Below are positions 1 to 64,000 of a DNA stretch of 64,000 nt, in pieces. Made by a program: the position numbers and the translations under genes. Where the stretch lies: positions 14,508,001-14,572,000 of the forward strand of contig NC_043007.1 of the NCBI RefSeq assembly GCF_006345805.1, read 5' to 3'. Source of the DNA: Octopus sinensis. Lineage: Eukaryota. Under the pieces are notes generated by a model that was given only the letters and a program-made list of their open reading frames with translations, did no database searches and was not told where the DNA came from. How positions within the stretch are numbered: the stretch's first letter is position 1; the number at the start of each line of letters is the position of its first letter.

Positions 1-290
1 CTTTCGGGGTCGATTAAATAAGTACCAGTTACGCACTGGGGTAGATATAATCGACTTAATCCGTTTGTCTGTCCTTGTTTGTCCTCTCTGTGTTTAGCCC
101 CTTGTGGGTAGTAAAGAAATAGGTATTTCTCTTGTTGCTACATTCTGAGTTCAAGTTCTACTGAGGTCAACTTTGCTTTTCATCCTTTTGGGGGGGTCAA
201 TAAATTAAGTACCAGTTGAATACTGGGGTCAATGTAATCGACTTAACCCCACACCACAAATTTCAAGCCTTGTGCTTATAGCAGAAAGGA
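1..290 (+). mobile_element. SINE family A, partial tandem
   Basis: Matches the A consensus seen at 61849-62075. Confidence 0.8.
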
Positions 291-840
291 TTATATTTCA
301 TATCTACCTAAATGCTCACTATTATTATATTTACTGAAAAAGTGCTTAAACTTCATTCGGTCTTCCTTTGTTTACAAATTGTGTAACAATTAGCCTCTAC
401 CATTATTGTATGGGACACTGGGAATAAATGAAAATAAAAAGCCAATGGGTTGTGAGTCGCAGAAAAGACTGAGTTGGTTCCTTTGAAAAATTTTAGAAGA
501 GAAATATTCTACAAAGTGTTTCGCTTCAACATCATTGTTTTTACGACTGCTGCCCAACACGAGAATTAAGACATCCAATTTGGCCCATGTATTTTATGCT
601 AGACACATTTTTGAAAATTCACTGCAAAATCAGTATTTTGCTGCAAGATCACTATTTCTAAATGTGAAGCTTACATAATTTAAGAAAACAAAAAGATAGA
701 ATGTTATAGAAATACAAAAAAATTTAGAAAAAAAAAGATTGCCAAAAAATTTAGAGACCACAAAATTCATGGTGTGAGAAAATGCTAGAAAAACCAGGTT
801 ATCTTCAATGCAGTAACAAGATTTACGTCAATATTTTAAT

Positions 841-1322
841 TTAACCCTTTCATTACTGTATTTATTTTGAGATTTTCTGTGTTTCTTTCAATTAATTTTA
901 AATATAATAAAGAATTTAGTAACATAACTTAGTTATCATTAATCTAGCGTTAGGAACATAAATTGTGACTAAAGTTTGGTGAAAGATTTTAATTCAAAAC
1001 TTATGAAAACAAGACATTTATAATAAAGAGCCAGAGCCAGTTTTAGCCGGGTTGGTACCAAAAAGGTTAAGAATTGTTTCTCTATTACATATTTTAACCC
1101 TTTTGTCCCCATATTTCTGTTGAGATGCTCTGTGTATCTTTCAATAACTTTAGATATAACAAAGAATTTAGTAAAATAACTTTGTTATCATTAAGCTAGT
1201 GTTAGGAACATAAATTGTGACTAAGGTTTGGTGAAAGATTTTAATTCAAAACTTATAAAAACAAGACATTTGTACTATAGAGCCAGAGGTGGTTTCAGCT
1301 GGGTTAGTAACGAAAGGGTTAA
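841..1322. mobile_element. Tandem pair of TTAA-flanked (piggyBac-type) MITEs
   Basis: ttaacccttt...aaagggttaa ends, about 230-bp units. Confidence 0.75.
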
Positions 1323-1594
1323 ATATGAAAAAGTAAAACCCAAGCCTTTTTAGTATCTTATGACCATAAGCAGTTTAGTAATCAAAAGGATAAATTATAT
1401 TGTTTGTAATCTAGATATAATTTATTCATTATTCTAATTAAACATTTTTAGTCTAATTGTAACTTTTTCATTCTTTTATGGTCTCTAGCATAGACTTTTT
1501 TTTTTTACAAATTAGATAAACGCATTACAATTCTTGTGTTAATAGTTCACATTTAAATACATAGTTTTGGTAGGCGAGAGCTTTATATACTTAC

Positions 1595-1655
1595 AGTATA
1601 TACATCTGTAGCAAACTTTTTCATCATTTCCCTCATACTCTCTGAAAAGTGGCCA
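1595..1655 (-). CDS. UBR2: UBR exon ([20 protein letters not shown])
   Basis: 61 nt, phase 2-0; gene continues past position 1. Confidence 0.85.
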
Positions 1656-4600
1656 CTATAAAACAAAATAACTCTCATTAGGTATTAACATTACTGAATT
1701 CTCAAAGATGTGCTGAATTAATTTAGGTCTGTAGCAAATTATATATATAATGAAATTATTGTATACAGTGCTCAGGTGCAGCACAACTTGTCAAAAAAGT
1801 GCGTATAAAGCATATGCAGTAATGTAGAAATGTCTGGAAAGTGAACAGTGTATGAGTCAGATACATGCTTGTGCGTGTATGGAGGGGAGAAAATCAGGTG
1901 TAGTGTTGGCGAATCTCAGGAAGCATGGAAGTTTTGAAGGATGTAGTGCTTCGACAACCAACAACTGATGCCGGCAGTTTGTTCCATGCTTCAGCAACTC
2001 TTAGCGTGAAAAAATGTTTCTGAAAGTCATGGGAGCTGTGCTGTTTTCTGACTTTGTAAACATGTCCACGGGTGTTAGACAGATGGAGTTTGAAAAGGTG
2101 CTCAGAGTTATTGTTTGTAAGATGGTTAATAATTTTATGGGTGTCTGCCAAGTCAGCTGCCAGACGTCGGAGTTTCAATGTGTCCAAACCCAGGGAAGTA
2201 AGGCGTTCAGAATATGGCAAATGCCTGATGGAGGGTATTCTCTTGGTTGCACATTGCTGAACAGCTACCAGACGATTAATATCCTGGGCAAGATAGGGGT
2301 TCCAGTTATGATATAACTGAATAAGCCTCAGTATATTTCTGGTACTTATTTACTTGATTCCGGTTAATTTGAAATCTTAAGCATAAAAGCATGAGACTAA
2401 AATATCATGAGCAGAGACTAGTTTTTACATGTAACTACATTCTAAAAATAATTTATTATGTGAGAACATAGTGAAGTGCAATGCAGTTAAATGGATGAAC
2501 TGCCAAGAAATGTCTTACCTATTGTCATCATAAACATAGTTCCATAACAGAGTGAAGTTCTTGGCAACACTTTCAGCCATTAGTTTTGTTATCGTGGAAA
2601 TAGGACAGGGTTGGAACAGTAAGCTCTCATCTACAATGGGAAATATATAGAAGTTCTTGATAAACAATAGAATTACAGATAAAATACTACAAGTTTTATT
2701 TACAAGCAACACCTAGAAGAAGTAGTTCTGATTATAAACATTGGAAAGATGAAAACAACATACACCCAGGTAGGGTATGAATTCTGAATATAACTAAAAC
2801 CAAATACAAGACATTTTGTTTGAGACTAACAATTCTTTTAGCCACCACCCTAAAATAAATGGAAATCATTAAGCATTTTAAAGATTTTTTATATAATGCC
2901 TGGCTGTAGTTTATTTATAGAGAAAATCTGATGAATGAATTAACTAAGATTTTCAGTATAAAACAAAAATATAACTGCCTGGCAATCAATATATATGTGG
3001 TTCAAATCCTCAAATCCTGTCAAAGGGCCTGTTTGCTTTTCACTGCCTGAAGTTTTTTATAATGTCTAGTAAAATATTAGTTGTGGAGTCAAATGAAAAG
3101 ATATACAAAAATATTATAATATGGATTTCAAGGCTGAAGACATTAAAAAATATAAATAATATAAACAGAGTAAACAAGAACGAAATTTCTCAACCTTCAG
3201 ACTCTTTATCAACAGCAGCTTTGACACTGGCTTGCACAGTTTTCTGGATGCCATCTAACCAATCATTGAAGCTGAGATCCACTGCCTTCTGTTGGTCACT
3301 GGAATACAGACCAAAGCAAAGATATGGGACTTATGTAAACAAACAGTAGCAATTAAAAAGGAAATATTCTATAATATTTTAAATAATCAAATATTAAAAA
3401 AAAAAACGTACATCAAATGGAAATTGTAGTTGTGATGCCTTTGCCGGTGGCACGTAAAAAGCACCAACTGATCGTGGCCACTGCCAGCCTCGCCTGGAAT
3501 GTGTGCCGGTGGGATATAAAAAGCTGTAGAAACACTGCCAGATCAGACTGGAGCCTGGTGCAGCCTCCTGGCTTCCCAGACCCCGATCAAACCATCCAAC
3601 CCATGCTAGCACGGAAAACGGACGTTAAACGATGATGATATATCATTAGTGAAAATAACTTTACTCTTATACCATTGGTGTACAACAAAATGGTTTTCCA
3701 TTCTTTATCATTTTGTGCATCTTTAGCAAAGAACTCTATATTGGTAATAATGCCTCTGTGTGTTTGTAATGCAAAACTATTTGCTTAGATAACATAGGCA
3801 CAGAATTTGCTAAATGACTCTCCTTATGCTTTGCCTTTGCACATGCAGAAATTAGTGAACAGTTCATAATAAGTACACATACCAAGGAGAAAAACTGTTG
3901 TCATTTATTTGCACTTCATCATTTAATGTCTGTTATACATACTGGCATGGGTTGGATAGTATGACCAGAAATAGCCAGCTGGGGGAGTTACACCACACTC
4001 CAGTTTGATTTGGCATAGTTTCTACAGCTGGATGCTCTTCCTAACACCAACCACTTTACAGAGTGTGCTGGGCGCTTTTACATGTCGCCGCTCGGGCGCT
4101 TTTAAGTGCCACCACGCGGGTGCTTTTATGTGTCACTGCCATGAGTGCTTTACACCACCAGAAGGATTGGTTTTAACCCTTCTGCTGCAGAATATGGGTC
4201 TTCTTGAGTATGACCAGGCACCAGGTATCTCAGTCCTTTGTAATCTAACACACTGTCTGATAAGATTCTTTGCCACTAGCCCCTCTTTTCCACTCTTTCC
4301 GAGCTTGTCTTTTCTCTTTTACAGTCCTGTCAGCGTCACTGTTCTACCACCATGTCACCCTTGGTCTGGCAGGGACTTTGCTCCAACCACAAATCTGGTC
4401 TGTTGCCCTTAGATTGTCCAATAAGATCATCCAGTTGTCCTCTGTCATATTTCTCTTGTATGAAATCAGAAGTTTAAATTACATCACACAATCTCTCTCT
4501 CTCTCGAAGCGACAGAGAGAAAGAAAAAAAAGGCCAAGTTTATAAACTAAACTACTAACAGCAACCAATAACCATTGTTAACTTACATGTCACATCCTGT

Positions 4601-7600
4601 AGCAACTGTCCTTAATGTGCTCAACGGTGGTAACATAGGAATCACAGTATTGCTAATTGCTCCACATAGGGGACACAAAAATTCTAACTTTTCAATGTTG
4701 TAACTACAGGTATTTCGGTATCTGAAGGGTCTGCGACGTTCTTTTGCTGCGATGGCATCAAAATATCTACAAGAGAAAGGAACAAACAACAGTAATTATA
4801 TCTCTCTTTATAAGGGATTTAGAAAATAATTTACTAAATGGCTTTAAATTGTATCTGAAGCGATAAATTTGGGTTACAGGAAGAAGTGCAGAGTTATGTT
4901 CCTTGCTAAAGGGTACAACACGATGTTATATGATACCTTAATTCACTTTTAATTGGGACCCTTACAAGAGTTGCATTTGGCACGATTTTTGTTTACATTC
5001 GAATAAATTGTTTCTGCTACTGTGAGTTCAATCCTCAACTCAAACTGGCAGAAAAGGTCCCTAATTTTAGAGCAGGCCTAAACATATATGAATATGATTA
5101 AATGGTGCATGTAGAATAGAAACAGTGATGGCATGGTTAAATTTGAACTCTGGATCAAATTGCATAGATTTGTACCTTAACCATGTTCGTGCAAAAATAT
5201 ATATAAATATATTATGGAAACTGTCGAATATTTTAAAAGTGAATCACCTTTGCCAACAGTCAGCATGCATCACATGACCACAAGAGCTGGTGTGAGTTCC
5301 ACAAAAAAGGTCTGAAGACATAAATAAGGGATCTTCATCTTCGTTGTTTATGTGTTTGCCTCTTGATTGAGATAAAACAGAAGACCTGAAATTTAGAAAA
5401 TTACAACAATATAAACAAATATAAAACCAAAATTACAAAACAAAAAAATAACCAACAAAAAAAAAAAACTAAGTATGGTTAAGTATTTTAATATTCCACA
5501 ATTATTTCAAAAATGATTCTCAATTATTTGATATATAAAAAAGAAACAAATTAATTAAATTAATGACAACCTCAGTGATATAGTATGCATTAACCTATGT
5601 GAAAGCCCCAATCTGTTCAAATTTAGTGCCCTTAGATGTTACAAGATCAAATGTACAGTACAGTCTAACATTTAAACCTGGGGTCAGTATTTTCTTGATC
5701 TTTTTTCATAACATCCAAGTATAATGCTACCCTCTGATTTTCGCTGTTGTTTTATATTAGACCTCTTATATTATCATACATGGGTAAATATGGCTGTTAC
5801 TTCATGAGAATTTCTAGATAATGAAGTTATTAACCGAGGGAGATTTTTATTATAAAAATTAGTACAGACGTACACTTACCTTTGTACAAGGGCTGAAAGA
5901 ACCATTACACGTGCATTGTAAGAAATCTCTTGGTCTTCTTGACACAGAATACACACAGCTTTAATGGGGACTACATTGTTGGTGCTAGTTTGTCCACAAC
6001 CCAATGCAACAGGGAAAGGAGTAGATGTAAGTTCACTGGAAGAACAAAAAACACTGTACCCAATAAATTAAAAAAATTAAAACAACAACTGAATGTACAA
6101 AACTACTTAGAGAGATAATAAATCTCTGAGCGAGGTATAAACAGTGGCTGCACAACATCGTGAAGTATATTTGCCACTTAAATGTGGCTAACCCTTAAGG
6201 GTGGATGCATCCACCCTTAAGGGTTAGCCACATTTAAGTGGCAAATATACTTCACGATACTTAGAGAGACTCTTTCACCAATTTCTACCAAATGGACTAA
6301 ATCTATTTTTAGTGTCTGCTTGATTGGTAGTCTTGTAATTCATCAATTAATTATAACATTTTCAAATGGTCTATTCACTGAATTAATAATCTTGAAAGAT
6401 TAATTATTATTAAACATTCGTGTTGTAGAATATCACAAGTTTTACATACTTCCTGTATCTTGTGACTTAACTGCACAAGGAGTTTGATGCAGGGAGCCTG
6501 GTTATGCATCTGAATATGGCTTCTAGTAGAACCATGTATGACTTCGGCATTATTTGGATGCACAAATTCTTACAGGTGCTTATATTTGTCGCCGCACAGG
6601 TGCTTTTACGTGCCACCACGAGTGCTTTTACGTGTCGCCACATGAGCGCTTTTACGTATCACCACATGAGCGCTTTTACGTGTCGTCGCATGGGCACTTT
6701 ACACAACTACAAGGATAAGTGTTAACACTTCTGCTACGGGGTACAGGTCTTCTTGAGTACAGCCAGGTACCCTATCTTGATCCTTTCTCATCTCACTTGA
6801 AAGGTTCAGCTTCCTGAGGTCGTGCTTCAGTACTTCATCCCAGGTCTTTCTGGGTCTCACACTTTGAGAGATTGGCACCTTTTTTTATGGAGCTTTCAGC
6901 ATCCCTAAGTAAATAATTACTACCCCAAAGGTAATAACTAATAAAGTTGCCCTCCAACAGCAGAACACAAAGCATCAAGCTAGCTAATATAACTATACCC
7001 AACACTACACCACCTCCACTATTGTACAAGTGTAAAAATAACAAAACCGAACCTCAAATCCATGTCTGACCAAGCTGAGGTCAGGCCGGATGTGGCCATC
7101 TCACAGAGAGTAGGATTGTCTTGAATAAAGCTTCGTTGCATTGCAGACAGCTGTGACATAATCCGTTGCCGCCGTTTAGCCGCCAACTCGGCCTTCTTCT
7201 TCTTCTCCTGCTCTCTTTTAACATCGTAAGTACTGCTCAGATTGTTTATACTGGAAATACTTTCAAATTCATTCTCCATTTTCCTCACAGCAGAAAATTT
7301 CTGCAAAAAAATTGAATAAACAAAGGATTCAGTTACCTGTCAGTTTACAACTCACAAGTAGTTAGAACAGAAGCATATATTGCAGGTTACAGGTTTTAGT
7401 CAACTGATAAGATCCCAATATTTTATTGGTCTTAAAACAGCGAAGTAGATCTAAGTGAGATTTGATCACAGAACCTAAACAAAATACTACAAGGTATTTT
7501 CATCCAGTATTTTACAGAGTTTATCGTTTGCCTAATGTACAATAAATATTTTGTTCCTCCAGGTTCAAAGCCTTATACAATTTAATCATTCAATTTTAAG

Positions 7601-8469
7601 AATTAAAGTAAACTTGTAAATATTTAGCAGAAGAATACATATTAATATGTATACAGATATATTAGTCTTTAATACTTTTGCCACTATATACTTCAAGTTT
7701 GAAAAAAAATTTGGAAGGATTTAAGTAAAATACCAAAATTTTTCATTTATTGGTGTATTAATCTGATGTTAGTGATGTAACTAAAAAAAACAATCACATA
7801 TATTCATCATCATCATCAACGTTTAAATTCTGTTTTCCATGCTGGCATGGATTGGATGGTTTGACTGCGGCCAGGAGAGCCAGCGGCTGCACCAGGCTCC
7901 AATCTGATCTGGCAATGTTTCTACAGATGGATGCCTTTCCTAATGCTAACCACTCCAAGAGTGTAGTGGGTGCTTTTTACGCGCTGGATACTCTTCCTGG
8001 CACAGGAGCCAGTCAGCCGGGCCTGGCATCAATCACTTCGGATAGTGCTTTTTACATACCACCAGCACAAGATTTTGTATTGGTTTTATAAAATACAAAA
8101 AAGAGATGGTCTTATATGGGTTGGTATCAAAAAGGTTCAAAAGGTTTAAACTATTAATCCTTAACAGAAAAAAGTTGGCTCATTTCAGGAAGAAATGTTT
8201 TAATATCATGTCAATTTCTTCTAGCAGGTAAAAATTAGAACTGTTATTCTACTCACATTAAGAACCCATTTGAGGAGCTTGCTCTGATATTCATGAGTAA
8301 GATTCTCACTGCCAACAACACTATGTAATAACTTGAGAATATTCTGACCATCTGCAATAAAAATAAAAGACTTTATTAAAAATACTGCAACTAGAAGAAT
8401 CGGAGGGGGGAAAAAATGTAATTACTATATTAGCAGAGGCATAAAAGCTACGTCTGGTTTAACCAGCTT

Positions 8470-8500
<31 letters not shown>

Positions 8501-11500
8501 AATTTCTCGTTACATCACAAAAAATAAAAACAAATTTGGAATACCTTTTGTAGCTTTCGCAAGAAACTCAAAAGGCTCGTTGTTTTCATAGGCTGCCTTC
8601 TGTTCATGGAGAGCCAGTCCAATTAGATGCATTACCTGAGTAAAAATTGATAGCAAAAATGTATAACAACAGTAAAAAAAGAAATAGCAGATAAGGGGTA
8701 AAAATAAAGCTTGACAATGCAAAATGATATATCGTTAATAAGGGTCAACAGGAAAATCTCTACATAATCGTATGATTTGCCAAATACATTAGCCAAAGTT
8801 TTCTCAAATCATACCATAACATCTTAAAAATAGTATATGTTGAATAATGTAGTCTTACATGCACTATCTGAATTAAAAGGTGAGATAGTTACAACCAGAA
8901 TATTTATGCCAGGTAACTGTGCCGCCACTGCCATCATCATAATAATCTAAAATTTGCTTTCCATGCTAGCATGGGTTGGATGGTTGGACAGGAGCTGGTA
9001 AAGCCAGGGTGTCATTGTCTGTTTTGACATGGTTTCTATGGTTCAATGTCCTCCCTAATACCAACCACTTTAGAGTGTATGGGGTACTTCTTACGTGACG
9101 CCATCACCAGGTGCTTCTTACGTGACACCATCAGCAGGTGCTTCTTACGTGACACCATCAGCAGGTGCTTCTTACGTGACACCATGAGCAGGTGCTTCTT
9201 ACGTGACGCCATCAGCAGGTGCTTCTTACGTGACACCATCACCAGGTGCTTCTTACGTGACACCATCAGCAGGTGCTTCTTACGTGACACCATCAGCAGG
9301 TGCTTCTTACGTGACACCATCACCAGGTGCTTCTTACGTGACACCATCACCAGGTGCTTCTTACGTGACACCATCAGCAGGTGCTTCTTACGTGACACCA
9401 TCAGCAGGTGCTTCTTACGTGACACCATCAGCAGGTGCTTCTTACGTGACGCCATCAGCAGGTGCTTCTTACGTGACACCATCAGCAGGTGCTTCTTACG
9501 TGACACCATCAGCAGGTGCTTCTTACGTGACACCATCAGCAGGTGCTTCTTACGTGACACCATCACCAGGTGCTTCTTACGTGACACCATCAGCAGGTGC
9601 TTCTTACGTGACACCATCAGCAGGTGCTTCTTACGTGACACCATCAGCAGGTGCTTCTTACGTGACACCATCAGCAGGTGCTCTTACGTGACACATCAGC
9701 AGGTGCTTCTTACGTGACACCATCAGCAGGTGCTTCTTACGTGACACCATCACCAGGTGCTTCTTACGTGACACCATCAGCAGGTCTTCTTACGTGACAC
9801 CATCAGTAGGTGCTTCTTACGTGACACCATCAGCAGGTGCTTCTTACGTGACACCATCAGCAGGTGCTTCTTACGTGACACCATCAGCAGGTGCTTCTTA
9901 CGTGACGCATCAGCAGGTGCTTCTTACGTGACACCATCAGCAGGTGCTTCTTACGTGACGCCATCAGCAGCAGGTGCTTCTTACGTGACACCATCACCAG
10001 GTGCTTCTTACGTGACACCATCAGCAGGTGCTTCTTACGTGACACCATCAGCAGGTGCTTCTTACGTGACACATCAGCAGGTGCTTCTTACGTGACACCA
10101 TCACCAGGTGCTTCTTACGTGACACACCATCAGCAGGTGCTTCTTACGTGACACCATCAGCAGGTGCTTCTTACGTGACACCATCACCAGGTGCTTCTTA
10201 CGTGACACCATAGCAGGTGCTTCTTACGTGACACCATCACCAGGTGCTTCTTACGTGACACCATCAGCAGGTGCTTCTTACGTGACACCATCAGCAGGTG
10301 CTTCTTACGTGACACCATAAGCAGGTGCTTCTTACGTGACACCATCAGCAGGTGCTTCTTACGTGACACCATCAGCAGGTGCTTCTTACGTGACACCATA
10401 AGCAGGTGCTTCTTACGTGACACCATCACCAGGTGCTTCTTACGTGACACCATCACCAGGTGCTTCTTACGTGACACCATAAGCAGGTGCTTCTTACGTG
10501 ACACCATCAGCAGGTGCTTCTTACGTGACACCATCAGCAGGTGCTTCTTACGTGACACCATCACCAGGTGCTTCTTACGTGACACCATCAGCAGGTGCTT
10601 CTTACGTGACACCATCAGCAGGTGCTTCTTACGTGACACCATCACCAGGTGCTTCTTACGTGACACCATAAGCAGGTGCTTCTTACGTGACACCATCAGC
10701 AGGTGCTTCTTACGTGACACCATAAGCAGGTGCTTCTTACGTGACACCATCAGCAGGTGCTTCTTACGTGACCCATCAGCAGGTGCTTCTTACGTGACAC
10801 CATCACAGGTGCTTCTTACGTGACACCATCAGCAGGTGCTTCTACGTGACACCATCAGCAGGTGCTTCTTACGTGACACCATAAGCAGGTGCTTCTTACG
10901 TGACACCATCACCAGGTGCTTCTTACGTGACACCATAAGCAGGTGCTTCTTACGTGACACCATCACCAGGTGCTTCTTACGTGACACCATCACCAGGTGC
11001 TTCTTACGTGACACCATCAGCAGGTGCTTCTTACGTGACACCATCAGCAGGTGCTTCTTACGTGACACCATCACCAGGTGCTTCTTACGTGACACCATCA
11101 GTAGGTGCTTCTTACGTGACACCATCACCAGGTGCTTCTTACGTGACACCGTCACCAGGTGCTTTTCACGTGACACCATCACCAGGTGCTTTTCACGTGA
11201 CACCATCACAGGTGCTTTTTATGTGCCTCATATATAAACAATTGTGTTCTTAATCAACAACCTCATATCCATTGCTGACATTTACATAAACGGCAATGTT
11301 AAATAATAATACATACCCTTTCAAATTGAGTCTCGGACCATGATCTGGAGCGTTCAGCAGCTGTTCGAGACAGTACAATTGTCATTATATGGATCATTAC
11401 ATCACAACTCAATACATTCCGTACTCCAGCGAATAATTTACAGAACCGAGGAGGGGCTGGTGGTGGCAGAGCTGTTGAGAGAAGGTAAAACAAGATGAGT

Positions 11501-14500
11501 TGGCAGATTCCTTTACATGAAAGTTCATACAAACACAGTTCATTCTAAAACTAAGCTATCACTATTAATTTCTTTCACTGACTTAAAACAGCATGTTTTG
11601 GAGAAGAGTACAGTTGGTTACATCAACCCAAGTACTTGACTGGTACTTTATTTTATCAACCCTGAAAGGATAAAAGGCAAGGTAGAACCAAATAGGATTT
11701 ACCTCGATCTTCTCCGGCTTGCTTCTTTTTCTTCATTTGGCTTTCTTCAGACTGCAAGAAATATATAAAGATTATTATCAAGATGTCCATCAATATTGTT
11801 GAGAAGGTTGACTAAGACTTCAGACAGTGTTTGTTCTACAGCAAGTATTATATTGATGTCAGTGATAATAAAATAAATGATAATGCTTAGTATTAAAAAA
11901 ACTGATTGTCAAAGTAGTTGAGTGGCTATGTGATAAGTAGCTTGCTTATCAACCACATGGTTCTGGGTTCAATCCCACTGCGTGACACCTTGGGCAAGTG
12001 TCTTCTACTATAGCCTAGGGCCGACCAAAGCCTTGTGAGTGGATTTGGTAGACGGAAACTGAAAGAAACCCATTGTTTATATGTGTGTGTGTGTCTGTGT
12101 TTGTCCCCCCCCAACATTGCTTGACAACCGATGCTGATGTCGTTACGTCCCCGTAACTTAGCGGTTCGGCAAAAGAGACCGATAGAATAAGCATTAAGCT
12201 TACAAAGAATAAGTCCTGGGGTCAATTTGCTCGACTAAAGGCAGTGCTCCAGCATGGCCACAGTCAAATGACTGAAACAAGTAAAAGAGTAAAATAAATT
12301 TTCAACATGTTGAACAACTTAAATGACAAATGCTGAGGTCAGGTTTTTGTTATTTGTAGACAAAAGACAAATCAATTTCCTGAGAGGATCTCAGTATATT
12401 TCACATAAGAATTACAGATAACCTGTTTTAGTATTGTTTAACAGTCAGGCGAAATGAAGCCATAGAATTAAATGAACAGACAAAATACACAACTATGCAT
12501 CTTTAATACATTTGAACTTCAGTTAATGCCCTAGCCATCTGTAATATAGAATTCAGTGTGTTTCCAGAGACATAAAGTCTGATGCAGACTAGCAACATAT
12601 CCACCTGGTAACAATCTCACTATGCTGTAATTATACATTTATAATCGTTTTAACCCTTTCATGATCATGCTTCTAATGAAATTAACTCCTTATGGGCTTG
12701 AAGTGATTTTATAGAATAATTAAGAATTTTAAGGTATTTAGCAAAATAACATTGCCCATTATTAATCAGATGTTGGAACATAACAAAAGGTTCTAACATA
12801 AAATTATAACGGGTTTAAATTTAAATAAATACATTTTAAAAGGAATTTGTATCATAGAATCAGAGAAGGTCTCATTTGAGTTGATGTCAAAAGGGTTAAA
12901 GCCTCCTATGTTTTAGTACAGAGGGAGATAAAAGTGAAGGCACATGGCCTAGTGGTTAGAGCAGCAGACTCGCGGTCGAGGGATCGCGGGTTCGAATCTC
13001 AGACTGGACGATGTGTGTGTTTATGAGCGAAACACCTAAGCTCCACACGGCTCTGGCAGAAGGTAATGGCAAAACATCTGCTGACTCTTTCTCCACAACT
13101 TTCTCTCACTCTTTCCTCCTGCAGCTCACCTGAGATAGACTGGCGTCCCGTCCAGGTGGGGAACCTATACGCCAAGAAACTGGGAAACCGGCCCTTATGA
13201 GCCAGGCATGGCTCGAGAAGGAACAAACAAAAAAAAAAAGAGGGAGCTAAACCCTTCATTCTTGTAACAGAGATCTGTAAACAGAAGCAATCTGGCATTT
13301 GGGTTCTGAGATTGCGCTGTGGACAGCTGAACTACGACTTTACACACGAGTTGGAAGACTGAACAAAATAGAAACAATAAGCGGTTTGGTACTTCTAAAA
13401 TACAATGAATGAGTATACATAACACTTACTTTAGATTGCTCTGACCTGCTATAGTGATAGAAATAGGGATTGTATTGCTCACAATACTCTGGTTTTAGCT
13501 CATAGTGTCCTTTGCCTCCAACTTGACTTTTCCTGAAATGATGGAAACATTTCAATTAAAAAAAAAACATACTTACAAATTCAATATCAAGGTCTATACA
13601 TTGCCTTATGCTAGCTTAAGTTAGATAGATGTATCTATTTCTTTACAACCCACAAGGGGCTAAACACAGAGGGGACAAACAAGGACAGACAAACGGATTA
13701 AGTCGATTACATCGACCCCAGTGTGTAACTGGTACTGAATTTATCGACCCCGAAAGGATGAAAGGCAAAGTCAACCTCGGCAGAATTTGAACTCAGAAAG
13801 CAGCGCCAGACGAACTACCGCAAAGCATTTCACCTGGCGTGCTAACGTTTCTGCCAGCTCGCCGCCTTAAATAGTTAGAAAGATGTATCGTGCAAGCTCT
13901 CATTGTTCAGCTCTGCACTGACAACTCATCACAATTTTCATTGAAAATCAATATCAGAGCAGTTATTTCTCCAACACACTTTGGTAAATGCCTGAAGTCC
14001 AGGTGCTCCCTCAGCTCACATGTGCTCCACCATTCATGCAGGTAAGCAATACACATACAAACAATCATCCTTGCCTCAAATTATCTCACTACATGCAATG
14101 ACAATATCACACTTATTCCAGAGAGACAGACAGAGAAAATGTTGTTGTCCCCTCTATGTTTAGCCTCTTGTGGGCAATAAAGAAATAAGAAAGAGATAAT
14201 GTTGTTGTTGTTAACTTCTTCTACTCCTTCTTTACTCTAATTACAATAATTCTACTACAATCACCACCAGCACTAATTAGATAACCACATGGTTCCAGGT
14301 TCAGTCCCACTGCATGGCACCTTGGGCAAGTGTCTTCTACTATAGCCTTGGGCTGACCAAAGCCTTGTGAATGGATTTGGTAGACGTAAACTGAAAGAAG
14401 CCCATCACATATATGTATATGTGTGTATATACATATATGTATGTTTGTGAGTTTGTGTTCGCCCCCACCCCCAACATTGCTTGACAACTGATGCTGGTGT

Positions 14501-17500
14501 GTTTGCACCCTCATAACTTAGCAGTTCGGCAAAAGAGATCGATAGAATAAGTACTAGGCTTCCAAAGAATAAGTCCTGGGGTTGATTTGCTCGACTAAAG
14601 GCGGTGCTCCAGCACGGCCACAGTCAAATGACTGAAACAAATAAAAGGGTAACTGAAAGAAAAACTAGGGGTGACACGATTAACTAAAACCCTTGAAAGT
14701 GGTACCCCCAACATAACTGAAACTAGTAAAAAAGTATTTAGTAAATAATGTCAAAAGGATCCCTAAAGTGTAGCCTGAGATGGGGACAAAAACGAAACAA
14801 TTACATTTCAGTATGAGATTAGGCAACACAAAATAAAAGATGAAACAAATATCTTACTTAAAATTTGCAACTTCATTCACCACAAGTTCAATTCCAGTCT
14901 CATGGTTCCACTGAAATAATTATTATCATAATTAATAATCTGCATAAGTTAGTAAAATTAAGCAAAGAAATTATAGATCTGTAGTAGAAAATGATGTTTG
15001 GCAGTTTGAACCAGACCTGCCTCAACTACTGTTAAACTTAAGTGCCAAAGCCCCCGACAACCCATATTAGACCTACCTTTGCCATTGTCCCAGTCATTCA
15101 TGTTAGGTTCACAAAGTTATTTCGGCAGAAACAGGTTTAGCAGGTCTTTAAAAAATTCAATTTCTTCACAGTTTAACTTTCAAATGAAAATACTATTATC
15201 AACTATGACGTTACAAATGACAAACATTTTTAGAGTTGAAAATTTTATTTATTCCACAAGTTTTTGAACTAGAAATTTTTTTTTTTTTTAAAAAAGGTGA
15301 CCTGGATTATTAGAGTCAGACTAGGAAATGTTAAACAGTTTCTGTAGATATTACACTGCTTTTGTAGTATAGGTTAATAAATAAAGGTTGCACTTACATC
15401 TTCGGGTAGGGCTTTTACAAGTTCACTGTGTGCCATTGGAGTAATGCACAACTGGTGGATAATTTCCCTCTTGACAACATCTTTGTGGGTTACTTGACCC
15501 ACACCGACTGTGTAACGTTCACCTAAAAAAAAAAAAGGGGGGGAGGGATCAAACAATAGTTTACATTAAGCCCAATATATTTTTTAAACATTGGCCTAGT
15601 GGTTAGGGCAGCGGACTCGCAGTTGAGGGGTTGCGGGTTTGAATCTCAGACTGAGCGATGTGTGTGTTTATGAGTGAAGCACCTAAGCCCCACGCAGCTC
15701 CCGCAGAAGGTGATGGTGAGCTTCTGCTGACTCTTTCGCCACAACTTTTTCTCACTCTTTCCTCCTGCATCTTGCAGGTCACCTGCAACGGACAAGCGTC
15801 CCGTCCAGGTGAGGAACCTATCATCGTTTAACATCCATTCTCCATGCTAGCATGGGTTGGACGGTTCGACCGGGGATCTGGGAAGCCAGAAGGCTGCACC
15901 AGGCTCCAGTCTGATCTGGCAGTGTTTCTACAGCTGGATGCCCTTCCTAACGCCAACCACTCTGTGAGTGTAGTGGGTGCTTTTTACGCGCCACCTGCAC
16001 AGGTGCCAGGCGAGGCTGGCAAGAGCCACGATCGGATTGGTGCATTTTACATGCCACCAGCATGGAAGCCAGTCAAGGCGGTGCTGGCATCGGCCAAGGA
16101 AACCGGCCCTATGAGCCAGGCATGGCTTAAGAAGGAACAAACATGCTAACCTGTGCCCCAATAGTTCTGGAGGTTTCTAATAGCCAAATTATAAAGTTCT
16201 TAAACTGACAAACACAGGAAACTGATGTAACTATATCTCAGATTAAAACAATGGTTATAGACAAAATTTGAACTATCAGTTTGGAACCTTAAGCCCATCT
16301 CAAAACTCCAATTAAATAAATTGTAATCGAGCAGGTTAAAAATTAACTTTCTTGAAGTGAGGAGAGAGAGAAAGCAGCTGGGCATGAAATGGTATCAGTT
16401 AATGCCTACAGGTATAAAGTGATACACAAGAATGACACCTGTTGGAAGAAAACCAGTTGAATACTGAGAACAAAGTAATTATGGTAGAGCAAAATCTAAG
16501 GTGTAGGAATAAGTAGTGAGGTTATGTCTGGGTCTCAGAGGTGAGATGAACAGTGTGAAATGGTGTGGCTGTATGTTGTTACATAGACTAGTGCAATATA
16601 TGTATAAAAAAAAGCATTATGATGAACTAATAAGGAGGTGGTCGAAAAAGCCAGCTTCTATATATGGCTGAAGCGAGAAGACCAAAAATGGCTTGAAAGT
16701 CATAACATGCCGGCGGAAAATAACATCACTGAATTAGCTTCGCTGACTGACAGCTAAGACTATGCGCCTTCATCGGTCAGTTAAAGTTGAGACAGTGTCA
16801 CGTGACAACTTGCTGGGGCTGCCTGCTGGAGCCTAGCAGCAGGTATTTAAAGGGAAAAAGATTTGACAAGTTAGTCAGTCACTCGCTGACGCTACATCGA
16901 AAAGGCCAGGGAACAGAAGAAAGAAGAAGAAATGCACCCAACACTAGAGCTGAAGACACCTCCGAAACAGGGGCCCCGCCACGTCAAAACGGTTGAGGAG
17001 TAGGGGCCGAAACTGGACGTGGTTCCTCCTGATGATGTCTTGAGCTAACTGGATCTTATAAAGGAGCTGTTGTGATTGCAGACCACGAAACACAGTTGAA
17101 ATTCCTCAGATGATCTTGCCAAAATGATTACAAATATGAAGAGGTCATATAATTACCTAAAATTATAATTAAAAGGTTCAGAAACTCCTCAGCAAGCACA
17201 CTGGTTTGTCTGACAGAATCTTCTTGGCCACCTGGATCATCGTAAGTAGACCTAGGATAAAATAGAAGCTAATTACAGAAAAGACAATTGTAATAATTAT
17301 AATATGGACACATCAAATATCGGGTGTAGTTAAGTTAAAAATAAACTTCATCAACAAGAAAAAAAATAACAAAATGAAATTAATAGAGAGTCACTTACTT
17401 GACCCAAGCAAGTAAACCATATTTGTTCAACAAGTGAATGAGAAACTCATCAGGATTTAAAAGAGAAGCACCAATCTAGCAAAGTAAACAAAGAAAATTC

Positions 17501-20500
17501 TGTTACAAAACACTCAAAACAACAAAATCACAATTTTGGGTTGTGGAATAAAAGTGATTTATCATCAATGCATATATAGTATTCTAGAGTAGAATGTGCA
17601 GGTGTTATGCAAATAAATACAGCATAGTAGGTAAAAAGTGTTCCTGGGGTGATCATAAAGGAATTTAACATTTGGAGTAAAGTGGTTTGATTAGATTTTA
17701 ATATAATAATAATAATAATAATATAATAATGTATATTATTGTATACAGTGCTCAGGTGTACCACAACTTGTCAAAAGTGCGTGTAAAGCATATGCAGTAA
17801 TGTACAAATGTCTGGAAAGTGAACAGTGTATGAGTCAGATACATGCTTGCGTGTGTATGGAGAGGAGAAAATCAGGTGTAGTGTTGGCGAATCTCAGGAA
17901 GCATGGAAGTTTTGAAGGATGCAGTGCTCCGACAACTAACAACTGATGCCAACAGTTTGTTCCATGCTTCAGCAACTCTTAGTGTGAAAAAATGTTTCTG
18001 AAAGTCATGGGAGCTGTGGTAAACATGTCCACGGGTGTTAGACAGGTGGAGTTTGAAAAGGTACTCAGAGTTATTGTTTGTAAGATGGTTAATAATTTTA
18101 TGGGTGTCTGCCAAGTCAGCTGCCAGACGTCGGAGTTTCAATGTATCCATGCCCAGGGAAGTAAGGCGTTCAGAATATGGCAACATGAAGTAGGTTATAT
18201 CTAGGTCTCAGCAATAAAATAACTAGGATTGAGTATGGCTGTCTGTTGTACAGCAGACCAATTCAATGTATGCCAATATATAAAAAAAAAAACAAGTGTT
18301 AAATCTGATAGTGGTGGTGATATTTCCAATCTCATTAGAAACAGGACTGAGCTTCATAGATGAGACAAGACAGAATTGAGTTACATAGAAAGATACCACA
18401 TGCAGTGGAGGTTACACATGGATGTTATACCAATATTATAGATGATGATGAGGGTGGAATATCCTGGCATGTAAAACTCAATCCAAGCAGCAACTTTATT
18501 GAATACACAGGACAGAACAAAACTTCCCACTTACAGGGAACATTAAGTATTATAATATAATATAATGAAATTATTGTATACAGTGCTCAGGTGCACCACT
18601 AACATCTAGTGGGAACCTAGAATTTCAAACATCACAAAACAGTAGAAACTAAAACAAACACAATCATAACAGATACCTGTGCATGTTCTCTACTAATATG
18701 TGAAATATTTAGTGAGCTAACACAATCAAAATGTCGTAAAACTTCCAAACAACAGTCAGCAACATCTACTCGCATGTGTCAGTGAGTCCTGACCTTTTAA
18801 AGTAGATCAATAAACCTTCACTAATTATCACTAATGGAACTGATAGTCATATCTACAGAAAACAAGTTTAAAGGAACACACAGAAGATGAACTATACCTG
18901 TAACATAACAATATCTTTATCATACATTTCTACACGGCATCTTACATTGTTATAAAAGAAGATCTGAAAGAGAAACAAAAAGAGAAGGTTACATCAAAAG
19001 AGAAAATTAATAACATACAAAATATTTATTTATTGCCCACAAGGGGCTAAACATAGAGGGGACAAACAAGGACAGACAAGGGGATTAAGTCGATTACATC
19101 GACTCCAGTGCGTAACTGGTACTTATTTTATTGACCCTGAAAGGATGAAAGGCAAAGTCGACCTCGGCGGAGTTTGAACTCAGAACGTAACGGCAGATGA
19201 AATACTAAGTATTTCGCCCGGCGTGCTAACGATTCTGCCAGCTCACCACCTTTAACATACAAAATATTATACATAATAAATATCCTTAATTCTTTTACAT
19301 CAACTAATCCATCTTAATACACACCCCACTTAAAACTATATGGAATGTTTCTCATCTTTACAGCACACTTTCATCCTAACTACACATCTTAAAGAAAACA
19401 CATTCATTTAAACTCATCACTTTTCCTTTCAATTAGATACAACCTAACAGTTTCAAATTGAAAATTTCAATAATCTGCATTTGCTATTTATAATTTGATA
19501 GAAAATAAATCATAAAAAGGAATAAAGACTTGAATTGAAATTGTGATTAATGCCACAAAATATAAAAAAATGAAACAGCTATTTCTGAAGAATAAAATAA
19601 CAATCTTACCTGATTAAGAAGGGAGAAACCATTTCTTCTCCACATTCCAGCATAATTTTGAGCTATCATAACTTGAGTTCGCAGTGGCGGTTCTATCAAG
19701 TCAACAGGACTCATTTCAAACTAAAGAATAAAAACCGAACCTTAATTAAATGCTGATTAATATTTGAAATTGATATTTGACAAAATAATGAAAATAAAAA
19801 GGTATTCTTTAGTAATTATAAACCTTTATGTCAGTTGAAACTTACTTTAAGAAGGGTTTCAGGTAACAGATTTCAGTTTGTGATGAAGAAATGTGGATAT
19901 AATAATAATATAATAATAATAATAATAATTGTGTACAGTGCTCAGGTGCACTACAACTCATCTAAAGTGTATATATAATCAGGTGTAGTTTCGGCGGATT
20001 TCGGAAAGCATGAGGGCCTTAAAGGATGCAGTGTCATGGCAGTCAACAACTGACGCAGGCAGTTTATTCCATGCTTCAGCAACTCTGAGCGTGAAAAAAT
20101 GTTTCCGAAAGTCATGGGAGCTGTGTTGTTTTCTGACTTTGTAGGCATGTCCACGTGTGTTAGACACATGGAGATCAAAAAGGTGTTCAGTGTTGTTGTT
20201 GGTGAGGTGGTTGATAACCTTGTGGGTGTTTACCAAGTCCGTCGCCAGATGCCGGAGCTTCAGTGAATCCATGCCCAGGGAAACAAGGCGCTCAGAATAT
20301 GGTAGGTGTCTGATGGAGGGTATGGGTTTGGTTTCACGTCTCTGGACAGATTCCAGGAGGTCAATGTTCTGAGCAAGATAGGGGTTCCAAACTGATGATG
20401 CGAATTCCAAGTGTGGTCGTACCATAGCTGTATACAGTTTTAAATAGATGGCTGGAGAGCGGCTAACAAAAGTCTTGCTGAGTGATGCCAAGACACCCTC

Positions 20501-23500
20501 GGCCTTCTTGACAATATGTTCTCAAATACAGGCATAAATATATCTCAAGAGACAAAGTGTCGTAAGTTTAATTAATGATGATGTGCCGGTGCCAGTGACA
20601 TGTAAAAAGCACCGTCCTAACATGGCAGATGCCAGCGCCACCTGACTGACGTCCGTGACATGTAAAAGCACCAACTAATTGTGGCCGTTTGCCAGCCTCC
20701 TCTGGCCCCTGTGCTGGTGGCACGTAAAAAACACCCACTACACTCATGGAGTGGTTGGCATTAGGAAGGGCATCCAGCTGGATAGAAACACTGCCAGATC
20801 AGACTGGAGCCTGGTGCAGCCTCCTGGCTTCCCAGACCCTGGTCGAACTGTCCAACCCATGCTAGCATGGAAAACGGACATTGAACGATGATGATGATGA
20901 TGATGGTGATGATGTAACAACTTATGAGAGACAACAATGGTAAGGATGACACGATAAAGTAAGCATCTGTTCAATCAAGTCTAACGTGAAACAAAACATA
21001 CCTGTGAAATCATCTCTGGAGAACATATACCAAATTTGTCCATATGTAGATAAAGCCCTGGCAAGAATTAAAAAAAGAGGTAATCAATTCAAAGGAATTA
21101 TGAAAAATATAAGATACAGATTATGATAGCAACAGTGTTTTTAATTTGGTTACAGAGAAAATCCCTTTTCTTCCATGTTTCACTATAAAGAATTTACTCA
21201 TATAATCACCAATCAAGTAATAGCTCTAATATTCATAATTAATTTGTTTTAAACCTCAAGGTCAAATTCCTTCGTACATAAGTTAAAGTGTGTAAAACAA
21301 ATTATATTGTGGAAAAAGCCATTTTAATCATTGAACAACAAACAAAACTGCTGAATTCACATTATATTTTAAATTTATTTCAAGAAGTGTCCAAACTTTC
21401 TTCATACAAATGCAACTTGGGTCAATGGCACAGTTCCTCTGTAACTCAGTTTAAATTTTAAATTAAAAATGAATCTAACAGCTTTGACGTTATTAAATGG
21501 TTAGAATGGTCCTTCCATGATATAACTGATTCACTTGCAAGAAATGCTTTCAGATCAAGTCACTTGCTAGACAAGTACAACTCCAAAAGTGTATAAAAAC
21601 TTTTGGATCTTACATGGTCTACATGTGTGTACACACACACACACACACACACAATCACATTAATGTATGTATATATTCTTTTACTCTTTTACTTGTTTCA
21701 GTCATTTGACTGTGGTCATGTTGGAGCACAGCTTTTAGTCGAGCAAATCGACACCAGGACTTATTCTTTGTAAGCCTAGTGCTTATTCTATCGGTCTCTT
21801 TTGCCGATCCGCTAAGTTACGGGGATGTAAACAGCAGCATCGGTTGTCAAGCGATGTTGGGGCGACAAACACAGACACACAAACATATATATATATAAAC
21901 GACAGGCTTCTTTCAGTTTCCGTCTACCAAATCCACTCACAAGGCTTTGGTCGGCCCAAGGCTATAGTAGAAGACACTTGCCCAAGGTGCCACGCAGTGG
22001 GACTGAACCCAGAACCATGTGGTTCGTAAGCAAGCTATATTAATTTTTGCTCAGATGATATGTAATTGTTTGTCCCAATAAATTCTTGACAGCAATTTTA
22101 CCAAAATTCATTTTGAGGAGAGAATAATTGTTTATTTCATAATTGAGATTAGTTAATTTGCTTTAGGAGTCAAGCATACTGTTCAATGATGTGATAGGAT
22201 ATGATTTAATTCAAACAGTGTATTATCAATGTATGAATATATATATCTAATGACAAATAAAAAAGATATTGACAGATGGAGTAGAAGTTTAGGTGTATTT
22301 CAAGAAGGAAAAAATAGACAAATAAATAAAACCATATTAAGTACCGGCAAAGAGGCGAATAACTGGTAAATGGATACTGACAGGCTGGCTAGCAACATCA
22401 TATTTTATACACTGGGCTACAATTCCTGCAACTGAAATAGATGAAAATATATTATCTTAAAGGGAAATGTTACAAAGAATTTTACACAAATCAGGTACTG
22501 ACTTTACATAAGACAAAATTTTCACATAAATTTCACTTATATGTAGGACAAAGTTTTAATTTATATGTAGGACAAGGTTTTAACTTATATGTAGGACAAG
22601 GTTTTAACTTATATGTAGGACAAGGTTTTAACTTATATGTAGGACAAGGTTTTAACTCATATGTAGGACAAGGTTTTAACTTATATGTAGGACAAGGTTT
22701 TAACTATATGTAGGACAAGGTTTTAACTTATATGTAGGACAAGGTTTTAACTTATATGTAGGACAAGGTTTTAACTTATATGTAGGACAAGGTTTTAACT
22801 TATATGTAGGACAAGGTTTTAACTTATATGTAGGACAAGGTTTTAACTTATATGTAGGACAAGGTTTTAACTTTATGTAGGACAAGGTTTTAACTTATAT
22901 GTAGGACAAGGTTTTAACTTATATGTAGGACAAGGTTTTAACTTATATGTAGGACAAGGTTTTAACTTATATGTAGGACAAGGTTTTAACTTATATGTAG
23001 GACAAGGTTTTAACTTATATGTAGGACAAGGTTTTAACTTATATGTAGAAGAGGGTTTCAATTTACACATAAGACAAGGCTCAAATCTAGAAATAACAAT
23101 GGTTGAATTTACCATCACAATCTTCCATTTTATGGGCATCCAGTTTATCTCTACATTGGTAAAGGGTACAAAGAGTAGATCTAAAACAGTCACTAAAAAC
23201 TGAAGCCTGAAAGTAGACAACAAGAGTTAGTGTGAAAGTATACAGTAGAAGGTGGAATGAAAGTTTACAGCATCACTTTACCTCTATTCAATCGAAATTA
23301 CCAAAATGTTTTCAGAGTTAGTGTTTTATAGATTTGCATTTCCTCAAAACCAAAATATACTAAAGATCAATACCCACATCACGGCCCTGCTTAGCAGTGT
23401 GGCTTACCTGAGTAACACTGGCCCAGCATATATAATTGTAAATATGTACAACAGGTAAATACTGTTTCACAGCAAGTAAGTAAGTAAGTACAATACAAAG

Positions 23501-26500
23501 GACTAAAGTACTTTGTAGGCCAAGAGTGATCAGTTCAAATCCTCACCTAGATCCAATGATTATGGAAGTCATCACAGCATGAAGAAAATTTTTTCCACAC
23601 TGCTAGACATAACTATATTCCTGTATGATCCATTTTACCTGACACAACAGCTATACACCCGTATGATACAGTTACAACTATAGCTGTTCACCTGTATAAT
23701 TCATGTTATAATAAACGACAACAATACATCTATATGAGCCATATTGCAACACATGACAATTATACACCTGAGTGTATCCATGTTACAATTCACGACAAAA
23801 ATACATTTGTATGATCCATGTTTGTTAGCCAATGTCACTATAAAAACTTCCTTTGGTCAAGAATGACCATGGGATTGCACCTAGTGGTTACCTTCCAAGG
23901 CACATGTTCAGGCAAGGTTGTTATTAGAAGACCAGCAGTCACCCATACATACAAGCCTCGCCTCTCCATGCCACCAATGTTATCCAAGGGAAAGGCTAAG
24001 ACCAATACAGCTTGGTATCAGTGACATCACAACTCATTTCTACAGCTGAGTGAACTGGAGCAATGTGAAAAAGCGTCTTGCTCAAGAACACAGCCCTGTC
24101 TGAGAATCGAACTCACTACCTCATGATTGTGAGCCCGACACTCTAACCACTGAGTCATGTGCCTTCACAATGTTACAATACATAACAACTATCTGACAGC
24201 TTATACACCAGCATGATCCAACAGGTCAGACCCAAGTCATAATATCTTAAGTAACCCACCATAAGAAAACAGGTGTAAAATAATTAAAAACAAAAACAAT
24301 TTTAATAAACTTCAAAGTAAAATTCTTACATTACTGCCGCACCAGTCCAAAAACAAAGCAATGTTATCTTGTAAACGAAGTTGAAGATTAAATGCACTTT
24401 CCCATTCTGGTTCTATTTCTAAATGTTGACCAGTTTTACGGGTGACAGAATCCATTCCCTGCAAAACAAGAAAAGAGAGATTGTAATGGAAACAATATTT
24501 AAAGAATTGTTGTTTGTTGATAGTTTGTTTGGTACCATCTAAATAGCTCTATTGATTTATCTCTTATAAGCCGACGAAGTGAGTTCACAGCTAGCAGGAC
24601 GGCCTGCTGTGCTAACCTTGGATCATAGAGTGACCTGCTGTTCTTGAGGAGACCTACTGAGTCAAGTACGTCAACATCAAAATAAAAATCAAATGGAAAT
24701 TGTAGTTAAGATACCTGTGCCGGTGACAGATAAAAAGCACCATCCGAACGTGGCAGATGCCAGCATCGCCTTGACTGGCGTCTGTGTCGGTGACACATAA
24801 AAGCACCAACCAATCGTGGCCATTTGCCAGCCTCCTCTGGCCCTCGTGCCGGTGGCATGTAAAAAGCATCCACTACACTCACGGAGTGGTTGGTGTTAGG
24901 AAGGGCATCCAGCTGTAGAAACACTGCCAGATCAGACTGGAGCCTGGTGCAGCCTCCTGGCTTCCCAGAACCCGGTCGAACCGTCCAACCCATGCTAGCA
25001 TGGAAAACGGATGTTAAACGATGATGATGATGATGATGAATTGGTATAACTCAGAAAAATCAAACACTGCAAATTTTATGTTTGTGCCAATTTATTGTAG
25101 ACAGAGTTTAGCATTTATTTCATCATTTGCTTTTTTTACCAGTTCAATCCCTTTACAAAATGAATGCACATGCCTTAACTATTTCTTCTTTTTTTACTGA
25201 ATGCTCGCTTGATTGAAGCCTTCATTGAAGACACATAGTTGTGTTAGATATTGCTTCAGCTGCGCCATGCTCCAGCATGGCCACAGCCAAATGACTGAAA
25301 CAAGTAAAAGAGTATAACTATTTTGCTGATGTTATTGAGCTGTGGAAGCTTCTTTTTGCTTACTAGACAGGTTCTTCAGTTTCAGAACTAACTTACTTGT
25401 ATGCTTATCAAAAGATCAAGCAATGCATTAAAGCCATTGCAGAAGCTTTTCTTCAATTGGTCTGTCCACTCTTCAGCACTTGGTTTACACAGCAATGCAT
25501 ATCTGAAATGTATGATAATGTATACAATATTAAAACTGCTAAATATATATATATAAAGGAATGAGCCCCAAACATAATTAAATGGAAGCTCCTTGAACAA
25601 CCAGGGACTCATATAAACAAGAGCAAACGATGTAAGCTTTAATTGGCAGAGAGCAAAAGAAGACTAAAAAAATTCACTTGACCTGGAGACCTTTTTAAAC
25701 TCCAAGAAAGAAGTATTCAGTCAATGCCCTCACCTAAAACATTCCCTACTTCAGACTTGGTATTCCCCATTTGTTCAGTAGGCCAGCCACAGCTCATTTG
25801 AATATTACCACAGCCAAAGCCAGTGTAAAAGGGATAACTCCATCCCATCACAGACAATTATTTTTTGTTTACAAAACCAACTGATTATTACATATTTCTT
25901 CCTCCAGTTGCAGAGAAGTTATGCACCTTCAGCTATATTTGAGTCTGATGAGTCGCCTATACTGCTAAACATTTTATAGGTGCAAAACCAACGGTCATTC
26001 TTTGGCAGTGCGTAACTTTTTAAATATAAGTTCCCACCCACATACGATATTAAATAAGTTCACAAGTCATATATCATAATATCAAATACAACTTATGAAA
26101 TGTAAACTAACAATCTGCATATTAGAAGTAAATAATGAATATAATTAAATTTTGTCAGATTTGTGATTTAAATATAAAATAACTCCAAAAAGTATTTCGT
26201 TTTTGGATTTGGTTTGCAAGATTCTTTATATGAGTCTGTGTGTTGAAGCATATTCTGTTGTGTTTGGGGAGAGTCATTTTCTTTTTGTGCCTTATAATGT
26301 AACACACTCACCGGTAAAATTTCAATTTATAGAAAAATAGGAAATAAGTGGAAATTTTACCGGTGAGTGTGTTACATTATAAGGCACAAAAAGAAAATGA
26401 CTCTCCCCAGACACAACAGAACTCAAACAAGGCTCCACTCTAGTGATTCAAGCACTCAAAATCCTCATCATTATCATCTATGTAAAGTAATTTAAGTGAT

Positions 26501-29500
26501 GAGGCTACAGTGAACTTACTGATTAATTCACATAAAATCCACCCCATGCATATTTACGTTTCACATATATTTAAGAATACTTGGATCCTTCTCCACAAAA
26601 TAATAGGGGCAAACTGGCATTGGATAGAGTGTCTTGCAGTTTTTGATCTAGCTCCCTGCACCAGGAGTTCAAACCCCACTGAGGTCAACTGTGTTTCTGA
26701 CCCCTTTTGGGGATCTATAAAGTACCTATTTCTTTACTACCCACAAGGGGCTAAACACAGAGGGGACAAACAAGGACAAATGGATTAATTCGATTACATC
26801 GACCCCAGTGCGTAACTGGTACTTAATTTATCGACCCTGAAAGGATGAAAGGCAAAGTCGACCTTGGCAGAATTTGAACTCAGAACGTAACAGCAGACGA
26901 AATACCTATTTCTTTATTACCCACAAGGGGCTAAACATAGAGGGGACAAACATGGACAGACATAGGTATTAAGTCGATTATATCGATCCCAGTGCTTAAC
27001 TGGTACTTAATTTATCGACCCTGAAAGGATGAAAGGCAAAGTTTTTTTTTTAAAGGCACAGTCGACCTCGGCTCAATTTGAACTCAGAACGTAACGGCAG
27101 ACGAAATACCATTAAGCATTTCGCCCAGCATGCTAACATTTCTGCCAGCTCGCCGCCTTGGGGATCTATAAGGTACCACCTCTTGACTGGGATTGACTCT
27201 CCCACAGGAAGAAAATGACTGATCAGACCTGGAGAAGGATGGGTTCTGCTAAATCCAGAAATGTCCAAAACACATCATGTCATGACAGTGCCCTTATACC
27301 TCTATCAAGAGTTAAGGATCCAATATGATATGGTTTCATTTATTGTCAGACCCCACAACAACTTTTATAAAATTAATTCACAAAAACTTCTGGGTTTTTT
27401 TTTTGCCTTTAATATTTTACAAACTTCTAATTTCCATATTTTGGAAGTTACCAAATCAAGTTAGCTTTATACACAAGAGCTACTTACTTTAGATCATATA
27501 GTATAAACCAAGCTCTCTTAAACGAGTTGCCATTTTCACTTCTTCCAAATGATAATTTTCCTCTCTCTGCAACACAAATGAAAACATTAAAAATTAACTC
27601 AAAATTAAACCATTAACTTTGATAAGTTAATCACAACATAAATATTAATCAAATTCAGTAACATAAACGAATATTAAACACCAATGCAATTAGTTAAAGA
27701 AACAGTATTAAATAAACAAAAGGTTACTGGATACTAGTTTTGAAAAGTGTTTGCAATGAAAGTTTTAAAAATGTACTTCAGGTAAAGGAGGGGTAAACAG
27801 GGTTTTTTTTTCAACCATTCAGTAGCAAAGAGAAATAATCCTATAGATTTGGATTTAAATTGAATAAGCCATTGGATTTAAACTGAATAATCCATTGGAT
27901 CTAAACTGAATAATCCATTGGATCTAAACTGAATAACCCAATGGATCTAAACTGAATAATCCAATTGATCTAAGCTGAATAATCCAATGGATCTAAACTG
28001 AATAATCCATTGGGTCTAAACTGAATAATCCAATGGATCTAAACTGAATAATCCATTGGATTTAAATTAAATAATCCATTGGATTTAAATTAAATAATCC
28101 ACTGGATTTAAATTGAATAATCCACTGGATTTAAACTGAATAATCCATTGGATTTAAATTGAATAATCCATTGGATCTAAACTGAATAATCCTATGGATT
28201 TAAAGAGTTAATGAATAAGAAAGCAAATGTGAAGTGAAAGTAAAACAACTTACTATTCTTTTTACTTTCACATTGTTTTAAGAAGGTCTGCAATATCACT
28301 CCCAACAGGTTGTGTTCTGTGATCAGGAAACGAGCCTATTACAAGGACAAAACAGTAGCATAATAATAATAGTTTTGTAAAGTTGTATAAGAATTAGAAT
28401 TCTTATTTAAACATAAACCTCAAATAACAAAACATAACTTTCAATTAATCACTAATAATTTGATTTCTTTTAGTCTGCTCCAGTCATGCGAGATAAGGTT
28501 CCACTTCACAGTTCAGTGATCACAAATGGTATCCAGCAATAAAAAAAAACTATTTCAATTAATTAATTCCTACAAATTCCACAATTTCTATAAATATCTT
28601 CGTAGAGATATTTACTGTAATAAAATTTAACAGGGAAATGGTATGGGATAAGAGGAGGACAGACTGCTAAATCTTGCTGGGTTTTGACTGTCCATCTTAC
28701 TGAGGAGGTTGATAACCTAAGGAGTTAAATACTGGAGGCTAATTTAATTCACTGTGCATTGTTCCTCTTTCAGCAATCAGTGACATTATGTCAAAGCTAG
28801 TAGTCTATGTAACGTTCTTGAATAAATTGTAACTGATACAAAGGAAATAAAGCCATAGCTATTATATAAACAAGTATTCAAAAAAAGATAATCAAATACA
28901 TTTTTAATTACACCAATTATTTTGTAATAGAGGTTATAATGGATTTCATTTTAAAAGTTCTCAGTTAATGAGGATGCTATTTACCAAAAGATAAACTTCA
29001 TCAAATAATATCTTTGACATTCTCTCATCATCGTTTAATGTCCGCTTTCCATGCTAGCATGGGTTGGACGATTTTGACTGAGGGCTGGCGAACCAGATGG
29101 CTGCACCAGGCTCCAATCTTGATCTGGCAGAGTTTCTACAGCTGGATGCCTTCCTAATGCCAACCACTCCGAGAGTGTAGTGGGTGCTTTTTACGTGCCA
29201 CTGGCACGGGGGCCAGTTAGGCGGTAGTGGCAACGACCTATATCGAATCTTTTTCCACATGCCACCAGCACAGCATATATTCACTTATTTGTATTTATGT
29301 CTGTTTTCCATACTTGCATGGGTTAGATAAATATGCTGTTAAGGCATTGTTTTACAGCCAAATGCTTTCTGTTACTAACCTTTACTTTTTTACAATTAGG
29401 GGATCTCATATTCCACTGGGCTTTGAAGGCACAAATGATTTGTTGATAGAATAACTGACAACAGAGGAGGCACAATGGCCCAGTGGTTAGGGCAGCGGAC

Positions 29501-29978
29501 TCACGGCCATAGGATCGCGGTTTCGATTCCCAGACCGGGCGTTGTGAGTGTTTATTGAGCGAAAACACCCAAAGCTCCACGAGGCTCCGGCAGGGGACGG
29601 TGGTGATCCCTGCTGTACTCTTTCACCACAACTTTCTCTCACTCTTACTTCCTGTTTCTGTTGTACCTGTATTTCAAAGGGCCGGCCTTGTCACTCTCTG
29701 TGTCACGCTGAATATCCCCGAGAACACGTGTCTGTGGAGTGCTCAGCCACTTACACGTTAATTTCACGAGCAGGCTGTTCTGTTGATCGGATCAACCGGA
29801 ACCCTCATCTTCGTAACCGACGGAGTGCTTCCACAACTGACAACAACAACAACACACACACTCAGAGTAATTCAGAATGAATGGTAAAAAAAACCCAAAA
29901 AACATACAGGTGAGTGCTGTAATTAATATATTGTACAATACAGATATTCTTTTTTTGTATCACTCATTTTGAATTACC

Positions 29979-30019
<41 letters not shown>

Positions 30020-33000
30020 GACAATAGTCTTTTTTCAGTTTCCATAAATCAAATCCTCTCACAAGGTTTTAGTCAGTTGAGGACTGTAACATGACACCTG
30101 CTCAAGGTGCCATGCAGTGAGGCTGAAACCCAAACCATGTGGTTGGGAAGTGAATTTCTTAACCACACACCCATGCCTGTGCCCTAAATATGCAATAACA
30201 CTGATAAGCAGTACTTGGATGTCTATTAAGGACTTCCATAATTATATTTTATTAATCTCTCTCTCTCTTTCTCACACCTGGTATACGTATGTGTGAAAGA
30301 CAGAGAGAGAATAACAAAATATAATAGTGAAAATATTTAACAGACACCCAAGTATTGCTCAACAATAGAAATACAAGATTAAAATAAGACTTTATAAATA
30401 CTTTAAAAGAGGCAATACTTTAAAAATGAAGACCATTTAAAGTTATTCACAGGAATGCCAGATATAACACAGCTCCAACAGAGTTTCTACTTAACAAAAA
30501 AAAAGTTTTTTTTAATGATAATTAATGAAGGGAAAGCTAATGAATCAGTGAATTGCATTTTTTTAATGCCTTAGACAGAGGGGGAAAGGCAACACCAACA
30601 GCCTTTCTCAGGGCTTCAGGGAATGGTGAAAAGAAAAGAGGAAGTTAATCAAAGGCCAAAGACTTGATACAATAATTGCAACTGAATGCATTCTACTGAA
30701 AACAGTGAACTGGCAACTCCAAGACTTCAGACATGCTGCTTATTTGAAGTTTAGCTCTGTGCAATTAAATTTCATGATTATTCCAGTAATGATGTTAAAT
30801 ATCGATCATCATCATCATCGTTTAACGTCTGCTTTCCATGCTGGCATGGGTTGGACGATTTGACTGAGGTCTGGCGAACCAGATGGCTGCACCAGGCTCC
30901 AATCTCATCTGGCAGAGTTTCTACAGCTGAATGCCCTTCCTAACGCCAACCATTCTAAAAGTATTGTGGGTGCTTTTATGTGCCACTGGCACGAGGGCCA
31001 ATCAGGTGGTACTGGCAACGGCCACGCTCAAATGGTGCTTTTTATGTGCCACCTGCACAGGAGCCAGTCCAGCAGCACTGGCAATGACCTCGGTCGAATG
31101 TTTTTTCAGTAAGGTGACGCAGGTAACGATCACGCTCGAATGGTGTTTTTTACGTGCCACCAGCATGGAGGCCAGCTTGTTTGCTCTGGCAACAATCATG
31201 CATAAAACAGAATTGTTATTTCCTACAAGTCATGTTATCTCAACAAACTTGACATGTCTCATCATAAAAATAGTTTCAAACATGACATTCCTCAAGAAAA
31301 AATAAATTGGTATATAAAATTGGTTTCTGAAGTTTAGGGAGTGGAAATATCTGATTTCTGCAGTAGAAGGGGTTAATAGCTCTTGCCACACTACAAAAAG
31401 CTTTTGTATAGCTGGTTCAAATTCTTGCATACTGATTGTTCGTAACTTTTGGGATTAAAATACCTGCAACATTTGCTGTGAATTCATTAATTCTTCTGCA
31501 AAACCCTGATCTGTTGCAAATAAGCAGCTCAAATGTCTTTTTCCAAACCTGTTTATCCATATCAGGAAGTAGGAATGTCAAGAAATATTCTGATGACATA
31601 ACGATACTTCTCATTGGTTACTATTTACCATCAGCCTATGGTAAGGTTCTATAAATAATAGTTTAATCCATTTTGAAATAAGAATTAACTTATAGTTGTC
31701 AAAATATTTTAACTTTTTATTGACAAACTAACATGACCTATTTCAGATGGTCAGATGTTTAATATGTGAGTGAGTGAGTGTGTGTGTACACACACACATA
31801 TATATATATATGCAGGGTGCGATGGATAAATTGTCACATTTTATATTTTTAATTTTGCACATGCACACCGTTTGTTTTTGATTTTGTTGACTACACAGTA
31901 TAGTAGGGTCAGTTGGGCACCATCTGTAAGAAAAACAGCATCCTGATGCAATTCCCTTTGCCATGCTGTAATGCTTGGCATTCATGCCAGAAGCTCCAAT
32001 ATGAACATTTCAGAGTGTTTGTGGTTCAATTTGAGGACATGTACTGAGAGTGAAAAAAAAAAAAAAAATCAAACCTCCCATCAACATCATGGTGTTTGGA
32101 GTGATCACTAGTGATGGCAACACTATGCCTCCATTCGCCTTCGCACAAGGCCTCACACTCAACATGGAAGCCTACATCAAGTGCCTGGTGGAGGTAGTAC
32201 TGCCCTAGGCCAAGAGGGTGGCTGCTGGAAGACCTTGTCTAGCAACAGGACTCTGCACCATGCCACACAAACAGGAGAGCCTAGTCATGGCTGTCAGACA
32301 ATTTCTGCGACCACATCAACCCTAACATCTGGCTGTCTAACTCGCTAGACTGCAACGCCTTGATTATTACATGTGGAGTGCAGTTGAGCATGAGATTAGC
32401 AAAACTCTTTGTAACACCAAAAATGAACTGAAGGCAAGGATTATGGAAGCATTCACCAACTTAAACAAGGAGACTGTCCAGAAGAGTTACAGGAGATTCA
32501 AAAGTTTTTTGGAGGCCGTGGTTGGAGCCAATGGTGATTTTATTGAATAAATTTACTCTTTAGTATTTCAAGATATTTTTATGTAATTTTGGTAAATAGA
32601 TCTTAAAATGAGATGTCAGTTATTTTTTATTTATGCGCAATTTAGACAACAGTTTATTCACTGCACCCTGTGTGTGTATGCTTCCCCTTTTTACTCTTCT
32701 ACTTGTTTCAGTTATTTGACTGTGGCCATGCTGGAGCACCGCCTTTAGTCGAGCACATCGACCCCAGGACTTACTCTTTGTAAGCCTAGTACTTATTCTT
32801 TCGGTTTCCTTTGCCGAACTGCTAAGTTACAGGGACGTAAACACACCAGCATCGGTTGTCAAGCGATCTTGGGGAGACAAACACAGACACACAAACATAT
32901 ACATACATATATACGATGAGCTTCTTTCAGTTTCCGTCTACCAAATCCACTCACAAGGCTTTGGTTGGCCCGAGGCTATAGTAGCCACACAGTGGGACTG

Positions 33001-36000
33001 AACCTGGAAACATGTAGTTCGTAAGCCAGCTACTTACCACACAGCTACTCTTATGCCTATATATATATATATCAATAGTAATGTATTGCAAAATGTCTCA
33101 AATTATACAACTACAAGAAACATTTCTCAGATCTTTTAATGATGACATCTGGCAGCATATATTTCTGTGATGGAAATGGAAATTAGTCTAAAAACATAGG
33201 TTTAGGTAATTCCTTTAGATATGGAACACTGCTTAAGAATGAAACAGCAGTAGAAACAACCTACCACCTTAGGAGCTGTGAAAATCTGAAGGGAATCAGA
33301 GATAATGGAAACCGATCGTAAATGATCATCCTTGATAAAGTTCTGCATAAGTTGAGCATAGTGCTAAAATAAGAAACAAGAAAATCAAAAGAAACGGTAA
33401 TAAAAAGGTTATTACATGGCAGTATTTTGCATTTACATAATCAATTACAACATATAACGTAAATAACAGCCATAAATATCAACTTTACTTGGTCATCCTA
33501 ACAATATATAAACAGTTCTATCAAATGAGTTTAACTAAATTTTAAAATAGGTGAAAAGAGTACGTCGTTAGTGATATTTTTTTCATAGTTGAAAACAATT
33601 AGATATAAACACGTTTAGCTAATTCAGTTTTTAACAATCTAAATTTCTTTTTGTGGATAAATGCTTCAGTAGGTTGTACTTTCAATAAAAAAAAAAAGAA
33701 TTTAACTGTAAAGCAATACAACTATTTAAAACTACTGCAGGGGAGTATATCAAATTTGATAAATTTCTGTTTCATGGTTATCAATTGTATTAACAATTAC
33801 AACAATTGCTATTAAATTAGCAAATATTTGCTTTAAAAACGATAAAACAAATAGTTATGCTATTATTATAAAGCAATTATTCATGCAACAATAGCATTTG
33901 GTGGTGCTGCCAAGGACAAACAATTTCTTTAAAAGAATTTCTATTGTTTCAGTTGTTTTGTTACTTATTTGGCTCAGAAAATTATAAGAAAGTATATTTT
34001 TTTTAAAATAAATTTTAAGAAGTTTAACAAAAGCAAAAATGGAAATAAAAAAAAAATTTCTATATATGGAATATTCTCAGAGAAGCTTTGCAATACTGCA
34101 TTTTAATTTTGATTTCATTTCTTTTTTTCTCCAGCATGTAGTTAAGCAAGCGCTAAAGATTGTTTAAAACAAGTAATAATTCAACCATTGAAACTTCCAG
34201 AAAACAATGAAATCTTCATTAAAATATTACTGTAAATCAATGTCACATGTTAATTAATTTAGATAAAGATAAGGCCAATTAGTGATATGCCTTTTTTCCC
34301 ATCATTTTTAAAATGAAATGAAAAAGAACGGGGAGAAATGTTTGTAATAAGCAGAACACACTTCAGCTTTGTACACTTTCATTCAACTAAAAGATTTATG
34401 AAAACTGTCTTGTAATATTTGTTTAACCTGGTGTAATCTTTTTTTTTTTTTAATGGTAGCTAACCATGTAGACCAATCAGCAAACAAGTATTGCAACCAG
34501 TGCAATAGTGTGCAAACTATAAACAATATAGACACCAGGATTAAAACCAAGATACCTGCAATTCCTAAACGATTGCTTTCTCCGCTTAACAGTCAGTTGC
34601 AGCACCAATTTAAAGTTAGTTTTTAAGAAATGCCAGGAAACACTTAAAAGAAAATAAACTATATTGCATTACATAATTTGTTGCATTCAGCTACAAATGA
34701 AACCTGTCTGAACACCAAGTTTATTTGAAAATTAAATATCTAACCTAGAATATCAATCTCATTCTATTTGTCAATATTGCTGAATCCTCCAAGAATCCAA
34801 CCAAGAATTTAAAGGATACCAAAAAGTAACATGTCATTTAAGTTCCTTGATAGGATCAGCACAATCGCTAGATGGACCTAATTATACCTACTTCTATACT
34901 AGTGTGCAGGTTAATTAATTTCATGTAACATCAAGTCTAACTGAGGCACAATAAAGTTGATGTTTGGCTGTGATTTATGCTCAGGTGTTTGAAATTGTTT
35001 ATGCAATTGCACAGTGAAACTGCCATGTGCTTTCCTGATTAACATACCAGACTGGTCAGAGTAAAGATTTGGACAGAAAGGGACACGACGGACACTTCAT
35101 GGTCGTGGTCATCTTGTAAAAAGTCTTCCATCAGTTGAGAATATTTCTGTGGAAATATAGCACAGTAACATTTCATTGACCTAAACACGGCCAACCAGAC
35201 AGTAATTTGAAGAGAACAAAAAGGGGGAAAGAGAATAACTGTATTGATTTGTCAGGAAAGGATATCAAAGTGGAAAAGAAATTGAGGGACACCAATGACT
35301 TGGCTGGAATTTAGAACAGTTTTTATTATTAAAAAATATAAAATAAAAAATAAAATGGAACAGATCAATATACAATTATATATAGTTTAAAATTCAGATC
35401 AGGGAGAAATGAGCCAATATATGTGTGTCTACACCAAATTTAGAGGAATTATATAATACAATATTGTAGTGAACATTAAAAACTAATGCTAGCAATTTTT
35501 AATAGATTTAGAGCTGCCTAATTTTTAATAGACTCTCAGACTTTTGGCAATAGTTTTTTATACACATTCTTGTTCTGTCTATTGTTAAAAAATACTGTAT
35601 TCTGGTACAAAATAATGAAGTTAGTAGTTTATTACTGGTAGAGTTGATAAACTAGAAATTAATTAAAAGCAACAGAAATTAATTTTAAAATGTGATTGGG
35701 GAAATGTTCCTTCTTCAAGATTTTCTCAGTATTTATATCTTTTACGACAGACTCATTCTATGTGATGCTCAGGTTTTTGCTATGAATGTTCTGTTATACA
35801 ACTTCAGCACAGCATCACATTCACTTAACTTGATTCACCAACTGAGACACTAACTCCTTAGTGTATAAACCAGCCATATCTGGCCCAGATATTCTACATG
35901 TTTTATATTCAAACTGGCCAGGTCCAGCCTCTCACACCTAACCTACAGTGACATTCTAACGATAAACAATCACATCATTGAAACCTCAAAGCTATAAGAT

Positions 36001-36847
36001 AATGCAGGATTAATTCAAAACAATTTGAGCGAAAGAGTATTACATTTAACAGAGTAATCTGAACACAAAAGGGTTAAGTATTATTTCACACTGAACATTC
36101 CCCTATTAACTAAAAGTTAACAAAGAATGAATTTTCTTTAAACTGAGATTTTGCAGTAAGAAATAATTGTGATCTACCAATTACTACACACTTCATCTTA
36201 AGTTTTCTTTATCCTAAAATGGGAGTACAATAAATTTAATCTTGATTTTTTTCTTTTCTTTTTACAACAATGTTTTTAATGTGTCTTGAACCTTTACTAA
36301 TTTTATCATAATAATTATCACCATCATCTTCATCATCTGCCTTCCATACTGGCAAGGATGGGACTAATTATAAATTTACTAAATAAGCAACTAATTAAAC
36401 TAAGCAGTTTTGTAAAGTATCTTTCCTGTCCTGTATTTGTAAATAATTGAGTAAACAACATAATCATATGAGGAATAGTTTAATATATTTCAGCACTATC
36501 CCCATTAAAGATGCTGGTATTTCTACTAAACTTAAAGAAAATCCCTGCTAAAAATATCTAAGGAGTCATAGTGGGGAAAAAAAAGTAAGGCTCTCACATT
36601 TACTCTATAAAAAATCAACCACTTAACCTGGTATTTTTTATCTTTTACTTGTTTCAGTCATTAGACTGTGGCCATGCTGGGGCACCACCTTGAAAAACTT
36701 TTAGTTAAATGAATCAACCCCAGTTCTTTTTTTTCACCCCTTTTTAAGCCTGGTACTTGTTCTATCAATCTCTTTTGCTGAACTGCGAAGTTACAGGAAC
36801 ATAACCACACTGAAACTGGTTGTCAAGCAGTGGTGGAGGTGGTGACA

Positions 36848-36882
<35 letters not shown>

Positions 36883-39800
36883 GGGCTTCTTTCTGTTTCC
36901 ATCTACAAAATCCATTCATAAGGTTTTGATCGGCCCAAGGTTATAGTAAAAGACACTTACCCAAGGTGCCACACAGTGAGACCGAACCGAGAACCATGCA
37001 GTTGGAAAACAAGCTTCTTACCACAAAGACACACCCAGCATTATTATTATTATTATTATGAATTTTGTAAACGAATGTTCAAATTAGGCAACTAGATTCA
37101 CCAGCATTAGGTAAAAAAATATTAAGGCCACTATTAATTTATCAATCAGGTAATCTCCCAACAATTTATGACAAATAGTTTTTATTATTAATATCCTTTT
37201 CTACTCTAGGCACAAGGCCCGAAATTTTTGGGGAGGGGGGCCAGTCTTCAGTCAAATCGTCCAACCCATGCTAGCATGGAAAGCAGACGTTAAACGATGA
37301 TGATGATATGCCCAACCAGCCATATCTTAACTAATTTTGCATCCTTTCATATAATTTCCTTTTTCACAAACAGAAAGGGATGCTTATCTCATTTCTCTCT
37401 ACAGATCATCTCTATTCAATGATGCTGACTCATGTAGCCTCATTCTCTCTGCACATGCATTATACAACCTATCTTTTGTGGAGAGAGAGAGAGAGAGGGG
37501 GGGGGTATTCTGTTGCTGGAAGTATTTCCTGAATTTCTTCCAACTGGCTGGGTTTTTTATTTTCCTTCTTTACTCCAATTGCAAAACTTTTACTATAACC
37601 ACACCCATCAGTAACCAAGCTACCTTAGGTAACAGAAACTGCCTAGTATTATCCTGCAGTTTCAATATTGCTTGTAGCAAAACCTGAATGATAAAAGTCA
37701 GCAGTGTAAAGTTATCAAAGGATCTATGACAACAAAACAGAAATAGGTAGACTCTTTTAAAACTTATGTGAGAATGAACATAAAAGGCACTGAGTGATCT
37801 AGTGATATGGGCACTGGAATGTAAATGAGTGAGGATAGCTGAAGGTTAACAAGGTGCCCTTAATTCGTAGTAGAAGACACCAGTGTAGGAGTAAGGAGGC
37901 TAGAGAAGCGTTGGAAGTTCAGGTTAGATCTGAGAAAGTGAGATCCTACAAATGAGATTACACAATAAATATAAAGTAAAGCTTTATTACTGATATTTAA
38001 AGCAGGTTTCTCATGGGAAGAAGGTTTGCTGTAAAAGGTGAAACAGAGGAGGTAAACTGTCGTGTTTAATAGCAATTTGTCATCTTCTCAAACCTCTTAG
38101 TAAAAAGCACTATTTCAGCGTGATCGCTACCTGCACTGCCTTACTGGCACCTGAAAAAACATTCGGACGAGGTCATTGCCAGTGCCGCTGGACTGGCTCC
38201 TGTGCAGGTGGCACATAAAAAGCACCATTTGAGCGTGGCCGTTGCCAGTACCACCTGACTGGCCCTCGTGCCGGTGACACGTAAAAGCACCCACTACACC
38301 CTCAGAGTGGTTGGCGTTAGGAAGGGCATCCAGCTATAGAAACTCTGCCAGATGAGATTGGAGTTTGGTGCAGCCATCTGGTTTGCCAGTCTTCAGTCAA
38401 ATCGTCCAACCCATGCTAGCATGGAAAGCGGACGTTAAATGATGATGATGATGATCTTGTGTTTCTGCCAAACCATAAATCTAAACTAGTAACCATCAAA
38501 TACTGACACACAATCTGTACCAATACCAACACAACTTAGATGTATCTACAGACTAGACTATAGTAGCACTTTATTATTTTCAACTTACTTTTGTTAACTC
38601 TATGTAAACATACTCTCTATTCCATTCCCTAAAACATTGGTATATGAAATTATCATTCATACCACACAATCTTCTCTAAATTATATTTATTAACATTTTG
38701 ATCATCTCTACACTTGTTCTGTAAGCATTTTGATTTTAATTCACCTTTCTAAATCTTAGCTGCATTTTTACTGAGACAGTAAACAATATAAATATTGATC
38801 ACATCAATGTGATGGTTACTTAAACCTATTTCTTTACTACCCACAAGGGGCTAAACACAGGGAGGACAAACAAGGACAGACAAACGAATTAAGTCGATTA
38901 TATCGACCCCAGTGCACAACAGGTACTTATTTAATTGACCCTGAAAGGATGAAAGGCAAAGTCGACCTCGGCGGAATTTGAACTCAGAACATTAGCGGCA
39001 GACGAAATACCGCTAAGCATTTCGCCCGGCGCCCTAACAATTCTGCCAGCTCGCCGCCTTAAACTAGATCGCTGCGGGCAGGATGGTTACTTAAACCTAT
39101 TATATCTATCACTGATCTAGGTCTAACTTTTAAATGCTTAAACTTGTTTATATTCTGAAAATAATTTTTTAAAAAAATAAAACCTACAGAAATTACTATG
39201 AACAATACTACTAGATACTACATCAACAAATTGTAAAGATTTAGAGAAATTTTGAATTTGTTCATTAAAACAAGATACTGTGAAGTCTTAAGCCTTTTCC
39301 TAATTTAGTTAAAATACATTCACTCGTGTTGTCATTCTAGGGTTGAAAAGCTCTTGAGCAGGGGTTCCCAAATTAGAATTGACACCAATTTAATAATTCT
39401 GGATTTATACATTTTTGTTTTTAATTATAATTTTAACAATTCTGAAGTTAAGAAAATTTGAATGCGGCCAATTTTGTGAAAAAAAATACAAATTATATAT
39501 TTTTTTCTTTCTACCATATTAGATTTAATGATCAGTATTGTATAATTCTTAATTACTGTGTTACAAATGGGGAAGTTAGGAAGACTAGTATATAAATGAC
39601 ATAACACTGCAATGTACTGTGTATTCTTTATTGTTATTTGAATAATGTCTAAGCCTTTTGTTACCATATTTCTGTTGGAATATGCTACTTTTGTTTCAAC
39701 TGATTTCGAAAATGATGAAGAATTTAGTAAAATAACTCATTATTAAGCTAGTGTTTGGAACACAAATTAACATGAAAATTTGATGAAAGGTCTGTTGTGT

Positions 39801-42800
39801 CTGGGGAGAGTCATTTTCTTTTTGTGCCTTATAATTTAACACACTCACCGGTAAAATTTTAGGAAAATAAAGATGAAAAATAAGTGGAAATTTTACCAGT
39901 GAGTGTGTTACATAAGGCACTGAAAGAAAATTATTCTCCCCAGACACAACAGAATATGCTTCAACACACAAACTCATATAAAGAATCTTGCAAACCAAAT
40001 CCAAAAACGAAATATTGATGAAAGGTATTAAGTGGGAAGTTTGTATCACAGAACAAAGGTTTCTCAAGTGGACTGGTAGCAAAAGGGTTAAAAACAGCAT
40101 TTAAAAAATTCCTTTTTGTTGGTTGTTTTATGAAGGTAGAAGTGTAAATTCAAATTACTGAACTAAACAGAATTGCAGAATAAATTTACTTTGCAAAAAT
40201 TGCAAGGGGTAAATAAATAAGTAAATAAAAAATGGTTGGGAACTCCTGCTCTACAGATTTAGAGAATTATATATATATAAAAAAAAAAGTGTTTTGATGT
40301 CAGAGAATGAAGAATTTCAACAGTCAACTCGAAGTTTCACATGGTTCTTAAACTGTACAATAAAAATATGAAACTTTTTCTATTTAAAAAAAAAAAAATG
40401 TAACATATTGCAATAAACTTATTTATAGCCCTATTATAATAATACTTTTAAAAAATTACAATGGAATAGTACTGGATTTGGCAATTCTGGGATTCAGATT
40501 AACACCAGAAGAAAAATTACAACTTTTTAAGAAAAGTTGGTGATTGATAATCATTAAAAAAAACTGGAATAATATTCAATTATAATTTTAGGTACTGTAT
40601 GCTCTAATCTAATAATAATTAGATATTATCACATGTTTAATTCTATAATCAGGTACCATAAACTATAACCTAGAAACTGCTGCTATAAAATAAAACCAAT
40701 TCATTGCAAACAGTTCATTCGTTTACTTGGTAATGTGTTATATACCATGTAGTTATTTTATATTTTGATCAACAGGCTTTCAGTTAAAGTCACTGTCTCA
40801 TGAGATTTTGCTATATAAATTCCAACAAGTTTTACATTCTTATGTAATAATAGATGTGTAAACCTTGACACAGCAATAAAAACAGCAATAAAAAGCTATG
40901 TTCTGAACAGGGTCAGTAGAGTATAAGAGACTAAAATTAAAATTTAGGAGTAAGATTTATGGAACACTAAACTATCATTTGGATAACATTGTCTATAAAT
41001 AGAGATAATTAAATGACAGCAATAGATCATAAAAAAACAATGTTGATTCTTAAACTGGGATAGTGGATAATTTACTGAGGACACTGTGGTAATAAATCTA
41101 GCATTTTTATTATTCGTGATTAGAAAACAAACAAAAAGCAAAATTATTAAAAAAAATTTTCCTATTGATTAAAAAAAAAAATGTTCTTACCTCAGTAAAC
41201 ATCACTCCAAACTGACGTTTACATTCCTGATCCCTCAGAACCCTTCAAAGAAAATAAACCAAATAATGGTTTGAGCACTGAACGTTCAAGCAGTGGTTAT
41301 ATAAAACACAAAACATCAGTAAAAGTACATCATTAAGAATATGACACCATGTTTTTAATATTGCAGTCTATCAACTCATTAAATAGTCACAAAGTTCGTT
41401 AAATGATGTATTTATCATCATCATCATTGTTCGACCGTGGTCGAGACAATGGAATTTACCATGCTACGCCAGACTTCATGGTCCATCATGGCATTACGGA
41501 GGTCCTGTTGCTGGATGCCTGTATCCCTGGAGATTACATCAGGGTAGGAGAGTGTGCGCCCTCTGGTATTGTGAGTAGATGGCTTCCAGAGGAGAAGAGT
41601 AGAAATTGCCTCGTTTTCAGCTCTACAACAATGTCCAGCAAACTGGACTCTTCTACCTTTCACAAGAGATGACACAGGTGGTAGTTTCCCATATAATTGT
41701 ATTTTTTTTTTTTTTGCATGAGAGGCGGTTGGATGGAACCTACACTTGCCTCCTTATGAGAGCTCAAAATCTCTCGTGGAAGCGTCATCCAACCAAAGTG
41801 CAAATATGTGGGAAATATGTATTTATAATGTGATTTGATAGTCAAAAATTACTGATACCAAGTGTGTATAAACATATACACACACTGAATAAGTTGCTAA
41901 AATTTTAAATGTAAATATCAGAAAAAATATGAGAATCACTTTGAGACATATACAAAAGTGGGTGCTACTTTGGTAAGCAATCTACATAGCCAACATGGTC
42001 TACAAGAGTCAAATTCTACTTTAGGATGTGATCTACAAGTTTCATTTATTCATTATGACTTAAATAAAACATTCTTACATATTTATACATTTATTTAAAA
42101 AAATTAAAATGAAGCAGATTTGAAACAAGTTTACTAATTTTATGGGTGAATCGAATAAACGAACGAATCAAATGAATGGGCAAATCAAACAAACATCAGC
42201 TAGAAAAGTAAAAAGTAGATAATTAAAATTTTAATACATTTAGTATTTAAAAGAAATTAGAATAAAGCAAATTTAAACAAGTTTGCTAATTTTATTGTTA
42301 ATACATTTATTATTAAAGTTTATGATTTAATACATCTTTATATATAAAATTCAAGTTGTGTGTGTGAGACTGTCTCCTCCGCTTTAGATTCCTAACTACT
42401 CTTACATTTTACGGTGCAGTTTAACCAAAAGCGGGCATCTTATAGTCGTCATTCATATTGAGCCCTTCTGGGTATTAGCGCACGTCTATGATGAGTCTAT
42501 GATTTAAAAAAAAATTTACCATCATTTTTCCGCATTTTTAATGATTTTTGCTTGGGTTATATAAGGGAAGTAACTCTCTAAAAATGCTTATATAGTTGTT
42601 TCCCTTACAAACCTGAGCAACGCCAGGTGATACGGCTAGTTTATTAAAAAGAAATTAGAAAGAAGCAAATCTGACACAAGTTTACTAATTTTATCAGTGA
42701 ATCAAACAAATGTCAGGTGTTTTCCTTGTTCTTACTAAGTATAACTTTTCTCGTTGTAGATCACAATCTAAAGTGTATTTCACATACCAAAGCAGTTTCA

Positions 42801-45800
42801 TATGTAGACCACATACCCCAAAGTAGCACCCATATGTGTATATGTAAGCATATACCTACCCACTCATCAATAGCTGATGACTTTGTATTCTGGCAACTAG
42901 AAAAGAGAAAGAAAATTATTATACATTAATATAACTATTTGAAAGATTCATTCTACATTTACTGTTTCACTTACATTATTCTAGAACATAACTGGAACAG
43001 CCTATTTGCTGGGAAAACTGTTTTTATGTTGAGATATTAATTTACTGATAAGCACCGAAAGAATAGAATTTTGTCTTTTGTATAAAACTAGGGAACTGGA
43101 GCTAGCAGAGTTAATGGTATTGCTCAAGGAAGGTGGTGAGCTGGCTGAATCATTAGCACACCGGGCGAAATGCTTAGCAGTATTTCATCTGCTGCTACGT
43201 TCCAAGTTCAAATTCCGCCGAGATTGTTTTGCCTTTCATCCTTTCAGAGTCGATTAAATAAGTACCAGTTACGCACTGGGGTCAATGTAATCGACTTAAT
43301 CTGTTTGTCTGTCCTTGTTTGTCCTCTCTGTGTTTAGCCCCTTGTGGGTAGTAAAGAAATAGGTATCTTTGGTTGGCCCGAGGCTATAGTCAAAGACACT
43401 TGCCCAAGGTGCCAGGCAGTGGGACTGAACCCAGAACCATGTGGTTCGTAAGCAAGCTACTTATCACACAGCCACTCCTATGCCCATAGGAAAAAAAATT
43501 TTCATTAAAAGATAACATTACTTTTAACATCATCTTACATATTAGAACATCTACAATATAGGTGTATAGTGTGGATTACATATGTAAAAATGTGTGTATT
43601 GAGCAACCTAATGATCTTAGATGGAATTGTCATCTGCGTAGTCTAGATCCTTGACAGAAAAGTTGTGCCCAACTCCCAGCTCCCCTTCAGGGTTGGCGAA
43701 AGCGATGTGGTGGACAATGAAAAACCTGGCTGATGACAGTCAAGGCTGATCTGGAACCCAACCTAGGCCTCCATATCTACAGCTTTCACCGCTGGAATAA
43801 GGAATGGTTGGAGATCATGCGGTCGTTAGCCTCAAATCGCCAGGTCCAGTCGGCGCTTGTGAGAGATGCAGCATTGAGGATGAATGAAGCCAGCTCAAAC
43901 CACCCCAGGTGAATGCTGTCTCAAGACAAGAAGACTTAGATGGAACTACATTATGATTCCAAGTGGAATAAAATTTTTAAAAAAAAGCTGTAAGGATGTG
44001 TCAAGTGTAATAAAGAAAACATTACTAATTAATCAACTTACTTTTCCACAGCTTGGTATCGGCCAGAATCAGACGCTCCATCAGTGAACCACCTTCAGCA
44101 GGCTGCATGGCTAACTTACAAAATAAATATCGCAGCCCATCTACAGAGAAATAAACAAAAGATGAAAAATAGTTCATGACAATAACAATAAAAATAATTT
44201 TCAAAAAAGAGACCGTAAGTCTATATTTAAAATTTAAATGTTAAAATTCAAAATAAAGATTCTTTGTAAATAACCTTTTCTGAAATGTACATCGACTACC
44301 CTCAATCGACTTCCGGTACATCGACTACCCTCAATCATTATTCTTCATTCATTATATCCGCCTCCATTCACTCACTGCCCCTCACTCTCCCCATGCACTC
44401 TTGTAACCTCTATACTCAACCAGACCCACCATTCTTCTGCCCTCACTCACTCCTACCTTTGAGGATCCATCCTGACACCTAATCACCTTTATTTTTATCT
44501 CTTTCCAGCTCCATCCCATTTACTTTTATCCTCTCTTCTATCATGTGAGTGGCCATGTTGCTCAACAGCAAGAAACCTGTTCTTTTATGGCCCCTATTTT
44601 CATATCTCAATCTCTCATCTCCTACCATAAAGCCATTCCCTTTCTATTATAGCTCCAATCAGTCAAAGAGGATCTCAGTCTTGCAATCTGAAAGGCAACC
44701 TCACTAGTACTGGTGCTATATAAAAAAGCATCTGGTACAGTCTGTAAAGTGGCTGGTGTAAGGAAGGGCACCCAGCCACAGAAGCCATGCCAAAACAGAC
44801 AATGGAGCACAATGCAGTCCTCAGATCTGTTGGATCCTAACAAACAGTCCAACCTATGCTAACATGGAAGCTGGACATAAAAACAGAAATGCTGATAGTG
44901 ACAGATAATAATCTCAACTGTTACTATGTTTTTTTTCTTTTAACTGACAAAAACCTCAACAAAAAAGTCACAGAACTCAAAAAGTATCAAACCCAGACAT
45001 GATTTAACTTCATATTAGTGAAATCATCATTGTTTAATGTCTGCTTTCCATGCTAGCATGGGTTGGACGATTTTGACTGAGGGCTGGCGAACCAGATGGC
45101 TGCACCAGACTCCAATCTTGATCTGGCAGAGTTTCTACAGCTTGATGCCCTTCCTAACGCCAACCACTCTGAGTGTAGTGGCTGCTTTTTACATGCCACC
45201 GGCACGGGGGCCAGTCAGGCTGTACTGGCAACGACCTATATCAAAATCTTTTTACACATGCCACCGGTACAGGTGCCAGTAAGGCGACACTGGTAAAGAT
45301 CACGCTCGAATGGTGCCTTTTACGTGCCACAGACATGGAAGCCAGTTAGCCGCTCTGATGGTGCTCTTGGCACCCTACTATAATGCTAAATAAATAACAT
45401 AAAACATCTACCACATTGACAACAAGAGGATAAATATGACATTGGTGTTTATACCATACCTGATTTAGAAATTATATACTGCAACCATTGAATAGATTTT
45501 AGCGCAAACTTCTGATGGGAAACAACAGTTGTATGCATAACCTGAACCTTGAGAGGCTTGGAGCTCCCTCGAGATGACATTTGCTACAAAAGAAAGGGCC
45601 AAAGAAGTCGGTTATTTCAGCAAATAGTTAAGCTTGTTCTCAATATAAGAATAATAACTGTAGAGACGAAAAAATTCCATAAAATTTGCTGAGCAATTAC
45701 TGGCATACACCGCCAGAGTTTGAAACCTGCCACAGGCAGTAGAAAGTAAAGTTGGTGATGCCCTTTATTGGACTCGTCTCATCTTTTGTTTCCTTTCTTT

Positions 45801-48429
45801 TAATATTTGGCGTTTACCAATGTAAAGGCTATTTTTGTTGTTTGTTCCTTCCCGAGCCATGCCTGGCTCATAAGGGCTGGTTTCCCAGCTTCCTTGGCAT
45901 ATAGGTTCCCCACCTGGATGGGACACAGTCCGTCGCAGGTGAGCTGCAAGATGCAGGAAGAAAGGGTGAGAGAAAGTTGTGGCGAAAGAGTCAGTAGAAG
46001 TTCACCATTACCTTCTGCCGGAGCCACGTGAAGCTTAGGTGTTTCACTCATAAACACACACATCACCCGGTCTTAGATTTGAACCCGCGATCCCTCGACC
46101 ACGAGTCCGCTGCTCTAACCACTAGGCCATGTGCCTCCACAAAGGCTATTTACAGAGGGAACATGGGAAAAGAGGAACATCTACAGAGTACAGGATGAAG
46201 GATTGCATGTCTTATAGTTAGGGAGTGTGCGTGTGAGAGGGAAACAGTGTCTGATATGCAAAGGTAATACAATGGACCAGTTTGAAAAGAAGCAGAGGCA
46301 GTTAACAGGTTTCTGGACAAAATAACAGGAAGAATAGGTAGAAAAGGGCAAAAGGCCATTTTTGTTAGATAAATTAGCTAAGAAGAGGTCAGTGGTTTCA
46401 AGGGAAACCAGCTGTGAAATGCTTTTTCCAATGATTTACAGTGAAATGCAAAATTGAAGAACACTGCAATACAGTAAGCTGATACAATTAAAATTTGGTT
46501 TAGTGAAATAATTCCTTTTGTCTTGGGTACATGACAATTTTATTGAAGAAATGAAGATACAGTTCATAAAACTGATCCTAGTAACATAATGAAGCTGATA
46601 TTATCCTCGGAGAGGTAAAAGACAAAGTAGATAATGCAGACAATCCCAAACATTTTAAATTCAGAAACAAGAGATATGATACTGAATATTTTAAATCATT
46701 TAATTTGGTTCTCTATTTTCAAAAACCACCTCCACTGCCCTACTTTATCAAAAATTAAATTCAATACAATAACTAAAAATAAAAAGTATACATACTTCAA
46801 TTTGTTTTCTTGCTTTATCACAAACGTTGAAACCTCCAGTTTTTATACCACTTCTTCCCTGAAAGTAGAAATGGCAAACACCAAGAGAATGAAATCATTT
46901 TTCAAGGCGTATTTCAAAGTGGATGATCCAGCTATAAATAAAAGCATGTTAATATATCTGGTTAAAAAAAACCCTTAAATGAAAAAGAAGAAAAAAAAAC
47001 CCCCCAAAAAAAAAACCGGAAGACTACCTGCAAGAAACAAATCTTGCATCTTCTTTCCCATAAAAGATGTATTCACCAATTATACTAAAATAATCTACAG
47101 TACTTCCATCAAATTAAGCGCTTTGATCTGACAAGTATGAAAATAGGCCTGAGAAGCTTCGAGAAATATACTCTTTTTTACTCTTTTACTTGTTTCAGTC
47201 ATTTGACTGCAGCCATGCTGGAGCACCGCCTTTAATCGAGCAACTCGACCCCGGACTTATTCTTTTTGTAAGCCCAGTACTTAATCTATCGGTTTCTTTT
47301 GCCGAACCGCTAAGTAACGGGGACATAAACACACCAGCATCGGTTGTCATGCACACAAACACACACACGCATATATATATACACATATATACGACGGGCT
47401 TCTTTTCAGTTTCTGTCTACCAAATCCACTCACAAGGCTTTGGTCGGCCCGAGGCTATAGTAGAAGACACTTGCCCAAGGTGCCACGCAGTGGGACTGAA
47501 CCCGGAACCATGTGGTTGGTAAACAAGCTACTTACCACACGTAAATAAATAATTTTTATGATGTGGATACAATCAAAGATAATAAATTTGTAATATATCA
47601 AAAGAATGATTTAGTTTCGAGGTTTAATATCTCTTAGTACTTTTGCTCTTCAAAGTCATAAAAAAAAAACTAAAAGTTAATGAAAATTTATTACTGTTTG
47701 GAAACGAGAAAAATTCCTCCTCTGCTGAATATATTTATATAAATAAGAGAATGGGCATTTAACAAAACAGCTTCTATGAGTAAATAAATAATTTACATCA
47801 TGAAACTGCAGCTAAGTTAAAGTAAAACGATCTGTTTAAATCTATGTCTAGATTAAGTGTAGTAACTCTACACTGCTAAATTGGCTCTACTTTGATCCTT
47901 AAGTCCTGTTTTGATAAACAAGAGCAAGCCTAATGCTTTATTTAAAAGGACACAATCCTATACCAACTCATAACTCTTCAAACTTTATTGATACAGTCAT
48001 TGTAACTCCTCAGCCTCTCCTTGTAGGATGCACGTGAAACAGCTGGTGGAGGATAAGTATGTACTTGACTGACAAATGGGATGATTAGAAAAAGTGTCAT
48101 GTAGTCTGATATTAAACACTACACCAAATTCATTCAGAAATTTATTACACACAGATTTCGGACATGCACACACAGCTGTTTGGCTGATGTCCACTTTGCA
48201 ATCATGTGGTTTCAGGTTCAATCCCATGGGTCTGCGCCTCAGGCTGGTGTCTTCTACTATCGCTTTGGACTGAGCAATGCCTTGTGTGTTTGGTAGACAG
48301 AAACAGTATTAAGTCCACTGTGTGTATATGTTCATGTGCAAATATTTGGGCAAGTGTCTTCTACTATAGCCTCAGGCCGACCAAAGCCTTGAGTGGATTT
48401 GGTAGACAGAAACTGAAAGAAGCCCGTCG

Positions 48430-48466
<37 letters not shown>

Positions 48467-51400
48467 ATGTTTGTGTGTCTGTGTTTGTCCCCCCCCCACC
48501 AACATTGCTTGACAACCGATGCTGGTGTGTTTACGCCCCCGTAACTTAGCGGTTTGGCAAATGAGACCGATAGAATAAGTACTAGGCTTACAAAGAATAA
48601 GTCCTGGGGGTCGATTTGCTCGACTAAAGGTGGTGCTTCCAGCATGGCCACAGTCAGATGACTGAAACAAGTAAAAGAGTAAAGAGTAAGCTCTTGTTTG
48701 AACCTACTGCTACCAACTTTGCACATCAAACTGGGTTTGATGAAACAGTTCGTTAAATCTTTGCCTGCAGATGAACCATGTTTGCAGTATCTCTCAAAAA
48801 TAAATTCCCAAATATAACATCATCATCATCATCGTTTAATGTCTGTTTTCCATGCTAGCATGGGTTGGACGGTTCAACTAGGGTCTGAGGAGCCAGTAGG
48901 CTGTGCCAGGCCCAGTCTGATCTGGCAGTGTTTCTACAACAGGATGCCCTTCCTAACGCCAACCACTCTGAGTGTAGTGGGTGCTTTTTACGTGCCACCT
49001 GCACAGGTGCCAGACGAGGCTGGCAAATGGCCACGATCGGATGGTGCTTTTTACGTGCCACCGGCACGAGAAAATTAATGCAGGAATATTTGTTGGTCCT
49101 AACATTCATAATCTAAGGATAGACTCAGATTATGAGTTTCAAGTGTGTTGTCGAGAACTTTTTGAGAAACGATAAGTGTTCAAATTACAAGGTCAGCTGA
49201 CACCATGTTGCAAAACTTCAAAAAGCTTGGGTACAACATGTGTTAAAATGCACTTCTTTCATCATCATCATCGTTCGACCGGGGATCTGGGAAGCCAGAA
49301 GGCTGCACCAGGCTCCAGTCTTATCTGGCAATGTTTCTACAGCTGGATGCCCTTCCTAATTCCAACCACTCCATGAGTGCAGTGGGTGCTTTTTACGTGC
49401 CACCTGCACACACCATAACTATTTCCCAGAGAACCTTGACAATCTAAATGAAGAACATGGTCAGAGACTTCCTCCAGGACATTAAAGGAATGGAGTAGAG
49501 GTGGAATGTAAACATGATGGCAGATTGCTGCTGGACCCTAAAGAGAGGAAATCAAAGAAAAGGAAGTTTGAAAAGGAGTAAAATTACTTTAAACCCATGG
49601 TAAGTACATTAAAGATATATACTTAGTCATTATGTAGGCCTTCATACTTTAATCATATCTTTTTTATTATTGTTCTAGTCACTCATTCTTAATTTCATCA
49701 TATTTTTATCTAGAAGTCTTCTACTAGGCGCAGGAGTGGCTGTGTGGTAAGTAGCTTGCTTACCAACCACATGGTTCCAGGTTCAGTTCCAATGGGCAAG
49801 TGTCTTCTACTATAGCCTCAGGCTGATCAAAGCCTTGTGAGTGGATTCGGTAGACGGAAACTGAAAGAAGCCCGTCGTATATATGTATATGTGTGTGTGT
49901 GTGTCTCCCCAACATCGCTTGACAACCGATGTTGGTGTGTTTACATCCCCATAACTTATTGGTTCAGCAAAAGAGACTGATAGAATAAGTACTAGGTTTA
50001 CAAAGAATAAGTCCTGGGGTCGATTTGCTCGACTAAAAGGCGGTGCTCTAGCATGGCCACAGTCAAATGACTGAAACAAGTAAAAGAGTAAAAAGGGAAT
50101 GAATGACAAGAAAAATCATCATATCTTTGGCAGTCATTTGTGCAAAATCTGTACATGATACGCAAAAACTAAAAACATAGTTGAAATCAGCATTAAAAAA
50201 AAAAAAAAAACAGTTCAGAATCACCTGTAAGTAGACAATTATCATTTACTTCGTTTAAAAATGCAGGCTTGTGTAATTAAAACAACTTACTTCTCGGTCA
50301 ACAGTTGTAGAAAAGTCTGCTGCTTGTTTTGCTGAGCAGTCAACTGCTTTTTGAAGTGTATTGATCACCTACAGTGGACAAGGCAACAAGAGGGAGGACA
50401 TTAGTAAAATCGTAGACTTTTAGGCCACAGTTATTAATACAGTTTAATGTTAATCAAAAGATAAATTTGAAGAATTAATTACTACCATAAAGGAAACTTA
50501 GAAACATTTGAGTTTTGTAATGTTATTAGAACTTTCAGTAAGTTATCTGTCAAATACTAGACAGTAATCAAGTAAATATGTTACCTTAACAATGTCCCTA
50601 ATGTTAAATCTACCATATGGAAGTATATACACAAGTATATTTTAATCTTACTATATTCCTTTATTGATCTTTCCAAAATGACTATAGCTCCATCAGTGAT
50701 AACTAATTGTAGCTCTAATCCAGGCCTGGACAACTTGAATTACATTGTGGGCCACTTGTATACTGACAGAATTGAAAACATTTTGCTTTCTCATGTTATT
50801 ATTACAATAATGAATGAATGCTTGTCACTTCAACATGAAATATTTTCATTGCAAAAACAGTAGTAGCTTTCTTTTTTTACTTTTCATTAAAATCTTTAAT
50901 TTTTGATAAAATTGTTTAAATATTTCAAGAAAGTATCAAGTCAGCCACAAGATAAAAGTCTGCAGGTCACATGTGGGCCTCAGGTTGGCCAGCTCTGCTC
51001 TAATCCATACCATCAATTACATGTAGCAATAACTCTAAGCTAAATTGCCTGTAAATATCTAATGCAAGTTAGAGTCTATATCATCTTTGATCACTAATGA
51101 TTCTTCTAAACCAATGGTATTCAACCATTTTTTCAAATGCTGCCGAGATCGATGTAATTGATTTAACCCTTCTCCCACAATTGCTGGTCTTGCAATTTGA
51201 AATTAATACCATGGAGCTGTAATGCATAGTGCCGTGGGTGTTAAGATATTAAAGACATAACCAAATTTCCAGCATTTTGAGCTACTTAACCTTTTTGTTA
51301 CCATATTTCTTTTGAGATGCTCTGTGTTTCTTTCAATTAATTTTAAATATAACAAAGAATTTAGTAAAATAACTTAGTTATCATTAAGCTAGTGTTAGGA

Positions 51401-53721
51401 ATATAAATTGTGAGTATGGTCTGGTGGAAGATTTTAATTCAAATCTTATGAAAACAAGACATTTTTATTACTGAGCCAGGGCCGGTTTAAGGCGGATTGA
51501 TATCAGAAGGGTTGATTAAAAATATCATGGTGACTAACTCTTTTGTTACCATTGTTGAGATGCTCTGTGTTTCTTTCAATTAATTTTAAATATAACAAAG
51601 AATTTAGTAAAATAACTTAGTTATCATTAAGCTAGTATTAGGAATATAAATTGTGACTAAGGTTTGGTGGAAAATTTTAATTCAGAAATTTTGAAAACAA
51701 GACATTTGTACTACAGAGCCAGAGGCAGTTTCAGCTGGGTTGGTTTCAAAAAGGTTAAGAATTGTTTCTCTATTACATATTTTAACCCTTTTGTTACCAT
51801 ATTTCTGTTGAGATGCTCTGTGTATCTTTCAATAACTTTAGATATAACAAAGAATTTAGTAAAATAACTTAGTTATCATTAAGCTAGTGTTAGGAATATA
51901 AATTGTGACTAAGGTCTGGTGGAAGATTTTAATTCAGAACTTTGCAAAACAAGACATTTGTACTACAGAGCCAGAGGCAGTTTCAGCTGGGTTGGTTTCA
52001 AAAAGGTTAAGAATTGTTTCTCTATTACATATTTTAACCCTTTTGTTACCATATTTCTGTTGAGATGCTCTGTGTATCTTTCAATAACTTTAGATATAAC
52101 AAAGAATTTAGTAAAATAACTTAGTTATCATTAAGCTAGTGTTAGGAATATAAATTGTGACTAAGGTCTGGTGGAAGATTTTAATTCAGAACTTTGCAAA
52201 ACAAGACATTTGTACTACAGAGCCAGAGGTGGTTTCAGCTGGGTTAATATCAAAAGAGTTAAATCATATTAATTGTCCCAAACTAATAGCCGTAATTTTC
52301 TTCATTAGGATAACTACTCACTTTATCAGTTCATGGGAAAAAGTGCACACTTACTTGGTCGAATGTGTGCAACTCATCATTAAAGAGAATGGTGACAAAC
52401 AAATCATCAGGCTCGCCATCAGGTCTGAGATCAAAGGGTAGACTGTCGTAGCTCTCCCAAGTCATCATATCTATAGCATACTGTAGCACAGAAATGAAGA
52501 GATCGCTGGCACGGGCTATTAGTTCATCAGGAAGAGAAGCAAGGCGATCCTAGAACAGAGGGAAAGTTTAAAAATGAAAAAAAAAAAACACATCAATGCT
52601 TTCAACAAAGTTACAGCAACAAATACATATTTCTTTACTACCCACAAGGGGCTAAACACAGAGGGGACAAACAAGGACAGACAAACGGATTAAGTCGATT
52701 ATATCGACCCCGGTGCGTAACTGGTACTTATTTAATCGACCCCGAAAGGATGAAAGGCAAAGTCGACCTCGGCGGAATTTGAACTCAGAACGTAGCGGCA
52801 GACGAAATACCTATTTCTTTACTACCCACAAGGGGCTAAACACAGAGGGGACAAACAAGGACAGACAAACGGATTAAGTCGATTATATTGACCCCGGTGC
52901 GTAACTGGTACTTAGTTAATCAACCCCGAAAGGATGAAAGGCAAAGTCGACCTCGGCGGAATTTGAACTCAGAATGTAGCGGCAGACGAAATACTGCTAA
53001 GCATTTCGCCCGGCATGCTAACGTTTCTGCCAGTTCGCCGCCTTAGCAACAAATACAGCCAAATGGAGAGTATATGTGGTAGGTAAAACCTATCAGAAAT
53101 AGGAGGTTGAACAATCAGCTTTAAAACAGGGAAGACAGAATGGATAATGTAGTTCTAGATGTGTTATGACTGAAATTAAGACAAGGTCTGCCAGTTGCGG
53201 GCAGTCCTATGGTTAAACAACAATGATGACAGTGTCTCAATTAGACTGCTAATTACACTAATTTATCTAGTAACTTTTAATACATGCAGTGATAAAAGGG
53301 GTGAATATATAACTCCAGAATCAATTTAATTGTTTGTGAGGTAGGATCGAACCGCTGGACAGGGGACTTGTCTAATCTGTGTCAGTGAGGATATGAGGAG
53401 AGGAGGGGGGGAACAAAAAAAAAATCCCGCAGAAGCAACAATGATAACGATGATGAATTACATGTTGTATTTGCAAAATGCAAGTGTGTCTAAGATATTC
53501 ACCTGTGAATCTGAGGACCATAAGTTCAAATCCACTGTAATCTTTTCATTCTGTTTCTACACAGAATGCCCCCAGTTTACTTAACTGTAATAAAAACAAT
53601 TTTCTGAGGAAGTTATCAGTGCTAGGTCAGGAACTTCAGGACTTAGAAGATGTACCTATTGACACTTTGTTTCTTTATGAATTAGAAAAAGATTACGTTT
53701 AACATATGTAGGCAGGTAGAG

Positions 53722-53752
<31 letters not shown>

Positions 53753-54794
53753 GGGAGGAATTACAACTGCGTTTCGTGGTCTGCTACCACAACAGCTCCT
53801 TTATAGGATCCAGTTAGCTCAAGACGTCATCAGGAGGAACCACGTCTGGTTTCGGCCCCTACTCCTCTACCGTTTTGACGTGGCGGCCCCACCTCCACTT
53901 TCGGAGGTGTCTTCAGCTCTGGTGTTGGGTGCATGTCTTCTTCCTTCTATTCCCTGGCTTCTTCGATGTGTCGTCAGCAAGTGTCAGCTGGTGACTGACT
54001 GACTTGTCAAATTTTTTCCCTTTAAATACCTGCCGCTAGGCTCCAGCAGGCAGCCCCAGCATCACACATTTTCTGCTTTAAAAGTTAATCATAGAAAAAA
54101 AAACCCTTTACCATCCCTGACTCTGACACAACAACCAGTTTTGTCTGAAAGCAGAAGAGATGCAATAGTAGCCAAGCAGATGAAGACTGCATTCATATGC
54201 AATCACTGGCTTTCAGATGTGATTTCAGTAGGACACTGAAAGACATCCTTTTGCATTTATTTGAGTGTATGTTTATGTGAAAGAGACAGACAGACAGACA
54301 GAAGAAAGAAATGAAAATGGTAGGAACAGAAGAGAAAAAAATGAGAAGAAAGGGGGGAAGAACAAGGAGAAGACAGAAAAGCAGAAGAGGGAGGAGTAAA
54401 GCAGAGAGTGGGAGGGAGAAAAGCAAAGAGAGGGAGGGAGAAAAGCAGAGAGAGGGAGGTAGAAAAGCAGAGAGAGGGAGGGAGAAAAGCAGAGAGAGGG
54501 AGGGAGAAAAGCAGAGAGAGAGAGGGAGAAAAGCAGAGAGAGAGAGAGGGAGAAAAGCAGTGATAGAGATAGAGAGGGAGAAAAGCAGAGAGAGAGGGGG
54601 GAGAAAAGCAGAGAGAGAGAGAAAGAAAAGTGAGAGAGGGAGGGAGAAAAGCAGAGAGAGAGGGAGGGAGAAAAGCAGAGAGAGAGGGAGGGAGAAAAGC
54701 AGAGAGAGAGGGAGGGAGAAAAGCAGAGAGAGAGGGAGGGAGAAAAGCAGAGAGATAGGGAGGGAGAAAAGCAGAGAGATAGAGAGGGAGAAAA

Positions 54795-54833
<39 letters not shown>

Positions 54834-57800
54834 AAAGCAGAGAGAGAGAGGGAGAAAAGCAAGAGAGAGAGAGAGAGAGAGGGAGAAAAGCAGAGAGAGA
54901 GGGAGAAAAGCAGAGAGAGAGAGAGGGAGAAAAGCAGAGAGAGGGAGGGAGAAAAGCAGAGAGGAAAGAGGAGTAAAGAGAGGAGGAGGAGGAGGAGAAA
55001 GCACAAGGAGAGGGGGGAAGGAAGAGTAAATACCTTTACTTCGTCTAAAGAAGTTCCTTTGCCATGAGTTTCACAGTGAGGACCAGACTTCCAAGCTTCA
55101 ACATCACCACAATCACAGTAACCTCCGCCACTGGAAATACTCATCTGGGGAATAAAGAGTTGGAGAAACAAATTAAAATTTTAAAACTGACACAAAAAAG
55201 GCAAGAAGCCTCCCACCCCCACCCAGAAGGGTCTATTAAAACAATTGTTTATAAATATTAAGTGTGAAATTAATAGAACAGACATAAGCAGGAGATTATG
55301 TCATCTATGCGTCCACCAAGCCTCGCCAGAAAAGTCAAAATTGGGTGCCATAGGTTTTACAGAGAATTTCCTAAGTCAATGACAAAACCTCCATGTGGCC
55401 ATGTGATCTGCATTTGTTCATAGTCTGGGTCTGCTGATTCAGGACTGACCCAAGGCCAAAGACAAGTACCGATAACTTGCCAACAAATGCTGTATTTAGT
55501 TACACAAGTTGAGTAACATGTTATGTATGACTTATGGCATTTAAATATCGTGACCAGAAATGTTATAAGCTTTCACAGTCAAATATGAAAAAGAAACAGG
55601 TATATGTTTCATATCTGACTATGAAAGACAATGCAGAAAGGACCTAAAAAAACCCTAAGAATTTTGTCAGCCAAGGAGTTTTGTTATGGTTTACACCAAA
55701 TAGCAACTAATTTTTCACAGTAAGAAAGAATAAAAGGCGATATGTAGGTCCAACTAGCATTAAAAAAATGACAATAACATTGATTATACTGATAATATTA
55801 ATCTCTTTTCACTTCATGCAAAACAATTTTGTAATGAAGGGGATAAGTGAATTAAGCCAAGTATATTGTTGGTATTTCTTTGAATGGCATGTAAAAAGCG
55901 CCATCCAAACGTGGCTGATGCCAGCACCGCCTTGACTGGCTTCCATGCCGGTGCCACATAAAAAGCACCCACTACACTCACGGAGTGGTTAACGTTAGGA
56001 AGGGCATCCAGCTGTAGAAACACTGCCAGATCAGACTGGAGCCTGGTGCAGCCTCCTGGCTTCCCAGACCCCGGTTGAACCGTCCAACCCATGCTAGCAT
56101 GGAAAACGGATGTTAACTCTTTAGTGTTCAGATTATTCTATCAAACATAATGCCTATTGATTCCCATTGATTTGAATTAATCATGCATTATCTCAAATCT
56201 TCAAGATCTTGATGGTGTAATTACTTAATGTAGAATAACATTGTAGGGTAGGTGTGAGAGCCTGGATCTGGTCAGTTTGAACATAAAACAGATTAACTAT
56301 TTTGGCCAGATATGGCCGGTTTAAATACTAAAGGGTTAAACGATGATGATGAAAGCAATGTTAATATTAAGAAAATATGAAATCAGAGCAAAAAAAAAAA
56401 CACTATCATAGGGAATGTTAGCCAGTGCTTTATTTCTGCCAGTTCACCAAGCATCTAATCTTACAAAGCCTATAAAATCAAATCCAGAATAGCACTGGTG
56501 CGTATTTTACCAACCTCATTGAGATCAGCAATATTGCAACTTAGAACACAGAAAGAGAAGTCAATACAGAAATGGATAATTGCAATAGAAATCAGTTTAA
56601 CAGGATTAAGATGAAACAGAATAAATTTTATTTTGTTCCTCTTTTCATGTTCAGTACCATTTATATTCTTTTATTGGTATCAACAACAGGATGAGATATC
56701 TCTTGCAAAAAATTTAGACAATTATATTGGCCCGAATATCTAATTTGGTACGTATATTAGCAATCTCTGTTCATCAAATAATCAAGTCCATTAATTGGTG
56801 TAGAAGGATACGACATAATACTTTCGTTGAATGCACCAACACACACATGACGGGATGGGTTAACTGCAGTTTCCACTAACCAAATTCTTCCACCAAACAT
56901 TAGTTCAATCCAAGGTTATGGTACAAGACACTTCCTTAACCCTTTAGCTTTCTCTGTTATATGTAACACTTGTTTATTCATATTGGTTTTAATCAATCTT
57001 GCATTATTTAGGCGTAGGAGTGGCTGTGTGGTAAGTAGCTTCCTTACGAACCACATGGTTCCGGGTTCAGTCCCGCTGCATGGCACTTTGGGCAAGTATC
57101 TTCTGCTATAGCCTCGGGTCAACCAAAGCCTTGTGAGTGGATTTGGTAGATGGAAACTGAAAGAAGCCCGTCGTATATATGTATATGTTTGTGTGTCTAT
57201 GTTTGACCCCCCAACATCGCTTGACAACCGATGCTGGTGTGTTTACATCCCCGTAACATAGCAGTTCAGCAAAAGAGACTGATAGAATAAGTACTAGGCT
57301 TACAAAGAATAAGTCCTGGGGTCAATTTGCTCGACTAAAGGCAGTGCTCCAGCATGGCCACAGTCAAATGACTGAAACAAGTAAAAGAGTATCTCATATC
57401 TCTTAGGTTTCAATAATGTGATTGTTTTAAGAAATGACATTTATCAGGTATGGCCAAATATGGCCAGTTTGGATATAAAATGGGTAGAATATTTGGGCTG
57501 AACATGGGTGGTCTAGATTTTAAAGGGTCAAGTTGTGATACAGTGATATTAAATTCTGAATTGTGGTTGTGAACACACTTCTTGATCATTCATATAGCCA
57601 TAAAGTAACAAAATCAAATTCACAGTTTAAAAGCAACTGTGATGTCTAAGAACATGTTATGTTGAATATACGCAAAAATCAAATAAGAGAACTGAAGTGG
57701 AGGAGCATTTTAAAGAGACAGTGCAAAATAAGAATTGAAACCCAAACTGGTCAAAAAAGGGGGAAACTCACCCGATAGCGGTGTTTCTTATGAACACTTT

Positions 57801-59169
57801 GTTGGAAGCAATTGATACACAGGACGCAAGTGAGATCATTTGCGCAGTCCCTGGAATTAAAAACATTTAGAAGGAAATAGAATTGGAACAATGTTTGTCT
57901 GTATGTAAGCTGCAGGTAAATAAAATATATAAGTAAATATACACACATCCATAAACAGTTGAATATATTTTCGAATGGATAAAAGGCAAAGCCGACCTCG
58001 GTGGAATTTGAACTCAGAACGTAGTGGCAGACAAAATACTGTTAAGCATTTCGCCCAGGGTGCTAATGTTTCTGCCAGCTCACCGCCTTTATAACAATAA
58101 TGGTTTCAAATTTTGCCACAAAGGCAGTCATTTTGGGGGAGGGGATAAGTTGATTACATCAACCCCAGTGTTTCACTGGTACTTAATTTATTAACCCCGA
58201 AAGGATGAAAGGCAAAGTCAAACTTGACAGAATTTGAAATCTCTTTCTTTCTCTCTCTCTGTGAACATATTTCTTTTTACGTATATGAGGAGAGGGAAAA
58301 TCGTTTATGTGAATTGTGTTCAATCAATGAATTGTGTTCAATCAATGGATTGTGTTCAATCAATGGATTGTAATGTCTCTCTCCCTCCCTCCCTTTTATT
58401 CACTCACTCAATCTGTATGTGTATATACCTATGCACGTGTGTGTGTTTGGCTCCAGTGCTAGAATGTACTGTCATCAAAATAGGTTGAATGCCAAGTCAG
58501 CCAGTGGCATTCATCAAACAACTGCCCCCTATCATCTCATTCCATTAAAATTTATCTATATATATATATATATATGTATATTTACATATAAGTGTAAACA
58601 AGAGAGACAGAGAAAGGCAGAAACAAGGAAAATGCCACTTATATTTGAACACTATACAAATATTCTTTTAAAAAAACTATTCTTTTAATTTTTCTAAATT
58701 TAATTATTTAATCGTTACAGTTGAAAAGGTCTCAAAATGACTGAAACAGGTACTGAAATGTTCTTTATAAAATTATTCTAGCATTTTCTATTTTGACTTG
58801 TTTTTTCATATATATATATATATATATATATAAAACTGAGAATGTGTGTGTCTGTGTGCATCCCTAAAACTCAAAAACTACCCAACTGATTTCTTTCAAA
58901 TTTTACACATGCACTACTTAGGGTCCACAGATTGTAATGGTCCCAAAAAAATGTTTCAACTTCTTGCTAATGCGAGCGCAGAGCAATCTCTTACACTGTT
59001 TTGGTAATACATGCCAAAAATGAAACAATAACATCTCTAGTGTAATGTGATATAATAGTTTCATTTTTATTAGTTTCACTATGTATGTGTGTGTATATAT
59101 ATATATATATATACTTGTTTGTATATATGTTAATAGTTTTATTTCTATTAGTTTTACTATGGGAGTGTG

Positions 59170-59216
<47 letters not shown>

Positions 59217-59732
59217 ATCATGGGTGCTGGGGCTACATAAAAAGCACCCTTGCTGGTGCCAAGTAAGACCACCCAGTACAATTTGTAAAGTGGCTGGTGT
59301 TAGGAAGGGCATCCAGCCATAGAAACCATGCCAAAATGGACAGGAAGCCTGGTTCTGTCAAATCGTCCAACCCATGTCAGCATGGAAAATGATGTTTGAT
59401 GATGATGATGATGAACTAAATTGAAAAGGTAACAGGTCAGAAAAAAAAAAGCAAAAACATTCTACTCACCTGCAAGAATAACTTGGCTCACCATGTTTGA
59501 AAACATGTCCACAGATTTGCGATGGGGCATCTTTTTCTTTTAACTGTTTAAACTCTGTTTCTGGATCTCCACCACAAAGAAACGTTTCCAACGGATGAAA
59601 TATTAACTTGTGAGAGAGCCTCTCTTCTTTAGCACTTTCCTGGCCAGGAGCATATATGACAGGTACAAAGGTTTTCCAATGTCTTTTCAAGGATGCCAAT
59701 AATTTGCCATTCTTAAAGCTGTTAGACCAATC
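1595..59732 (-). CDS. UBR2: UBR1/UBR2-family E3 ubiquitin ligase (N-recognin), spliced, partial at both ends
   Basis: 37 exons with GT-AG ends and matching phases give one ORF with a UBR box ([50 protein letters not shown]), ClpS-like [20 protein letters not shown] and RING-H2 ([19 protein letters not shown]). Likely the single invertebrate orthologue of vertebrate UBR1/UBR2. Confidence 0.95.
1745..2305 (-). mobile_element. CR1-clade LINE 3' fragment
   Basis: PYSERL..LG..L..RR...D..TRGH..K..FFTLRV...WN.LP C-terminus plus 3' UTR. Confidence 0.85.
2519..2630 (-). CDS. UBR2: UBR exon ([36 protein letters not shown])
   Basis: 112 nt, phase 1-2. Confidence 0.85.
3195..3298 (-). CDS. UBR2: UBR exon ([25 protein letters not shown])
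   Basis: 104 nt, phase 2-1. Confidence 0.85.
3410..3639 (+). mobile_element. Family D retroelement
   Basis: Consensus match, (GAT)n tail. Confidence 0.8.
4587..4766 (-). CDS. UBR2: UBR exon ([21 protein letters not shown]..)
   Basis: 180 nt, RING end. Confidence 0.94.
5248..5385 (-). CDS. UBR2: UBR exon ([29 protein letters not shown])
   Basis: 138 nt, RING-H2 core. Confidence 0.95.
5880..6035 (-). CDS. UBR2: UBR exon (..[22 protein letters not shown]), RING start
   Basis: 156 nt. Confidence 0.93.
6116..6257. mobile_element. Palindromic insertion with one-sided tail and 12-bp TSD
   Basis: Perfect 102-bp palindrome at 6157-6258; tacttagagaga at 6104-6115 and 6258-6269. Confidence 0.75.
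7053..7300 (-). CDS. UBR2: UBR exon (KFSAVRK...[27 protein letters not shown]...), basic region before RING
   Basis: 248 nt. Confidence 0.93.
7805..8068 (-). mobile_element. Family D retroelement
   Basis: Consensus match. Confidence 0.8.
8257..8351 (-). CDS. UBR2: UBR exon ([10 protein letters not shown]...LLKWVLN)
   Basis: 95 nt, phase 1-0. Confidence 0.88.
8545..8635 (-). CDS. UBR2: UBR exon ([13 protein letters not shown]...KATK)
   Basis: 91 nt. Confidence 0.93.
9084..11220. repeat. 27-bp minisatellite, about 79 units (gtgcttcttacgtgacaccatcagcag)
   Basis: Direct reading; variants differ at cagcag/caccag/aagcag. Confidence 0.97.
11317..11471 (-). CDS. UBR2: UBR exon ([11 protein letters not shown]...WSETQFER)
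   Basis: 155 nt. Confidence 0.94.
11703..11751 (-). CDS. UBR2: UBR exon ([16 protein letters not shown])
   Basis: 49 nt, phase 0-1. Confidence 0.9.
11918..12292 (+). mobile_element. SINE family B (tRNA-like head, internal TA/TG microsatellite, aagagtaa tail)
   Basis: Recurs about 11 times in the window. Confidence 0.85.
12651..12899. mobile_element. Diverged TTAA MITE
   Basis: ttaacccttt..aaagggttaa ends. Confidence 0.6.
12938..13230 (+). mobile_element. SINE family C (A box tggcctagtgg, B box ggttcgaatc)
   Basis: tRNA-derived head; 5 copies in the window. Confidence 0.85.
13430..13532 (-). CDS. UBR2: UBR exon ([27 protein letters not shown])
   Basis: 103 nt. Confidence 0.95.
13637..13868 (-). 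mobile_element. SINE family A (tRNA-like head)
   Basis: ggcggcgagctggcagaa..gagttcaaattcc head; recurs about 9 times in the window. Confidence 0.85.
14283..14650 (+). mobile_element. SINE family B
   Basis: Consensus match. Confidence 0.8.
14858..14910 (-). CDS. UBR2: UBR exon ([18 protein letters not shown])
   Basis: 53 nt. Confidence 0.92.
15398..15522 (-). CDS. UBR2: UBR exon ([10 protein letters not shown]...[24 protein letters not shown]), winged helix
   Basis: 125 nt, conserved REIIHQL..PMAHSEL. Confidence 0.96.
15592..16142 (+). mobile_element. SINE family C interrupted by a family D element (15821-16094, - strand)
   Basis: C consensus resumes at gccaaggaaaccggccct. Confidence 0.8.
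16660..17105 (+). mobile_element. Dispersed repeat with TATA-like box and two CTGANGA..GAAA motifs (pLTR/retrozyme-like)
   Basis: 16812-17105 is homologous to 53755-54060. Confidence 0.5.
17157..17251 (-). CDS. UBR2: UBR exon (STYDDPGG...[14 protein letters not shown])
   Basis: 95 nt. Confidence 0.9.
17399..17475 (-). CDS. UBR2: UBR exon ([25 protein letters not shown])
   Basis: 77 nt. Confidence 0.92.
17701..18182 (-). mobile_element. CR1-clade LINE 3' fragment (same family as 1745-2305)
   Basis: Near-identical sequence, (TTA)n tail; a tail-only remnant also lies at about 18550-18600. Confidence 0.85.
18898..18963 (-). CDS. UBR2: UBR exon ([22 protein letters not shown])
   Basis: 66 nt. 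Confidence 0.95.
19027..19251 (-). mobile_element. SINE family A
   Basis: Consensus match. Confidence 0.85.
19610..19720 (-). CDS. UBR2: UBR exon ([14 protein letters not shown]...[14 protein letters not shown])
   Basis: 111 nt, AGMWRRNG signature. Confidence 0.96.
19900..20515 (-). mobile_element. CR1-clade LINE 3' fragment, sister subfamily
   Basis: [19 protein letters not shown]...LESVQRR, shorter 3' UTR, (TTA)n tail. Confidence 0.88.
20575..20913 (+). mobile_element. Family D retroelement
   Basis: Consensus match. Confidence 0.8.
21002..21057 (-). CDS. UBR2: UBR exon ([18 protein letters not shown])
   Basis: 56 nt, phase 1-0. Confidence 0.85.
21677..22037 (-). mobile_element. SINE family B
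   Basis: Consensus match. Confidence 0.85.
22345..22431 (-). CDS. UBR2: UBR exon ([29 protein letters not shown])
   Basis: 87 nt, VSIHLP motif. Confidence 0.93.
22535..23048. repeat. 24-bp tandem repeat, about 21 units (acttatatgtaggacaaggtttta)
   Basis: Direct reading. Confidence 0.97.
23113..23206 (-). CDS. UBR2: UBR exon ([12 protein letters not shown]...MEDCD)
   Basis: 94 nt, phase 0-1 fits neighbours; variable region. Confidence 0.8.
23826..24168 (-). mobile_element. tRNA-headed SINE, another family
   Basis: gtgaaggcacatgactcagtggttagag..gagttcgattc head. Confidence 0.7.
24330..24458 (-). CDS. UBR2: UBR exon ([26 protein letters not shown]...WCGSN)
   Basis: 129 nt, conserved GMD..R..GQH.E.EPEWE. 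Confidence 0.95.
24570..25038 (+). mobile_element. Family D non-autonomous retroelement, long copy
   Basis: Internal ggcacgtaaaaagcac repeats; 3' ccaacccatgctagcatggaaaacgga..(GAT)n. Further copies at about 44690-44880, 55885-56115, 59225-59413 (+) and 3920-4290, 29026-29272, 49259-49410 (-). Confidence 0.8.
25397..25502 (-). CDS. UBR2: UBR exon (YALLCKP...LLISIQ)
   Basis: 106 nt. Confidence 0.92.
26193..26419. mobile_element. Penelope-like inverted insertion, family F, copy 1
   Basis: About 70-bp inverted arms, 60-nt one-sided tail, degenerate 12-bp TSD. Confidence 0.6.
26727..27160 (-). mobile_element. SINE family A partial dimer inserted in an older SINE
   Basis: Flanking duplication gggatctataa(a/g)gtacc. 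Confidence 0.8.
27488..27566 (-). CDS. UBR2: UBR exon ([26 protein letters not shown])
   Basis: 79 nt, phase 1-2. Confidence 0.9.
27851..28200. repeat. 23-bp tandem repeat, about 15 units (ggatctaaactgaataatccatt)
   Basis: Direct reading. Confidence 0.93.
28254..28335 (-). CDS. UBR2: UBR exon ([27 protein letters not shown])
   Basis: 82 nt, ARxLITE.NL motif. Confidence 0.92.
29466..29850 (+). mobile_element. SINE with family C head and a different 3' half, (AAC)n tail
   Basis: Head match; divergent body. Confidence 0.75.
30805..31200 (-). mobile_element. Family D retroelement
   Basis: Consensus match. Confidence 0.8.
31813..32670 (+). mobile_element. Decayed, internally deleted Tc1/mariner element, DD37D (maT) type
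   Basis: TIRs cagggtgc..ataaattgtc; remnants [35 protein letters not shown]; about 37 residues between the last two Asp. Confidence 0.8.
32686..33058 (-). mobile_element. SINE family B
   Basis: Consensus match. Confidence 0.85.
33265..33363 (-). CDS. UBR2: UBR alternative exon B ([33 protein letters not shown])
   Basis: 99 nt, phase 0-0, ttttag| and |gtaggt; paralogous to exon A, no stops. Confidence 0.88.
35048..35146 (-). CDS. UBR2: UBR alternative exon A ([33 protein letters not shown])
   Basis: 99 nt, phase 0-0, ccacag| and |gtatgt; [11 protein letters not shown] motif. Confidence 0.92.
36640..37037 (-). mobile_element. SINE family B, older copy
   Basis: Diverged consensus match. Confidence 0.75.
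38105..38454 (+). mobile_element. Family D retroelement
   Basis: Consensus match. Confidence 0.8.
38831..39081 (-). mobile_element. SINE family A with 20-bp TSD
   Basis: gatggttacttaaacctatt at 38811-38830 and 39082-39101. Confidence 0.88.
39650..40090. mobile_element. TTAA MITE interrupted by family F insertion
   Basis: MITE halves on each side of 39792-40014. Confidence 0.6.
39792..40014. mobile_element. Penelope-like inverted insertion, family F, copy 2 (nested in a TTAA MITE)
   Basis: Same sequence in opposite orientation; TSD ttgatgaaaggt. Confidence 0.6.
41191..41242 (-). CDS. UBR2: UBR exon ([17 protein letters not shown])
   Basis: 52 nt, phase 2-0. Confidence 0.88.
41416..41816 (-). 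mobile_element. RTE-clade LINE, 5'-truncated with inverted 5' segment
   Basis: [20 protein letters not shown]-terminus, (TGA)n tail, 10-bp TSD atgtatttat. Confidence 0.85.
42335..42639 (+). mobile_element. Non-autonomous Helitron
   Basis: 5' TC, 3' hairpin cctg..cagg followed by CTAG, inserted between A and T with no TSD. Confidence 0.75.
42860..42896 (-). CDS. UBR2: UBR mini-exon ([13 protein letters not shown])
   Basis: 37 nt; needed to keep frame between neighbours; ttctag| and |gtaggt. Confidence 0.85.
43131..43485. mobile_element. SINE A (+) abutting a SINE B 5' part (-)
   Basis: Consensus matches. Confidence 0.75.
43620..43935 (+). mobile_element. RTE-type LINE 3' end (second family)
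   Basis: [25 protein letters not shown]....LA.NR....VRDA C-terminus. Confidence 0.6.
44042..44140 (-). CDS. UBR2: UBR exon (DGLRYLFC...DTKLWK)
   Basis: 99 nt, phase 1-1, DxKLWK motif. Confidence 0.93.
45023..45375 (-). mobile_element. Family D retroelement
   Basis: Consensus match. Confidence 0.8.
45460..45583 (-). CDS. UBR2: UBR exon ([17 protein letters not shown]...ISKS)
   Basis: 124 nt, conserved KPLKVQVMH. Confidence 0.93.
45836..46140 (-). mobile_element. SINE family C
   Basis: Consensus match. Confidence 0.85.
46796..46858 (-). CDS. UBR2: UBR exon ([21 protein letters not shown])
   Basis: 63 nt, tttcag| and |gtatg. Confidence 0.88.
47172..47540 (-). mobile_element. SINE family B
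   Basis: Consensus match. Confidence 0.85.
48200..48690 (+). mobile_element. SINE family B (two overlapping copies)
   Basis: Consensus match. Confidence 0.8.
48818..49070 (-). mobile_element. Family D retroelement
   Basis: Consensus match. Confidence 0.8.
49418..49550 (+). mobile_element. DNA-transposase C-terminal remnant, Chapaev3-like from recall
   Basis: Reads [38 protein letters not shown] across frameshifts. Confidence 0.55.
49727..50092 (+). mobile_element. SINE family B
   Basis: Full head ggcgcaggagtggctgtgtggtaag. Confidence 0.85.
50291..50368 (-). CDS. UBR2: UBR exon ([26 protein letters not shown])
   Basis: 78 nt, ClpS-like domain. Confidence 0.93.
51286..52262. mobile_element. 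Array of four TTAA MITEs (same family as 841-1322)
   Basis: About 250-bp period; last three units near-identical. Confidence 0.8.
52355..52549 (-). CDS. UBR2: UBR exon (DRLASLPDE...[11 protein letters not shown])
   Basis: 195 nt, phase 0-0, ClpS-like motif. Confidence 0.93.
52628..53044 (-). mobile_element. SINE family A partial dimer
   Basis: TSD agcaacaaataca. Confidence 0.85.
53755..54060 (-). mobile_element. Second copy of the CTGANGA..GAAA repeat
   Basis: Reverse-complement match to 16812-17105. Confidence 0.5.
54290..55020. repeat. GA-rich compound microsatellite (ggagaaaagcagagaga..)
   Basis: Direct reading. Confidence 0.93.
55034..55144 (-). CDS. UBR2: UBR exon ([29 protein letters not shown])
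   Basis: 111 nt, end of UBR box. Confidence 0.93.
56117..56335. mobile_element. TTAA MITE (second family; related copy at about 35850-36077)
   Basis: Inserted in the TTAA of a retroelement tail, which is duplicated at 56113-56116 and 56336-56339. Confidence 0.75.
57011..57390 (+). mobile_element. SINE family B
   Basis: Consensus match. Confidence 0.85.
57772..57850 (-). CDS. UBR2: UBR exon ([26 protein letters not shown])
   Basis: 79 nt, ttccag| and |gtgagt, UBR-box Cys/His residues. Confidence 0.95.
57982..58240 (-). mobile_element. SINE family A fragments
   Basis: Consensus match, rearranged. Confidence 0.7.
58808..59040 (+). mobile_element. Possible Helitron-like fragment
   Basis: (TA)n-aaaactgagaatgtgtgtgtctg 5' style and a CTAG at 59037-59040; no clear hairpin. 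Confidence 0.3.
59470..59732 (-). CDS. UBR2: UBR exon (DWSNSF...GEPSYSCR), start of UBR box
   Basis: tttcag|GAT acceptor, AG|gtgagt donor. Confidence 0.93.
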
Positions 59733-60532
59733 CTGAAACGACATATGACAACACGTAAGTACACAAAGCACACCTCTGTATAAATAATTACACATGCATA
59801 CATACAAATAATTTCTAGCATTAATAATGCTTTCTAACATATAAGAGGCATAAAGCCATAAATTCCGGGGAGAAACGATCAATTACATTGATCTTACTAC
59901 CCAACTGGTATTTTTTTTCTTCTTTTTTCTTAACCCAAGATTGATGAAAGTCAGCCTCAGCAGGATTTCGATGTTGTAAATTAAGGGACACAAAATACTG
60001 AAAAGTATTTTGTGCACATGCTTTACCATTTCTCAACACTTATAATACTATTGGCAATGATTAATACACTGGTTTCTAACTTAGGGTGAAGGTGTGTGTT
60101 TGTAGCGAGAATATCAATCAGTATAAGTAAGCTTTTAAAAAAAAGTCTTGAGGTCAATTTGTTCAACTAAAATAACTTCAAGGTGGTGTCCCAGCATGGC
60201 CACATTCAAATGACTGAAACAAGTAAAAGATAAGACATCGCACCATATAAGCTACATTTATATTATTTACTTTATGGCACGTCATTGAGGTCAATAACTG
60301 AAACTAAGAGGTTCAGGCATTATAAGCCCCATCAAGTGTAATATTTTGAAGCTTGACCACAGAAAGTGCAGCCAACTGTAAAGATACTAACTTGAAAAAT
60401 ATGAAAATACCTAAATTTGAGGAACTCACTCAAGTTACTGATTACTAGTGTGGAAAAAAAATTATAACTTCATGGTTGGAAGGAGTCAATAATATAAAGG
60501 GAACATCATATAACACTGATGTTTACAAACTA

Positions 60533-61823
60533 CGAGGGGTGTTCAATAAGTAATGCTTCTGACCCACTTGCAGTTGTTTGATCTAGCTGAAATTTTGCAT
60601 GTACAATTATTTATATCTTTATAGATTAAGTGGAAAATTACAGCTCTGGACTAATTGTGGTTTCTGATTTACAAGTGTTTGAACTGAGTCAAGTGTGAAA
60701 TGGAGCCTGTTGAGTTTCGAGCAGTGATCCGGTTTTTGTATTTGAAAGAACGCACACCACGGGAGACTTTTGGTGAAATGAAAGTAACTTATGGTGATGA
60801 TGCCCCATCATATGACCTTGTAAAACGCTGGCATCGTGAATTCAAACATGGTCGGAACTCTGTGGAAACAGCTCCCAGATCTGGTCGCCCCCTTCTGCCA
60901 TTGATGAGGCATCTGTCCGTCATGTTGAGGCTGCCATTTTGGAAGATCGACGCATCACTATTCGCCAAATAGCCCATGAGGTCAAGATTAGTACCGGGTC
61001 TGTGGAAACTATTATTCATGACCATTTGCATATGCAAAAGGTGTCTGCCAGATGGATTCCCAGGTTGCTCACATCTTTCCAGAAGCAAGAACGTGTCGAT
61101 TGCTCGAGGATGAATTTGGAGATGTGCCAAGAAGATGAGTCAAAATTTTTCAAAAGACTGATTACACAGGATGAAACCTGGGTCCATCACTATGATCCAG
61201 AGACCAAAGCCCAGTCAATGCAGTGGACACACCGTGACTCACCTCCTCCAAAGAAGGCAAGGGTGCAGCCTTCTGCTGGCAAGGTCATGCTCACAGTCTT
61301 CTGGGACCAGGACGGAGTACTGATGACAGATTTCCTGGCAAAGGGTGCCACAATTACAGGAGCCTATTATGCTTCACTTTTGAGGAAATTAAGAGAAGTT
61401 ATCAAAATCAAGAGGCAGGGCAAGATCAGCAAAGACATCCTCCTCCTGCAGGACAACGCTCCGGTTCACAACTCGCTTGTCGCCGGATCAGAAGCACAGG
61501 CGTATGGCTATGAACTCCTCCCCATCCCCCCTACTTTCTTGACCTTGCACCCTCTGATTTTCACCTCTTCCCAGCCATGAAGTTGTTTTTGAAAGGAAAG
61601 CGTTTCCCAGATGATGCAGCCTTGATTTCTGAAGTCATGTCGTGGTTGGAGGACCAAGCTGGGGTCTTCTACAAAAACGGTCTTCAGAGCTGCATCAAAC
61701 GATGGGAGAAATGCGTAACTCTGGGTGGTTCCTATGTAGAAAAAGATTAATAACTGTGCCAAGTTTCGTTGCTCTACTGCTATGGGAAGTGGGTCAGGGG
61801 CATTACTTATTGAATGCCCCTCG
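60533..61823 (+). mobile_element. Full-length DD34D mariner transposon
   Basis: 37-bp TIRs (cgaggggtgttcaataagtaatgc.., 4 mismatches), TA flanks at 60531-60532 and 61824-61825, about 1.29 kb. Confidence 0.95.
60700..61750 (+). pseudogene. Mariner transposase with two frameshifts
   Basis: WIPRLL, ITQDETWVHHY, LLQDNAPVH and DLAPSDFHLF motifs spread over three frames; shifts near 60890 and 61530. Confidence 0.92.
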
Positions 61824-61848
61824 TATTTAACAGATGCTAACCATTAAA

Positions 61849-62075
61849 GGCAGCGAGCTGTCAGAAACATTAGCATGCCGGGCGAAATGCTCAGCGGTAT
61901 TTTGTCTGCCGTTATGTTCTGAGTTCAAATTCCGCCGAGGTCGACTTTGCTTGTCATCCTTTCAGGGTCGATTAAATAAGTACCAGTTACGCACTGGGGT
62001 TGATATAATCGACTTAATCCCTTTGTCCTTGTTTGTCCCCTCTGTGTTTAGCCCCTTGTGGGTAGTAAAGAAATA
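61849..62075 (+). mobile_element. SINE family A with 17-bp TSD
   Basis: agatgctaaccattaaa at 61832-61848 and 62076-62092. Confidence 0.88.
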
Positions 62076-62786
62076 AGATGCTAACCATTAAATTGTCTGC
62101 TGTTATATGCAATTCTCTGGGCTACAGGGAAGATTTCTAGGCATTATGTTGACTCACTGAAATGCAAACCTATACAAGTGGAAGATTCTCAAAGGCCTTG
62201 CTCTAAGCTTTCATTTACAATAAAGAAGAAATAAGGGGAATGAAAGGTGCTGTGTCATTGCAAAAATACCCTTCCTTGAAGCCCCTCAGCAACAGCTTGA
62301 CATTTAAAAATTCATGATCATACAACTGTCTCCGAAAATATTCATAAACTTGAGCAAATTTTTCTTGGTATTTTAAAAGGAACATAGATGCTTTCTTCAC
62401 ATTTACAGAAAAACCTAACAGAGAAACCAGCTCCCTGGACACACAAAGATGACATAAAAGAAAGATCATCTAATTCTGAAGGTGGTGCTCCTGCTTGGCC
62501 TTAGCCATGATGGCTAAAACAAACTGAACTATTTTAAATATTCATTGACAGAATGTTTATTTTTATTAATATTAAATAATTTTTTTTTTTAACTAATTAC
62601 ATTAAGTGTTTTATATATACACAATCGTGCTTTTATACTATGGAATATAAAAATATATATATATTCATGAATCTTCCAAATCTAAACATCATACATTTAT
62701 CAAGAAACAATGATTAGTAATTAATTTTTAAATAATAATTAGAGCAACATAAACATTACATTGAATAAAACATATTTTCATAATAT

Positions 62787-63011
62787 ATTTCGTTTCTGGA
62801 TTTGGTTTGCAAGATTCTTTATATGAGTTTGTGTGTTGAAGCATATTCTATTGTGTCTGGGGAGAGTCATTTTCATTTTGTGTCGTATTGAAAAGGTTGC
62901 AAGACACAATGAAAATTTTAGGATAATAAAAATAAGAAAAACCTGGAAATTTTACCGGTGTGTTACATAATAAGGCACAAAAAGAAAACGGCTCCCCCCA
63001 GACACAATAGA
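62787..63011. mobile_element. Penelope-like inverted insertion, family F, copy 3
   Basis: Arms truncated at different points; TSD atattttcataatat. Confidence 0.6.
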
Positions 63012-63520
63012 ATATTTTCATAATATTCATCTAAATTCCAGCCTTGAGCTCTTCTAACCTGAAGTCTTTACAATACAACAGTTTAACCTACTTCCAAAAG
63101 TGAGTTCATATATTGATTCACAAGGAATTGAGATATATTAATTAGTAAAGCAAATGAGTGAATCACAACAAAAACAGGAAAAAAGAAAAGAAAAAAAAAA
63201 ACATCCTAAATAGTTGAGTCAGCCATAGATACTAATACAAGTCTTTGACAACTTATAATGGTAGAATGTACCATTAGTGTCAACATACAAGTCTTTAGAA
63301 AGTAAAAGGAATCTTCTTCCAAACACAGTTACTAATTAGTTCTGATAATTGGTTCTGATTCGTCAGCATAGTTAGTGAAAATGTTTTGAATAATTTACAT
63401 CACTTTTAATATTACAGAGTCCGATAAGTCAGTGTCTAGTCTTTTATATATGTTCTGTATTTCCTGGCATTGATTGAAGTTACAACTTTTTAATGGGGTG
63501 TCTGTTCAGGGTATTTATTT

Positions 63521-63812
63521 GTGGAGGCACATGGCCTAGTGGTTAGAGCAGCGGACTCGCAGTTGAGGGATCGCGTGTTCAAATCTCAGACCGGGCGATG
63601 TGCGTGTTTATGAGCGAAACACCTAAGCTACACGCAGCTCCGGCAGAAGGTAATGGCGAACTTCTGACTCTCTCGCCACAACTTTCTCTCATTCTTTCTT
63701 CCTGCATCTTGCAGCTCACCCGCGACAGACCGGCGTCCCGTCCAGGTGGGGAACCTATACGCCAAAGAAACCGGGAAACCGGCCCTAGTGAGCCAGGCAT
63801 GGCTCGAGAAGG
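63521..63812 (+). mobile_element. SINE family C
   Basis: Consensus match. Confidence 0.85.
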
Positions 63813-64000
63813 TATTTATTTGGATGCCTAAAGAAAGGATCACTTGAAACATTGGAGAAACCAAAGGAACAAATATACAAAAAGTTCTAAATCTTTTGTT
63901 TGACAAGCATCTTTGGTACTGTACCTGTGTAAACAACCAGATATAACCACTGACTGAATGTCATTATCTATGCAGTGTATGTACACCATCTTTTATATAT

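Follow-up and report, generated by a model that had tools for sequence, protein, structure and literature searches.

How two neighbouring exons that each preserve the reading frame come to be used one at a time is the question raised by the UBR2 gene of Octopus sinensis. The window analysed here, 64,000 nt of contig NC_043007.1 (positions 14,508,001 to 14,572,000), carries most of this UBR1/2-family E3 ligase (N-degron) gene on its minus strand. The gene was identified from PDB sequences and named proteins: exon A, the first of the pair, resembles human UBR2 residues 396-426 (E 1.9e-5, search of PDB sequences), and a 36-exon model passing through exon B agrees with P0001, Octopus sinensis UBR2 isoform X2, with 0 mismatches and at 35 of 35 tested junctions, exon B itself being 100 % identical to P0001. 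Four single-exon queries of Pfam returned 0 families. Locally the exons follow one another on the minus strand in the order U, A, B, D (Table 1). An initial annotation made from the sequence had described A and B as frame-preserving exons of 99 nt each, which we could confirm; both are in phase 0 with GT/AG ends. They share 16 of 33 residues and are separated by an intron of 1684 nt, and as homologous neighbours of like length and phase they have the properties of tandem duplicates. A search of the octopus genome with exon B returned B, A and one weak unrelated match.

Table 1. Positions within the window of the exons, intron arms and related elements at the UBR2 exon pair
Feature	Positions	Strand	Basis
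Constitutive exon U, upstream	41191..41242	-	Gene model, contig joints
Putative rival pairing site ahead of exon A (resembling ATE1 R1), not supported	35150..35187	-	Local fold only
Exon A of UBR2, first tandem copy, 99 nt, phase 0	35048..35146	-	Human UBR2 match, protein junctions, U-A and A-D contig joints
A donor and 19-nt linker outside the core stem	35029..35047	-	Sequence, fold
5′ stem arm, from +20 to +98 relative to the A donor	34950..35028	-	Sequence complementarity, fold
Loop enclosed by the stem, 1460 nt	33490..34949	-	No repeat family found
3′ stem arm, from -126 to -51 relative to the B acceptor	33414..33489	-	Sequence complementarity, fold
50 nt outside the stem: branch point candidates, pyrimidine tract, AG of exon B	33364..33413	-	Ad hoc scoring
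Exon B of UBR2, second tandem copy, 99 nt, phase 0	33265..33363	-	P0001 match, U-B contig joint
Constitutive exon D, downstream	28254..28335	-	Gene model, contig joints

Proteins and transcripts indicate that the two exons are alternatives. Among 26 proteins looked up in clusters, 14 carry A only, 6 carry B only, 1 carries both and 5 do not extend over this segment, which gives one exon or the other in 20 of the 21 informative sequences, as expected of mutually exclusive exons. Exon B is found among named proteins of Octopus and Argonauta, as well as in a Sepia model and a further assembly, and the land snail Bradybaena has one A-like and one B-like isoform. Only one protein, the Sepia gene model P0015, contains both exons, arranged in tandem; it is either a prediction artefact or a case of real double inclusion. 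We also utilized two sequencing runs (X10 and X24) that were taken as RNA by guess, while a third, X8, was set aside as too near in sequence and too patchy. Contig loose ends matching U and D gave the U-A and A-D joints in both runs and the U-B joint in one. No A-B joint was found in the contigs of these two probable RNA runs, which is weak evidence because contigs lose rare isoforms. Exon A appears to be the major form, with a contig depth of 44.6 against 6.55 for B in X10 and A alone in X24, depth being a poor measure of abundance. Taken together these data support A and B as paralogous, in-frame exons that are used alternatively.

Several other features of the gene were noted in the course of this work. 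Named Octopus isoforms differ too by deletions of 6 residues and 2 residues at exon edges (window 6035-6053 and 55034-55040), likely reflecting alternative splice sites. Nine nucleotides at +9 to +17 after the A donor (35031-35039) are an exact complement of the start of exon D (28322-28330), a length reached by 2 of 1296 comparable pairs; this could be a bridge joining A to D, or chance. Introns of the gene also contain tandem repeats, one of a 23-nt unit at 28000-28204 and one of a short unit, visible as repeating translations, at about 22600-23100. On the minus strand, an open frame of 180 aa (window 19979-20521) appears to resemble the end of a LINE-type reverse transcriptase.

The A-B intron carries complementary arms close to both of its ends. 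The initial annotation had seen the outer half of this complementarity, and its observations were reproduced: 35019-35028 and 33414-33423 are perfect reverse complements (10 of 10), 34993-35011 matches 33428-33446 at 16 of 19 positions (only 2-8 of 19 at offsets of 1-3), and 19 nt separate the A donor from one arm and 50 nt the other arm from the B acceptor. The complementarity runs further inward, however, to 34950 and 33489, and the enclosed loop is 1460 nt in place of the approximately 1.55 kb first proposed. Four main helices cover 61 positions, of which 53 are Watson-Crick pairs, 3 G-U, 2 A-C and 3 other. The minimum-energy fold has about 60 pairs, with a duplex energy of -60.3 kcal/mol; the opposite strand is equally stable (-62.2), giving no strand signal. 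When the whole of 33230-35230 was folded, the 12 core pairs sampled were all predicted to form with probabilities of 0.99-1.0, leaving both splice sites outside the core helices. Rfam returned nothing at gathering score and two weak matches below it.

To gauge these values we used the remaining introns of the gene and shuffled sequences. The duplex energy of the flanks, -39.3, ranks 1 of 1296 donor by acceptor flank pairs of the gene (mean -15.0), and with wider windows the helix score of 59.5 again ranks 1 of 1296, about 12 standard deviations above the mean (next 33, mean 18.1, sd 3.5). None of 1000 shuffled arm pairs reached the score of the stem. Nor did any of 150 shuffles of the complete intron, the control that the initial annotation had called for; the highest of these scored 45.5 against 60. 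The exact 10-nt match on its own is common, as 18 of the 1296 flank pairs reach 10 or more. Inverted repeats are likewise common in this gene: 6 of 32 other scored introns contain internal ones that score higher, their ends being unpaired in the end-window test, and what is unusual here is the placement at both ends of the intron. Strong internal inverted repeats with scores of 138-183 occur in the introns at 45459-44141, 27487-25503, 11316-8636 and 4586-3299; these are probably repeat elements and possible sources of double-stranded RNA. The stem of the A-B intron is statistically strong, well placed and a real feature lying between genuine alternative exons, and its function is inferred.

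Published systems, cited here from the accessible parts of the respective papers, offer several precedents for such a function. Steric exclusion is expected where a donor lies less than 50 nt from the next branch point (PMC5740500, PMC7969005), and is represented by exons 4a/4b of OGDH and by 57 human clusters with a donor to branch point distance under 50 nt (PMC7969005, PMC5740500). The octopus pair is similar in being made of tandem homologous exons with a donor that would lie too near the next branch point. Those exons, however, are close together in linear sequence, whereas the 1684-nt octopus intron exceeds the linear limit and the distance in it would be short only after folding. The pairing would leave 19 + 50 = 69 bases free. 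Using our own ad hoc scoring we identified candidate branch point adenines outside the stem at 33409, 33401 and 33385, corresponding to folded donor to branch point distances of 24, 32 or 48 nt for the three, all under the 50-nt steric criterion, although this and the other distance thresholds come from yeast and vertebrates and may not hold in molluscs. We count in favour of steric exclusion both these distances and the similarity of the 69-nt remainder to the real introns of 71 and 73 nt at the two vertebrate-type loci L016 and L020 described below.

We propose, with the chances in our estimation evenly balanced, that a constitutive stem re-creates steric exclusion between the A donor and the B branch point. 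A stem of about 60 pairs, forming on most transcripts, would bring the A donor too near the B branch point to leave room for a spliceosome joining A to B, while either site could still be spliced to one farther away, giving U-B or A-D. Whichever of these pairings were the first to commit would then remove the other exon in the lariat. The 3′ arm is transcribed just before the B branch point, and the lock might close ahead of recognition of the B acceptor. That pairing blocks A-B splicing was the central claim of the initial annotation; the excess of the stem over chance, its prediction in full context and the 69-nt remainder all agree with it, while the branch point of B is represented by candidate positions only. 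The accompanying claim that a mechanism of this kind is needed was too strong, since proteins can enforce exclusivity too. Points against steric exclusion include the A+B arrangement of P0015, the lack of a significant stem at the L006 locus and the non-significant conservation of the arms (see below), the branch point candidates inside the 3′ arm, and the geometry of one candidate outside it.

This last point concerns the 33385 candidate (-22), the best by our ad hoc scoring, for which a linker of 47 nt and a clearance of 28 nt match the definition of a zipper stem. Intron-spanning stems usually promote splicing, as do the zippers of yeast and the stem of NISCH intron 18 (PMC12350175, PMC12519161), and the octopus stem resembles these in tying the 5′ end of the intron to the region before the branch point with the middle looped out. 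The arms might thus act as a zipper or bridge helping A-to-B splicing, or as a binding platform for proteins that recognize double-strand RNA, ADAR among them, with no role in exclusion; P0015 and the two A-C mismatches in the stem would fit such a role. Zippers have linkers of 42-85 nt and mostly promote splicing, whereas the octopus linker is 23, 31 or 47 nt depending on the candidate and is proposed to block it. In a model of the yeast A complex a stem is tolerated only if the linker measures 42 nt or more and 20 nt separate the stem from the branch point (PMC12350175), limits that the candidates at -38 and -46 fail, so that these two fall outside the zipper definition. The absence of an A-B joint from the two probable RNA runs, the single exon carried by 20 of 21 informative proteins, and the lack of any T>C change at the 8 sites listed in the X10 contig, which covers the 5′ arm and not the 3′ arm, speak against a role without exclusion, the least probable of the readings considered and a very improbable one. 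The 5′ arm could alternatively dock with the acceptor region of either A or B, hiding one of the two. ATE1, which works in the same Arg/N-degron pathway as UBR1/2, is the model for such a switch. In human ATE1 the element R3 pairs with either R1 or R4 and its loss leads to double inclusion of exons 7a/7b (PMC7797038); an element in the intervening intron of octopus UBR2 is likewise complementary to sequence that precedes the second exon. A local fold places exon A between 35187-35160 and the 5′ arm with pairing probabilities up to 0.96, exon A comes first, by a narrow lead, among 35 exons compared for pairing between their flanks (24.3 against 23.0), and local pairing could form first, transiently, during transcription. 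This competing pairing is strong locally and was rejected by shuffling and the full fold: 98 of 1000 shuffles equal it, it ranks 189 of 1296, its -29.5 compares with -60.3 kcal/mol for the stem, and its probability in the full fold is 0.0. No competitor of comparable stability was found ahead of the first exon. Whereas R1 and R4 resemble one another, the sequences preceding A and B show no clear similarity, and where ATE1 has two competing helices over its 3′ splice sites the octopus intron has one dominant 60-pair stem ending 50 nt short of the acceptor. We regard a switch of the ATE1 type as scarcely more probable than the zipper, and highly unlikely. Long-range intronic pairing at duplicated mutually exclusive exons is also shared with Dscam1, 14-3-3zeta, Mhc, MRP1 and srp (PMC6071210, PMC10790352). 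The docking site of those systems lies in a flanking intron and exons are looped out, whereas no octopus exon is looped; between exons U and D neither arm pairs better with any other sequence than with its counterpart, and scans from U to D revealed no second partner for either arm above 31.5 (against 59.5), and hence no docking site with a set of selectors.

A different possibility is that the stem represses B by masking, the branch point of B lying in the 3′ arm or requiring an adjoining single-stranded stretch for U2 anchoring. B would then be chosen when the stem is open or remodelled, and opening would go with skipping of A. The AG-free zone of B is 119 nt, the longest among 36 acceptors (median 39), and ends near the inner end of the arm, which falls almost entirely within it; four more good branch point candidates lie there inside the 3′ arm (-78, -97, -110 and -116), and their use would favour masking over steric exclusion. 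The apparent predominance of A, as judged by contig depth, is in keeping with repression of B, as is an outer extension in which +8 to +19 pairs with the pyrimidine tract of B with a probability of 0.5-0.66 when the intron ends are folded alone. In the full fold, however, this probability drops to 0.03 and the outer helix was discarded; another intron of the gene has an AG-free zone of 107 nt, and a stem of -60 kcal/mol would require an opener, none having been identified. Masking is in our judgement unlikely, though it is the strongest competitor of steric exclusion. The arms could also be a neutral relic, the degraded terminal inverted repeats that an old insertion of 1.6 kb left in a once short intron, with proteins enforcing exclusivity. 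Cutting out the 1615 nt between the outer ends of the arms would restore a vertebrate-like intron of 69 nt, the energy is strand-symmetric, conservation in the X19 comparison below is not significant, and other introns of the gene contain strong internal inverted repeats. Used as DNA queries, the intron and the 5′ arm nevertheless retrieved no other copies, in a search insensitive enough to have missed the partner arm, and two exact patterns from the arm blocks match this locus only in 2.7 Gb. A whole-genome run at 80 % likeness returned one long orthologous contig, the others among the pieces listed being 18-51 nt without any pile-up. The outer flanks have no direct repeat, so that neither of the marks of a DNA transposon or MITE, dispersed copies and a target-site duplication, was seen. 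A neutral relic is accordingly improbable, more so than masking, although the arms may derive from a very old or low-copy insertion family, an origin that is compatible with a steric stem as well.

We looked for conservation of the arms in X19, a run labelled as another species, in which one contig spans 33100-35564 with 104 differing letters. Among the 40 of 106 differences listed, none of which lies beyond 34282 or in the 5′ arm, substitutions number 0 in 33364-33403, 4 in 33445-33459, 0 in 33460-33489 and 26 in 412 nt of the loop; a second contig overlaps 33404-33444, where differences may be hidden. For this one close relative and the differences listed, the inner two helices thus show 0 substitutions in 30 nt against a background of 6.3 % (P 0.14), and the cleanly readable arm 4 in 45. 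One of the four arm substitutions falls in a loop, two at helix ends, and one converts an A-C mismatch to A-U. The energy with all four is unchanged (-60.4), as it is in 345 of 3000 random draws. The X19 pattern is in the direction expected of a conserved stem, but is not significant.

A scan of metagenome contigs with a degenerate pattern identified 22 loci, 3 of which have two copies of the exon (L016, L020 and L006). L016 (5036-5304) and L020 (909-1179) have twin 99-nt exons separated by introns of 71 nt and 73 nt respectively, with a branch-point-like motif at +33 in L016, and are probably of vertebrate type, judging by their likeness to human UBR2. L006 (2220-2876), a distant locus, has both exons around a 459-nt intron and groups with the mollusc copies. 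Of the first 15 nt of its intron, 12 agree by eye with the octopus intron, while no homology to the octopus arms was detectable and no significant stem was found in it (z -0.17; 40 of 300; 21 of 119), the intron folding into two adjacent hairpins from +44 to -51; this does not support a mollusc-wide stem. In a tree of 33 columns the mollusc A copies group together (91/91), as do the vertebrate copies (80/90), although an arrangement that places mollusc A beside the second vertebrate copy could not be rejected (p-AU 0.21). The tree leans towards separate duplications in molluscs and vertebrates, and the pairs may have had one origin or two.

The human exon pair is already known and has been catalogued: sheet S2 of the supplement of PMC9741552 lists a tandem exon substitution in UBR2 with the age ‘Gnathostomata’, in a row that does not name the exon. 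The octopus pair belongs to the same gene family and, by alignment of the vertebrate-type loci, to the same 33-residue segment. It differs in that the vertebrate-type introns are 71-73 nt, and the mollusc pair, present in octopus, argonaut, cuttlefish and land snail, falls outside the Gnathostomata age. If a steric stem operates, folding in octopus would do the job that a real 71-73-nt intron likely does in vertebrate UBR2. We suggest tentatively, putting the chance somewhat below even, that cephalopods have a short intron made by folding, in which 1.7 kb is reduced to an unspliceable 69 nt, where vertebrates have a physically short one at the same protein segment, and that the stem perhaps began as the inverted ends of an insertion, tolerated since it folded upon itself.

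A literature search, which left most subscription papers outside its reach, yielded no account of the mollusc exon pair, nor of a stem creating steric exclusion. A study of Dscam exon 17 reportedly concerns steric hindrance with RNA structure, to judge by its title, and may overlap with the present proposal. In the accessible part of a human survey, 484 clusters were assigned to ‘other mechanisms’, and only introns shorter than 500 nt were examined for steric hindrance (PMC5740500). If true, steric exclusion arising from structure would be the reverse of the splice-promoting zipper stem, and would constitute a class missed by distance-based surveys because long introns are skipped. Should a stem be able to set the steric limit in a long intron, some of the unexplained clusters would gain a searchable rule, complementary arms at both ends of the intron with a short remainder. 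For the gene family itself, the findings point to a switch between two forms of an N-degron ligase scaffold, conserved in molluscs and vertebrates and possibly evolved twice.

Follow-up and report, generated by a model that had tools for sequence, protein, structure and literature searches.

The UBR1/UBR2-type gene of Octopus sinensis poses a question about two similar 99-nt exons, which lie one after the other at a point where the protein needs only one: whether both are used, whether they replace each other, and whether they descend from the same duplication as the alternative exons of vertebrate UBR2. The gene was analyzed in a window of 64,000 nt, the whole stretch of DNA studied here (contig NC_043007.1, positions 14,508,001 to 14,572,000), and its features are listed in Table 1. 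The window holds residues about 20-1311 of the host protein, the remainder lying beyond the window start, and an O. sinensis protein model agrees with it exactly at 1288 of its first 1311 residues, in 36 segments. The matching O. sinensis proteins carry a UBR box, a ClpS-like domain, a winged helix and PRT6_C in that order, which is also the order in yeast Ubr1 (PDB 7MEX/7MEY) and the human protein (9WBV/9WBW). By this domain order the host protein is classed as a UBR1/UBR2-type N-degron E3, and N-degron-dependent ubiquitin ligase activity would be expected from its family. Elsewhere in the gene, Octopus models differ by two residues at protein position about 170 (near 55034) and by six residues at about 1055 (near 6053); these two small splice shifts likely come from the use of an alternative donor in one case and of an alternative acceptor in the other.

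Table 1. Features of the UBR1/UBR2-type locus, in positions of the window
Feature	Position	Strand	Description
UBR1/UBR2-type E3 ligase host gene	1595..59732	(-)	36 mapped coding exons and exon B
Constitutive exon 5' of the pair	41242-41191	(-)	phase-0 end at 41191
Exon A	35146-35048	(-)	99 nt, phase 0-0, residues 389-421 of the A isoform
Intron between A and B	33364..35047	(-)	1684 nt
Exon B	33363-33265	(-)	99 nt, phase 0-0
Constitutive exon 3' of the pair	28335-28254	(-)	phase-0 start at 28335
Possible RNA stem, 5' arm	35151..35189 (approximate)	(-)	covers the branch/pyrimidine tract of exon A; lead only
Possible RNA stem, 3' arm	35001..35036 (approximate)	(-)	just past the donor of exon A; lead only

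Both exons are preceded by AG, followed by GT and free of stops, and their translations are the two peptides of the original prediction, whose description of two intact 99-nt phase-0 exons holds for coordinates, borders and reading frames alike. The alignment of A and B shows identity at 16 of 33 residues and, in the DNA, at 55 of 99 bases. The identical bases number 18, 27 and 10 of 33 at the first, second and third codon positions, respectively, a pattern that points to conservation at the protein level with saturated third positions. Exon A as a query against the whole genome matched only the A and B sites, with no third copy, and when the protein was cut into overlapping 30-residue pieces and compared with the window by tblastn, no further exon of the UBR gene proved to be duplicated. 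When each peptide was searched alone against 177,635 PDB sequences, the only matches were residues 395-427 of human UBR2 and UBR1. A Johanson-Blizzard syndrome missense change at UBR1 residue 427 was looked for in the literature searched and not found, and no argument here relies on it. Since A and B are adjacent, equal in length and phase and placed between the same flanking exons, they form a tandem homologous exon pair; the pair is real, and chance is excluded.

Gene models and assembled contigs reveal that each exon is spliced in alone, as A-only and B-only annotated isoforms exist in Octopus and in other molluscs. The protein cluster of O. sinensis and O. vulgaris contains nine models, five with A only, four with B only and none with both, and the model peptides for A and B are identical to those of the window. 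Among the 12 full-length Logan proteins listed, 11 contain A, one contains B alone and none contains both. The Logan contigs measure 5.5-7.1 kb and, being too short for the introns, would represent spliced transcripts. The B-only protein (P0049) is full length, comes from a contig of 6090 bases and has the same residues on both sides of the segment as the A-bearing P0045. The B-only models and this contig indicate that neither exon is left unused, and the claim that A and B are alternatives is supported. A search of sequencing runs with exon B listed no RNA run containing it, a result given no weight here. The molluscan records listed with the segment (n = 86, the oyster cluster being represented by 15 of its 97 members) comprise 49 with A only, 23 with B only and 14 with A and B joined. 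Among the joined records are a Sepia model and the RefSeq models from Mercenaria, Ostrea and Biomphalaria. Judged from these models and contigs, A and B are likely spliced in one at a time, A likely being the common form and B a minor or restricted form, and the exclusion may leak, given the 14 joined records. The molluscan A and B isoforms are already contained in automatic annotation, unremarked.

The joined records might also be taken at face value, with A near-constitutive, B an optional cassette and A+B transcripts a genuine third product, in frame and repeating 33 residues within the scaffold, perhaps as a means of damping the ligase; there would then be no true exclusivity. Such an arrangement would agree with the 14 of 86 joined records and with the dominance of A in the Logan contigs listed (11 of 12); the lengths of A and B are multiples of three, so that double inclusion escapes decay, and the long intron between them is without a steric block. 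We nevertheless consider it improbable. A cassette does not account well for the 23 of 86 records with B only, one of them the transcript-sized contig of P0049, nor for the lack of A+B among the nine Octopus models and the 12 full-length Logan proteins listed; gene predictors easily join tandem exons, and a hairpin repeated within a solenoid would likely misfold. One-at-a-time use remains the likelier reading.

Exons A and B are both present in 13 genera of four molluscan classes, namely a chiton (Liolophura), gastropods (Patella, Gigantopelta, Babylonia, Aplysia and Biomphalaria), bivalves (Pinctada, Mercenaria, Mizuhopecten, Ostrea and Magallana) and cephalopods (Octopus and Sepia). Their order is A then B wherever it is visible, that is, in the window, in a bivalve-like metagenome contig (L022), where they are 554 nt apart, and in all 14 joined models. 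An origin of the pair in cephalopods only is ruled out by the chiton, gastropod and bivalve copies; the original prediction, in offering a convergent duplication in cephalopods as one of its two readings, was therefore too narrow. Across the 13 genera the mean identity is 66.5% for A, 60.6% for B, 74.6% for the upstream stretch and 60.9% for the downstream stretch. The identity of B is similar to that of its constitutive neighbors, which argues that B is under ordinary constraint. The claim of long-standing selection on both exons is supported by their being open and conserved throughout these genera.

The two exons differ at a few diagnostic sites. A-type exons have His16 (20 of 21), Asp or Glu17 (21 of 21) and Ser32 (21 of 21), so that the loop at exon positions 15-17 reads D-H-D/E, while B-type exons have Arg16 (16 of 16), Ser, Pro or Thr17 and mainly Thr32. 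Invertebrates with a single exon have His16 in all 19 cases, with mainly Ser17 and Thr32. At position 23, which falls within a predicted helix, Leu is found in 21 of 21 A exons, whereas B has Asp in octopods and L/D/V/H/M/K/F/I among molluscs. These unusual residues at position 23, together with the greater variation of B among cephalopods (octopus-cuttlefish identity is 97% for A, 82% for B and 92-94% for the flanks), would be expected if B were a decaying copy without a role. However, B is open, 33 residues long and splice-competent in all four classes throughout the age of molluscs, rather than frameshifted in relatives of the octopus; its octopus-chiton identity of 64% equals that of A, and it has an invariant Arg16 of its own. 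Decay is thus already largely refuted as an explanation of B, and we regard it as highly improbable.

The alternative version of this exon that the original prediction attributed to vertebrate UBR2 was confirmed by several sources. In the parts available of the tandem exon substitution catalogue of Martinez Gomez et al. (2021, PMC8373072), human UBR2 is event 232 and its date is Gnathostomata; the DDHER-type exon lies at chr6 42617240-338 and the DDHDR-type exon at 42617409-507, with 70 nt between them, and the isoform pair is flagged in the proteomics column. That date comes from a catalogue which, in the same parts, looked beyond chordates only for events common to tunicates or lancelets. 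The accessible portion of a CHO-cell preprint (10.1101/863175) describes the Ubr2 event as two 33-residue exons with 19 conserved residues; the event also appears in the supplement of PMC9741552, likewise dated to Gnathostomata and with empty tissue columns in the portion seen, and the UBR2 gene id stands in the list of Lam et al. (2021, PMC7954323) as far as that list was available. Myotis isoforms include both the DDHER and DDHDR types, and in two vertebrate contigs (L017 and L020) the DDHER type comes first and the DDHDR type second, 71 and 73 nt apart. The D-D-H-D-R motif is also present in the bivalve-like B exon at L022:2459-2557, which matches the second exon of vertebrate UBR2 at all five residues and shows that this motif recurs easily.

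Outside jawed-vertebrate UBR2 and molluscs, one version of the segment was the rule. UBR1 DNA (L006 and L023) contains a single copy between the flanking exons, and among the isoforms listed there is one version each in lampreys (15), starfish, sea urchins, a crinoid, Ptychodera, horseshoe crabs, corals and the UBR1 of bichir and lizard; yeast Ubr1 likewise has one version. The single-version status of echinoderms, hemichordates and chelicerates is taken from annotated isoforms rather than DNA. The absence from cyclostomes is a soft one, because what was sampled from lampreys may be the orthologue of UBR1. The sample is without a named annelid, brachiopod, amphioxus or tunicate sequence. Coral-like loci (L029-L033) have the same outer exon borders with an extra intron inside the exon, which means that either bilaterians fused the 99-nt unit or corals split it; arthropod-like loci are without these borders.

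The molluscan and vertebrate pairs have in common a 33-residue exon, phase-0 borders, two alternative homologous versions and the place corresponding to residues 395-427. In sequence the second vertebrate exon is the look-alike of A, with which it shares Asp15, an acidic residue at 17 and Ser32, and the first is that of B, the shared features being Arg16, a small residue at 17 and Thr32. However, the order of the look-alikes is reversed, as molluscs have A then B and vertebrates the B-like DDHER exon before the A-like DDHDR exon, so the look-alikes do not stand in the same order in the two groups. The intron between the copies also differs (70-73 nt in vertebrates, 554-1684 nt in molluscs); the vertebrate pair is found in UBR2 and not in UBR1, whereas molluscs have one UBR1/2-type locus for the exon; and Arg16 is present in 13 of 13 vertebrate copies, both UBR2 exons included, but only on B in molluscs. 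Two independent duplications, which we hold to be probable, are favored by the order, by the size of the intron, by the date published for the vertebrate event and by the finding of single copies elsewhere; the molluscan pair would thus go back to the ancestor of molluscs and likely have an origin separate from that of jawed-vertebrate UBR2.

Exon trees were built from 70 exons in a first run and from 43 exons in a second run, which was also used for constrained tests; the smaller set omitted near-duplicates and long branches, including the Aplysia, Biomphalaria and oyster B exons, and the sea urchin and Ptychodera exons, which have a one-residue insertion, were omitted from both. A and B form separate groups across mollusc classes in both trees (43-exon support 96/92 for B and 63/35 for A). 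The second vertebrate exon was placed among vertebrates with 70 exons (88/91) and beside A with 43 exons (70/86). The trees thus recover A and B as old separate groups, while the placement of the second vertebrate exon is unstable. Among the constrained trees (43 exons), independent origins gave lnL -1306.9 (AU p = 0.62), B grouped with all vertebrates -1313.1 (p = 0.27), an ancient pair matched by sequence -1316.4 (p = 0.12) and an ancient pair matched by position -1318.1 (p = 0.14), the AU test on 33 columns rejecting none of the four. Residue counts elsewhere were taken from 67 of 146 representatives (ungapped match of at least 25 bits, vertebrates removed), of which 37 have Ser32, 12 an acidic residue at position 17 and one Arg16. 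Because Ser32 and acidic 17 are common elsewhere, the A-like traits are cheap to gain; Arg16, being found in only one of 67, keeps the link between B and the vertebrate exons alive.

A single ancient bilaterian duplication, in which A and B would each have an orthologue in the vertebrate UBR2 pair and one copy would have been lost elsewhere, was the other reading of the original prediction, and it turns out to be the less likely one. The residues shared at positions 15, 17 and 32 by A and the DDHDR exon, and at 16, 17 and 32 by B and the DDHER exon, would then be inherited, in line with the exon borders, which are the same, the neighboring position of A and the DDHDR exon in the 43-exon tree and the AU values of 0.12-0.14. 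Pairs of such an age exist: those of ATE1 and OGDH, homologous alternative exons of molluscs and vertebrates, are each read as one bilaterian event (PMC8373072, section 17, and the available part of PMC7969005), and ATE1 belongs to the Arg/N-degron pathway. For the UBR exons, unlike these two, order and distribution favor two events. One duplication requires either a reversal of exon order or, if the exons are matched by position, a poor sequence fit; it also requires that Arg16 was regained in the DDHDR exon and that second copies were lost separately in UBR1, ambulacrarians, arthropods and a priapulid. Its likelihood is about 10 log units lower, and the published date is Gnathostomata, from a limited search beyond chordates (PMC8373072, parts available). 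We therefore see little chance for it.

An intermediate history would place a His16/Arg16 pair in the bilaterian ancestor, with both copies kept in molluscs, the His copy in most invertebrates and the Arg copy in vertebrates, where it was duplicated again in UBR2. It would account for the distribution of Arg16 (all 16 B exons and all 13 vertebrate copies, compared with one of 67 other representatives), and its AU value is 0.27. The fast-evolving B exons of Aplysia and Biomphalaria fall among vertebrates in the 70-exon tree, which would fit this history, but that grouping is a long-branch one. Moreover, the scheme is based on one site and demands many losses, its likelihood is 6.5 log units lower, and Arg16 turns up again in an arthropod-like representative (P0144), so that the change is a recurrent one. 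We consider this history unlikely as well, and two duplications remain the preferred account.

How one exon is chosen over the other probably differs between the lineages. A donor-to-branch distance under about 50 nt blocks the joint use of neighboring exons (PMC7969005, part available), and the vertebrate intron of 70-73 nt would fit such steric exclusion. In octopus the AG-free zone before B is 117 nt (intron of 1684 nt) and in the bivalve contig L022 it is 46 nt (intron of 554 nt). As the octopus zone is only 117 nt, there is no sign of a branch point near the donor of A, and with long introns and short AG-free zones steric exclusion is unlikely in molluscs; the molluscan UBR intron thus differs from that of OGDH, which has the short donor-to-branch distance in the portion of PMC7969005 available. 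Since A and B are both in frame, decay is not available as an exclusion mechanism either.

RNA structure gave a weak lead. Pairing between the 45 nt before A and the 50 nt that follow it has an energy of -23.4 kcal/mol; no other of the 37 exons of the gene has flanks that pair as strongly (the next being -13.8). Of 2000 shuffles, 42 were as strong, and the stem is present in the centroid fold. If real, it would mask the splice signals of A and admit B. The fold of the whole region around A was no better than that of shuffles (z = 0.15), no such stem was found at the bivalve L022 locus (p = 0.25; region fold z = 0.96), and competing RNA pairings with the intron after B were no better than shuffles. 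In a comparison of octopus and bivalve L022 for conserved intronic elements, only the exons matched, other matches being at the chance level.

What the swap would change in the protein was judged with the help of a coral homologue modeled by AlphaFold2 (835 residues, 64 sequences). The model has a pLDDT of 88-97 over the exon and aligns with yeast Ubr1 over 695 residues (Z = 23.1, rmsd 4.4). In it the exon starts as a helix, and the D-D-H loop leads from there to a short helix and then to another helix. Profile alignment places it at about residues 546-579 of yeast Ubr1, between UBR-box2 and the winged helix, and places the yeast acceptor-ubiquitin loop (678-681) at octopus residues 522-525. 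This loop lies in scaffold region C and is required for chain elongation in yeast (10.1101/2021.04.12.439291, part available). The exon is thus about 100 residues N-terminal to the acceptor-ubiquitin loop and outside the degron pockets and the RING. It is well conserved, as 18 of 256 33-residue windows in the first 1330 residues of the protein score higher, and Tyr2, Phe9, Asp12, His14, Ser19 and Gln26 form a core kept in A and B. The differences are in the loop at 15-17, which changes from acidic (D-H-D/E) to basic (Y/L/S-R-S), and at 23 and 32. The swap would most likely alter a binding surface on scaffold region C, not the degron pockets or the RING, and would likely fine-tune the ligase. 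An atlas search with the B region gave no usable match, and none of 22 pattern matches in viral contigs was confirmed.

Taken together, we think it rather likely that A and B are tandem copies forming a pair present in four molluscan classes, used one at a time, independent of the vertebrate UBR2 pair and acting by retuning a loop of the scaffold. The phase-0 borders would be old, as the outer borders are the same in coral, mollusc and vertebrate DNA; such borders allow duplication without frameshift, so the exon could be copied twice. A would serve as the common form and B as the minor or restricted one. Double use would likely be blocked sterically in vertebrates by the 70-73-nt intron, and molluscs, with introns of 554 and 1684 nt, would likely rely on a looser, regulated choice. 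Both copies would retain the helix-loop-helix core, and the loop difference would change the candidate binding surface. A further step is tentative and seems to us somewhat doubtful: that the exon, duplicated twice, split both times into an acidic-17/Ser32 form and a small-17/Arg16/Thr32 form and is a recurrent, splicing-set switch. If so, this switch in the Arg/N-degron pathway, placed in the same region of the scaffold as the acceptor-ubiquitin loop, would be a candidate control of chain elongation or partner choice.

Tandem alternative exons are a well-known class and the human event is catalogued, so the octopus pair is not a new kind of system. Chordates, echinoderms and molluscs each have a separate duplication in ACOX1 (PMC8373072, section 17); this example and, as far as available, the human/fly cases of PMC9741552 are similar in that the same exon or region was duplicated in separate lineages and kept as alternatives; the UBR case differs in its host, an N-degron E3 ligase rather than a metabolic enzyme or ion channel. 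The molluscan UBR pair was not found in the examined portions of PMC8373072 and PMC9741552, nor was a paper on the pair or on the function of either isoform, or a functional study of the human UBR2 isoforms, found in the literature searched, which excludes subscription journals. A second, probably independent, pair kept in the four mollusc classes sampled suggests that the swap is worth keeping and points to exon positions 15-17, 23 and 32 as important. It also gives a case for asking why certain symmetric exons duplicate repeatedly, and how exclusion works when the intron is short in one of the lineages but long in the other. ATE1, which acts upstream of UBR1/2, has tandem alternative exons common to octopus and vertebrates (PMC8373072, section 17), so that two steps in the Arg/N-degron pathway carry such switches.

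Several repeats lie in the introns of the host gene. Inverted dispersed repeats (357 bp, 89%) at 30804-31153 and 38100-38456 flank both exons A and B, and similar elements are dispersed through the introns of the gene. Directly past the downstream exon is a tandem repeat with 15.5 copies of a 23-bp unit (27849-28204). Additionally, long intronic tandem arrays, a direct repeat (about 250 bp) and an array rich in AG, located at 9028-11250, 51661-52116 and 54463-55026, give rise to spurious open frames.
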